From contig JANRKB010000031.1 in NCBI GenBank assembly GCA_033763695.1, forward strand, positions 81 through 64,080: DNA of 64,000 nucleotides. The letters run 5' to 3'. A program made the translations under genes and the position numbers. Numbering within the stretch: the stretch's first letter is position 1; the number at the start of each line of letters is the position of its first letter. The notes below the pieces were generated by a model. It had not been told where the DNA came from and did not search any database. It worked only from the letters and a program-made list of their open reading frames with translations. Of the stretch, positions 1 through 64,000 are shown piece by piece. This DNA is from Planctomycetota bacterium (GTDB lineage Bacteria; Planctomycetota; Phycisphaerae; Phycisphaerales; UBA1924).

Positions 1-47
1 TGATTCGCGGCGTTCCACGCGGGTGTGCGGTGGCGCGGGCCTGAGCG

Positions 48-305
48 TTAGTCCTGGTGGCCACGCTTGGCGGGGATCACACCGGCGGCGATCACCGCGG
101 CAAACAACAGGGCACCGCCAAGGTACATCATGATCACCGGCGCGTCGTCGAACTTGTTGTTCAGCGACGGGGGCAGCGGCGGCGTCGGGGCGTTGGACTC
201 CTGGCCCATTGCCGTGCCGGCCACAGCCATCCATCCGCACGCACCTGCGATCAGGTTGCAGGCGTGCCGGTGCATCAGTTTCACGATCGTGCCGCGGGTC
301 TTCAT
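48..305 (-). CDS. small hypothetical membrane protein (N-terminal hydrophobic segment, Pro-rich linker, C-terminal TM helix followed by a short basic tail KRGHQD)
   Basis: ORF 48..425(-) trimmed to the first ATG (MKTRGTIVKL...). It has two hydrophobic segments and no recognisable family. Confidence 0.3.
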   Translation of the reverse strand: MKTRGTIVKLMHRHACNLIAGACGWMAVAGTAMGQESNAPTPPLPPSLNNKFDDAPVIMMYLGGALLFAAVIAAGVIPAKRGHQD

Positions 306-433
306 GGCGTGGTCCTCTGGGGGGGATGTTACGGCAGGGGGGCCAAGGGGGCAATGCCCTGCCCGGAGGACCGAGTGCTGGCGGGGCTGGGTCCGGCGGT
401 GTTCGGTTCGCCCGGTCGGTACCATCGGTTCCG

Positions 434-1270
434 ATGGCCTTGGTCGCGACAGACATGTCGTTCGCTTATCCGGCGTCGGGCCGGACCACGCGCGGGGGCG
501 GGGCGGCGGCGCCGGTGCTGGCGGGGGTGTCGCTGCGGCTTGCGCCGGGGCGGCTGACGGCGATCATCGGCCCAAATGCTGCGGGCAAGTCGACGCTGCT
601 GAAACTGCTCTTGGGGCTGATGCGGCCGACGGCGGGGCGGGTAGAGCTTGATGGCGCGGGGCTTGAGGCGCTGTCGCATGGGCGGCGGGTGCGTGCGCTG
701 GCGTACGTGCCGCAGAGTTCGAGCCTGGCGTTCTCGTATGCCACCCGCGATGTGGTTGCGATGGGCCGGCTGGTGGAGGGCGGCTCTGGGTCGGCCGAGG
801 CGGTGGACGCGGCCCTTGCGCGGGTGGACATGCTGGCGCAGGCGGACGTGCCCTTTGCGCACTTGAGCGCGGGCCAGCGTCAGCGGGTCACGCTCGCGCG
901 GGCGCTGGTGCAGCTGGAGCTGGCGTGCGAAGGGACGCGTGTGCTGCTGTGCGATGAGCCGGTGTCGGCGATGGATCCGCGGCACGCGCTTGAGGCCATG
1001 AGCCTGCTTCGAGATTTGGCGGTCCGCAAAGGAGTTGCGGTGGGCGTGGTGCTGCATGATTTGTCTGCCGCACTGCGATTCGCCGATGACGCCGTGGCGC
1101 TGGGTGCCGATGGCCGCGTGCTGGCTGCGGGGCTGGCGGCGGAGGTGCTGCGGGCCGAGGTGCTCGAGCGGCTCTTCGGCGTCGCGTTTGTGGTGGTCCA
1201 ACAGCCGGGCGTGCGGGCGGTCGTGGTGGGTGAGGCGTCTGGCACGCTCGACGCGCCGGCCAGCCAATGA
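434..1270 (+). CDS. ABC transporter ATP-binding protein, iron-siderophore/hemin/cobalamin (FecE/FepC/BtuD-like) type
   Basis: Walker A GPNAAGKST, ABC signature LSAGQRQRV and Walker B LLCDEP are present. The start is trimmed to the ATG at 434 inside TTG-initiated ORF 209..1270. Confidence 0.85.
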   Translation: MALVATDMSFAYPASGRTTRGGGAAAPVLAGVSLRLAPGRLTAIIGPNAAGKSTLLKLLLGLMRPTAGRVELDGAGLEALSHGRRVRALAYVPQSSSLAFSYATRDVVAMGRLVEGGSGSAEAVDAALARVDMLAQADVPFAHLSAGQRQRVTLARALVQLELACEGTRVLLCDEPVSAMDPRHALEAMSLLRDLAVRKGVAVGVVLHDLSAALRFADDAVALGADGRVLAAGLAAEVLRAEVLERLFGVAFVVVQQPGVRAVVVGEASGTLDAPASQ

Positions 1271-1350
1271 TTCGACGATCGATCGGAGAGGCTTGCGGCG
1301 TGTGCCGCCGCGGGCAAGTGAACTGCGACTGACGTGCGAAGGAGCCGACC

Positions 1351-2133
1351 ATGAACAACCAGCTGTATGTGCTCTTGTTCGTGGTCGCGGTGTCGGTCAT
1401 TCGCATCATCGTGCAAAACCTGCAGGAGCAGGCGGCCAAGAAGAAGGCGCAGGAGCGCAAGTTGCGCGAGCAGGACGAAGCACTGCGTCAGGGGCCGTCG
1501 GCACAGCGTCAGGCGGAAGAGGCCGAGCGTCGGCGCGGCGACGAGATGATCGCGATTCCTGGGGCGCAGTCGTCGTCGGGCGGCACGCAGTCGAGTGATC
1601 CGCTGGCGGATCTGTTGCGACGGATTCCCGGCGGCCCGGGCACGCCGGGCACGACGGTGCCGATGCCTCCGCCGCGGCGGGCGTCGAAGCCGACGGAACT
1701 GGAGCGCGCGCGCGAGGTGGGTCGTCGTCGGGCCGAGGCGACGCGTCGGAGCGAGGACGCACGCGCCAAAGCGCAGACCACGGCGAATCGGGCGGCAGGG
1801 AATCTGCCGCCCGAGTTGCGACCGGCTCCGGTGCCGACGCGTGCGAGCCAGCAGCCCGCGGCCCAGAACCGACCCCAAGGAAGGCCGCAGAAGCAAGCCC
1901 AAAGCCGGCCGGCGAAACCCCAGCGTGCTCAGGCGCTGGTGACGGAAGAAGAACTTGATGAGCGGCGGCAGCATGCGCGGCAGATCGAGCTGGCGGGGGC
2001 CAAGGCCGAGGCGCAGGTCGCCAAGCCGCGCGGTGCGATGATTGGCGGCACGCGGATGACGGCGCGGGAGTGGCGTCGGGCGATCGTGGTGCGCGAGATT
2101 CTGGCTCCGCCGCTGGCGCTGCGCGAGGAATAA
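1351..2133 (+). CDS. hypothetical membrane-anchored protein (N-terminal TM, Arg/Gln/Ala/Pro-rich low-complexity coiled-coil region)
   Basis: ATG is preceded by GAAGGAG. There is one TM helix, then a charged low-complexity region. Confidence 0.5.
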   Translation: MNNQLYVLLFVVAVSVIRIIVQNLQEQAAKKKAQERKLREQDEALRQGPSAQRQAEEAERRRGDEMIAIPGAQSSSGGTQSSDPLADLLRRIPGGPGTPGTTVPMPPPRRASKPTELERAREVGRRRAEATRRSEDARAKAQTTANRAAGNLPPELRPAPVPTRASQQPAAQNRPQGRPQKQAQSRPAKPQRAQALVTEEELDERRQHARQIELAGAKAEAQVAKPRGAMIGGTRMTAREWRRAIVVREILAPPLALREE

Positions 2134-2135
2134 AG

Positions 2136-2175
2136 AAAACGGCAACGCTCGCGCGATGCCGTTTGGCGTTTTGCT
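2136..2175. terminator. stem-loop AAACGGCA..TGCCGTTT followed by a T-rich run, lying between convergent genes (candidate bidirectional rho-independent terminator)
   Basis: An 8-bp inverted repeat with a 12-nt loop, then GGCGTTTTGCTC. Confidence 0.4.
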
Positions 2176-2218
2176 CTCGTGTTTGCGTCGCGCCATCGAA
2201 TCGGCGCGGCCGGGGCGA

Positions 2219-3550
2219 TTACCAGTACAGCCCCTCGTACCCGCCGCCCGCCTTGCGGAGTTCGGCGACGTTCATGAGGTCGATAACGCGCTGGCCGGGC
2301 TTGAAGTTCACGCCCGCCCACGTCTGCGGCTTGAGGCGATGGCTGACGATCAGCACGTCGGCCCAGCCGATGACCTCGCTGAGGTTCTGGGTCATCAGTT
2401 CGGTGAGGTGCGGCACCATCTGGAACGCGAAGCTGCGGTTGGCGCCGACGAGAGCCTGCACCGACAGGTGTTCGTCATAGATCTTGACCGGGTGGCCCTT
2501 GCCGGTGAGCTGCTGGACGACTTCGACGATCGGGCTTTCGCGGACGTCGTCGGTGCCCTCTTTGAAGGCCAGGCCGATGATGCCGACCTTGGGGCGGCTC
2601 TCGCTGATCACGCGCTTGAGCAGGGTCTTGATCTGCACTTCGTTGCTGTCGATCGCGCCCGCGAGCATGGGGAGCTTGGTGGCGGTGTCGCGGGCGGCGT
2701 CGAGAATGCCGCGGAGGTCCTTGGGCAGGCATGAGCCGCCGAAGGCGAAGCCGGGCTTGAGGTACTTGGGGCTGATGTTGAGCTTGGTGTCGGCGCAGAA
2801 GACGTCCATGACGCGATGGCTGTCGACGCCGAGCGTCTTGCAGATCATGCCGATTTCATTGCCGAAGGTGCACTTGATGGCGTGGAAGCAGTTGTCGGCG
2901 TACTTCACCATCGCGGCCTCTTCGGGCGAGAGGAAGAATGTCGGGCAGGTGCCCAGGCCCGGGTGGTTGGTGGTGGGGTACATCGTCTTGCAGATCTCGG
3001 CGGTCTTGGCGTCGGTGGGGCCGAAGACGATCTTGGGAGGGTTGTAGAAGTCGTAGACGCTCACGCCCTCGCGCAGGAACTCGGGATGGCAGACGTAGCC
3101 AAGGCCCTCGCCGAACTTTCGGCCTGAGGACTGCTGCAGGATGTCCATCAGGCGGCGATGGATGTTGGGCAGGCTGGTGGAGCGGCTCATCACGATGTAG
3201 TGCGGCTTGTTGTGGCGGCGGATCGCTTCGCCGATCTGGGCGCACACGGTCTCGAGGTAGACGGCGTTGACGCCGCCGCTGGGCGTGCTGGGCGTGCCGA
3301 CGCAGACGAGCGCGGCGTCGGAGCTCTTGATGGCATCGTCGGCGTCGGTGGTGGCGCGGAGCAGGCCGTTCTTGATGGCCTTCTCGAGCAGTTCGGGGAG
3401 GCCTTCTTCAACGATGGGCGGCTTGCCCGCGTTGATGAGGTCCACCTTCGCCTTGGAGACATCGCACCCGATGATCGTGTGGCCCAGATCGGCCAGACAG
3501 CCGCACGACACCGCACCGACGTAGCCGAGACCGAAAACTGCGATCTTCAT
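2219..3550 (-). CDS. nucleotide-sugar 6-dehydrogenase, GDP-mannose 6-dehydrogenase (AlgD)-like / UDP-glucose dehydrogenase family
   Basis: N-terminal GLGYVG Rossmann motif, VCVGTPS, NPEFLREG, and GFAFGGSCLPKD with the catalytic Cys. It aligns along its full length to AlgD, including the C-terminal ...GLYW. Confidence 0.9.
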   Translation of the reverse strand: MKIAVFGLGYVGAVSCGCLADLGHTIIGCDVSKAKVDLINAGKPPIVEEGLPELLEKAIKNGLLRATTDADDAIKSSDAALVCVGTPSTPSGGVNAVYLETVCAQIGEAIRRHNKPHYIVMSRSTSLPNIHRRLMDILQQSSGRKFGEGLGYVCHPEFLREGVSVYDFYNPPKIVFGPTDAKTAEICKTMYPTTNHPGLGTCPTFFLSPEEAAMVKYADNCFHAIKCTFGNEIGMICKTLGVDSHRVMDVFCADTKLNISPKYLKPGFAFGGSCLPKDLRGILDAARDTATKLPMLAGAIDSNEVQIKTLLKRVISESRPKVGIIGLAFKEGTDDVRESPIVEVVQQLTGKGHPVKIYDEHLSVQALVGANRSFAFQMVPHLTELMTQNLSEVIGWADVLIVSHRLKPQTWAGVNFKPGQRVIDLMNVAELRKAGGGYEGLYW

Positions 3551-3845
3551 GGCGAACCCTCAAAAATGCCGACCGACCCGTCGCGGCGCGGCACCTTTGG
3601 CCGCACCCGGGTCTGGACTGTAGATCGGCAGAATCCCTGCTTGATGTGATCGGCGCAAAGACTTTCCGCCGCCCGCAACGGAACCGGCCCGGAGAACTTC
3701 TAGGAGCGACGAACCATTGGGTCGCCGACGCCCTACACATGCCAGACGAAGCGTGCCAGACGGCATAGACCAGATATGCTTGCTCGCGCCAGCCTGGGTG
3801 GAATCTCAGCGGCTTGGCCACGCCACACGAGTCAGGGAGCGACGG

Positions 3846-4184
3846 GTGCAGATCGCGCGGAGCGCAAGTTTGACGGTTTTCACGGCATTGGCGACCCTTT
3901 GGGCCGGCCTGCTCGTGGTTCTGGGCATGTGGGTGATGTTCAGCCTAAGCCAGCGCATGCCGCTTCTGGCACCCGTGCTGCAGTGCGGCGGGTTGGCCGC
4001 GGTTGCGGGCGGACAGTTTGTGTTCATGGCATGGGTGGCTGACCGATTGCTCCCGGGAGCGGCACGCCGCGTGGTCGGCCCGCTTGAGGTGTTCAGCTTC
4101 CTCGTCTTTGTCGGGGGGCTGATTGGCACCGTGTGGTTCCTGCTCGGGCCGATTGCGGCTCCTGCGGGCGGAGGCGGACACTGA
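3846..4184 (+). CDS. small polytopic membrane protein (3-4 TM helices)
   Basis: GTG start preceded by GGGAG. The protein is hydrophobic. Its stop overlaps the next gene's ATG (TGATG). Confidence 0.45.
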   Translation: MQIARSASLTVFTALATLWAGLLVVLGMWVMFSLSQRMPLLAPVLQCGGLAAVAGGQFVFMAWVADRLLPGAARRVVGPLEVFSFLVFVGGLIGTVWFLLGPIAAPAGGGGH

Positions 4185-6829
4185 TGGCGGGCGCATCTCG
4201 TATCGAACTCTCGAGCAACGTTCGCCAGGCCGGAACTTCGGCGCGGCGTCACGCGCCGCTGTGGTCGCTCGCCGCGTTGCTCGCGGCGTCGGCGGGTCTG
4301 ACGTGTGCGAGCCTCGCCTTGGCCCAGCCCGAGGCGGCGAAGGGCAACGCTCCGGCGATTGATGCGGACGTGGCGGCCGTGCAGGCCAAGGCCCGCGCGC
4401 TGCTGAAGGACTACACGTCGCGAGCGATTGTGCGGCTGGGACTGCTCGATCTGCGGCTGCGGCCCGACCCGACGCCCGAGGACTATCGCATCGCCGCGCT
4501 GGTGATGAGCATTGGTGATGGCATCCAGCCGGGCGAGGCAGAAACCCTGCGGCGGATTGCCGATTGCTCGTGGAATGGAACGGACGAACAGGCCGCCATC
4601 GATGCGACCACGCGCCTGGTGCAGGCGGACCCCACGGATCGCGTCGCGATTCTGCGCGTGGTGTCCGCGACGATCGCGCGGATGCAGACGGCGGAGGAGC
4701 GGCTCGCGGCGTACGAGAAACTGCTGGGCGCGGGCGGCGCGCGTCTGCCCGCGGTGGTGCGCAGCCGCCTTGCGCTCGATTGTGCACTGCTGATGCGCGA
4801 GCGTGGCGACGAGCAGGGGTTCATCGATCGCCTGCAACAGGCGACAAGTCTGGATGCGACCAACAAGGAAGCCGCGCTGCTCGCGTCGGCGTATTACGCC
4901 GAGCGTTCCACCGATCCTATGGGGCGGCTGGAGATGCTCGCGAACCTGCTCTACAGCGACCCGATGGACCCGGGTGTACATGACCAACTCTCGGCGAGCC
5001 TGGCGCAGGGCGGCGCGTTTGTCGGTGCGAAGCGTCTGTGGAACAACGCGCGGACGCTGATGGCCCAGGGGGCACGCGAACGCGGTTATGACGCCGAGGT
5101 GCGCTCGCTGGTGCATGATTGGCTCGCGGGTGGCGCGACGGACATCGTGCGCACGCTCAACAAGCGGCTCGCCGCCGATCGCGAAGTGAAGGCGCGGCAG
5201 ATCGAGGCGCAGACGCGCAGCGGCGTATCGCTCACGGATGCGGGCAAGGTGGAGGATCAGCGGCTGGCGCAGCCTGTCGATCGCGTGCGTGTGCTCGCGG
5301 CGCTCGCGAGCGGCGATCGCATTACGTATGAGACGGGCTGCGTGGATATGGCGCGCTCGGGACTGTCGCTGCTCAAAGAGGCGAACGACCCGCAGATCGA
5401 ACTGCTGATGCCGCGCGATGAGGCGCTGGCGTTTGCGCAGCGTGCGCAGGTCACGGCGGAGCTTGTCGCGGCGATCTGCGGCGTCACCGGGCCGGAACTC
5501 ACGGAGAATCTCACGAGCATCGAGAGTTCGGGCCTGGCGGATGATCCGCGACTGGCGGTCGCGCGGGTGGCCCGCGCGCTGGAGACGCTGGGCACCGAGG
5601 CCGCGATGGGTGAACTGCTCAAGGTGGATTTTGCCGCCGACGAGAGCGGCGAAGCGGAAGCGGCGGCGTCGATCTTGGTCGCCGAAGCGTTGAAGAAGCA
5701 GAACAAGCGTGAGCAGGCCGCGGGCGTGCTGCGCCAGACGGCGCGGAAGCACATCCTGCTGCCGATGGGGGCGCTGGCGTGGAATCGCTATCAGCAGATC
5801 AAGGGGCCGGATGAGCGATTGACGGCGCAGGCGGCGGCGATGGATGCGTTTGCGGACAATGTGCCGCGCTGGATTGATCAGGCGATCAACGACCCGCGCT
5901 CGATGATGGCGTTGGACGTGCAACTTGAGAAGACGACGCTGCCCGCGCTGCAGCGGCCGGTGGCGAAGGTGCGGATTCGCAACGTCTCGCCGATCCCGCT
6001 GTCGCTGGGGCCGGATCGCACGATCAACAGTCGCTTGATCTTCGCACCGCGGATGGATGTCGGCATCGCCGCGATGGGCCAGCTTGCGCTGCCCGAGATC
6101 GTCGAGGCTGATCGTCGTCTGCGGCTTGAGCCGAACGAGACGCTGGAGTTTGATGCGTTCCCGGACATCGGGTTCACGGGCTGGCTGAGCGAGTCGGCAT
6201 GCGCGGACGTGGTGCGCTGTCGCTGGCGCGTGCTGCAGGGCTTCCGCAGCAATGAACAGGGCGTCATCGAGCAAGGTCCCGGGTGCCTGAGCACCGAGAC
6301 GGCGGCGCTGGTGAAGAACCCGCTGCCGGAGGCGACGCTTGATCCGGCGGAGCTGCCCGAGCGCGTACGCACCCGCGATGAGTCGGAACTGCTGCCGATC
6401 GCGGTGGTGCTGCGGGCACGCACGATGTCGCTGGGCGCGATCAAGGAAGACGACAAGGATCGCGGCGCGCTGGTTGATCAGGCCAAGGCTGTGATTACGG
6501 CGTTTGTTGAGCGCTATCCGACGCTCAGCCCGCTTGCGCGGCAGATGTTGCTCGCGGTGCTGCCGCAGCAGACCCAGTTCCCCGCGATGGCGGACTTTGA
6601 TCGTCTCTCGCTGCAGGAGCAGGATCCGAAGGTGCTGGCGATCGCGCTGGTGACGCGATGTGCCGATCCGGCTGATGCCGCGCTGGCCGCGGCGGCGGAG
6701 TCGGCGGATCCGACGCTGCGCGAAGTGGCGGGGTTGCACAAGGCGAGGCTGGCGGGCGCGGGGATGTGTTACGCGCGGCTGACGCCGGATATCACGGCCT
6801 TTAACCCGCCCGCCGAGACCGCGCCGTGA
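4184..6829 (+). CDS. large secreted all-alpha (helical repeat-like) protein, function unknown
   Basis: Signal peptide MAGASRIEL..LALAQ, 881 aa, Ala/Leu/Arg-rich helical composition. It is translationally coupled at both ends (TGATG at 4184, GTGA at 6826). The antisense 1015-aa ORF is an Arg-rich artefact. Confidence 0.6.
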   Translation: MAGASRIELSSNVRQAGTSARRHAPLWSLAALLAASAGLTCASLALAQPEAAKGNAPAIDADVAAVQAKARALLKDYTSRAIVRLGLLDLRLRPDPTPEDYRIAALVMSIGDGIQPGEAETLRRIADCSWNGTDEQAAIDATTRLVQADPTDRVAILRVVSATIARMQTAEERLAAYEKLLGAGGARLPAVVRSRLALDCALLMRERGDEQGFIDRLQQATSLDATNKEAALLASAYYAERSTDPMGRLEMLANLLYSDPMDPGVHDQLSASLAQGGAFVGAKRLWNNARTLMAQGARERGYDAEVRSLVHDWLAGGATDIVRTLNKRLAADREVKARQIEAQTRSGVSLTDAGKVEDQRLAQPVDRVRVLAALASGDRITYETGCVDMARSGLSLLKEANDPQIELLMPRDEALAFAQRAQVTAELVAAICGVTGPELTENLTSIESSGLADDPRLAVARVARALETLGTEAAMGELLKVDFAADESGEAEAAASILVAEALKKQNKREQAAGVLRQTARKHILLPMGALAWNRYQQIKGPDERLTAQAAAMDAFADNVPRWIDQAINDPRSMMALDVQLEKTTLPALQRPVAKVRIRNVSPIPLSLGPDRTINSRLIFAPRMDVGIAAMGQLALPEIVEADRRLRLEPNETLEFDAFPDIGFTGWLSESACADVVRCRWRVLQGFRSNEQGVIEQGPGCLSTETAALVKNPLPEATLDPAELPERVRTRDESELLPIAVVLRARTMSLGAIKEDDKDRGALVDQAKAVITAFVERYPTLSPLARQMLLAVLPQQTQFPAMADFDRLSLQEQDPKVLAIALVTRCADPADAALAAAAESADPTLREVAGLHKARLAGAGMCYARLTPDITAFNPPAETAP

Positions 6830-7773
6830 GCAGGGCAGTGCCCAGCGGTGCACGCCGCGTGTTGATTGGCGTTGTCGTCGCGCTGGTTGCGAGTGCGTTT
6901 GTCGGGGTTGGGGCGTGCTCGCGCAAGGAACCAGAGAAGAAGGCTGCGGCGGGCGAAGTGAACACGCCGCGCGTGGTGGCGCTCAGCCCCGCGATCGCGG
7001 CGATCATGCGCGACGAGGGGTTCGAGCGATTGATCGTCGGGCGGCATGCGTACGACATTGTGCTGCCGCGTGCGATTCCGTCGTGCGGCGAGCAGGGCAC
7101 GCTTGATTACGAGGCGCTTCTCGCGACGCGGCCGTCGCATGTGCTGGTGCAGTGGGGCAAGCAGGAGTTGCCGGCGCGGCTGTTGGAGCTCGGACGCCAG
7201 CAGGCGTGGCACGTTGAAAGCATCGACATCCTGACGCTCGAACAGATCGATCAGGCCCAGCAGCGGGTACACGAGCTGCTTGATCCTGCGCGGCCGGTGG
7301 ATCGGGCGCGATTGACGAGCGCGCGGATTGACGCGCTGAAGGCGGCGAATCCGGATCTTGCGTCGCGCGGGCGGGTGCTGCTCATCGCGAGCGCGGGCGC
7401 GACGTTTGGCGTGCTCGGGCCGGGCTCATGTCATGCGCAGGTGCTTGAGCGACTGGGCGTGCGGGCCGCGAAGATCGACGGCGGGCCGTGGAGCACGATG
7501 GATGCGGAGGACATCTTCGCGCTTCGGCCGGACGGCATCATCGTGATCCAGCCGCGGGCGTGGGGTGCGCCAGCAAAGACGTGGACGCATGATGAAGTGC
7601 TCGGGTTGCTGGCGGGCGCGGCACGGCTGGATCTGGCAGCGATTCGCGAGAAGCGACTCGCCGTGATCGATGATCCGCTGGCGCTGATCCCCAGCACATC
7701 GATGGCGGACTTTGCCGCGGATGTCGCGCGTGCGGTGGGGGCGTGGGGGCCGGTGGAGACGACGGCGCGATGA
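6826..7773 (+). CDS. ABC transporter periplasmic substrate-binding protein, class III (FecB/BtuF/TroA-like; iron-siderophore or cobalamin)
   Basis: Lipoprotein-like signal VALVASAFVGVGAC and PBP-type-III-like layout (VVALSPAIAAIM..., LLIASAGATFGVLGPGS...). Confidence 0.75.
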   Translation: MSRAVPSGARRVLIGVVVALVASAFVGVGACSRKEPEKKAAAGEVNTPRVVALSPAIAAIMRDEGFERLIVGRHAYDIVLPRAIPSCGEQGTLDYEALLATRPSHVLVQWGKQELPARLLELGRQQAWHVESIDILTLEQIDQAQQRVHELLDPARPVDRARLTSARIDALKAANPDLASRGRVLLIASAGATFGVLGPGSCHAQVLERLGVRAAKIDGGPWSTMDAEDIFALRPDGIIVIQPRAWGAPAKTWTHDEVLGLLAGAARLDLAAIREKRLAVIDDPLALIPSTSMADFAADVARAVGAWGPVETTAR

Positions 7774-7865
7774 GGGATGTGGCAGCAGCAGCCCGCACGA
7801 TCACGCGTTTCAGAGCGAACGCGTGATCGTGGCACAAAGGCAAGACTGGCGTCCGCCTTCATTTC

Positions 7866-9233
7866 TCAGTTTTGCTTCTCGATCTTCGCGATGCCGCGGA
7901 TGCCAAGGGTGGCGAGGTGTCCGAGCACCTCGCGCAGGTTGATGGTGATCTGCGTGCCGCTGGTCATGTCCTTGAGTTGGCCGACCTGGTCGGATTCGAG
8001 GATGATCGCGGCGCGGGCTTTCTGATTGCTCGCGTCCTGCAGAAGTTTGCCGATGTTCTTGGTGGTTTTGCCGCTGCGGCGGGCGTGCAGCTGGTGGCGG
8101 CGCAGGAAGGCGAGCAGCGGTTGCAGCGCGGCGTCGGCCTGGGGCGTGCCGTTGCTGATCACGAATACATCAGGCCGCAGCCCGGCCCGCTCGAGCATCT
8201 CTTCATCGCCGGGCAACAGCTTGTTGTCCTGGAGGACGAGCGAGAGGACAACGTCACCCATGCCGAAGCCGACGGCGGGGGTGCTTGGCCCGCCGAAGAG
8301 TTCGATGAGGTTGTCATAGCGTCCGCCGCCGGCGAGCGCGCGTTCGCCGCCGCTGATCTCGTGGACTTCGAAGACCATGCCGGTGTAGTAGGCGAGGCCG
8401 CGGACGACGCGGAGGTCGAGCGGTGGCTGGCACCACGCGAGCAAGCCCATCGCGCGGAGTTCGAGCAGCACCGAGCGATGTTGTTCGAGGGTCTCGCTCT
8501 TGAGGCCGATCGATTCGGGCGTGAAGTTGTCGGGGTCGGTGACGTTCTTGGCTTTCTCGATGATCGCGTCGAACTTCTCGCGGACGTAGAGCGGCACGCC
8601 GCGATGCACGAGGAACGCGTCGTTCTCGGGGCCGCTGCGTTTGGCTTCGCCGTCGAGGTAGGCGAACCACGCGTCGAGTTTGTCTTCGGGCAGGCCGCAG
8701 TGGAGCGCGAGGTCCTTCATGAGGCCGCGATGGCTGATGCGGACGCGGCAGTGCTCGGGCGAGAGGCCGAGCGATTCGAGCAGGCCGACGCAGCAGCCGA
8801 TGACCTCGGCGTCGGCGGTGGGGGAGGGATCGCCGATGATGTCGGCGTTCCACTGGAGGAACTCGCGGAGGCGGCCGCGCTGCGGGCGTTCGGCACGGAA
8901 GAACGGCCCGGCGGTGAACCAGCGGCTGGGCTTGGGCAGGCTGCCGGCCTTGGAGGCGAAGAGGCGTGCGAGCGTGGGCGTGAACTCGGGGCGGAGGGCG
9001 TAGGTCTTCTCGCCGCCGGCGCGCTGGAAGGAGAAGAGCTCGGAGATGATCCCCTCGCCCGACTTGACGGTGTAGAGCTCAAGGTGTTCGAAGGTCGGGC
9101 CGTCGACCTCTTCAAAGCCGTGGCGCAGCGACGTCTGCCGCCATGATTCGGTGATGAAGCGACGTTTGGCGGCGTCGAGCGGGTAGAGGTCGCGCGTGCC
9201 GGTGGGGGGCTGGAACGAATGCTGAGAGGCCAT
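7866..9233 (-). CDS. hisS: histidine--tRNA ligase
   Basis: Class II aaRS motifs TGTRDLYP, ALRPEFT, RAERPQRGRLREF, GGGRYDNL and GFGMGD. Start is at MASQHSF. Confidence 0.9.
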   Translation of the reverse strand: MASQHSFQPPTGTRDLYPLDAAKRRFITESWRQTSLRHGFEEVDGPTFEHLELYTVKSGEGIISELFSFQRAGGEKTYALRPEFTPTLARLFASKAGSLPKPSRWFTAGPFFRAERPQRGRLREFLQWNADIIGDPSPTADAEVIGCCVGLLESLGLSPEHCRVRISHRGLMKDLALHCGLPEDKLDAWFAYLDGEAKRSGPENDAFLVHRGVPLYVREKFDAIIEKAKNVTDPDNFTPESIGLKSETLEQHRSVLLELRAMGLLAWCQPPLDLRVVRGLAYYTGMVFEVHEISGGERALAGGGRYDNLIELFGGPSTPAVGFGMGDVVLSLVLQDNKLLPGDEEMLERAGLRPDVFVISNGTPQADAALQPLLAFLRRHQLHARRSGKTTKNIGKLLQDASNQKARAAIILESDQVGQLKDMTSGTQITINLREVLGHLATLGIRGIAKIEKQN

Positions 9234-9405
9234 AGATGGACAGGATAGGAACGACGCGGCGCGGCCCGCGAGCGGCATGAGCGTGCTTGGGGTGCGGCGG
9301 TTGCTAGCATTTGGGCACCAGGGATTGAGACAGTGGGCGCGGCACGACGTGCACGCCGCCCGCGCGGAACCACCACCACGCCATCAAGTTCAAGGAAGCG
9401 ACGCC

Positions 9406-12400
9406 ATGGCCGGCCAGGATTTCTGGAGCGACCCGAGCAGCGACAAGCCCGCCCCGAAGAATGAGCTGGAGGCGAGCAAGCCTGCCGCCCCGCTCACCGA
9501 TGCGCCGGGCGGCTTCTGGCAAAACGCCAGCGAGCAGGCGATCACGCAGAAGGAGCAGGCCAGGAAAGAGCAGGCAGGCCGCGGCGGCGCTGCGGGCGGC
9601 GGCAAGCCGGGCGGGCCGCGGCGATTGCTGAAGCGGGCGATCATTGTGACTGCGGGCGCGCTCGTCGGGTTGATTCTGCTTGCGCTGGTGTTTGCGCCCA
9701 GTGTTGCCGCGGTCTATGCGCGGAACACGGTGATCGGATTCAGCGGCAGCAAGGCGGGGCGCTTGCTTGTGCAGGGCGCGGATCTGAGCTGGTCTGGGCC
9801 GCAGTCGATCGGCCCTGTGCTCCTGGTCGATGACCAGAACGCCGAGATCGCCAAGGTGAATCTGAGTGCGCAGACCAGCCTGCTGGATCTGGCGATGGGC
9901 GGACGGAATCTGGGCACGATCACCATCAGCGGCAACATCAAGCTGGTGAAGGAGAAGGACGGCGTGCTCAACGTGGTGCGCGCGACGACGCAGCGGGTGG
10001 TGCCTGCCGCGCCGGGGACTTCGGGGGGTGCATCGGGACAGACATCGGGCGCGAATGCCGCACCGATTCAGTTGCCGCCGGACTTGGCGGCGAAGTTGAT
10101 CGTGAAGGATCTGAAGGTCAGCTACGAAGATCTGACGCCGGGCGGCCAGAGCATCGAGGTGCGCGATCTCAATCTGACGACGGAACTCAAAAGCGGCAAA
10201 CCGATCACGCTTGCGCTTGCCGCCGACTTGCTGGCGGGTTCGATGGTCCCCGGCAAGATCGACGTCAAGGCGTCGATTGATGGCTGGAGCAACGCGCGCG
10301 GCGTGGTTGCCGACTTTGCCACGCCCGCGGGGCTGAACGCGCTGCAGGTCGACGCGAACGTCAATCTGAGCGAACTGCCGATGTCGCTGATTGATGCGCT
10401 CGCCCAGCAGGACGGTCGCCTGGTCAAGGCGGTGGGTGATCGGCTGTCGATCGCGCTGGCCGCCAAGGGCTCGCTGAAGGACGCGACGGCATCGCTCAGG
10501 ACGAGTGCGGCGAACGTGATCGCCGGTGGCGAACTTGCGGCCCGCGATGGTGTCATCACGGTGACGCGCCCGATTGAGGTTGGGCTCAAGCGGGCGGCAC
10601 TCTCGGCGCTGGCGAATCAGCCGCCCGAAGCCGCGGCACGCATCCGCGAGTTTCCGGATGTGACGCTGGCGATCCCGTCGCTGAGCGTGAAGATCCCGGC
10701 GCAGGGTGCGCTTGATCTGCGCGGCACGTCGCTGAAGGCTGCGTTGATCACGACGCGCGTCGCGGGTGATGTCGAGATCGCGGGCAAGCCAAAGAAGTTC
10801 GAGGTGCGCCCGCTGACGCTCGCGATCGATGTTGCGGATCTTGCGAACGGCGCGACGATCAAGGGCGGCACGAGTGCGTCGATCGAAGGTCAGCCCGCGG
10901 GCGATCTTGTGGTTGATATCAATGCGCAGGGCTTGCTTGATGAGAAGGGCGCGCCGCGTTCGGGCGTTCCTGCCGCGCTGCGTGCAGAGCTTTCGCTCGC
11001 TAACGTGCAGACCGCGATCGCGCAGGCATTCGTGCCTGTGGACACCATCAATCTGGCGCAGGATGTCGGTCCGACCCTCGATCTGCGTGTGAAGGCCAAC
11101 GCGCTCGCGGGTGCGGCAGCGATGCCTGATGCGAAGGTTGAGTTCTCAGTCGCGAGCACGCACGTGCGTGGTGGCGGCGCGCTTGCGTTCGCCGAGAACA
11201 GGCTGCGCAACCAATCGCCGATCACGCTCACGATTGATTCGGCGTCTTCCATCGCGGCACGATTCATGAAGGATGCGGGCGGCTGGAGCGTCGCGCCCGG
11301 CGGCGGCGTGATCAATGTCGCTGTCGATGGCATCGACGTTGCGTTCAAGTCCGGCGCGGCGGACATGCAGCCCGATGCGCGGGCGGCCAAGGCGCGTGCG
11401 GTGGTGTCGCTTGCGAAGTTTGATGTGATGTCGCCCGCGGGTCGGCCGCTGAACCTGACTGATCTTGCGTTCAACGCCACGCTCGCGGGCGACGGCGGAG
11501 CTAAGCTGGACATCAATGGCTCGGTCCTGTTTGATCGTCAGACGGCGAGCATTCAGGGTGGGTTCGATTGTGCCGACTTGATCGGGCCGATTGACGGCGT
11601 TGGTGGCGTGGTGCAGGCCGCGAGCGCAAAGCCCAAAGGCTCGCTCGTGATCAAGGGTGTGCCCGCGACGCTGGCGGGTGCGGCGACAAAGCCCGCTGCC
11701 CGCGGCGAAGCGCCGGGCGCGGATGTCGGCGCGCTCGTGCAGGGATTGGTCGGTTCGAGCATCGACGTGACGCTCAAGGCGGCGGCGGCGACGCCGATCG
11801 CGGGCAAGCCCGCGTACGCGCTGGATGCGTTGGTTGCTGCCGAGCGTCTGAATGTCGCGGCGTCTGCCGTGGTCGCACCCGAGGCGCGCATCGACGTGCA
11901 GCCGCTGAAAGCGACACTGACGCTGGAACCCAAGACTGCGCTCGATGTGCTTGGGGCGCTGGGGATGGACACGACTTCGCTGCCGCGTTTGGAGCAGCGG
12001 GCCACGCTGCGGGTGGATTCGCAGGCGACATCGATTCCTCTTGTGGCGGGCAAGCCCGACTTTGACAAGGCCGGCGCGATCGCCGTCGATGTGACGCTGC
12101 CGGGCGAGCTGCTGGTGCGCGGCCTCACCATGCCCGATGGCACCGACAGCACGGGACGCACGATCAAGCGCGACCTCGGCCCGCTGGGCGTGCAGGATCT
12201 CAAGTTGACGCTCCGCGCGCCGGGTGCGGCGCTGGGCGCAAGCGGAGGCGAGGCGAATGTGGCATTCTCCGCGCTCGCGCTTGCCGGGCCGCGTTCGTCC
12301 ATCGCCACGCTGAGCGCTGGCGCGAAGCTGCCGCTCAAGAGTGGCAAGCCCGCGGGCGATGGCATGGCGACGGCGAAGATCAAGGAGCTCTCGCTCGCCG

Positions 12401-13956
12401 GGGTGGATCGCATCTTGAACAAGCCCGGGTTTGCGTCTGGTGCGCTGGGTGATCGTCTGGATGTGGACGTGGCGTATCCGATTGTGGTCCCGGCTGCTGC
12501 GGCAAGTACTGGCACGCCGGCCAAGCAGGCCGCGGCGCCGCAGATCGCGGAAGTGACGCTCAGCGCGCCGCGCTTGCGCATGAGCCGCTCGCTGCGTGCC
12601 GCGGTTTCGAGCGAGTCGATCAAGGTGCTGGAGCCGGTGAGCATCACGTGGAACGGCGATGGTGCGTGGCTCTCGCAGTTCATGGGCGAGGGCGGCACGC
12701 GGATCACGCGTCCGGTCGACGCGCGACTCACCATCAATGAACTGGTGCTGGGTCAGCCCGGCGTGCTGCGCCCGGGCACGTTTGCGGCGGATCTGGGCGT
12801 CGCGGTGCCGAGCGTTGAACTTGTTGATGCCAAGGGCCAGCGTGTCGCGCTGAGCAACATCACGATCAAGGCGAGTCGCGAGCTCGCCGCGGCAATGGCG
12901 CCGAACGACCCGACGGCGATCGGCATTGATCTTGCCATCGCGAGCGCTCAGGTGGACCAGACGCCGCCGGTGCGCGACATCGGCATCAAGGCGCTGGCGG
13001 CGCGGCTCGCCACGCCCGAAGGCCAGTTCGACAAGAACCGGGCCCAGTTCAGCGTCAACGGCCAGATTCCGACGCTGCCCACGGCGCTGGTGGACACACT
13101 CGCCAACCAGAACGGCCTCTTGGTGGAAGCGCTCGGCCCCGTGATCGAGTGCACGCTCAAGGCCGACAAGGTGTCGCTCGCCCCAGCTGAGCCGGGCGCG
13201 GCGGCGCGCGAAGCGGGCACGTTTGAGGCCGCGATGAAGAGCCAGCGTGCCAGCGCGAGTCTGAAGGGCACGGTCAGCGGCGGCGCGTTTACCACGACGC
13301 AGCCGCTGCAGGTGTCGGTGGCGGAGGTGACGAAGGAACTGGGCAACCGGTTCGTCAAGGGCGTGCCGTTCGTCGGCGAACTGAGCAAGAGCAACGAGAT
13401 GCAGCCCGCATCGGTGGTCTCGCCGACGCTCGCGGTGCCGATCGACGGCAACATGCAGCGATTGAATGGTGATGTGACGATCGATCCGGGTGAACTGCTC
13501 TTCAAGCCCAGCAAGGACTTTGCCGCGCTGCTCAAGACTCTGAACCAGAACGCGGGTGGCGGGCTGCTGGGCCAGCGCTTGCAGCCGCTGGTGCTCAACA
13601 TCAAGAACGGCGTCATCACGTATCAGAAGTGGACGCTGCCGCTGGGGCAGTTCAACATCCAGACCGAGGGCGTGGTCGACCTGGTGCAGCAGCGCGTGGA
13701 CGTGATCACGTGGATTCCGCTCGGCGCGCTCTCGGAGAAGTCGGCGGCTCTCTTCGGCGGTGCGGCCGCTTTGGGCGGGCTGGATGCGTCGGTTGCGCTT
13801 CCGTTTCGTACGCGGGGCGCGCTGAGCGGGCCGCAGACGGGGGCTGATACTGAGCTCTTCGCCAAGCAACTGCTCAACAACAAGAACATCGAGAAGTCGA
13901 TCCAGAAGGGGCTTGAGGAGCTCTTCAAGAAGAAGGATCCGCCCGCCCCCAAATGA
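9406..13956 (+). CDS. AsmA/TamB-family giant membrane-anchored protein (1516 aa)
   Basis: ATG preceded by AAGGAAG. One N-terminal TM helix, then an AsmA-like N-domain (GADLSWSGPQSIGPVLLVDDQN), a long beta-rich repetitive body, and a TamB/DUF490-like C-terminus. The antisense 1024-aa ORF is rejected. Confidence 0.6.
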   Translation: MAGQDFWSDPSSDKPAPKNELEASKPAAPLTDAPGGFWQNASEQAITQKEQARKEQAGRGGAAGGGKPGGPRRLLKRAIIVTAGALVGLILLALVFAPSVAAVYARNTVIGFSGSKAGRLLVQGADLSWSGPQSIGPVLLVDDQNAEIAKVNLSAQTSLLDLAMGGRNLGTITISGNIKLVKEKDGVLNVVRATTQRVVPAAPGTSGGASGQTSGANAAPIQLPPDLAAKLIVKDLKVSYEDLTPGGQSIEVRDLNLTTELKSGKPITLALAADLLAGSMVPGKIDVKASIDGWSNARGVVADFATPAGLNALQVDANVNLSELPMSLIDALAQQDGRLVKAVGDRLSIALAAKGSLKDATASLRTSAANVIAGGELAARDGVITVTRPIEVGLKRAALSALANQPPEAAARIREFPDVTLAIPSLSVKIPAQGALDLRGTSLKAALITTRVAGDVEIAGKPKKFEVRPLTLAIDVADLANGATIKGGTSASIEGQPAGDLVVDINAQGLLDEKGAPRSGVPAALRAELSLANVQTAIAQAFVPVDTINLAQDVGPTLDLRVKANALAGAAAMPDAKVEFSVASTHVRGGGALAFAENRLRNQSPITLTIDSASSIAARFMKDAGGWSVAPGGGVINVAVDGIDVAFKSGAADMQPDARAAKARAVVSLAKFDVMSPAGRPLNLTDLAFNATLAGDGGAKLDINGSVLFDRQTASIQGGFDCADLIGPIDGVGGVVQAASAKPKGSLVIKGVPATLAGAATKPAARGEAPGADVGALVQGLVGSSIDVTLKAAAATPIAGKPAYALDALVAAERLNVAASAVVAPEARIDVQPLKATLTLEPKTALDVLGALGMDTTSLPRLEQRATLRVDSQATSIPLVAGKPDFDKAGAIAVDVTLPGELLVRGLTMPDGTDSTGRTIKRDLGPLGVQDLKLTLRAPGAALGASGGEANVAFSALALAGPRSSIATLSAGAKLPLKSGKPAGDGMATAKIKELSLAGVDRILNKPGFASGALGDRLDVDVAYPIVVPAAAASTGTPAKQAAAPQIAEVTLSAPRLRMSRSLRAAVSSESIKVLEPVSITWNGDGAWLSQFMGEGGTRITRPVDARLTINELVLGQPGVLRPGTFAADLGVAVPSVELVDAKGQRVALSNITIKASRELAAAMAPNDPTAIGIDLAIASAQVDQTPPVRDIGIKALAARLATPEGQFDKNRAQFSVNGQIPTLPTALVDTLANQNGLLVEALGPVIECTLKADKVSLAPAEPGAAAREAGTFEAAMKSQRASASLKGTVSGGAFTTTQPLQVSVAEVTKELGNRFVKGVPFVGELSKSNEMQPASVVSPTLAVPIDGNMQRLNGDVTIDPGELLFKPSKDFAALLKTLNQNAGGGLLGQRLQPLVLNIKNGVITYQKWTLPLGQFNIQTEGVVDLVQQRVDVITWIPLGALSEKSAALFGGAAALGGLDASVALPFRTRGALSGPQTGADTELFAKQLLNNKNIEKSIQKGLEELFKKKDPPAPK

Positions 13957-14003
13957 CGGGTTGTCTCGGAGCGCTGCGACGAGCGGCGCGGCTATCTTCT
14001 CGC

Positions 14004-14513
14004 ATGCCGTCGCTCTTTCATGTCGTCCTGCACGAGCCGGAGATCCCCAACAACACGGGCAACATCGGGCGCACGTGTGTGGCGACCGGCTGCGGGCTGC
14101 ACCTGATTCGCCCGCTGGGTTTTGATGTGTCGGAGAAGGCGTGTCGGCGCGCGGGGCTGGATTACTGGCCGCGGCTGGGCGTGCGCGAGTACGACGGGCT
14201 TGATGCGTTCTTTGCCGCACATCCGGGCGTGCGGCCGCGGACGTGGATTCTCTCGACCAAGGCGACGCGCTGCGTCTTTGACGCCGACTTTCAGCCCGGC
14301 GATGTGATGCTCTTTGGCAAGGAGACCCGCGGTCTGCCGGACCATGTGCTTGAGCAGTTCAGTGCGACGGCGCTGCGCATGCCGATGATCGCGGGGGAGC
14401 GTTCGCTCAACTTGGCGACCGCGGTGTGTGCCGTGGTGTATGAAGGTGTGCGTCAGGCGATCGCGCGTGGGCAGGTGCGGCTTGCCGATGGGAAGCTTGT
14501 GTTGCCGGCGTGA
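14004..14513 (+). CDS. trmL: tRNA (cytidine(34)/5-carboxymethylaminomethyluridine(34)-2'-O)-methyltransferase TrmL (SpoU family)
   Basis: Near-colinear with E. coli TrmL: VLHEPEIPNNTGNIGRTC, GFDVSEKACRRAGLDYW, LFGKETRGLP. Confidence 0.85.
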   Translation: MPSLFHVVLHEPEIPNNTGNIGRTCVATGCGLHLIRPLGFDVSEKACRRAGLDYWPRLGVREYDGLDAFFAAHPGVRPRTWILSTKATRCVFDADFQPGDVMLFGKETRGLPDHVLEQFSATALRMPMIAGERSLNLATAVCAVVYEGVRQAIARGQVRLADGKLVLPA

Positions 14514-14545
14514 CGGTGGGACGACGCGCGATGCGTGACGCGAAA

Positions 14546-15196
14546 TCAGGCGCGGGTGGGCATGATCTCTTCGGAGACGGCGATGAACGCCTCGAACATG
14601 GTGCGTCCGCCGTGGATCATCGCTTCGACTTCCTCGGCCGAGAAGGGTGTGGTGTTCATCGCGTTCTTGAAGAACATCCACTTGTTGAACTGCTCGTCGC
14701 CGTTGGGGTCGAACATCGATGTGCCGGGGCCGGGGAGCAGATTGAGGGCACGCTGCACGGACGGTGCGACGTAGCGTGCGCCGTTCTTGGAGCCTTCGAC
14801 AACGTAGAGGAAGCCGAGCGTTGAGCGGGGCACGCGGGCCGCGGCCAGGTGCATCTCGTCGACGCAGCGGCGCACAGCGCGTCCGGCCATCGCTCCGCCG
14901 TCGCTGCCCAGGAAGGTGAGGTCTTGCAAGATGCGCGGCGAGAGGAACTGCTCTTCGCGAATGATGAGCGATGCGGCCCGATCACGATCGCGCAGCGTGC
15001 GCAGGAGCCGTTCCATCGGCTGATGAATAAGGAGCAACTGACGGATGTAGCCGACGTACTGCTCGCGGCTGATCTGCCCCGCGACCAGCACGCGCTGCAA
15101 TGGATGCTGCTGACCACGACGAAGAATTTCGTCGGTCTGAGCCTTCAGGCGGTCCATGACGGACGCGTCCGCGGCAACGGGAGGCTGTTGATGCAT
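14546..15196 (-). CDS. heme-oxygenase-like fold protein (HO/HemO-like)
   Basis: All-helical 216 aa. Pattern DRLKAQTDEILRRGQQHP..., LGFLYVVEGSKNGARYVA (cf. HO LVAHHYVRYLGDLSGGQ), and a C-terminal F..F..Y helix. Assignment is tentative. Confidence 0.4.
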   Translation of the reverse strand: MHQQPPVAADASVMDRLKAQTDEILRRGQQHPLQRVLVAGQISREQYVGYIRQLLLIHQPMERLLRTLRDRDRAASLIIREEQFLSPRILQDLTFLGSDGGAMAGRAVRRCVDEMHLAAARVPRSTLGFLYVVEGSKNGARYVAPSVQRALNLLPGPGTSMFDPNGDEQFNKWMFFKNAMNTTPFSAEEVEAMIHGGRTMFEAFIAVSEEIMPTRA

Positions 15197-15336
15197 CACG
15201 AACCCGAACCCCTTGGATAGAAATCCAACCCTTCCCCATATCCCAAGCCGAACGCGCTCCCCAGGGAAGCCATAGTAGGGGTTTCCCCGACTTCGCGTGG
15301 ATGGTGGGTTGTGCCGGGTCGGCGTGCGCGTTCGCG

Positions 15337-16233
15337 TCAGCGTGGCGAGGGAGCGAACAGGCGGTGCATCGCGATGGCGCCGGCGACTGCGACATTGAGC
15401 GAGTCCACGCCGGGGGACATGGCGATGCGGACGCGCAGGTCCGCGGCAGCGCAGGCCGCATCGCTCAGGCCGCGTCCTTCGGTGCCCAGCAGAAGTGCGA
15501 GCCGCTTGGCGTGCGTGCCTCGCAGCTGTGCTGCCGCGGTGTCGAGGTCGACCGATCCCGCGCCGGGCGTGAGCGCGACGACGACAAAGCCAAGGTCGCG
15601 CAGCCGCTGGAGATCGCCCGGCCATTCAGTTGCGGCCGTGTATGGCACGCGGAGCGCGTGGCCCATGGAGACGCGCAGCGACTTGCGATAGAGCGGATCG
15701 CAGCAGCCGGGGCTGAGCACGACCGCGCTGCCCGTTGGCAAGAGTGCGGCCGCACTGCGAAAGAGCGAGCCCACGTTGTCATGGTTGCTCAGGTCTTCGA
15801 GCACGAGCAATCCTGGTGCGCTCGCGACAAGGTCGGTCAGCGCGGGCGGCGGCGTGCGCCGTCCCACGGCGAGCACGCCGCGATGCATGTGCATGCCCAC
15901 GATGCCGTCCATCACATCCTGGGACGCGAGATAGATCGGCGTGTGCGTTTTCAGCGCAGCGAGGCGGTCTTGCATCGCGGCCAGGCGTGTCGGCGTGAGG
16001 AGGATCGAGTCGATCGGGCGTCCTGAATCGATGAGCAGTTCGACAACGAGTTCGCCCTCGGCCATGAACATGCCGAGCTGGGCGTGGCGCAACTGCGCGT
16101 CGCGCAGGTTTGCGTACGGCGCGAGTCGTGGGTCATCGAGTCGGTCGACAGGTTCAATGCGCAAGCCGAGCACCGGATCGATTGCATCGCTGTCGCGGGC
16201 GTCTGGATTGTCGGCACTCGGCTCTCTGGGCAT
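15337..16233 (-). CDS. SpoU/TrmH-family RNA 2'-O-methyltransferase
   Basis: SpoU motifs LVLEDLSNHDNVGSLFRSAAA, LLLGTEGRGLS, IAMSPGVDSLNVAVAGAIAMH. Confidence 0.8.
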   Translation of the reverse strand: MPREPSADNPDARDSDAIDPVLGLRIEPVDRLDDPRLAPYANLRDAQLRHAQLGMFMAEGELVVELLIDSGRPIDSILLTPTRLAAMQDRLAALKTHTPIYLASQDVMDGIVGMHMHRGVLAVGRRTPPPALTDLVASAPGLLVLEDLSNHDNVGSLFRSAAALLPTGSAVVLSPGCCDPLYRKSLRVSMGHALRVPYTAATEWPGDLQRLRDLGFVVVALTPGAGSVDLDTAAAQLRGTHAKRLALLLGTEGRGLSDAACAAADLRVRIAMSPGVDSLNVAVAGAIAMHRLFAPSPR

Positions 16234-16689
16234 TCGACATCATCGCTCCAGCCGCGGACTCGGCGGAGCATTGTTGGCGATGCGGCGTGAGGCGGGATGG
16301 CGTGTGATGAAGTCCCGGACGGGGCGGTTCGCGTTGTCGTGTGGTCCGCGTGGTTCCACCTTGGCCAGATCACGCGTCTGGCCGCGGCTTCCGCGCCCAC
16401 GAGGCAACGCGACAGACGCGAACGCGCCCGTCCGGGCAGATTCGTGCGACGGCGATCCGTCCGGCGCGTCCAACGCGCGACCCGCAGGAGCGAAACTCCG
16501 TATGCGCACGAACTCAAAGTGGCTGGTGAACTGCAGTGATCCCAGGTCCCTTGGCGGCGATCATCGCAGTTTGATCGCACAGAAACAGTACCACATCTGT
16601 CAAGCAGGTTGCGTCAACGTGGCGTTTCCGACGCGCGAAGACTCGCACAAGCTCAAAGAGCCGCGTGGCGCTGTGGATAAGCCGCGGCA

Positions 16690-16730
16690 CCCAACGAAAA
16701 ACCGTGACCCTTGCGAGGTCACGGTTCGGT
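16690..16730 (-). terminator. rho-independent terminator downstream of the nitroreductase gene
   Basis: A 10-bp perfect stem AACCGTGACC/GGTCACGGTT with a 7-nt loop, followed on the minus strand by TTTTCGTTGGG. Confidence 0.5.
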
Positions 16731-16770
16731 GGTCTGCATCGGATTCGTCCGCGCCGGGCGCGGCAGTGGC

Positions 16771-17412
16771 TCAGACGTGCTTGACGACCAGATCGTGGTC
16801 AAAGCGGACCTTGGCGAGGCCTGCGTAGGAGTCATCCGCGGCGCGATAGCCGGCGGTCGCGACCACGACGCTCGAGTAGCCCTGCGCGGGCAGGCCGAGG
16901 ATCTCGTCGTACTGGGCGGTGTTGATGCCTTCCATCGGGCAGGCGTCGATGTGGAGCGCTGCCGCGGAGGCGAGGAAGACGCCCAGCGCGATATAGGCCT
17001 GGCGTGCGGCCCACTCGGCCGCGGGGAAGCCCGGGGTGTTGATGGTGCCGAGCATCATGCCCTTGTAACCGTCGAGGGCCGCGGCCGGAACGCCGCGCTT
17101 CTTGGCGATGTCGTCGATGTAGCGCTGCACATCGTCGGCGGTCATGCTTGTGCGGCGGGCGAAGACGACGAGGTGCGAGGCATCGACGATTTGAGGCTGG
17201 TTCCAGCTCACGGGCTGGAGGCGCTTGCGCACGGCGGGGTCGTTGACGACCACGAAACGCCAGGGCTGAAGGCCGTAGCTCGACGGCGACAGGACGAGGG
17301 CCTGCTCGAGCGTCTTCCACGTCGCCGCGGCGATTTTGCGGGTCGGATCGAACTTCTTGGTGGCGTAGCGCCAGGAAAGACTCTGGATCAGATCGGATTC
17401 GCTGATGGCCAT
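16771..17412 (-). CDS. NAD(P)H nitroreductase family protein
   Basis: RYATKKFD, LQPWRFVVV, HIDACPMEGI. Start is the first ATG, with GGAG 9 nt upstream. Confidence 0.85.
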   Translation of the reverse strand: MAISESDLIQSLSWRYATKKFDPTRKIAAATWKTLEQALVLSPSSYGLQPWRFVVVNDPAVRKRLQPVSWNQPQIVDASHLVVFARRTSMTADDVQRYIDDIAKKRGVPAAALDGYKGMMLGTINTPGFPAAEWAARQAYIALGVFLASAAALHIDACPMEGINTAQYDEILGLPAQGYSSVVVATAGYRAADDSYAGLAKVRFDHDLVVKHV

Positions 17413-17617
17413 GTCGTGCAACTCCAGGAGAAGGGGACCGGTTTGATGGTCGGATGCCTGCGAAGGCCAGAGGTTACGCGTGCGATCGGGCCTGGAGATC
17501 GTGCTGCACCGAATGCGGACGATTGGGTCGTGAGGATGCGCGATTGCGCGGCCGCGCGGCTTTGACTGGCTCGGGTTCTAGAGTTCTCGCGCCATTCGCA
17601 TCCCCGAGGACCACCCC

Positions 17618-19066
17618 ATGACCTCCAGCGGCACCCCCGGAATCCCCGGAACCCCCATCGACATTCTCGTCCAGGGCGGCACCATCCACAGCGCCACCGC
17701 CAGTTTCGTCGGCGATGTCGCGATCCGCGGCGAGACGATCGTTGGCGTCGGCGCGCCGGGCGCGTTCGGCTCGGCCGCCGCCAAGGTCATCGACGCGCGC
17801 GGCATGGATGTGATTCCCGGCTGCATTGACGTGCATGTGCATCTCGCGCTGCCGTTCTGCGGCACGGTGTCGTGCGACGACTTCCACCATGGTTCGCGGG
17901 CCGCGGTCAACGGCGGCGTCACCACGGTGATCGACTTTGCGATTCCGGCGCGTGGGCAATCGCTCGCGGCGGCGCACGACGCGTGGATGGCCAAGGCCCA
18001 GGGCAAGTCGCTTGTGGACTTCACATGGCACATGGCCGTGACGAGCGACGCGCACCTGCGCGAAGTGCCCGACATGGTGAAGCGCGGCCTGCCGACGTTC
18101 AAGGAGTTTATGATCTATGAGAGCGAGGGCTGGAACAGCGACGACGCGCGGCTCTATGCCACGCTCGAGCTGATGCGGGCCAACAACGCGATGCTGCTGG
18201 TGCATGCCGAGAGCAGCCGCGTGCTTGATCTGCTGATCGCGCGGCATCACACGCCCGAGATGATGCGACGCCACGGCGCGAAACTGCATCCGATCACGCG
18301 CCCGAACTTCATCGAGGCCGAGGCGATCGAGCGTGCCGTGCGCTGGTGCGAGAAGACCGGTGGCCGCTTGTACGTCGTGCACATGTCGACCGGCGAAGGC
18401 GCGGACATCATCAAGGACGCGCAGTCGCGCGGCGTGCCGGTGCTCGCCGAGACGTGCGCGCAGTATCTGGTGCTCGATGACTCGGTGTTCAATCGCCCCG
18501 ACGGTCATCTCTTTGCCTGCTGCCCGCAGGTGAAGAAGCAGGAGGACATCGATCGGCTGTGGTCGGCGCTGCGCGACGGGCGCGAGGTGAGCATCGTCTC
18601 GACCGACACGTGTTCATTCACCCGCGAACAGAAGGCGATGTGGTGGGATCGCGAAGGCAAATTCGGCGACTGGACCAAGATCCCCATGGGCCTGCCGGGG
18701 CTCGACACGCTCATTCCGATCGTCTTCACGCGCGGCGTGCGCGGCGGGCAGATCACGATGAACCGCCTCGTCGAACTCTGCGCTCTCAACCCGGCGCGGG
18801 TGATGGGCTTTGACAAGAAGGGTGAGATCGCGCCGGGCATGGACGCTGACGTCGTCGTCATCGATCCGAAGCGAACGGTCGAGGTGAAGCCGCGCGTCAC
18901 GCTGCAGAGCATGTGTGATTGGTCGCCGTATGAAGGGATGAAGCTCGGCGGGTTTGCGCACACGACGATCGCGCGCGGCAACCTTGTGGTGCAGAATCAT
19001 CAGGTCACGAACGCATCGCCGCGGGGTCGATTTGTCGAGCGGCGTCTTGGTGAGTTCCGCCCGTGA
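17618..19066 (+). CDS. cyclic amidohydrolase, dihydropyrimidinase/D-hydantoinase family
   Basis: Metal-binding DVHVHL, carboxylated-Lys context FKEFM, VHAE, YVVHMST, and Asp in VSTDTCSF. Length is 482 aa. Confidence 0.8.
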   Translation: MTSSGTPGIPGTPIDILVQGGTIHSATASFVGDVAIRGETIVGVGAPGAFGSAAAKVIDARGMDVIPGCIDVHVHLALPFCGTVSCDDFHHGSRAAVNGGVTTVIDFAIPARGQSLAAAHDAWMAKAQGKSLVDFTWHMAVTSDAHLREVPDMVKRGLPTFKEFMIYESEGWNSDDARLYATLELMRANNAMLLVHAESSRVLDLLIARHHTPEMMRRHGAKLHPITRPNFIEAEAIERAVRWCEKTGGRLYVVHMSTGEGADIIKDAQSRGVPVLAETCAQYLVLDDSVFNRPDGHLFACCPQVKKQEDIDRLWSALRDGREVSIVSTDTCSFTREQKAMWWDREGKFGDWTKIPMGLPGLDTLIPIVFTRGVRGGQITMNRLVELCALNPARVMGFDKKGEIAPGMDADVVVIDPKRTVEVKPRVTLQSMCDWSPYEGMKLGGFAHTTIARGNLVVQNHQVTNASPRGRFVERRLGEFRP

Positions 19067-19101
19067 TTGCCGGCGCGTGAGCGTGGGCCGGAGGAGATGA
19101 C

Positions 19102-27446: not shown

Positions 27447-30197
27447 TCAGCACCCGGCTTCGAACGCGCCGACGAACGCGTCAAAGTCGGTGAAGTCATA
27501 GAAACCGTCGCCATTGAAATCAGCGATATCTCCGTCTCCAGCTTCGTACGCCGTCACATACGCATCGAAATCGGTGAAATCCAAAAACCCATCTTCGTTG
27601 ATGTCAGATGGGCAGAAGCGGATTTGACCAGTGAAGATTTCTTCGCGACCGCAGCTGTTCTCAGCAATGCATGTGTATGTGCCAACGTCTTCTGTCGAAG
27701 TTGAGACCAGTTCAAGACTGCTGTAATTATAATACCTCACAATTGTGACGCGAGGGTCCTGCTCATCAACCGGAACGCCATCGCGATACCATGACCATGT
27801 GGCCGTCGCGGCTGCACTCAGAGGGCGCAATTCAGCGTCAAAGAACGCACGATCACCAATTACATAGTCGTCCGTGCCCAGCTCCCGCGCTTGCGGTTCA
27901 CACGAGTAGCTGAATGTCAGATCATCGCCCAGAGTGGTCCAGCCGTGCTGGGGATAGCCCTCAGCAGCGGTAAGGGTTCGCCCGCTCACCACAATCCGAT
28001 CGCCGCGCAGCACACCGGGCAACTCGACGTGAACCGGAACCACCTCACTCGACGGCAGACAGGACCACGACGAACAGTTCTGGCGGTATCGCGTCCACGC
28101 AAGCCGACGCAGTTCAACGCCGTTGCGGAGGTGCGCGATGACCACCTCCATCGGTGCCCGGTTGCTCGCCTGGTCACCCCCACCACTCCAGGAGACCGTC
28201 ATCTCACCATCGATACGAAGGACCTCGGGCAGGTCGATCGGCGCTTCCCAGTGGACGACGGGGATTCTGCCAGCCGAGTCGACACGATTGTCGGTCAGGC
28301 CACCCGGGCCGATGGGCGGGTTCACGTCATTCCCGACCGCCCACGCGCCACCCGAGCCATACCAACTGGGATCCCACACCATGGGGGTTGTGGCCTCGCG
28401 ATACCAAGCGTTTGGGGTGCCAAATCTGCCGCCGTAGCAGTACAGGTAATGCCACGTGCGCGCACCCAGCGAATCGTCGTCCGGGTTTCCAAGCGTTGTC
28501 CCTGCGGCGGAGTTGGACGGTGTGGTCCAGTCTGTGCTCCGCTTCCACTCAAACGCCAGACGCGGATACACGCCGACCTGCACTTCGCCGCTCTGCGTCT
28601 GACCGCACGAGTTGGCCGCGACCAGGGTGTACCGCCCGCTGTCGCTCGGCTTCGCGTTGGCGATGGACAGGTTGTTGGTCGTCGCTCCGCTGATCACCGC
28701 ACCTTCAGGAGTCGTGCCATCGACCAGCGCAACCCCGTTGCGATGCCAACGCAAAGACGGCGCGAACGCCCCGAGATCGGGCACGAGTTGTCCGGCCACC
28801 GCGAGTGTTGCCAGTTCCCCTTCGAGCACGGCAACGCCGGAACTCGTTGGCGCCGAGAAGACCACCGATGGGCAGTTGTGCGTGAACGTCAGATTGTCGG
28901 AGAAGTAGATATACCAAGGATGGTCCGCAACCGGCCGACCACTCACCACGATCACATCCCCCGCCTCAACAACGGGCACGATCAGATCCACCGGAATCTG
29001 CGCTTGCTGCTCTGCGATGGTAAAGGTTCGGCTCGTCAGGACCTCTGCCTGATCTCCGTTGCCTTGCGGCAGTCGTGCGATCACCGCCTCATACTGCTGT
29101 GAGTTGTTGACCCATTGAACCGACCACGAGCCCCGAATACGAAGACCGCCCGGGAGCGTCGCCGGGGCCACCCAGCGGATCACACCCGTGCGACTCGCGG
29201 AAGATGTGTTGAGGTTGTACGTCGAACTTGGACCAATAGACGGCGAGTTGTCGTCCGATGAAACCCACGAGCCGTTGCCCGTCTGGCCGAACCACGCCGG
29301 GTCCCACCGCAGAGCGGTTGGCTGATTGGTGTACCACGGATCGCCGCCGCCAAGCCCACCGCCCGACGTGTACCCATATGACCAGACCGGCTGGTCCTGG
29401 GAATCCAGCGAGGGATTCCCATAGCTCGTGTTGGCGTCGTAGTCTGGACGCGCTATCCACTCGCTTTGCCGGTTCCAACTGAACCCGATCGGGTACGAAG
29501 GCACCTTGGCAACCTTGAACTTGATGTCGTGGTACCAGACCGTCCACCATCCGTGGTCGCCGGTTGCACGCGTCGAGAAGGTGATGACGTCACCAGCGTT
29601 GATCGTGGGCACGCGCAGATGCACCGGCTGTTCTTTCTGACTCCAGATCGAACTCAGCGTGTCGCTGAAGAGCAGTTGTGCGCCGGCTGCCGAACCGCCG
29701 GGCATCCGCGCGATCCCGACCTGATAGGTCGCGGTGTTGTTCGTCCAGGCGCCCAGATAGTACCCATCAATGAGTAGCCCGCCCGGCAGCGAGGCCGGCG
29801 CAATCCACCGGAGCGCTGCGACGCGCGGCGAGGATGGCGCACCCGGAGTGAGAAATGATCCGCGCCCCACCGAAGGTGCGGTGTCATTCGACAAAACCCA
29901 GTTCGAGTTCGTGGCTTGGCCGAACCAAGACGGATCCCACACCAGTCGCGTACCCGCGCCGAGGTACCAGGGATTCGGCCCGCCCAAAGGATCGCCTGTG
30001 ACCCACACCGCCTCCCAGACAGGATTACCCAACGCATCCGCGGAGGGGTTGCCAGTAGTCGCACCCGCGGTGACACCTGGGACCCAGTCGGCATTCTGGT
30101 TCCAGACAAACCCTGGCGGATAAGCCTGCCCCAAACTCACCGAGGGAGAGAAAGTCGCCACAGCCGCCGCCGCGATCGCCACGAATCGAGAGTGCAT
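27447..30197 (-). CDS. secreted protein with three ~200-aa internal repeats, two Ig-like (I-set-like) segments and C-terminal dockerin-like module ending Gly-Cys
   Basis: Signal peptide MHSRFVAIAAAAVATFSPSVSLGQA. A strong SD (GGAGGGGGGGG) precedes the ATG. Repeat signature GF.WN...W....NP..D..G.PVW....G...NPWY.....LRWDP.WFGQ. Ig-like segments contain GRYTLVAANSCG and GTYTCIAENSCG. C-terminus is ..DINEDGFLDFTDFDAYVTAYEAG..DFNGDGFYDFTDFDAFVGAFEAGC*. Confidence 0.75.
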   Translation of the reverse strand: MHSRFVAIAAAAVATFSPSVSLGQAYPPGFVWNQNADWVPGVTAGATTGNPSADALGNPVWEAVWVTGDPLGGPNPWYLGAGTRLVWDPSWFGQATNSNWVLSNDTAPSVGRGSFLTPGAPSSPRVAALRWIAPASLPGGLLIDGYYLGAWTNNTATYQVGIARMPGGSAAGAQLLFSDTLSSIWSQKEQPVHLRVPTINAGDVITFSTRATGDHGWWTVWYHDIKFKVAKVPSYPIGFSWNRQSEWIARPDYDANTSYGNPSLDSQDQPVWSYGYTSGGGLGGGDPWYTNQPTALRWDPAWFGQTGNGSWVSSDDNSPSIGPSSTYNLNTSSASRTGVIRWVAPATLPGGLRIRGSWSVQWVNNSQQYEAVIARLPQGNGDQAEVLTSRTFTIAEQQAQIPVDLIVPVVEAGDVIVVSGRPVADHPWYIYFSDNLTFTHNCPSVVFSAPTSSGVAVLEGELATLAVAGQLVPDLGAFAPSLRWHRNGVALVDGTTPEGAVISGATTNNLSIANAKPSDSGRYTLVAANSCGQTQSGEVQVGVYPRLAFEWKRSTDWTTPSNSAAGTTLGNPDDDSLGARTWHYLYCYGGRFGTPNAWYREATTPMVWDPSWYGSGGAWAVGNDVNPPIGPGGLTDNRVDSAGRIPVVHWEAPIDLPEVLRIDGEMTVSWSGGGDQASNRAPMEVVIAHLRNGVELRRLAWTRYRQNCSSWSCLPSSEVVPVHVELPGVLRGDRIVVSGRTLTAAEGYPQHGWTTLGDDLTFSYSCEPQARELGTDDYVIGDRAFFDAELRPLSAAATATWSWYRDGVPVDEQDPRVTIVRYYNYSSLELVSTSTEDVGTYTCIAENSCGREEIFTGQIRFCPSDINEDGFLDFTDFDAYVTAYEAGDGDIADFNGDGFYDFTDFDAFVGAFEAGC
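27900..28565 (-). repeat. internal protein repeat C (coding, more diverged)
   Basis: aa ~579-800 (AFEWKRSTDW...NAWY...VWDPSWYGS...HWEAPIDLPEV...). Confidence 0.5.
28866..29489 (-). repeat. internal protein repeat B (coding)
   Basis: aa ~271-478 (GFSWNRQSEW...RWVAPATLPGG...). Confidence 0.6.
29490..30116 (-). repeat. internal protein repeat A of the triple-repeat gene (coding)
   Basis: aa ~62-270 of the ORF (GFVWNQNADW...RWIAPASLPGG...). Confidence 0.6.
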
Positions 30198-30305
30198 CCC
30201 CAACCCCCCCCTCCACGAGAATAACCATTTCACCTTGTCAGAATTAAGTTGTCTGCGCAACAACGGCGAAATCCTACGCGTAACTTGGAGAGGATGCAAA
30301 CAAAA

Positions 30306-30336
30306 ACGGCAACGACGTTCGCCGTTGCCGTTTAAG
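30306..30336 (-). terminator. rho-independent terminator downstream of the GH15 gene
   Basis: A 9-bp stem ACGGCAACG/CGTTGCCGT with a short loop, followed on the minus strand by TTTTTGTTTG. Confidence 0.45.
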
Positions 30337-30362
30337 TCAGTTCGTCGAGTCCCTCGACGGGA

Positions 30363-33300
30363 TCAGCATCCCGTCTCGAACGCCGCAACGAAGGCGTCGA
30401 AGTCGGTGAAGTCGAGGAAGCCGTCGCCGTTGTAGTCGGCGGCAGCATCGCCCGCTTCAAACGCCGCGACGAAGGCGTCAAAGTCGGTGAAGTCGAGGAA
30501 GCCGTCGTTGTTGAAGTCCGGCGGGCAGCCCAGGCGGACTTCCACGATTGTCTGCGCACCCAGGCCCACGTTCGCGGGCACGCCCGCGGTCACGGCACCG
30601 ATGGCGCTGTTGTAGGTGTACAGCACCGGCGTGCCGTTGCGCGTCACGCTGTAGACCGTCGAACCGGCGGGCACGCGCACCACGGTTTCGATGTTGAGCG
30701 GGTCCTCGGAACGCATCGTGAAGGTGTGCGTGTAGCGCTGGGCCGCGGCGTTCTCTTCGACGAGTACATCAATCTGGTGGAAGTAGTTTGCGGGCGCGAC
30801 CTTGAGCACCACGTTGTTGAACTGCATGCTGTTCCACGCCGTGGGCAGCTTGGGCTTGAAGCGCATCGTGTTGCTGGGCGCGTCGGGCTGGTAGTCGAGG
30901 AAGGCCATGACGCTGTCAACGAACGTGCTCATGCTCTCCCACGCGTTGGGCCATGCGGTCTGGAGCTTGAAGTCGCTCTGGCCGGGGTAGAGGTAGGAGT
31001 TGGAGTAGGCGATCTGCTCCGCGCCCATGCCCGCGGGGCCGAGGCGATCGATCATGAGATCGACGCGCGACTTGTGGTTGTCGATGTCACCCTTGCCGCT
31101 GGTGTAGTCGGCGCGGGTGGCGTAGTGCAGGCCGTACCACAGCGTGCTGAGGAACCAGGGGCCGCCGTTCCAGTAGTTGTCGCCCCAGTAGCGGTTGACG
31201 GTGTCCTTGTGCTCGCCGGAGAAGTTGATGAGCGGGTGGTTGTTGCCGAAGGTGTCGGTGGCCACGCCGTTGATGCGATCAACGACCTTGTTCACGCGGG
31301 CGTCGAGCGGGCTATAGACCTCGAAGGGATAGGTGATGCCCAGTTGGCTGATGTCGGTGTTTTCGCCGTTCCAGTCCAGGCGCGCGTCGAGGCCGTTCTT
31401 GATGAGGTTGCGCTTGTTGAAGGCGTTGAAGGCTTCGGCGGGCGAGCCGATGGCGTCGAAGATCTTGCGAGCGTCTTCGAGGCCGCGCCACACGTTGGCG
31501 TTGCTGTAGATGAACGTGTCGTAGGAGTCTTCCCACACGTTGTTGGAGTACATGAGATTGAAGGGCGTGAACTGCAGGCGGCTGGGGTCAACCGTCGACG
31601 TCCGCGTCATCGCCTCGACCGAGTCGCGCACCTGCTCGATGTAGTTGCTGAGCAGGCCCGAGTCCGCGGTCATCTGGTACTGATACCAGACGCCCCACGG
31701 GAAGACGGCGGTCTCATCGATCTGCGGCGCGCCCCAGATCACATAGCCGTCGGTGGAGTACTTCTGCTTCCAGAAGCCCTTGCGGCCCCAACCTTCAAAG
31801 TCGCGGTACGTCGTGTTCTTCATCCACGAGTACACGCCCTCGGCCTCGCTCAGGTGGCCAGTGCGGGCCAGCGTCACCGCGGCATACACCGCGTCACGCG
31901 GCCAGACGTAGGGATACGCGCCGTTGTGGAAGCCCGCGATCACGCCGCCGTTCACGCCGTCGACGTGCAGCGCGGTGGCGAGCAGGCCGCGCTTCATGAG
32001 CGCGTCGTAGTCGTTGTCGGGGGTGTCGACCGTGGTGCCGTTGTTGAGCCAGGCCTGCCAGTAGTTGTCGGTCTGGTTCATCAGGCCGGTGATGTTGTTG
32101 TTGTAGAACCACTGCATGACGTTCTGGAGCTGGAAGTTGTACGTCCCGCTCGCGCCGGCGAAGTTGTCGACCGCGCCGGCCATGATGAAGTCGACTTCGA
32201 CAGGCTGACCGACGGGCAGCGTCACACGCGTGCCCATCCAGCCCTGGCCGTTGTCGCCGCTGGTGTCGCGCCAGAAGTCCGTTGCGGTCGAAGCGATCGA
32301 GCCTGAGTTGGTCAGCACCTTCATCGCCGAGGCGAGGTAGAGCGACTTGTTCTTCTCATAGCCGCTCGAGGTGGTGGGGTTGTACTCGTTGGGGCTGGAG
32401 AAGCCGGTGCCGGTGCCGGTCACGACGCGATAGGTGTTGTCATACGCGACCATCGCGGCCTTGGACGAATCGACGAACATGGCGTCGTAGCCGTCGCCGC
32501 CGTTGATCGCCGGATCGATGTACCAGTAGACATCGACGTCCTTGCTGCTCGCGCCGTTGTTGGTGAGCACGAGGCGCTTGAGGTAGATGTGGCGCTGGGG
32601 GTTGCCGCCGCCGTCGGTCGGCCACGAGACGCCGATGGGCGAGAAGTCGTACTGGGTAACCGCGATGTTGTTGCCGCCGGCGTAGAGACGCTGGCTGGTG
32701 ATGACGGTGTTGGAGTTGGGCTCGTAGGCCTGCGTGACATTGTCGTACGACACGCCGCTGGGGTTGCTGAGCCAGTGCGTGGTGCCGTCAACGCGGATAC
32801 CGGGCATCGCCTGATTCAGATGCATCTGGCCGCGCCAGCCGAGCGGCAGACCGGCGGGGAAGGTGTCGACGCCGTCGACGTAGCCTTCGTTGCGGGTGCC
32901 AACGCCGTAGACGCCGCCGGGGGTTGGGAAGTGCATGTCATAGACGGTGCCGTTGCGATCGATCATGCCGGCGGTGTAGGTGTTGCCGAAGATCGCCTCT
33001 TCCTTCCAGAAGTTGACGCCGGGATAGCCGATGGCGGGGCTGGGGTTGCCCGCGCCGGCGCCGGGCCACGCCAGTTTGTTGGTGTAGGTGTACGACGCGC
33101 CGCCGTTGGCGAAGACTTCGCCGCCGACGAAGGGCTTCCAAGCCGAGATCTTGTATTTGATGTTCTTGGCGTAGGCGCGGGTGGCGGCGGGGAGGGTGGC
33201 CTTCCACCAGTCGCGCGTGCCGCCCGAGTTCTCGTTCACCAGGAACGAGACGCTGCCGAGGTCATTGCGCAAAACCTGCGTGGTGCCAGCGCCGGTGCCG

Positions 33301-33563
33301 AACGAGCCGCTGGGCTCGCTGCCGTCGGTGGTGTAGTAGACGCACACGCGATCGTAAGTGAACTGGAACGAGACGCGGAAGTAGAGATCGACGGTCTCGC
33401 CATCGCGCGGCATGTCGGGCTCGCGCTGGGTGATGCCGCTGGGCTGGCTGAAGGTCTGGTTGGCGGGCGTGTGCTCCACGCTGCTGGGCTGAGCGGCGGC
33501 CACCCCGGCAAACGCGACGAGAGCGGCGGCAGACAACGACAAACGCTTGTCAAACATGAACAT
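30363..33563 (-). CDS. secreted glycoside hydrolase family 15 (glucoamylase/glucodextranase-like) with N-terminal beta-sandwich region and C-terminal dockerin-like module ending Gly-Cys
   Basis: Signal peptide MFMFDKRLSLSAAALVAFAGVAAAQ. GH15-type motifs GAYPYVWPRDAVYAAVTL and GGPWFLSTLWYGLHYA. C-terminus is CPPDFNNDGFLDFTDFDAFVAAFEAG..DYNGDGFLDFTDFDAFVAAFETGC*. Confidence 0.75.
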   Translation of the reverse strand: MFMFDKRLSLSAAALVAFAGVAAAQPSSVEHTPANQTFSQPSGITQREPDMPRDGETVDLYFRVSFQFTYDRVCVYYTTDGSEPSGSFGTGAGTTQVLRNDLGSVSFLVNENSGGTRDWWKATLPAATRAYAKNIKYKISAWKPFVGGEVFANGGASYTYTNKLAWPGAGAGNPSPAIGYPGVNFWKEEAIFGNTYTAGMIDRNGTVYDMHFPTPGGVYGVGTRNEGYVDGVDTFPAGLPLGWRGQMHLNQAMPGIRVDGTTHWLSNPSGVSYDNVTQAYEPNSNTVITSQRLYAGGNNIAVTQYDFSPIGVSWPTDGGGNPQRHIYLKRLVLTNNGASSKDVDVYWYIDPAINGGDGYDAMFVDSSKAAMVAYDNTYRVVTGTGTGFSSPNEYNPTTSSGYEKNKSLYLASAMKVLTNSGSIASTATDFWRDTSGDNGQGWMGTRVTLPVGQPVEVDFIMAGAVDNFAGASGTYNFQLQNVMQWFYNNNITGLMNQTDNYWQAWLNNGTTVDTPDNDYDALMKRGLLATALHVDGVNGGVIAGFHNGAYPYVWPRDAVYAAVTLARTGHLSEAEGVYSWMKNTTYRDFEGWGRKGFWKQKYSTDGYVIWGAPQIDETAVFPWGVWYQYQMTADSGLLSNYIEQVRDSVEAMTRTSTVDPSRLQFTPFNLMYSNNVWEDSYDTFIYSNANVWRGLEDARKIFDAIGSPAEAFNAFNKRNLIKNGLDARLDWNGENTDISQLGITYPFEVYSPLDARVNKVVDRINGVATDTFGNNHPLINFSGEHKDTVNRYWGDNYWNGGPWFLSTLWYGLHYATRADYTSGKGDIDNHKSRVDLMIDRLGPAGMGAEQIAYSNSYLYPGQSDFKLQTAWPNAWESMSTFVDSVMAFLDYQPDAPSNTMRFKPKLPTAWNSMQFNNVVLKVAPANYFHQIDVLVEENAAAQRYTHTFTMRSEDPLNIETVVRVPAGSTVYSVTRNGTPVLYTYNSAIGAVTAGVPANVGLGAQTIVEVRLGCPPDFNNDGFLDFTDFDAFVAAFEAGDAAADYNGDGFLDFTDFDAFVAAFETGC

Positions 33564-34022
33564 GTGTAAGTCCTTGAACGGACAATCCCCGAGAGTCCGC
33601 CGCCATGCGGGTGCGACAGCCCGCCACACAACGTGGTTGGCCGCCATTGCCGACTGGGCGACGTGTTCCGAGGCGGCATCCGGACCGCCTTCGGAATATG
33701 CATCCCAACTATCCATGCACGGGAGCGCAAGGTCAACTTCTGAAAGCGGTTCCGGCACACGACAACGTCAAAATCGGCTTGCGAACCGCCCCAGGGGCGT
33801 CAAACTGGGGAAAGTGCGGGTTATGGGATGGTGAGTTCGCGGCTCATTGCGATCGTGCGGAGCGAGCCGCGGCGGCGTGCGTGCGTTGGAGTTTGTCCGC
33901 CTGTGAAAGGGCGTGAACCAAACTTCACGGCACACGTCTGACGGTACCATGTCCCGCCGCTTTCACGCGCCACGTGTGGCGTACGAAAGACCCGCCGCGC
34001 AACCCGACTTTGGAGCCTTCCC

Positions 34023-35948
34023 GTGAACACCGATCGCCGCCTCTCGCTCGTTCTCACCGCCGCCGTGGTCTGCGCTGTCGCGGGTCTGGGTTCTTCTGCG
34101 CTGGCCCAATCTGCGGGCCAACCGGCCGCCCAGCCGTCGGCCCAGCCCGCGAATGCGTCTGGCAAGGTCCCGGTGAAGACTGCCGACGATCTGCCGCGCC
34201 ACACCTACAAGGTCGAAGGCAAGGCGGGCGACTTCCTTCGCAGCCCGCAGTTTGCCGCGTTCGCCGATCAGGTGATCGCCGACGCCAAGAGCGACCTTGA
34301 GAAGTACGACATCACCGATCGCTCCACGCTGCAGGAGTACCACCGGCTGTTCATGATGCACGCGCTGCTCAAGGGCGACGACGACGCGGCACTCAAGGCG
34401 GTCAGCGTCATCCGTGATCTGGAAGGCAAAGAGTCCAAGAAACTCATGACCGGCCAGACGGTGGGGGCTTGGATCTTTGCGAAGAAGGCCGGGGGCGCGG
34501 CCAACTCGGACGCGTTCAAGGCGGAGCTCAAGCGCCGCATCGGCGCGCTGCCGTGGGCCGTCATCGCCGACGAGGTGAAGCAGGGCAAAGGCCGCGCCGA
34601 CATCATGCGTGCGGAACTGGTTGAAGGCATGATCAAGTCGACGCTTGATCCGGTGATCGACAAGCAGGGCGGCGAGGTCAGCCAGGACATCGCCCGCCAG
34701 CTCGTCACGATGAAGGCGGGCCTGGACATCATGCTGCCGATGAACCCGGCGATCTCGGAGGTGTACGGCGGGTTGATCGCGGCCAACGCCGTGGTGAAGA
34801 AGGACATCTGGGCCGAGCGGGACATCGCGCTCAGGCCCGACGACAAGGCCACTCCGATCGCCGTGTGCGTCTGGGACTCGGGCGTGGACATCGATCTGTA
34901 TAAGGACGTGCTCTGGACCAACCCGGCCGAGCAGCCCAACGGCAAGGACGACGACAACAACGGTTACGTGGACGACATGCACGGCATCGCGTACGACCTG
35001 ACCGCCAACCCGGTGCCGGAACTGTTGCACCCGCTCGCAGACATGCGCTCGCCCGTCGACCTGGTTTCCAAGTACACCAAGGGCATGTCGGACGTCACGG
35101 CCAACATCGACAGCCCCGAGGCGACTGACCTGAAGAAGTACATCGGTTCGCTCAAGCCCGATCAGGTGCAGGGCTTCATGGAAGACCTCAGCCTCTACGG
35201 CAACTACAGCCACGGCACGCACGTCGCGGGCATCGCGACGGCGGGCAACCCCTTCGTCCGCCTCATGGCCGCGCGCCTGACGTTTGATTTCCGCAGCATC
35301 CCCAGCGTGACGACGAGCATCGAGCAGGCCAAGAAGGACGCCGCCGCGGCTGCCGCCACGGTGCAGTACATGCGGAAGGCGGGCGTCCGCGTCGTCAACA
35401 TGTCGTGGGGCGGTTCGCGCCAGTCGATCGAAGACGCGCTGGAGGCCAAGGGCGCGGGCGGCGACGCCAAGCAGCGTGCGGAGCTTGCCCGCGAGCTCTT
35501 CAAGATCGGCAAGGACGCGCTCGAGAAGGCGATGATCGACGCGCCGGAGATTCTGTTCGTCGCGGCGGCGGGCAACTCGGACAATGACAATGCGTTCGAG
35601 GAGACCATCCCGTCGGCACTCAGCGCGCCGAATCTGATCACGATCGGCGCGGTCGATCAGGCCGGCACGCCCACGGGCTTTACGACCTTCGGCAAGAACG
35701 TGACGCTGTATGCCAACGGCTTTGAAGTGCTCTCGTATGTGCCCGGCGGCAAGAAGATGAAGTACAGCGGCACCTCGATGGCCGCCCCGCAGGTGACCAA
35801 CCTTGCCGGCAAGATTCTCGCGATCGACCCATCGCTGAGCAGCAGCCAGGTCGTCGATGTCATCAGCAAGACGAGCGACCCGATGCCGGGCCACGAAGGC
35901 AAGAAGCTCATCAACCCTAAGAAGGCGATTGAGAGCCTGAAGAAGTGA
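34023..35948 (+). CDS. secreted subtilisin-like serine protease (peptidase S8) with ~250-aa N-terminal helical extension
   Basis: Signal peptide, with a GTG start 8 nt after GGAG. Catalytic triad contexts VCVWDSGVD (Asp), HGTHVAGIA (His), GTSMAAPQV (Ser). Confidence 0.9.
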   Translation: MNTDRRLSLVLTAAVVCAVAGLGSSALAQSAGQPAAQPSAQPANASGKVPVKTADDLPRHTYKVEGKAGDFLRSPQFAAFADQVIADAKSDLEKYDITDRSTLQEYHRLFMMHALLKGDDDAALKAVSVIRDLEGKESKKLMTGQTVGAWIFAKKAGGAANSDAFKAELKRRIGALPWAVIADEVKQGKGRADIMRAELVEGMIKSTLDPVIDKQGGEVSQDIARQLVTMKAGLDIMLPMNPAISEVYGGLIAANAVVKKDIWAERDIALRPDDKATPIAVCVWDSGVDIDLYKDVLWTNPAEQPNGKDDDNNGYVDDMHGIAYDLTANPVPELLHPLADMRSPVDLVSKYTKGMSDVTANIDSPEATDLKKYIGSLKPDQVQGFMEDLSLYGNYSHGTHVAGIATAGNPFVRLMAARLTFDFRSIPSVTTSIEQAKKDAAAAAATVQYMRKAGVRVVNMSWGGSRQSIEDALEAKGAGGDAKQRAELARELFKIGKDALEKAMIDAPEILFVAAAGNSDNDNAFEETIPSALSAPNLITIGAVDQAGTPTGFTTFGKNVTLYANGFEVLSYVPGGKKMKYSGTSMAAPQVTNLAGKILAIDPSLSSSQVVDVISKTSDPMPGHEGKKLINPKKAIESLKK

Positions 35949-36123
35949 TGATGGGCCGCAACGCGCGTCGCCATCGCGCTTCGGCGTGAGGCGTTCGCGC
36001 GGCGCGACGACACGGATGTTCAGCGAACCCGGAGAAAGAGCCTAAACTGCCGACGCCTGCCCTGCGTGTCGCGCGATGCGCACGGCAGGATGTCGATTCA
36101 CCATCCTCGCTGAGGAGCCAGCC

Positions 36124-37035
36124 TTGATCACTCGTTCTGTCGCTCGTCTTGCGCACGCCGCCGTCGCTGCGTCGATTCTGCTCTGCGCCGCCGGCTCGCC
36201 CGCGCTGGCGGGCCCCGCCGATGCCGCGGCGGGTGAGTATGGCTCGCTGCTCAAGCGCACGTCCACCACGCTCGTCACCGTCAAGTTCATCCTCAAGGTG
36301 AGCGGCCAGGGCATGGAGGACGAGAAGGAAAACGAAACCACTGGCCTCATGATCGAGGGCGACGGGCTGGTGCTTGCCTCCAACACGCAGACCGGCGGCA
36401 TCAACGAACTGATGAAGCAGTACGTTCGCCAGGGCTACTCGATCCAGCCCAAGGACATCAAGATCCTCGTCGGCGATGACAACGAGGGCGTCGATGCCAA
36501 GGTGATCGCGCGCGACAGCGAGCTTGACTTGGCGTGGATCAAGATCCAGAAGGCGCCCGAGAAGCCGTATGAGTTCATTGATCTCTCCAAGCACGCGACG
36601 CCGTCGCTGGGCGATCGCCTGCTCGCGGTGGAGCGCATGGGCAAGTTCTTTGATCGCGCCCCGCTCGTGGTGGAAGGCCGCCTGGGTGGCATCGTCAGCA
36701 AGCCGCGCTCGCTGTACATCCCCGCGTCGGACCTGGTCAGCACCCTGGGGCTGCCGATCTTCACCGCCGGCGGCGAACTGGTGGGCATCAGCATCCTGCA
36801 GCTGCCCAGCGCTGAAGAGAGCGAAGAGGGCGGGCGCTCGCTGGTCGGTCGCGCTGGCGGCGGCACGATCCTGCCCGCAGCCGAGGTGATCGCCGCGACC
36901 GAGCGGGCCAAGGCCGCCGCGGCCGCCGGCAAGCCTGTGGAGGGTGAGGCCGTCGAAGGCGAGAAGAGCGAAGGCGAGAAGAAGGACGCCGAGGGCGAAA
37001 AGGCGACGGAAGAGAAGCCCGGCGAGATGAAGTAA
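36124..37035 (+). CDS. secreted trypsin-like (S1C/HtrA-fold) pseudo-protease lacking catalytic His and Ser, with acidic Glu/Lys-rich C-terminal tail
   Basis: It aligns to the HtrA protease domain. The Asp context is conserved (DLAWIKI). The His position reads ASNTQTG, and GNSGG is replaced by FTAGG. TTG start with GGAG upstream. The tail is EGEAVEGEKSEGEKKDAEGEKATEEKPGEMK. Confidence 0.5.
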   Translation: MITRSVARLAHAAVAASILLCAAGSPALAGPADAAAGEYGSLLKRTSTTLVTVKFILKVSGQGMEDEKENETTGLMIEGDGLVLASNTQTGGINELMKQYVRQGYSIQPKDIKILVGDDNEGVDAKVIARDSELDLAWIKIQKAPEKPYEFIDLSKHATPSLGDRLLAVERMGKFFDRAPLVVEGRLGGIVSKPRSLYIPASDLVSTLGLPIFTAGGELVGISILQLPSAEESEEGGRSLVGRAGGGTILPAAEVIAATERAKAAAAAGKPVEGEAVEGEKSEGEKKDAEGEKATEEKPGEMK

Positions 37036-37070
37036 CGCGCGCCACCGCTCGGATCGACACGCACTCACAC

Positions 37071-37105
37071 GCCTCCCGACATGGGGGGCGTTTTCATTTC
37101 GTGGA
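37071..37105 (+). terminator. rho-independent terminator after the pseudo-protease gene
   Basis: ACGCCTCCC-gacat-GGGGGGCGT stem (one G-U pair) followed by TTTTCATTTCG. Confidence 0.5.
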
Positions 37106-37146
37106 CGCGTTGTCGTCTGTTGGTTTGGCTGACTGCCGCCCGGTAC

Positions 37147-38313
37147 TCAGTGCGCGAACTTTGTGTACATCTGCATCGTGAGTTCCGCGACTTTGGGCCA
37201 GGTGAAGCGCTCGCGGACGAGGCGTGCGCCCGCCTCGCCCATGCGGCGAGCGGTGTCGTCGTCGGAAAGCACGCGCGTGAGCGCGGCACCGGTGGCGCTC
37301 GCGTCACAGGGGACGACGCATCCCGCGCCGACCTCGGCGACTTCGGGGAAGTGGCATTGGTCGCTGATCACGACCGGCGTGCCGCAGGCGAGGGCTTCGG
37401 TGACGGCGACGCTGAAGCCTTCCTGTCTGCTGGGGAGGCAGAAGGCGGCGGCGTCGACGAAAGCCGCGATCTTGTCTGTGCCATAGACCGGGCCGACGAC
37501 ATGCGTGCGATCGCTGAGACCCAGGCGGGCGATCTGCTGCACGAAGGGGTCGCGTGCGCCGTCGTCGGGGCCGGCGACGACCAGCCGCAGGTGCGGCATT
37601 GACTTGGTGGCGATCGCGAACGCATCGGCGAGGTAATCCAGGCCCTTTTTGAAGTGCAGGCGGCTCAGGAAGAGGACGTAGGGATCGTCGGCGAGCGCGG
37701 CGTGCTTGGCGCGGAATGAGCCGCGCGGCGGGAGCGGCTCGATCTCGTTGAGGAAGACGCCGTTAGGGATGACGGCGGTGCGCGGGTTGAGCCCAAGCAG
37801 GCCCACGAGGCGATCTTCGTCGGCGTTGAGCACGTGGAGGAAGGAGGCGTTGCGGATCAGCGCGCCGAAGCCGAGGCGGAGCGCGATCTTCTTCTTGAGG
37901 GCGCGCTGGGCGAGCGACCAGGGGTCGAGCATGCCGTGCGGCACGAGGGCGTACGGGACGCCGGCGCGACGGGCGGCCTTGGCGGCGTGGATGAGCAGGG
38001 TGTCCCAGATGCCGTGGAGGTGCAGGTATGTGCCGCGGGCGAGGCGGGGCTCGAGGAACGCGCGAACATCGGAGCCCGTGAAGCGGGCGAGGCGCGAGGG
38101 CGGTGGCAGGGAGTGGACGGCGACGCGATCAAAGCCGGGGATCGGCGCGACCGAACGTGCGGTGCGCTCGGCGGCGGCGGGGTCGGCGTAGGCGAGGATG
38201 CCGACCTCGTGGCCGAGTGCGGCCTGGGCGGCGGCGAGGCGCGTGACCACGGCGGGTGGGCCGCCCTGGGCGGGGTCGAGGGAGGTCACAACGTGGAGGA
38301 TCTTCATCGACAT
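37147..38313 (-). CDS. glycosyltransferase family 4 (GT-B, retaining)
   Basis: EX7E motif region PSRQEGFSVAVTEALACGTPVV. An N-terminal GT4 domain is present. Confidence 0.9.
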   Translation of the reverse strand: MSMKILHVVTSLDPAQGGPPAVVTRLAAAQAALGHEVGILAYADPAAAERTARSVAPIPGFDRVAVHSLPPPSRLARFTGSDVRAFLEPRLARGTYLHLHGIWDTLLIHAAKAARRAGVPYALVPHGMLDPWSLAQRALKKKIALRLGFGALIRNASFLHVLNADEDRLVGLLGLNPRTAVIPNGVFLNEIEPLPPRGSFRAKHAALADDPYVLFLSRLHFKKGLDYLADAFAIATKSMPHLRLVVAGPDDGARDPFVQQIARLGLSDRTHVVGPVYGTDKIAAFVDAAAFCLPSRQEGFSVAVTEALACGTPVVISDQCHFPEVAEVGAGCVVPCDASATGAALTRVLSDDDTARRMGEAGARLVRERFTWPKVAELTMQMYTKFAH

Positions 38314-38427
38314 CAGAGTGCTTTCATCGGCGAGGAGCGGGGGTCAAGGGTATTCGGAGCGGGGGCAAAAGTGACGCACCGCCCGAGAGAAGCGGGCGGT
38401 GCGCTGGTGAAGGGTTGTGAGCGTGGC

Positions 38428-39945
38428 TTACCTGGGAGCCTGGACGATCACGCCGCGATAGACACGGACGCGAGCAGGCGAGGCGGAGGTCGTCTTGGGA
38501 GCGACGCGTGCGGCAGGCTTGGCGGGTGCGGCGGTGATGGCGCGCCGCATGCCGTAGCCGTAGGCGGCGTTGGTGCCGAAGCGGGGGGTCACGCCGCGGT
38601 TTGCAGAGCCGGAGCCCGAGCCACCTGAGCCGGAGCCGCTGCCGCCCGAAGCGCCGGGCGACGAGCCGCCGCTGCCCGAGCCGCCACCCGAACCGCCGCC
38701 GGAACCGCCGCCGGAACCGTTGTTGCTGGCGAGCGAACCGCCGCCGGAGCCCGAGCCGCCCGAGCCGCTGTTGGCGCTGCCGCCGCCCGAGCCACCGCCA
38801 CTGCCGCCACCGGCGCCTGCACCACTGCCAGCTCCGGCGGGGGCGGCGCAGGTGCGTGCCGCGACGGGTGCGAAGCGATTGAGCATGTAGTCGTTGAGCT
38901 TGCCGAAGTACTCGGGCGAGTCGATCCAGTCCCAGACGATGACGCCGTCGGCACCCTCAGCCTTGGGGATCTCGAGCATCTGGCGGGTGTTGACGTCGTT
39001 GAGCATCTTGCCCTTGTTGACGGTGGAGTCGTGGTACTGAGACCAGACGAAGGCGTAGACGGGCTTACCCTTGGCGACGCGGACGGCCTCGCGGAGCATC
39101 GAGCGGACATAGCCCGCGTGGTCGGTGGCGGCGTCCTCGGCCTTCTTGTTGTCGGGGCGACGGCCCTCAACCGAGTAGTAGAAGGTGTAGACGTCGCTGA
39201 AGAAGGCGTCCTGGAGATCCCAGAGCCAGGCCAGCTCGGTGTCGTTCATCGCCTGATAGTCGGCGTACTTCTTGGCATCAAACTGCACCCAGTACGAGCG
39301 CATCGGCATCGCGAAGACGCCCCACTTCATGTTCGGGCGGAGGCGCTTGCACTCCTTGATCGTCTGCTCGAAGTAGTCGCGGGTGGTGCTCAGCCAGGTC
39401 TGCTTGAAGACCTCTTCCTGAGCGGCGGCGTTCTTGCCGGCGAGGAGCTGCGGCTGGGTGCTGCGGACGTGGTTGCGCCAGGCGTCCTTGATGTTGAGTT
39501 TCTCGCCGCCGTTGCGGAGCGTGTAGACCGTCTCGGGGAACATGGTCCAGAAGGGGAGCCATGTCTCGTAGTCGATGACGGCGAGGCCGGTGGCGTTGGG
39601 ATCGGGGATCTTGGCGGCGACGTCCTTACGCACCTTGGCGAGGTGCAGGGACATGAAGTTCGAGTCCTGCGCGACGAGGTGCGGGCCCTCGGCGGGGAAG
39701 TTGCCGAACTGGTGCTCGTAGAAGATCGTGACGTCCTTCTTGACGTCAACGCCGGGGACGTTGATCTCATTGGCCCAGGTGGTGCCCGACTTGGAGATCA
39801 CGGCCCAGTGGGCGGTGAAGGGCTTGGTGCCCGCGCCGGAGCCTTGAGCGAGCGCCGGCGTGGCGAGGCCGGCCAGACCGACGAGCGAGGACGCCGCAAG
39901 GGCGAGCCACGCACGAGTGGAGATGGACTTGCTCGCAGACATCAT
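38428..39945 (-). CDS. secreted protein with glycoside hydrolase family 56 (hyaluronidase/hyaluronoglucosaminidase)-like domain, Gly/Ser-rich linker and basic C-terminal tail
   Basis: Signal peptide MMSASKSISTRAWLALAASSLVGLAGLATPALAQ, with GGAGGG 4 nt upstream. GLAVIDYETWLPFW matches the GH56 catalytic motif AVIDWE.WRP.W. NMKWGVFAMPMRSYW resembles LWGFYGFP. Confidence 0.5.
   Translation of the reverse strand: MMSASKSISTRAWLALAASSLVGLAGLATPALAQGSGAGTKPFTAHWAVISKSGTTWANEINVPGVDVKKDVTIFYEHQFGNFPAEGPHLVAQDSNFMSLHLAKVRKDVAAKIPDPNATGLAVIDYETWLPFWTMFPETVYTLRNGGEKLNIKDAWRNHVRSTQPQLLAGKNAAAQEEVFKQTWLSTTRDYFEQTIKECKRLRPNMKWGVFAMPMRSYWVQFDAKKYADYQAMNDTELAWLWDLQDAFFSDVYTFYYSVEGRRPDNKKAEDAATDHAGYVRSMLREAVRVAKGKPVYAFVWSQYHDSTVNKGKMLNDVNTRQMLEIPKAEGADGVIVWDWIDSPEYFGKLNDYMLNRFAPVAARTCAAPAGAGSGAGAGGGSGGGSGGGSANSGSGGSGSGGGSLASNNGSGGGSGGGSGGGSGSGGSSPGASGGSGSGSGGSGSGSANRGVTPRFGTNAAYGYGMRRAITAAPAKPAARVAPKTTSASPARVRVYRGVIVQAPR
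38590..38860 (-). repeat. simple coding repeat encoding a (GSGGG/GSGSG)n flexible linker
   Basis: Tandem ggagccgctgcc/gccgccgga-type units across ~270 nt. The protein reads GAGSGAGAGGGSGGGSGGGSANSGSGGSGSGGGS.... Confidence 0.6.
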
Positions 39946-40359
39946 CGAACCCTCCTGCCAGTTCCGTCGCACCTGTCGAGGTGCATCAGGATCAACTTCG
40001 ATAATCCGTTGTTCGGAGGCAAGGCGTCGTGGTTGCCTTTTCGAGAAGTGCGGGGTTTGGAACCGGATGCGCGGTTTATGCCGACGTTGGCACGGCCCAA
40101 GCCCCGACGTCCGAAGATCCTACGAACACGGCATTGGACGGGATCGGCCGTTCTTGCAACAAACTGAGGCGGCAGGGTTTGCAAGGTAGGAAAGCGGCTG
40201 TCGTGCGAGTCTCTGTGCAGGCCATAGCGCCGAAGGCCGATCTTTCTCGGTCCGGCGCGAACCAGACCGGCGCGGATGAAGAATAGGATGAGCGGGTTTG
40301 GATTTGGAACGGGAGCGGGACGCGCCTGCGAGCGCTGACCGAAGGATGACGCGGCAGAC

Positions 40360-41745
40360 ATGACAGCGGCCATTGGATATATCCTGTTGCTGGCGGTGGG
40401 CGTGGGCCTGCTGTACACGCTGAAGCAGCCGCGCTGGGCGTTCATGCTCATCGTGATGCAGTTCCCGCTGAAGCAGCTGCTGCAGTCGTATTCGCCGTTC
40501 CTGGTGCAGCAGAGCGCGCTGGTCAACATCGCGATCATGTTGGTGGCGTGCGGCGCGTTGATGGTGCGCGTCTTCAGGCGTGAGCCAGTGACGTTTGGCG
40601 CACGAAACCCGGTGAGTTACTGCATTGGTGGAATGTATCTGCTGGGCACCTTCGGGCTGTTCTACACGCCCGTGTTTGACAACGCGTCGAGCCTGATGTG
40701 GAGCGGCCTGCCGTACTACATCGAGATGCTCATCGTGCTGCCGCTGCTGCTTCTGGATCTGCGCGATTTCCGGCGGATGCTGACGGGCATGATGGCGTTC
40801 GGCATCATCATCGCCGCGCTGATTTTCGTGAACCCGGCGGCCAAGGTGACGAGCGAACGACTGGTGATCGACCTGGGTCAGGGCCTGGGCGTTTCGAACC
40901 TCAAGAGCAATCCGCTGGCGCTGGCTGAGATGGGCGGCCTGATCGCGCTGATTGCGGCGCTGATCGTCTATGAAGGCAAGAGCCAGATCCTGATCGTGCT
41001 GCGCGTGGGCGCGTTCCTGGCCGGGCTGGGCCTGGCGATCGCGTCGGGTTCGCGCGGGCAGGTGATCGCGGCGACGCTCATGGCGGTGCTGTTCTATCCC
41101 GCGGCACGCAAGGTGAAGGACATCAAGCAGTTCTTCCTGCTGGTGGTGGGCCTGGGGTTCCTGGGCGTCGTCATGTTCGCGACGTTCAAGCTGTTCATCA
41201 GCCACGACAACGCGGCACGCTGGGACATCGGGCTGATGCTCGAATCGCTGCGAGAGCGGCAGGGCCGCGTGGGCATGCTGCTCAGCGCGTTTGTGTCCAA
41301 TCCGCAGAGCTGGATCCAGGGGCTGGGCACCAACTACTTCAGCTACATCACGGGCACGGACTACGACTATTGCCACAACATCTTTGTGGAGATCTCCACC
41401 GAGAACGGCCTGATCGGCTGCACGCTCTATGTCGCGACGCTGTGGTTCACGATCAAGGAATGCCGTCGCCTGTTCGCCCTGCACAAGGATGATCCGTCGA
41501 TGCGATCGACGGCAGCCTTGCTGATCGCGATCTTCGGCTACAACCTGTTCCTCTCGCTCAAGCAGGGGTGCATGTGGACGATCCCCGCGCCGTGGTACTG
41601 GTGCCTGATCATCGCCAAGTTGAGCCGCTACGAGCAGGCGGTGGCGGTGTGGCAGTATCAGCAGGCGTATGAGTACACGCTGCCCGCGGAGGATCAGTAT
41701 CCGATGGCCGAGGGCTACGGCGAAGACCCCGTGCCGGCCCGCTGA
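40360..41745 (+). CDS. O-antigen ligase/polymerase (Wzy/WaaL) family polytopic membrane protein
   Basis: About 10-12 TM helices. Periplasmic loop has AIASGSRGQVIAATLMAVLFY (Wzy_C-like) and HNIFVEISTENGLIG. Confidence 0.7.
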   Translation: MTAAIGYILLLAVGVGLLYTLKQPRWAFMLIVMQFPLKQLLQSYSPFLVQQSALVNIAIMLVACGALMVRVFRREPVTFGARNPVSYCIGGMYLLGTFGLFYTPVFDNASSLMWSGLPYYIEMLIVLPLLLLDLRDFRRMLTGMMAFGIIIAALIFVNPAAKVTSERLVIDLGQGLGVSNLKSNPLALAEMGGLIALIAALIVYEGKSQILIVLRVGAFLAGLGLAIASGSRGQVIAATLMAVLFYPAARKVKDIKQFFLLVVGLGFLGVVMFATFKLFISHDNAARWDIGLMLESLRERQGRVGMLLSAFVSNPQSWIQGLGTNYFSYITGTDYDYCHNIFVEISTENGLIGCTLYVATLWFTIKECRRLFALHKDDPSMRSTAALLIAIFGYNLFLSLKQGCMWTIPAPWYWCLIIAKLSRYEQAVAVWQYQQAYEYTLPAEDQYPMAEGYGEDPVPAR

Positions 41746-41799
41746 CGCGTCCGTGAATCCGCAGCGGTATCCTGATCAGGACGTCCGAGGGTGTGACGG

Positions 41800-44172
41800 G
41801 TGCGCGGTCGCGTGCCGGTGCGCTTGGCGTTGGAGGCTGGCCGCGGCGTGCCCTGGTTTGTTCATCCATCTCTGGCCTTGCTCGGCGCCGGTCTGGTCGG
41901 CGTGCCGATCCTGATCCACATCCTGATGCGTCGTCGTCGCAAGCCGGTGGCGTGGGGCGCGATGCGATTTGTCATTCAGGCGTATCAGCAGCAGCGGCGG
42001 CGGCTGCGCTTTGAGCAGTGGCTGCTGCTCGCGGCGCGCTGTCTGCTGGTGCTGCTGATCGCGCTGGCGCTTGCGCGGCCGATGCTCGGGGCGGCAGCAC
42101 CGCTCATCGCGCGTGCAAGTCGCACGGCATACATCCTGATTGATAATGGGCTGGCGTCCGAGGCCCGCATCAACGGCGCGACGGCACTGGAAGAGATGAA
42201 GGCGCAGGCGCGGGCCGTGCTCTCGACGCTTGATGCGTCGCGGGGTGATCGTGCCGCGCTGGTGGCGCTGGGTGCGCCGGCGGATGCCGTTGTTGCCGCG
42301 CCGACGCAGGACTTGGCCGCGGTGCGTGCGGCGATCGACGCGTTGCCGGCGACGGCCGGACCGACCGACCTGACCGGCGGGCTGGATGCGGTGCGCAGCG
42401 GGCTGACGCGTGATGGCACGCGTCCGGATGCCTCGGGGCTGAACATCGTCGTGCTGTCGCCGTGGCGCGTCGGATCGCTCGATGCGCGGCGTGCGGGTGC
42501 GGCGTCCGCCGCGGCATCGTCGTCGGTGCTGCTGCCTGTGCTCGCCTCGACGCCCTCCGAGGCGGCGCTCGAGAACGTCGCGATTACAAGTGCCGCGCCG
42601 CTGCGATCGGTCATCATCGGCGCGCGCGAGTCACGCACGGCGACCGAGGCCGTACGTGTGACCCTCACGCGGAGCGGCACCGGCGTCGGGCGCGAGCTCA
42701 GCGTGCGCGTGCGGCTGTCCTTTGTCGGGCGCAGCGGTGCCGGACCCGCGCAGACAGTGACGGCACGTTTCGAGGCGGGGCGAGCAACGTGTGAAGCAAC
42801 CGCGAGCGTCGATGTGCCCGCGCTGGCGGACGATGCCTTCGGCGTGACACTGCTGGCAACGCTCGAGGCGGATGCCGGCGCGAACGCGATCGCGGGTGAC
42901 GATGTTTATCGCCAGCCGGTGCCTGCGCGGCAGCGGTTGCGGGTCGCGCTCGTTGCGCCAGCGTCGAGCAGCCCGCGAACGGCCGCGGATTTCGAGGCGG
43001 CGGATTGGCTCGCGCTCTCGCTCTCGCCGGGCGGCGGCGATGCGCCGAATGCCGATCTGCGCGTGTCGCGGCTTGATCCGCGCTCGCTCAGCGCGGCGGA
43101 TGTCTTGGCGCAGGATGCGATCCTGGTGCCGCGACCCGATCTCCTCGATGACAACGCGTGGAAGATGTGCCGTCGCGCGGTGGATGGCGGCGCGCTGCTG
43201 CTGGTGACGCCACCGGCTGCGGCGGGTGCACAGTTGTGGACGGATGCGATGACCGCGGGGCTGGGCGTGCCGTGGAAGTTCTCGCGCGATCCGCGTGCAC
43301 TCACGCCGGCGGCGCAGATTGGAAGTGGTCAGCCTGGGAGCGCGAGTGCCAGTGGCGTGCTGGCGCTTCTTGCTGGGGAACTCATCGAACTGGCGAAGCC
43401 CGTGCAGGTGTCGCGCGTGCTTGATGTGCAAGTCGAGGATTCAGAGGTGCCGCTGCGTCTGAGCGACGGCACGCCGCTGCTCGTGCTTGCACGCGGCGTC
43501 CGAGCCGACGGCGGCGTCTCGAGCGGCATGGTCGCGCTCTTGGCCACGGCACCGGATCTGTCGTGGACGACGTTGCCCGCGATGCCCTTGATGGTGCCGC
43601 TGATGCAGGAACTTGTGCGGCAGGGTGTTGGGCAGGCGGCGGGCCGCACGACGACGACGGCGGGAGCGGCGTTGGTCGCGGGTCCGGGCATTGCCGAACT
43701 GATCCGCGTGGATGAGGCTGCGGGCGGTACGCCAAGTGAGAGTCCGCGCGAGACGCTCTCACCGGGCGGCACGCCGCGGTTTGCAGGGCTTTATCGCGGC
43801 GCGGACGCGGCGGGGATTACGCGATCGCTGATTGCGGTGAACCCCGATCCTGCGGGCGGACGTGTGGAGGCGCAGAGTCGGGCCGAGGTGCAGGCCGCAC
43901 TGGCGGCGCTGGGCGCGAATGTCGCATGGTTTGCGCCCGAGAGTGGAGACAGCGCTCCGGATCTCGCAAAGGCGATTGGCAACGCGTCGGAGAACGCCGG
44001 CGCATCGTGGCACGTGCCCGCGTTGATCGCGGCTCTTCTGCTGGTGCTGGGTGAGCTTGCGCTGGCGCGGCTCGCGAGTCACGCGCGGATCTTGAAGCCC
44101 GCGAACATCGGGTCGGGGCTGACTGCAAGCCAGACGCGGCCGCACGGTGCGGGAGAGGAGCGCGTCGCGTGA
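41800..44172 (+). CDS. BatA-like protein with N-terminal double-transmembrane domain (TIGR02226-type)
   Basis: N-terminus PWFVHPSLALLGAGLVGVPILIHILMRRRRKPVAWGAMRFV is the signature double-TM anchor. It is followed by a large extracytoplasmic region. The start codon is ambiguous (GTG at 41800 or 41848). Confidence 0.6.
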   Translation: MRGRVPVRLALEAGRGVPWFVHPSLALLGAGLVGVPILIHILMRRRRKPVAWGAMRFVIQAYQQQRRRLRFEQWLLLAARCLLVLLIALALARPMLGAAAPLIARASRTAYILIDNGLASEARINGATALEEMKAQARAVLSTLDASRGDRAALVALGAPADAVVAAPTQDLAAVRAAIDALPATAGPTDLTGGLDAVRSGLTRDGTRPDASGLNIVVLSPWRVGSLDARRAGAASAAASSSVLLPVLASTPSEAALENVAITSAAPLRSVIIGARESRTATEAVRVTLTRSGTGVGRELSVRVRLSFVGRSGAGPAQTVTARFEAGRATCEATASVDVPALADDAFGVTLLATLEADAGANAIAGDDVYRQPVPARQRLRVALVAPASSSPRTAADFEAADWLALSLSPGGGDAPNADLRVSRLDPRSLSAADVLAQDAILVPRPDLLDDNAWKMCRRAVDGGALLLVTPPAAAGAQLWTDAMTAGLGVPWKFSRDPRALTPAAQIGSGQPGSASASGVLALLAGELIELAKPVQVSRVLDVQVEDSEVPLRLSDGTPLLVLARGVRADGGVSSGMVALLATAPDLSWTTLPAMPLMVPLMQELVRQGVGQAAGRTTTTAGAALVAGPGIAELIRVDEAAGGTPSESPRETLSPGGTPRFAGLYRGADAAGITRSLIAVNPDPAGGRVEAQSRAEVQAALAALGANVAWFAPESGDSAPDLAKAIGNASENAGASWHVPALIAALLLVLGELALARLASHARILKPANIGSGLTASQTRPHGAGEERVA

Positions 44173-46547
44173 TCGAGCGACTCCTCAGCGCGCTTGGCGG
44201 CGGCGATCTCGCATCGGCGAGCGATGTGCACTTGGAGTGGGCGCATCCGATTCCGCTGTGGGCGTGGGCACCGATCATCGCCGCGGCGATCGCGATTGGC
44301 GCGTGGGGCTATCTGCGGCTTGAGGGTTCGCGGCTGGGGCGGTATGCGCTGGCCGCGCTGCGTGCCGCGCTCATCATCGCGCTGGTGGTGGTGCTGTCGG
44401 GGCCACAGCTGGTGCGTCGGCCCGAGACGCTGCAGCGCGACGCCGTGGTGATGCTGCTGGATCGTTCGGCGTCGCTCGGCGTGAGTGATCAGGATGCGTC
44501 GCGAACGCGTGAGGATGATCTTCGTGCCGCGCTGAGTGCCGCGGGCTCGACGTGGCAGACGCTCGCCAAGGACCACGATGTTCTGTGGCTGGGGTTTGAC
44601 GCGGGTGTCGCGGATCTGGGGCAGGGCGGCGAGGTGCCGACGCTGCGCGAGCCCGAGGGGCGGCGCACGCAGATCAATGCCGCGCTGGAGCAGGCGTGGC
44701 GGCGCGTGGGGACGCGGCCGGTGTCGGGAATCGTGATGCTCAGCGATGGGCGGACGACTGATCCGCCAAGCAAGTCGCTGGTGCGGCAACTGGCGGCCAA
44801 GCAGGTGCCGGTGTTCGTTGTGCCGCTGGGTTCGCCCACGCCGCGGCTTGATCTTGCCGTGACGGGAGTGCAGGCGCCGGCGGCGGCTTTTGTAAACGAT
44901 CAGGTTCCCGTGGGCGTTGAGATCACGCGTCGCGGCGGTGCCGCGGATGAAGCGTGGCCCGCGGGCACGGTAGAACTGGTGGATGCGGCGACGGGCGCGG
45001 TGCTGGATTCGACGCCGCTGCCGACGTCGGGGGGCGAGTCGTCGCGCGTGACGCTGACCACGCGTCCGACAATGGTGGGGGATTCGACGTGGCGGGTGCG
45101 GATCGTGCGCGCGGACGCATCGGCGCGTGATCCATCGCCCGCGAACGACAGCGCGGATGTAAAATTGTCGCTGGTGGATCGCAAAGTGCGGGTGGCGTAC
45201 TTCGACGGCACGCCGCGCTGGGAGTATCGATATCTGAAGAACCTGCTGCTGCGCGAGACGAGCATCCGCAGCTCGACGATGCTGCTGTCGGCGGATAAGC
45301 GGTTTATCCAGGAGGGGTCAGAGATCCTGCTGAGCGTGCCGCGGACGAGCGAAGAGTGGCGCGACATTGATGTCGTCATCATGGGCGATGTGCGTGCTGA
45401 GCTGTTCAGCACGGGACAGCTCGAGGCGCTGCGCGATCATGTGGCGCAGCGCGGCGCTGGGCTGCTGTGGATCGGTGGGCCTGGCGCGACGCCCGCGAGT
45501 TGGCAGGGCACGCCGCTGGCCGATCTGCTGCCGATGCGGCTTGCGCCGGCGTCAGGCGCGGATGCGGGCCAGAGCGGCCCGGGTGTTTGGACGGAGTCGA
45601 TCGTTGTTTCGCCCACGCCGGTGGCAGTGCGGATGGGCGTGATGCGGCTGGCGAGCGAAGGTACGCACGCGGCGGATGACCCGCTGAACTACTGGCCCGC
45701 GTCGCTCAGTGATCCGGGGCGCGGCTGGTCGCAACTGCGATGGGCCCAGTTGATCGAGCAGGGCAGGCTCAAGCCCGCGGCAGAGGTGTTGGCCGAGGCG
45801 CTGGGCGTGAGCACGCAGAAGACGTCGCCGCTGGTCATCACGATGCGTTATGCCAGCGGGCGCAGCGTGTATGTCGGCACTGACGAAACATGGCGCTGGC
45901 GCTACGCACGCGGCGAGCAGTTGCCCGAGCGATTCTGGATTCCGCTCATCCGCATGCTTGCGCGCGAACGGCTCGCGCTGGCGGACAAGCCCGCGGCACT
46001 GACCGTCGCGCCGCAGCAGGCTTCGACCCAACAGCCGGTGCAGATCAGCGTGCAGTTGCTCGATCAGTCTGTGCTGCAGACGCGCCCCGAAGGCGTCCGC
46101 GTGCGGGTGACGCCCGATGACGCGCGACGCGGCGATCAGGCGGCGGAGATCGTGCTGCGGCCTGCGCCGGGCGCGGGCGGTGCTGCCAACACCTTCGCCG
46201 GTCAGTGGGTGCCGCTGGAGCCCGGTGGCTATCGGGTGGTCGTGAATGACCCGCTGCTTTCGAGCGCGAATCTGGCGGCCCGAGTCGATGTGCGATCGAC
46301 CGACGACGAGCGCAACAACCCCGCGGCGGACCACGGCCTGCTCGAGACGCTCGCCAAAGACACCGGCGGCGTGACGCTGTCGGCGGCGCGCCTGAGCGAA
46401 CTGCCCGCGCTGCTGCCCAATCGTGAACTGCGACTGCTCGGCACGCCCGAGATCAGAACGCTGTGGGACAATGCGATCGTGCTGAGCCTGCTCGTGCTGA
46501 TCGTCGGGCTGGAGTGGATCGGACGGCGCGTGATGCGGATGCCTTAG
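44169..46547 (+). CDS. membrane protein with von Willebrand factor A domain and class-I glutamine-amidotransferase-like C-terminal domain (BatA/BatB-like)
   Basis: The GTG start overlaps the upstream stop (GTGA). It has two N-terminal TM helices. vWA MIDAS motif VVMLLDRSASLGVSD. The C-terminal region with IDVVIMGDV...GAGLLWIGGPG is GATase1-like. Confidence 0.65.
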   Translation: MIERLLSALGGGDLASASDVHLEWAHPIPLWAWAPIIAAAIAIGAWGYLRLEGSRLGRYALAALRAALIIALVVVLSGPQLVRRPETLQRDAVVMLLDRSASLGVSDQDASRTREDDLRAALSAAGSTWQTLAKDHDVLWLGFDAGVADLGQGGEVPTLREPEGRRTQINAALEQAWRRVGTRPVSGIVMLSDGRTTDPPSKSLVRQLAAKQVPVFVVPLGSPTPRLDLAVTGVQAPAAAFVNDQVPVGVEITRRGGAADEAWPAGTVELVDAATGAVLDSTPLPTSGGESSRVTLTTRPTMVGDSTWRVRIVRADASARDPSPANDSADVKLSLVDRKVRVAYFDGTPRWEYRYLKNLLLRETSIRSSTMLLSADKRFIQEGSEILLSVPRTSEEWRDIDVVIMGDVRAELFSTGQLEALRDHVAQRGAGLLWIGGPGATPASWQGTPLADLLPMRLAPASGADAGQSGPGVWTESIVVSPTPVAVRMGVMRLASEGTHAADDPLNYWPASLSDPGRGWSQLRWAQLIEQGRLKPAAEVLAEALGVSTQKTSPLVITMRYASGRSVYVGTDETWRWRYARGEQLPERFWIPLIRMLARERLALADKPAALTVAPQQASTQQPVQISVQLLDQSVLQTRPEGVRVRVTPDDARRGDQAAEIVLRPAPGAGGAANTFAGQWVPLEPGGYRVVVNDPLLSSANLAARVDVRSTDDERNNPAADHGLLETLAKDTGGVTLSAARLSELPALLPNRELRLLGTPEIRTLWDNAIVLSLLVLIVGLEWIGRRVMRMP

Positions 46548-48088
46548 CGTCCCTGTGCGCGGAAGCCGCGGCTTTCATCACCGACGTAGTGAATCGCGAC
46601 GGTGTTGGTCACCTTGGCTTCGCCCAGCGGCTTACCGGCGAGAAGCAGGATCGTGTCGCCCTTGTTGGCGATGCCGCGGGCGATGAGGTCGGCGTCGACT
46701 TGTGCGTTCCACTCGGCGAGCAGGCCGGACTTGGGCGGCGAGCGGTGCAGCGGCGTGACGCCCTTGAGCAGTGCCATGCGTCGCGTGGAGCGCACGCTCG
46801 AGGAGTACGCGACGATCGGCACGCGGAAGTCGTTCTGGCTGAGGTAGCGTGCGGTGCCGCCGTTCTGCGACCAGCAGACGATCGCCTTCGCGCCGACATC
46901 CTGCGCGATCTGCCACGCGCCGTGCGCGAGTGCTGCCGTCGGGTACTTGCTCTTGATGAGTTCGACGGGGGCGGCGGGCTGCGGCGGCTCCTCGGCGATG
47001 CGTTCCTCGGCCGCGGCGATGATGCGACGCATCGTCTCGACGACGATGACGGGGTGCTTGCCGGTCGCGGTCTCGGCGCTGAGCATGACGGCGTCAGTGC
47101 CGTCGAAGATCGCGTTGGCCACGTCGCTCGCCTCGGCGCGCGTGGGGAGCACGTTCTCGATCATGGTCTCGAGCATCTGCGTCGCGACGATGCACGGGCG
47201 GCCCCACGTCGCGCACGCGCGGATGATTCGCTTCTGGGCGACGGGTACCTGCGCGATGTCCATCTCGACGCCCAGGTCGCCGCGTGCGACCATGATGCCG
47301 TCGGCGGCCTGCACGATCTCGTCGAGGTTCTTGAGCGCCTGCGGCATTTCGATCTTGGCGATGACCGGCGTCGTCGCGGTCTCGTGCTTGAGGTCCAAGA
47401 GCCGGTCGGTGGGACAGAGTTCGGCGAGTCGCTGCTTGAGTTCGAGCACCTCGCGGGCGTTGCGGACAAACGAAAGCGCGAGAAAGTCCAGCGCGTGCTC
47501 GACGGCCCACGACACGCACTCCCAGTCCTTGTCGGTGATGGCGGGGGCGCTGAGTTCGCTCTGGGGCAGGTTGATGCCTTTGTTGCTGGTGACCAGGCCG
47601 CCGACGACGACGCGGCAGAGCAGTTCGCCACGCTCGGGGATGCGCTCGACCGCGAGCATGCGGATCGCGCCGTCGTTGATGAGGACCTTCTGCCCCGGCT
47701 GCACTTCGTCGATGAGTGGTTCGTAGACGGTGGGCAACACGACCGTGCCGGGCTTGTTGGGGTCGGGGCGTTCGAGGGCGGCGACGGGCTGACCCTTGCG
47801 GAAGATGACGTCCTGCCCGGGCTCAAGCACGACGCCGGGGGCGTTGACCTTGCCGACGCGGATCTTGGGGCCTTGCAGGTCGCCGAGGCAGGCGATGGGG
47901 CGGTCCATCTCGGCGGCGACCTCGCGGACGGTGTTGAGGCGCTTGAGGTGGGCGTCGAAGTCGCCGTGCGAGAAGTTGAAGCGGAAGACGCTGACGCCGG
48001 CCTCGATGAGCCGCTGGACCATCTCGGGGGAATCACTGGCGGGGCCGATGGTGGCGACGATCTTGCTGAGGGCGTGAACGGAATCCAT
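46544..48088 (-). CDS. pyk: pyruvate kinase
   Basis: KIVATIGPAS, FRFNFSHGD, MVARGDLGVE, and the C-terminal allosteric domain. Start is at MDSVHALSK. Confidence 0.9.
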   Translation of the reverse strand: MDSVHALSKIVATIGPASDSPEMVQRLIEAGVSVFRFNFSHGDFDAHLKRLNTVREVAAEMDRPIACLGDLQGPKIRVGKVNAPGVVLEPGQDVIFRKGQPVAALERPDPNKPGTVVLPTVYEPLIDEVQPGQKVLINDGAIRMLAVERIPERGELLCRVVVGGLVTSNKGINLPQSELSAPAITDKDWECVSWAVEHALDFLALSFVRNAREVLELKQRLAELCPTDRLLDLKHETATTPVIAKIEMPQALKNLDEIVQAADGIMVARGDLGVEMDIAQVPVAQKRIIRACATWGRPCIVATQMLETMIENVLPTRAEASDVANAIFDGTDAVMLSAETATGKHPVIVVETMRRIIAAAEERIAEEPPQPAAPVELIKSKYPTAALAHGAWQIAQDVGAKAIVCWSQNGGTARYLSQNDFRVPIVAYSSSVRSTRRMALLKGVTPLHRSPPKSGLLAEWNAQVDADLIARGIANKGDTILLLAGKPLGEAKVTNTVAIHYVGDESRGFRAQGR

Positions 48089-48279
48089 GCGTGGAACGCT
48101 CCGGAGACGAGACGGCGCGAAGGACAGCCGCGGCGGGCGGTCCCACCGAGTGACGACTTGATACATCGGTCGATTGGCGAGCGAGAGCGGAGATTCCCAC
48201 GGCACGAGTTTCTATCATGCGTCGGCTGCGATCCGCGCCGGGACCGACGGGGTTGCAATCGTGTGTCGGGGAATGAGCG

Positions 48280-48585
48280 ATGCCGAGTCTTGAACAGCTT
48301 CAGAAACTCCTTGCCGTCGATCCGAGCGACGCGTTCGTGCTCTATGCCATCGCGCAGGAGCATGCGAAGGTGGGGCGGCACGCGGAGGCGGTCGAGTTCT
48401 ACGACCGTTGTCTGGGGGTCGACGCCGACTATTGCTACGCGTACTACCACAAAGCCAAGAGCCTTCAGCATCTGGAGCGCGAAGCGGATGCGGCCCGCGT
48501 GCTCGAAGAAGGCGTGCAAGTGGCGCGGCGCGTGGGCGATGCCAAGGCGCTTAGCGAACTGCAGGGGTTTCTCGCGCTGCTGTAG
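48280..48585 (+). CDS. small tetratricopeptide-repeat protein
   Basis: 101 aa containing TPR-like helices (AIAQEHAKVGRHAEAVEFYDRCLGVDADYCYAYYHKAKSL). Confidence 0.45.
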   Translation: MPSLEQLQKLLAVDPSDAFVLYAIAQEHAKVGRHAEAVEFYDRCLGVDADYCYAYYHKAKSLQHLEREADAARVLEEGVQVARRVGDAKALSELQGFLALL

Positions 48586-49543
48586 CCGTTGAAGCCGTGT
48601 TTGATGCCGCACGGGGCGCGAGCGAACGCGTGAAGAACTCTTCGATGGCGCGGCGTTCTTCGGGGAAGTTGAAGAGCACCATGGCATGGTCGCCGCCTTG
48701 CGCGATGCGCAGCTCGACGGGCGTGCCTGCCTTTTCGGCGGCATCGCGAAGCAGGTAGGCGTGTCGGACGGGAATGACGTTGTCGGATGTGCCGTGGATT
48801 AGCAGGTAGGGTCGATCGCCGAGGTGAGCGACGCTGTCGACGGCGTCGAGCCCGCTGGGGATGAGGATCGAGCCGAGCAGCGGCACATGGTCGCTGGCGA
48901 CGCCGCGCCAAGAAGAAAAGGTTGAGAGCGTGCAGAGTGCGCGGACGCCGGGGTCTTCGGCGGTGATGGCGGTGGCGAACTGTCCGCCGAGCGACATGCC
49001 AAAGACGCCGATGCGATCGTGATCAACTTCGGGTTGTTTGCGGAGTGCGTCCAGAGCGGCGCGGGTGTCGAGCATGAGTGCGTGGCGTTCGCGCCGCGCG
49101 AGGTCGGACTTGCCGTAGCCGCGATAGTCGTAGATGAGGACGTTGATGCCGCGGGCGGCGAGGAACTCGCAGAACTGCATGTGGTAGGCGAGCTGTCCGC
49201 CGTTGCCGTGGCAGAAGAGAACGGCGGGGCCGGGCTGAGGGGTCGCACCGTCGTCGGAGGTCGCGTGCTTGGCGGGGAGGAACCACGCGTTGAGCTGCAG
49301 GCCATCGGACGTGGGGATGGTGAGCTCGCGGACGTTGGTGGGGACGGCGATCTGGTTGCGGGTGGGGACGTAGAAGACATAGCTTTCGACGCAGCCGTAT
49401 TGCGCGACGAAGACGATGGCTGCGAGAATCGCCAGCAGCGACCAGCGCGTCCAGCGGCGTGCGGCGTGCGGCTTTGCCGACGTGCCGGGCCCATCGGCGG
49501 GCATCGCGGGCGGAATCGTGTGAGTGGGGATCGCGGATGTCAT
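48551..49543 (-). CDS. alpha/beta-fold hydrolase (dienelactone-hydrolase/BAAT-like)
   Basis: One N-terminal TM helix, a GMSLGG nucleophile elbow, an HGTSD acid region, and a C-terminal His in GGDHAM. Confidence 0.75.
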   Translation of the reverse strand: MTSAIPTHTIPPAMPADGPGTSAKPHAARRWTRWSLLAILAAIVFVAQYGCVESYVFYVPTRNQIAVPTNVRELTIPTSDGLQLNAWFLPAKHATSDDGATPQPGPAVLFCHGNGGQLAYHMQFCEFLAARGINVLIYDYRGYGKSDLARRERHALMLDTRAALDALRKQPEVDHDRIGVFGMSLGGQFATAITAEDPGVRALCTLSTFSSWRGVASDHVPLLGSILIPSGLDAVDSVAHLGDRPYLLIHGTSDNVIPVRHAYLLRDAAEKAGTPVELRIAQGGDHAMVLFNFPEERRAIEEFFTRSLAPRAASNTASTATAARETPAVR

Positions 49544-49739
49544 GTTGAACCGGTATTGGTGATTCGGGCCGCGCGATGTTGCGGAAAGTCATCGCTTGAC
49601 GGAAGGTGTACGCGCTGGCGTTCGATACGTTCAGCTTCGTCGGTGCGCTGGTTTGGTTTCATGGTAATCCGGCGTTTGGGAACCCGACAGACAGTCCATT
49701 GCGCCCTGCCTCGCGCTCGCGTTCTACACTTGTCCCCCT

Positions 49740-52700
49740 ATGGCCGCTCCACAACCCCCGATCCTTCCGGACTCTGCGCGCGAGCACCCCTTCCGCTACA
49801 ACGCGCACCTTGCCGGCCAGATCGAGCATCGCTGGCAGTCCTACTGGGACGAGCGCGGCGTCTATCGCTCGCCCAACCCCGGCGAGCCTGGCTTTGACTC
49901 CAAGAAGCCCAAGAAGTTCGTGCTCGACATGTTCCCCTACCCCAGCGGCGTGGGGCTGCATGTCGGCCATCCGCTGGGCTACATCGCGACGGACATCTAC
50001 GCCCGCTTCATGCGGATGACCGGGCACAACGTGCTGCACACGATGGGGTTTGATTCGTTCGGCCTGCCCGCCGAGCAGTTTGCCGTGCAGACCGGCACGC
50101 ACCCGCGCATCACCACCGAGCGCAACATCGCGACGATGCGCGCGCAGTTGCGGCGCCTGGGCCTGGGCCACGATCCGCGGCGGAGCGTGAGCACCACCGA
50201 TCCGGCGTTCTACAAGTGGACGCAGTGGATCTTCCTGCAGATCTACAACAGTTGGTACGACGATCGCGCCAACCGGGCCCGCCCGGTCGCGGAGCTGGTG
50301 ACTGCGCTGGAACACGGCGAGATCAAGACCAAGGACGGGCGCGCGTGGGGCACGCTGTCGGCGGCGGATCGACGCGCCGAGATTGATGGACGCCGATTGG
50401 CGTATGTCGCCGAGGTGCCGGTGAACTGGTGTCCGATGCTGGGCACGGTGCTGGCGAACGAAGAAGTGACGGCGGACGGGCGGAGCGAGCGCGGCAACTA
50501 TCCCGTGTTCCGCAGGCCGCTGAAGCAGTGGATGATGCGGATCACGGCGTACGCCGAGCGTCTCTTGAGCGATCTGGATCGCGTCGATTGGACGGACGCG
50601 ATCAAACTGATGCAGCGGAACTGGATCGGGCGCAGCGAAGGTGCGTTCGTGACCTTCCCGCTGCCGGCTCTGCCAGAGAAGAACATTCAGGTCTTCACCA
50701 CGCGCCCGGACACGCTCTTTGGCGCGACGTACATGGTGCTCAGCCCCGAGCATCCGCTGGTGGACGAGTTGATGGCGGTGTCGAGCGACAAGCCGACGTC
50801 GTTCCTGCCAGCGCACTTCCCGGGCTGGCACGATCGCATGGGGCCGCGCGAGTCGGTGGCGGAGTATCGCAAGTATGCCGCGGCCAAGAGCGATGTGGAT
50901 CGCCAGGCGCAGACCAAGGACAAGACGGGCGTCTTCACGGGCTGTTACGCGACCAATCCGGTGACGGGCACGCAGATCCCGATCTTCATCGCGGATTATG
51001 TGCTGATGGGCTACGGCACAGGCGCGATCATGGCTGTGCCCGCGCACGATGAGCGCGACTTTGAGTTCGCCGAGACGTTCAATCTGCCGATCCGCGACGT
51101 GGTGTATCCGCGCGCGGTCATGGCGATGCGCTACTTCGCCGACGCCGCGTATCCGGGTGGCACGCCCAGCGGCAGTTGGCGCGATCAGCTCGCGGACTTC
51201 CTGGGTCTGGCAACGAGTGCCGCGCAGCAGGATGAGCCGCTGGATGTGGTGCTCACGATCGTTCAGGCCGACCGCCGCGGCGGGAAGGCCCAGACACGCA
51301 GCGCGCCCGAACCCGACAAGCCCGGTTCCGTGGGCGAGCGACGCGGCGCGGTACGCAGCGTGTGGCTCGAAGCGATCGATGAACTCGGCATCGCCAACTT
51401 CTCTGATCTGGTGCATCGCTTCAGCGAGGGCGCGTATCAGAAGACGCGCGGCGAGGCGTATTCGGGCGTCGGCACGATGGTGAACTCATCGGGGCCAGAA
51501 CTCTCGATCGACGGGCTGTCGAACGTGGAGGCCAAGGTCGCGGTGTCGTCGTGGCTGGAGGCCAAGGGCCTCGGGCGTGCGGCGGTGACGTACAAGCTGC
51601 GCGACTGGCTCTTCAGCCGCCAGCGTTATTGGGGCGAGCCATTCCCGATCGTGTACGACGCGGACGGCACGACGCGCGATCTGCCCGAGTCGATGCTGCC
51701 TGTGCTCTTGCCAGATCTGGAGAATTTCCAGCCGGAGGCGAGCGAGGATCCGGATGCCCCGCCGCGCCCGCCGCTGGGGCGTGCTCGCGAGTGGATCAAC
51801 GTCGAACTTGATCTGGGTGACGGCAAGCGGACGTACGCGCGCGAACTGAACACCATGCCCAACTGGGCCGGTTCGTGCTGGTACTACTTGCGCTACCTCG
51901 ACCCGGAGAACAACGCGTCGATGTGCGCGGCGGATGTCGAGCGCTATTGGATGCGAGGACCGAGTGACGCGAATGTCAACAAGGGCGGCGTCGACCTGTA
52001 CGTCGGCGGCGTCGAGCATGCCGTGCTGCATTTGCTCTATGCGCGATTCTGGCACAAGGTGCTCTTTGACCTCGGCCATGTGAGCACGACCGAGCCGTTC
52101 CAGAAGCTCTTCAATCAGGGCTACATCCAGGCGGCGGCGTACACCGACGAGCGCGGCATGTACGTCGAGGCGAGCGAGGTCGAGGATCGCGACGGCAAGT
52201 TCTTCTACAAGGGCAAGCCCGTCAAGCGCGAGTTTGGCAAGATGGGCAAGAGCCTCAAGAACGCCATCACGCCCGATGACATTTGCAAGGAGTTTGGCTG
52301 CGACACGCTGCGTGTGTATGAGATGGCGATGGGGCCGCTGGACCTGAGCAAGCCTTGGAACACGCGCGACATCACGGGGTCGTACAAGTTCCTGCAGCGC
52401 GTGTGGCGCAACCTCATCGACGAAGACACGGGCGCAAGCCGCGTGGTGAATGACGAGCCGTCGGCTGAGACGACGCGCCTGATGCACAAGACCATCATGG
52501 CGGTGCGGCGTTCGATGGAGACGATGTCGTTCAACACGGCCATCACGAAGCTCATCGAGTTCAACAACCACCTGTCGGATCTCAAGCCCAGCCCGGGCAC
52601 GCAGCCGGGCGCACCGATTCCGATGGCGTGCGCCAAGGCGATCATCCTGATGCTCGCGCCGCTGGCGCCGCACATGTGCGAAGAACTCTGGCATCGCGTC

Positions 52701-52979
52701 GTGCTGGGCAAGAGCCCGATCTCGGCGTGCAGCGAATCGATCGCGCACATGCCGTTCCCGGTTGCGGATCCGGCCCTGGCGGCCGACGATCAGGTCGAGG
52801 TGCCGGTGCAGGTGCAGGGGAAGGTGCGCAGCCGCGTGGTTGTGCCCGCGGGCGCGGACATCAAGACGCACGAAGCCGCGGCCATGGCCGACGTGAAGAT
52901 CGTGGAGATCCTCGCAGGCAAGGCACCCAAGAAGGTGATCGTGGTGCCCGGGCGCATGATCAACATCATCCCGGGGTGA
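49740..52979 (+). CDS. leuS: leucine--tRNA ligase
   Basis: HIGH motif [13 protein letters not shown] motif [12 protein letters not shown], the CP1 editing domain and the anticodon-binding domain. At 1079 aa it carries an insertion of ~180 aa. Confidence 0.95.
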
Positions 52980-53054
52980 CCCTCGGGATGCGTGTTGCTG
53001 ACGCGCGTGGGTTGCGTGTGTCCTGCCGCGCGGGCGATCGCGCGCCGGAGTCGT

Positions 53055-54338
53055 TTAGCACCCGGTCTCAAAGACCGCGACGTAGGCGTCGAAGTCCTCG
53101 AACGTGAGGAAGCCGTCGTTGTTGAAGTCCGCGGCACAGGTGATGAACGCCAGGTGATCGATCGCCCAGCCGTCGTAGCCGTTGCTCAAACGGTTGTTCG
53201 CGAGGCGAACCGACTTGATGGTGGCGGGGCCGGGCGTGCCGATCTTGAGATAGCCGTTGCGCTGGCTGCCGACGAGCGGCAGACCCGAGAGCGTGTGCAC
53301 CGCGCCGAGGTCGTGGCCGTTGACGATCAGGCGCGTCGGCCCTTCCATGTCCGCGAGGCTGAAGCCGACGAGATAGACCGGCGTGTCGAAGGTGAACGCG
53401 ACGTCGCCCCAGTTGGCGATCGACGCATAGTTGAACGTCTGATTCGAACGCGTGTCGAGCAGGCACTTGGTGCCGTCCCACGCGCCTTGCGTGAATGCCG
53501 TGCCGAACGGATCGGGGCCGGCCGTGAAGAGATTGGGCAGCGTCGTCGCGGGGCCGTAGTTGCCGGCTTGCGATTCGACGGCGTACTGCATCCCCTGCAC
53601 GAGCGTGGCGTCTTCGAAGTTCTCGATGGTCGCGTCGGTGATTCCCAGTGCGGCATCGCTCAGCACGGTGCGCGTGTTGAAGCCGGTCACCGTCACGTCG
53701 GGCAGTGATTCGGTCGTGAACTGCAGGTGATCGATCGTGCAGCCGTCGCCGGTCTGATTGTTGTTGATCTGGAGCGTCGAGATTGTGTCGCTTCCGGTTG
53801 CCTGAATGAGGACGTAGCCAACCTTCGCGCCGTTGGCGGTGAGACCCGTGCTTCCGATCGAGCCGGCGAGGGTGCCGTTGACCACGAAGCGGAGATCAGT
53901 GTCGGCCTGATGGAGGCTGAAGCCGACGGCCCGAACGGGCGGGTTGAAGTGGAGCGTGACATGGCCCCAGTTGGCGAAGCCGGTGCCGTAGTTGTACGAC
54001 TGGTTGTTTCGGCCGCTGATCAGGGCGCGCGTGCCGTCCCAGTTCCCGCCGATGAATGCGGTGCCATTGGCGTCGCCCGCCGTGCAGTTGTACGTGGCGG
54101 GAAGCGTGGAGATGGGGGCGGTGTTGCCGCCGCTGCTCTGCCACGAGACTTGCAGTCCGGGCGCGAGCGTTGTGTCTTCGAAGTCTTCGAGCGTCGATGT
54201 CGCGGGCAGGCCGAGCGATTCGCTGCTGATGCCCCAGCGCAGGGGCGTGATGCCGCGGACGCGGATCTCGGCGTGAGCAACCGACGTGAGACACACCAGC
54301 GCGCCGGCGAGCGCGACAACAAAGCGCGACGAGGACAT
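53055..54338 (-). CDS. secreted protein with two ~180-aa internal repeats and a single C-terminal dockerin-like loop ending Gly-Cys
   Basis: Signal peptide MSSSRFVVALAGALVCLTSVAHA, with GGGAGAG upstream of the ATG. The repeats LEDFEDTTLAPGLQ...VGFSL...VNG...DHLQF and IENFEDATLVQGMQ...VGFSL...VNG...DHLAF are duplicated. C-terminus is TCAADFNNDGFLTFEDFDAYVAVFETGC*. Confidence 0.7.
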   Translation of the reverse strand: MSSSRFVVALAGALVCLTSVAHAEIRVRGITPLRWGISSESLGLPATSTLEDFEDTTLAPGLQVSWQSSGGNTAPISTLPATYNCTAGDANGTAFIGGNWDGTRALISGRNNQSYNYGTGFANWGHVTLHFNPPVRAVGFSLHQADTDLRFVVNGTLAGSIGSTGLTANGAKVGYVLIQATGSDTISTLQINNNQTGDGCTIDHLQFTTESLPDVTVTGFNTRTVLSDAALGITDATIENFEDATLVQGMQYAVESQAGNYGPATTLPNLFTAGPDPFGTAFTQGAWDGTKCLLDTRSNQTFNYASIANWGDVAFTFDTPVYLVGFSLADMEGPTRLIVNGHDLGAVHTLSGLPLVGSQRNGYLKIGTPGPATIKSVRLANNRLSNGYDGWAIDHLAFITCAADFNNDGFLTFEDFDAYVAVFETGC

Positions 54339-54512
54339 GGCAACTCTCCCAACTCCGCCGCGGTGTGCGGCTGAGAGAAGCATTGTCGCGAAGCGACGAA
54401 CGAGAATCAATCACAAATCCTTGCCCAATCTGGGATTATCGGGCCTGCGAGCGGGCATTTCACGCGTTGATTCAAGGAAAGCCATGGCCGCAGGCTGTTG
54501 ATGAGGCCAAAT

Positions 54513-54547
54513 GAAACCGCCGCGGGTCGCAGGAACCCGCGGCGTGC
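54513..54547 (-). terminator. hairpin GCCGCGGGT..ACCCGCGGC followed (minus strand) by GTTTCATTTGG, downstream of the flotillin gene
   Basis: A 9-bp stem and 8-nt loop located 70-100 nt past the stop codon. Confidence 0.35.
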
Positions 54548-54614
54548 CGCACGCTGCGATGGTCACAGGCGTGCGATCGTCATGATGTCACGAACGTGGC
54601 GTGCCGACACGTCG

Positions 54615-64000: not shown

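Follow-up and report, generated by a model that had tools for sequence, protein, structure and literature searches.

GH56 is regarded as the hyaluronidase family of animals and venoms, the enzymes characterised so far are all eukaryotic, and reviews assign microbial hyaluronidases to other families (PMC11669647). What, then, would a planctomycete do with such a protein? We address this question for one gene in a 64-kb stretch of DNA from a Phycisphaerae bacterium (Planctomycetota), referred to here as the window. A search for literature characterising any bacterial GH56 enzyme returned none.

Gene model and expression signals

The reading frame in question allows two starts, and the region upstream of it is shared with a divergent gene encoding a Wzy-like protein:

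38428..39972, minus strand: maximal GH56 open reading frame, 514 aa, first GTG at 39972 (from the ORF list)
38428..39945, minus strand: GH56-family gene, 505 aa from the ATG at 39945; Pfam PF01630
39946..40359, no strand: divergent intergenic region between the GH56 and Wzy-like genes (coordinates from the gene starts)

The ATG at 39945 is the likelier start, because it is preceded, at a distance of 5 nt, by a Shine-Dalgarno site (GGAGGG); residue numbers below are nevertheless counted from the GTG at 39972. The intergenic region is presumed to hold a promoter region common to both genes, and a scan of 39946..40359 for a sigma-70-like consensus gave no match. Across the whole window, Rfam at gathering thresholds returned zero matches, and the ARAGORN output was a single implausible ‘tRNA-???’. 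The exact GH56 protein is missing from the protein collection, though UvrB from the same contig is included, and the neighbouring GT4 protein with its present start codon likewise has no record there.

Family membership and active site

Sequence comparison confirms the product of 38428..39945 as a member of the GH56 hyaluronidase family. Pfam PF01630 (Glyco_hydro_56) matches aa 78-370 with E=4e-32 and a score of 111.9 bits (cut-off 23.2), spanning profile positions 44-327 of 335. When PDB sequences were searched with phmmer, the only matches below E=0.01 were the HYAL1, PH-20, bee and wasp hyaluronidases (3.6e-14 to 8.8e-12), and a profile of 108 bacterial relatives retrieved the same four GH56 sequences only (4.5e-59 to 4.4e-43); all 108 aligned relatives themselves match PF01630. 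The predicted fold, a distorted (beta/alpha)7-8 TIM barrel, superposes on solved GH56 structures.

Active-site residues were mapped by aligning the protein to fragments of HYAL1, PH-20 and the bee enzyme in hmmalign, and column conservation was counted over 154 family sequences:

39565..39573, minus strand: Asp134-Tyr135-Glu136 (hmmalign); Asp134 = HYAL1 Asp129 (bee Asp111), Glu136 = Glu131 (bee Glu113)
39313..39315, minus strand: Phe220, aligned with HYAL1 Tyr202 (bee Tyr184)
39187..39189, minus strand: Tyr262 = HYAL1 Tyr247 (bee Tyr227), which hydrogen-bonds the substrate acetamido group; conserved in 144/154
38932..38934, minus strand: Trp347 = HYAL1 Trp321 (bee Trp301), which lines the -1 pocket; conserved in 143/154

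The catalytic segment that the earlier note had recognised is thus borne out: GLAVIDYETWLPFW is present and contains Asp134 and Glu136, the equivalents of the positioning residue and the general acid/base of HYAL1. The catalytic Asp is kept in 149 and the Glu in 151 of the 154 sequences. A second block, described in that note as LWGFYGFP-like, exists in the form KWGVFAMP, but the active-site Tyr202 of animal enzymes is replaced in it by Phe220. Four of five GH56 active-site residues are therefore retained (Asp134, Glu136, Tyr262 and Trp347).

In animal GH56 enzymes, Tyr202 is described as strictly conserved and functionally important (PMC13080975), and since Phe220 replaces it the window protein is possibly only weakly active. 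The substitution is a departure of this protein and of a minority of its clade that leaves homology unaffected and may affect activity. Across the family, the Tyr202 column holds Tyr in 111 sequences, Phe in 29 and Trp in 8. Phe also occurs in the two closest relatives (P0001 and L023), and in locus L007 a Phe copy of GH56 adjoins a Tyr copy. The Phe and Trp variants are dispersed over the clade, with no single lineage showing other coordinated changes.

Protein architecture

Four parts follow one another along the protein, beginning with a signal peptide and the GH56 catalytic domain; a Gly/Ser linker then leads to a basic tail of 54 aa:

39847..39945, minus strand: predicted Sec signal peptide, MMSASKSISTRAWLALAASSLVGLAGLATPALA, read from sequence
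38848..39825, minus strand: GH56 catalytic (beta/alpha) barrel domain, aa 50-375
38593..38847, minus strand: Gly/Ser-rich low-complexity linker, aa 376-460, about 85 aa (composition)
38431..38592, minus strand: conserved basic C-terminal tail, aa 461-514, ending in VRVYRGVIVQAPR

The predicted signal peptide has an n-region with K/R, then a hydrophobic core, and an AxA site at which it is probably cleaved, between ALA and QG; the N-termini of GH56 relatives resemble it. The overall plan of a secreted protein with linker and tail agrees with the earlier description, which had, however, put the ‘(GSGGG)n’ linker at ~90 aa and called the tail ‘Lys/Arg/Pro-rich’. The linker is indeed built of Gly and Ser, at the slightly shorter length given above (a longer slice, aa 376-469, has 44 Gly and 24 Ser among 94 aa), and is encoded by imperfect 9-24-nt repeats. 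The tail is indeed basic, with 10 Arg/Lys, zero acidic residues and a pI of 12, but its composition is Ala/Arg/Pro/Val-rich and not strictly Lys/Arg/Pro-rich.

The 72%-identical orthologue in L023, the closest known to us, has a linker of other sequence and length, yet keeps the tail motifs ‘VPRFG.NAA’ and ‘VRVYRGVIVQAP’. Among 82 tails from the family, 11 carry a terminal [VIL]xx[VA]P motif (shuffling predicts 0.83), and C-terminal G/S/P-rich extensions are frequent across the clade. Pfam scans of 108 clade members found PF01630 alone, plus one dockerin. The charge of the GH56 domain was considered as a clue to an anionic substrate and proved uninformative (pI 7.2; family median 5.4).

A native gene in a large bacterial clade

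The earlier note had called bacterial GH56 rare, which is true of characterised enzymes but not of sequence space. An exhaustive profile search recovered 299 representatives at E<1e-30, of which ~145 or more outscore the animal enzymes, and the uncharacterised bacterial clade comprises roughly 145 clusters at least, at 50% identity. Every named bacterial member comes from Phycisphaerales or Planctomycetota and was deposited as ‘hypothetical protein’, and the genome loci found by motif scan are all from Phycisphaerae (11/11). UvrB of the window is 76-77% identical to Phycisphaerales UvrB. A neighbour-joining tree includes three animal fragments only, has saturated distances and thin eukaryote sampling, and is compatible with animals either as sister to the bacterial clade or as nested in it. 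The GH56 gene of L023 contains an in-frame TAG.

With characterised GH56 enzymes all eukaryotic (PMC11669647) and the top PDB matches all from animals, the gene could be suspected of being an artefact or a recent import, through contamination of the metagenome bin by animal DNA or a very recent animal-to-bacterium transfer. It sits, however, midway in a 64-kb bacterial contig with UvrB, LeuRS, HisRS and pyruvate kinase, and is preceded by a Shine-Dalgarno site. It shares only 19-28% identity with the animal enzymes and is part of a deep clade of bacteria in which pairwise identity falls to ~24%. The GH56 gene is native to the bacterium, and its GC3 of 0.89 matches that of its neighbours. Codon usage, bacterial flanking genes and clade depth together refute contamination or recent animal transfer, to which we give practically no credence.

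Genomic context

The window locus is minimal, consisting of the Wzy-like, GH56 and GT4 genes:

37147..38313, minus strand: GT4 glycosyltransferase (Glycos_transf_1, E=1e-32; Glyco_trans_4_4, 1e-16)
40360..41745, plus strand: Wzy_C-like (O-antigen polymerase/ligase superfamily) polytopic membrane protein, divergent from GH56; Pfam Wzy_C

Both neighbours had been correctly recognised beforehand as a co-oriented GT4 gene and an O-antigen-ligase-like gene. The GT4 gene lies 114 bp downstream of GH56 on the same strand, no terminator-like site was found between the two in the window, and they are probably co-transcribed. GT4 orthologues (49-84% identity) also lie 3' of GH56 in L002, L004, L006 and L023, and a same-strand GT4 gene is likewise downstream in L025. 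The Wzy_C match of the divergent gene product (E=1.2e-6, 28.8 bits) falls just below the 31.7-bit Pfam cut-off, and its best NCBIfam match is a weak one to TfpM (E=0.0014). L002 and L003 have homologues with 34% identity in the equivalent divergent position, and ~9 hydrophobic segments were counted in the L002 orthologue. The Wzy_C superfamily also includes WaaL ligases and O-oligosaccharyltransferases. An iterated HMM built from the Wzy-like protein of the window recovered its close relatives only, and neighbours were assigned by per-protein Pfam scans. A match of the GT4 protein to Pfam ‘GT4-conflict’ raised an anti-phage defence reading, which was rejected, as PADLOC gave no match for GH56, GT4 or the Wzy-like protein.

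Synteny was compared across 20 distinct related loci, of which 15 have a Wzy_C-like gene no more than 10 kb from GH56 and two others have an unassigned ~450-aa polytopic protein in the Wzy position. GT4 genes are found near GH56 in 17/20 loci and a GalE/TviC-like epimerase in 13/20; six related loci have a Wzx/MatE- or Polysacc_synt-like gene. Several GT4/GT2 genes and WcaF-like acetyltransferases also occur in related loci, and a BY-kinase-like ATPase in L025. Sulfotransferase or PAPS-synthesis genes are present in 7/20 loci, all in a more distant subclade, and are absent from the window locus. Two loci looked up later as a test (L024 and L025) both have Wzy_C adjoining GH56 and divergent from it, followed by epimerase or GT4 genes, and the arrangement in L025 is an exact mirror of the window. 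Obvious glycan genes are missing from the surroundings of three to four of the 20 loci, with L007, L009 and L013 just partly populated. Neither an initiating transferase nor a Wza-type exporter was found within 10 kb of GH56 in any locus; in the window, a flippase, an initiating transferase, an export component and nucleotide-sugar genes are all missing from the ~10 kb around GH56.

Proposed function and alternatives

Our preferred reading, put forward with moderate confidence from sequence and synteny, is that of an exported GH56 hydrolase, a periplasmic or surface endo-beta-N-acetylhexosaminidase that would process the Wzy-made polysaccharide of its own locus. The Sec signal peptide would carry the enzyme across the inner membrane, and the barrel domain would use the hyaluronidase-type substrate-assisted retaining mechanism, a chemistry suggested by homology and residue conservation. 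Glu136 would act as general acid/base, Asp134 and Tyr262 would place the 2-acetamido group as nucleophile when a beta-linked N-acetylhexosamine occupies subsite -1, and Trp347 would line the GH56 pocket. The Phe at position 220, in place of the water-orienting Tyr, may mean slower hydrolysis or more transglycosylation. The substrate is more likely a HexNAc-containing extracellular or capsular polysaccharide of the adjacent Wzy-dependent machinery (Wzy_C-like, GT4) than animal hyaluronan. An own surface polymer is favoured over animal tissue because polysaccharide-building genes flank GH56 in related loci. The enzyme might trim, size or release this polymer, or clear stray polymer, as the conserved synteny suggests, while the Gly/Ser linker and strongly basic tail would, more speculatively, tether it to the envelope or an anionic matrix. 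The earlier note had left the target as a ‘self or foreign’ polysaccharide of ‘GlcNAc-uronate’ type; conserved synteny favours self, and the proposed composition found no support.

A different target would be exogenous GAGs or GAG-like microbial polymers, attacked for food or invasion by a secreted hyaluronidase or chondroitinase. In its fold and in four of five active-site residues the protein matches enzymes that cleave hyaluronan and chondroitin sulfate (PMC4030862), it is predicted to be secreted, its basic tail could bind polyanions, and degradation of sulfated polysaccharides is known from PVC-group bacteria (PMC7356697). Such foraging is nonetheless unlikely, given the biosynthetic nature of the conserved partner genes (Wzy, Wzx, GT4, epimerase, acetyltransferase, sulfotransferase). 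No lyase, sulfatase, transporter or sugar-catabolic gene adjoins GH56 in the window or the annotated related loci, and neither these nor a GH88/GH105-type hydrolase shows linkage to it in the window or in any of the 20 related loci examined. Substrate-assisted catalysis requires just a beta-HexNAc in subsite -1, which peptidoglycan also offers, and an endo-beta-N-acetylglucosaminidase could thus act on peptidoglycan or an envelope glycan in growth or division. It could also act on an O-linked glycan from a Wzy_C-like O-oligosaccharyltransferase, in keeping with the span of that superfamily from ligases to such transferases, the weak TfpM match and the resemblance of Ser-rich linkers to O-glycosylation acceptor regions. 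We regard these cell-wall roles as very unlikely: no peptidoglycan-binding domain accompanies PF01630 in the 108 members scanned, the neighbours are heteropolysaccharide-assembly rather than cell-division or peptidoglycan genes, and the structure only weakly resembles that of Cwp19, a peptidoglycan hydrolase (TM 0.35).

The nature of the reaction can be questioned as well as its target, and the protein might, through loss of the hydroxyl of the Tyr202 equivalent, not be primarily a hydrolase but a transglycosylase that remodels or joins HexNAc-containing chains, or a catalytically weak polysaccharide-binding protein. Phe220 is the residue at issue: QM/MM gives Tyr202 the role of orienting water in the deglycosylation step (PMC13080975), transglycosylation is known for GH56 enzymes (PMC11669647), and Phe or Trp occupies this column in 37/154 members, including the Phe copy that neighbours a Tyr copy in L007. 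Enzymes with the Phe220 variant might act as transglycosylases instead of hydrolases. A dead enzyme, however, is at odds with the retention of Asp134, Glu136, Tyr262 and Trp347, and the scatter of Phe/Trp variants over the clade, instead of in one lineage with other coordinated changes, also counts against a non-hydrolytic role; we find such a role improbable.

Significance

The present results reveal a large bacterial GH56 clade partnered with polysaccharide-assembly genes and, in one subclade, also with sulfotransferase and PAPS-synthesis genes. If the own-polymer role is true, GH56 would be a new enzyme family among the hydrolases built into exopolysaccharide pathways, and these widespread sludge, soil and water bacteria would make a beta-HexNAc-containing, possibly GAG-like, polymer. 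Prokaryotic, disulfide-poor GH56 enzymes could then be easier to produce than animal hyaluronidases, and the origin of the latter would become testable. If that role is false, the protein is simply one more annotated CAZyme.

More tentatively, and with the balance tipping against it, Phycisphaerae as a group could make GAG-like exopolysaccharides, sulfated in many lineages, through a Wzx/Wzy pathway with a dedicated GH56 processing enzyme. In that case the ‘metazoan’ family would have a sister clade in bacteria that is deep, diverse and linked in its role to biosynthesis, and an ancient exchange between bacteria and animals would be possible. Granular sludge and microbial mats contain sulfated GAG-like polymers of unknown makers (PMC7356697), for which such bacteria would be candidate producers and GH56 a candidate diagnostic enzyme.

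Comparison with known systems

With the animal and venom GH56 references (human HYAL1 2pe4, PH-20 9jub, bee Api m 2 1fcq and wasp Ves v 2 2atm), the window protein has in common the DxE motif, the Tyr247 and Trp321 equivalents, the LRPxxxWG motif and secretion, and therefore the same substrate-assisted mechanism is expected. It differs in its low sequence identity (19-28% only), in Phe for Tyr202, and in a Gly/Ser linker and basic tail in place of the animal EGF-like C-terminal domain. Its GH56 domain has one Cys (C208), which makes the animal disulfides impossible, and its bacterial host and glycan-biosynthesis neighbourhood are likewise unlike those of animal and venom enzymes.

Bacterial PL8 and PL16 lyases and GH84 NagH-type enzymes are, like the window protein, secreted and act at beta-HexNAc linkages, and GH84 likewise uses substrate-assisted catalysis (PMC12254123). 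Their families and folds are unrelated to GH56, the lyases act by beta-elimination, and these hyaluronan degraders are virulence or foraging factors without link to biosynthetic loci (PMC11669647). Within the same superphylum, Pontiella (Kiritimatiellae, PVC group) has a putative cluster for a sulfated GAG-like exopolymer, with PF13469-type sulfotransferases and GT2/GT4 hexosaminyltransferases; the text of that paper does not mention hyaluronidase (PMC7356697). The cluster resembles the GH56 loci with sulfotransferase, PAPS, GT4 and Wzy/Wzx genes (7/20 Phycisphaerae loci), whereas the window has no sulfotransferase or PAPS gene.

The role proposed here for GH56 is, by functional analogy, that of hydrolases residing in exopolysaccharide loci. 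Hydrolases and lyases of this kind include PslG (GH39), PelA (GH166), BcsZ (GH8), ExoK (GH16, succinoglycan), WceF (stewartan) and AlgL (PL5), of which PslG, BcsZ, PelA, ExoK and WceF trim, size, release or clear their own polymer. The fold family of GH56 differs from theirs, and to our knowledge no GH56 enzyme has been reported in such a role. What the window protein shares with them is a predicted exported, polymer-cleaving enzyme whose gene is conserved beside a polymerase and glycosyltransferases.

Gene and protein architecture

The GH56 open reading frame comprises 514 aa when counted from GTG 39972, the numbering used here for residues (ATG numbering is lower by 9), with the true start likely being ATG 39945, as named in the earlier note, because GGAGGG lies 5 nt upstream. 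The encoded protein has four parts, namely a signal peptide, a globular domain, a Gly/Ser stretch and a tail.

Features of the GH56 gene, its product and the flanking genes
38428..39972, minus strand: GH56 open reading frame
MMSASKSISTRAWLALAASSLVGLAGLATPALA, then QG: predicted signal peptide, typical in form
aa ~50-375: globular domain
aa 376-460: Gly/Ser stretch
38431-38592, minus strand: C-terminal tail, 54 aa, ten Arg/Lys, zero acidic residues, pI 12
37147-38313, minus strand (as GH56): GT4 glycosyltransferase, 114 bp downstream of GH56
40360-41745, divergent from GH56: Wzy_C-like protein, ~460 aa, predicted polytopic membrane protein

A slice slightly exceeding the Gly/Ser stretch (aa 376-469, 94 aa) contains 44 Gly and 24 Ser. 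Both motifs read earlier from the sequence are found in the translation, the catalytic segment as GLAVIDYETWLPFW and the second block as KWGVFAMP. Since C208 is the sole Cys of the domain, with a second (C375) at the domain-linker boundary, the protein lacks the animal disulfides and EGF-like domain.

The tail is conserved between the window and L023, the locus of the closest orthologue (~1300-1660, plus strand), sharing 'VPRFG.NAA.GY..RRA' and an exact terminal VRVYRGVIVQAP; the intervening Gly/Ser linker differs between the two proteins. Elsewhere in the clade the C-termini read 'LPNGQ(I/V)VVSSS...KVA(S/N)VP' or are 'VADVPT'-like, and [VIL]xx[VA]P occurs in the last 14 residues of 11 of 82 tails (0.83 expected from shuffles, maximum 4). 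The conserved tail appears to be a sorting or anchoring peptide at the C-terminus that has so far gone undescribed, and we speculate that a basic tail on a flexible linker could tether the enzyme. The L023 orthologue (186-1691, plus strand) carries an in-frame TAG at the Asn180 position (LLAGK*TTAQ), which splits it into two gene calls (170 and 313 aa); either the gene is a pseudogene in this population or the assembly is wrong there.

GH56 fold and active site

PF01630 (Glyco_hydro_56) matches aa 78-370 of the window protein (Pfam; E=4e-32, 111.9 bits, cut-off 23.2). At E<0.01, the only matching PDB sequences are human HYAL1 (3.6e-14), PH-20, bee venom hyaluronidase and wasp Ves v 2, weaker matches all falling on the Gly/Ser linker, and a bacterial profile built from 108 relatives retrieves the same four GH56 enzymes only (4.5e-59 to 4.4e-43). 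Modelled with AlphaFold from 8 sequences, the protein gave a mediocre structure (pLDDT 72.7), for which the structure search was still topped by GH56 only; a second model from 108 sequences reached pLDDT 95.9 and pTM 0.92. With the latter, six GH56 entries lead the Foldseek search (E 3e-19 to 2e-16, TM 0.70-0.77), the next match falling to TM 0.35. The GH56 proposal of the earlier note therefore survives at both points where it could have failed, as the HMM match was obtained and the predicted model superposes on the GH56 fold. The window encodes a native GH56-fold protein, predicted to be exported.

Five active-site residues are conserved in GH56 (PMC13080975). Their equivalents were located by aligning HYAL1, PH-20 and bee fragments, rebuilt from PDB-search alignments, to the family profile, and four of the five are kept in the window protein.

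Active-site equivalences (HYAL1/bee numbering) and conservation among 154 family sequences
Asp129/111: window Asp134, kept in 149
Glu131/113 (acid/base): window Glu136, kept in 151
Tyr202/184: window Phe220, column with Tyr in 111, Phe in 29, Trp in 8
Tyr247/227: window Tyr262, kept in 144
Trp321/301: window Trp347, kept in 143

Arg212 of the LRP motif is likewise kept in 150 of 154. With these residues in place, the apparatus for substrate-assisted catalysis is preserved. QM/MM work assigns the hydroxyl at the Tyr202 position to orienting the hydrolytic water (PMC13080975); neither the window protein nor either of its two nearest relatives has this hydroxyl. Speculatively, Phe220 may shift the balance toward transglycosylation. 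Tandem GH56 paralogues occur at the related locus L007 (8368-9372 and 10091-11101), one with Tyr and the other with Phe in this column, and at L022 (4409-5764 and 5832-7004).

A bacterial GH56 clade

A word-indexed search returned seven relatives, the two with organism names being Phycisphaerales or Planctomycetota. Exhaustive profile search of 1.84 billion representatives yielded 2374 proteins at E<=1e-3, 1194 at E<=1e-10 and 299 at E<=1e-30. The best 150 of the 2374 extend down to 187 bits vs 118-150 bits for animal catalytic-domain fragments on the same profile; nearly all of these 150 are therefore nearer to the bacterial profile than animal enzymes are, and two multi-domain animal proteins (cockroach, Caenorhabditis) are among them. 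PF01630 matches all 108 aligned members, a single dockerin being the only other Pfam domain. The window protein belongs to a large clade, whose named bacterial members looked up are all Phycisphaerales, Phycisphaerae or Planctomycetota, bar records labelled 'Leptolyngbya sp. PLA1/PLA2', and are annotated 'hypothetical protein' throughout. A scan of the species-representative genome collection by a single motif pattern gave 11 loci, all from Phycisphaerae.

Genomic neighbourhood

No terminator-like site was found between the GH56 and GT4 genes of the window. Neighbours within 10 kb were counted at 20 distinct loci (the window, the 11 genome loci and 8 from exact-protein look-ups).

Genes near GH56 at 20 loci
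Wzy_C-like gene (Pfam match or clear homologue): 15, usually directly upstream and divergent
~450-aa polytopic protein of no assigned family in the Wzy_C position: 2 more
GT4: 17
GalE/TviC-like SDR epimerase: 13, as a rule the next gene downstream, in convergent orientation
Wzx/MatE- or Polysacc_synt-like protein: 6
Exo_endo_phos (EEP) protein: 7
Sulfotransferases: 4, and a further JGI locus without accessible DNA sequence
APS kinase, ATP sulfurylase or CysQ-like genes: 6
Any sulfation-related gene, from either of the two preceding rows: 7

The clade is conservedly linked to Wzy-type glycan-assembly genes. Two loci looked up after the pattern was formulated (L024 and L025) both fit; L025 has exactly the window's order (Wzy_C divergent from GH56, then GT4, GT4) and additionally a BY-kinase-like ATPase. 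At L023, with its 72%-identical orthologue, GH56 is again followed by GT4, 84% identical to the window's.

Sulfation genes are confined to a more remote subclade (L008, L010, L011, L016, L020-L022), none being found in the window or its nearer relatives. Clusters at L016 (1401-9667, 16799-18669), L020 (1-5491, 12344-13210), L021 (4908-6077, 14600-15631) and L022 (9330-11228, 15481-16386) encode 3-4 sulfotransferases, ATP sulfurylase, APS kinase and a CysQ-like phosphatase, together with Wzx, Wzy and GT4 genes; such clusters are candidates for producing a sulfated exopolysaccharide in Phycisphaerae. The EEP gene, not present in the window, lies immediately upstream of GH56 and usually divergent at its seven loci (including L008 8517-9596, L016 6514-7596, L020 8722-9795, L021 8816-9940 and L022 3266-4261).

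Elsewhere in the window, the Wzy-like gene is followed directly by genes for two ~790-aa proteins with overlapping stop/start codons (41800-46547, plus strand). The first combines a BatA N-terminal double-transmembrane domain with a VWA domain, and the other has no confident family match; such BatA/VWA-type pairs are typical of Planctomycetota. On the minus strand, a 1131-aa protein with a weak GH15 (glucoamylase-like) match (30363-33758, E=1.2e-7) sits between the glycan locus and propeller proteins, where an 874-aa protein weakly matching the Rax2 beta-propeller (24829-27453) is followed by a 950-aa ORF in a lower-GC region (27447-30299, GC 0.62-0.64) that did not pass the GC3 filter. Rfam found no RNA families anywhere in the window, and an ARAGORN 'tRNA-???' with a two-base anticodon (644-736, plus strand), whose span overlaps an opposite-strand ORF of high GC3 (329-1267, minus), is almost certainly a false positive.

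Novelty and significance

Our literature search found no paper describing a bacterial or Phycisphaerae GH56 enzyme. CAZy includes some bacterial GH56 sequences, and we know of none among them that is characterised. GH56 membership itself is ordinary, as any Pfam or dbCAN run would give that label. New relative to the searchable literature are the clade's size and its taxonomic concentration, its consistent siting in polysaccharide-biosynthesis loci, with one subclade sulfation-equipped, and the linker-and-tail architecture. A review presents GH56 as mammalian and venom enzymes (PMC11669647), and in one preprint GH56 appears solely in a tally of CAZymes from Acidobacteria MAGs. According to PMC7356697, it is not known which organisms make the sulfated GAG-like polymers of granular sludge and anammox granules, and GAG sulfotransferases are not established in prokaryotes. 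The related Phycisphaerae loci are candidates for such production; the window's own locus carries no evidence of sulfation.

Function and alternatives

By homology, the enzyme would perform retaining, substrate-assisted cleavage beside a beta-linked N-acetylhexosamine. We moderately favor an exported GH56 hydrolase that processes the polysaccharide of its own locus, together with the proposals on tail tether and Phe220. A role as a foraging hyaluronidase would fit the fold and the four retained active-site residues, and nothing suggestive of glycosaminoglycan catabolism was found within the window; we regard it as unlikely. A non-hydrolytic remodeller or binder, for which the missing Tyr202-position hydroxyl stands beside four retained catalytic residues, seems similarly doubtful.

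Action on cell wall or O-glycans is less probable still. As for an artefact or recent transfer, which the animal and venom associations of GH56 might bring to mind, we give it next to no weight: the gene is native bacterial, its GC3 (0.89) equals that of its neighbours, the window's UvrB is 100% identical to one from a 'Planctomycetota bacterium' MAG, with Phycisphaerales UvrB next at 76-77%, and HisRS, LeuRS, pyruvate kinase and BatA/VWA genes are also encoded.

For the favored processing of the locus's own polysaccharide, synteny and analogy suggest a role in trimming, sizing or release, for which PslG, BcsZ, PelA, ExoK and WceF, hydrolases encoded inside other exopolysaccharide loci, would be the analogues.
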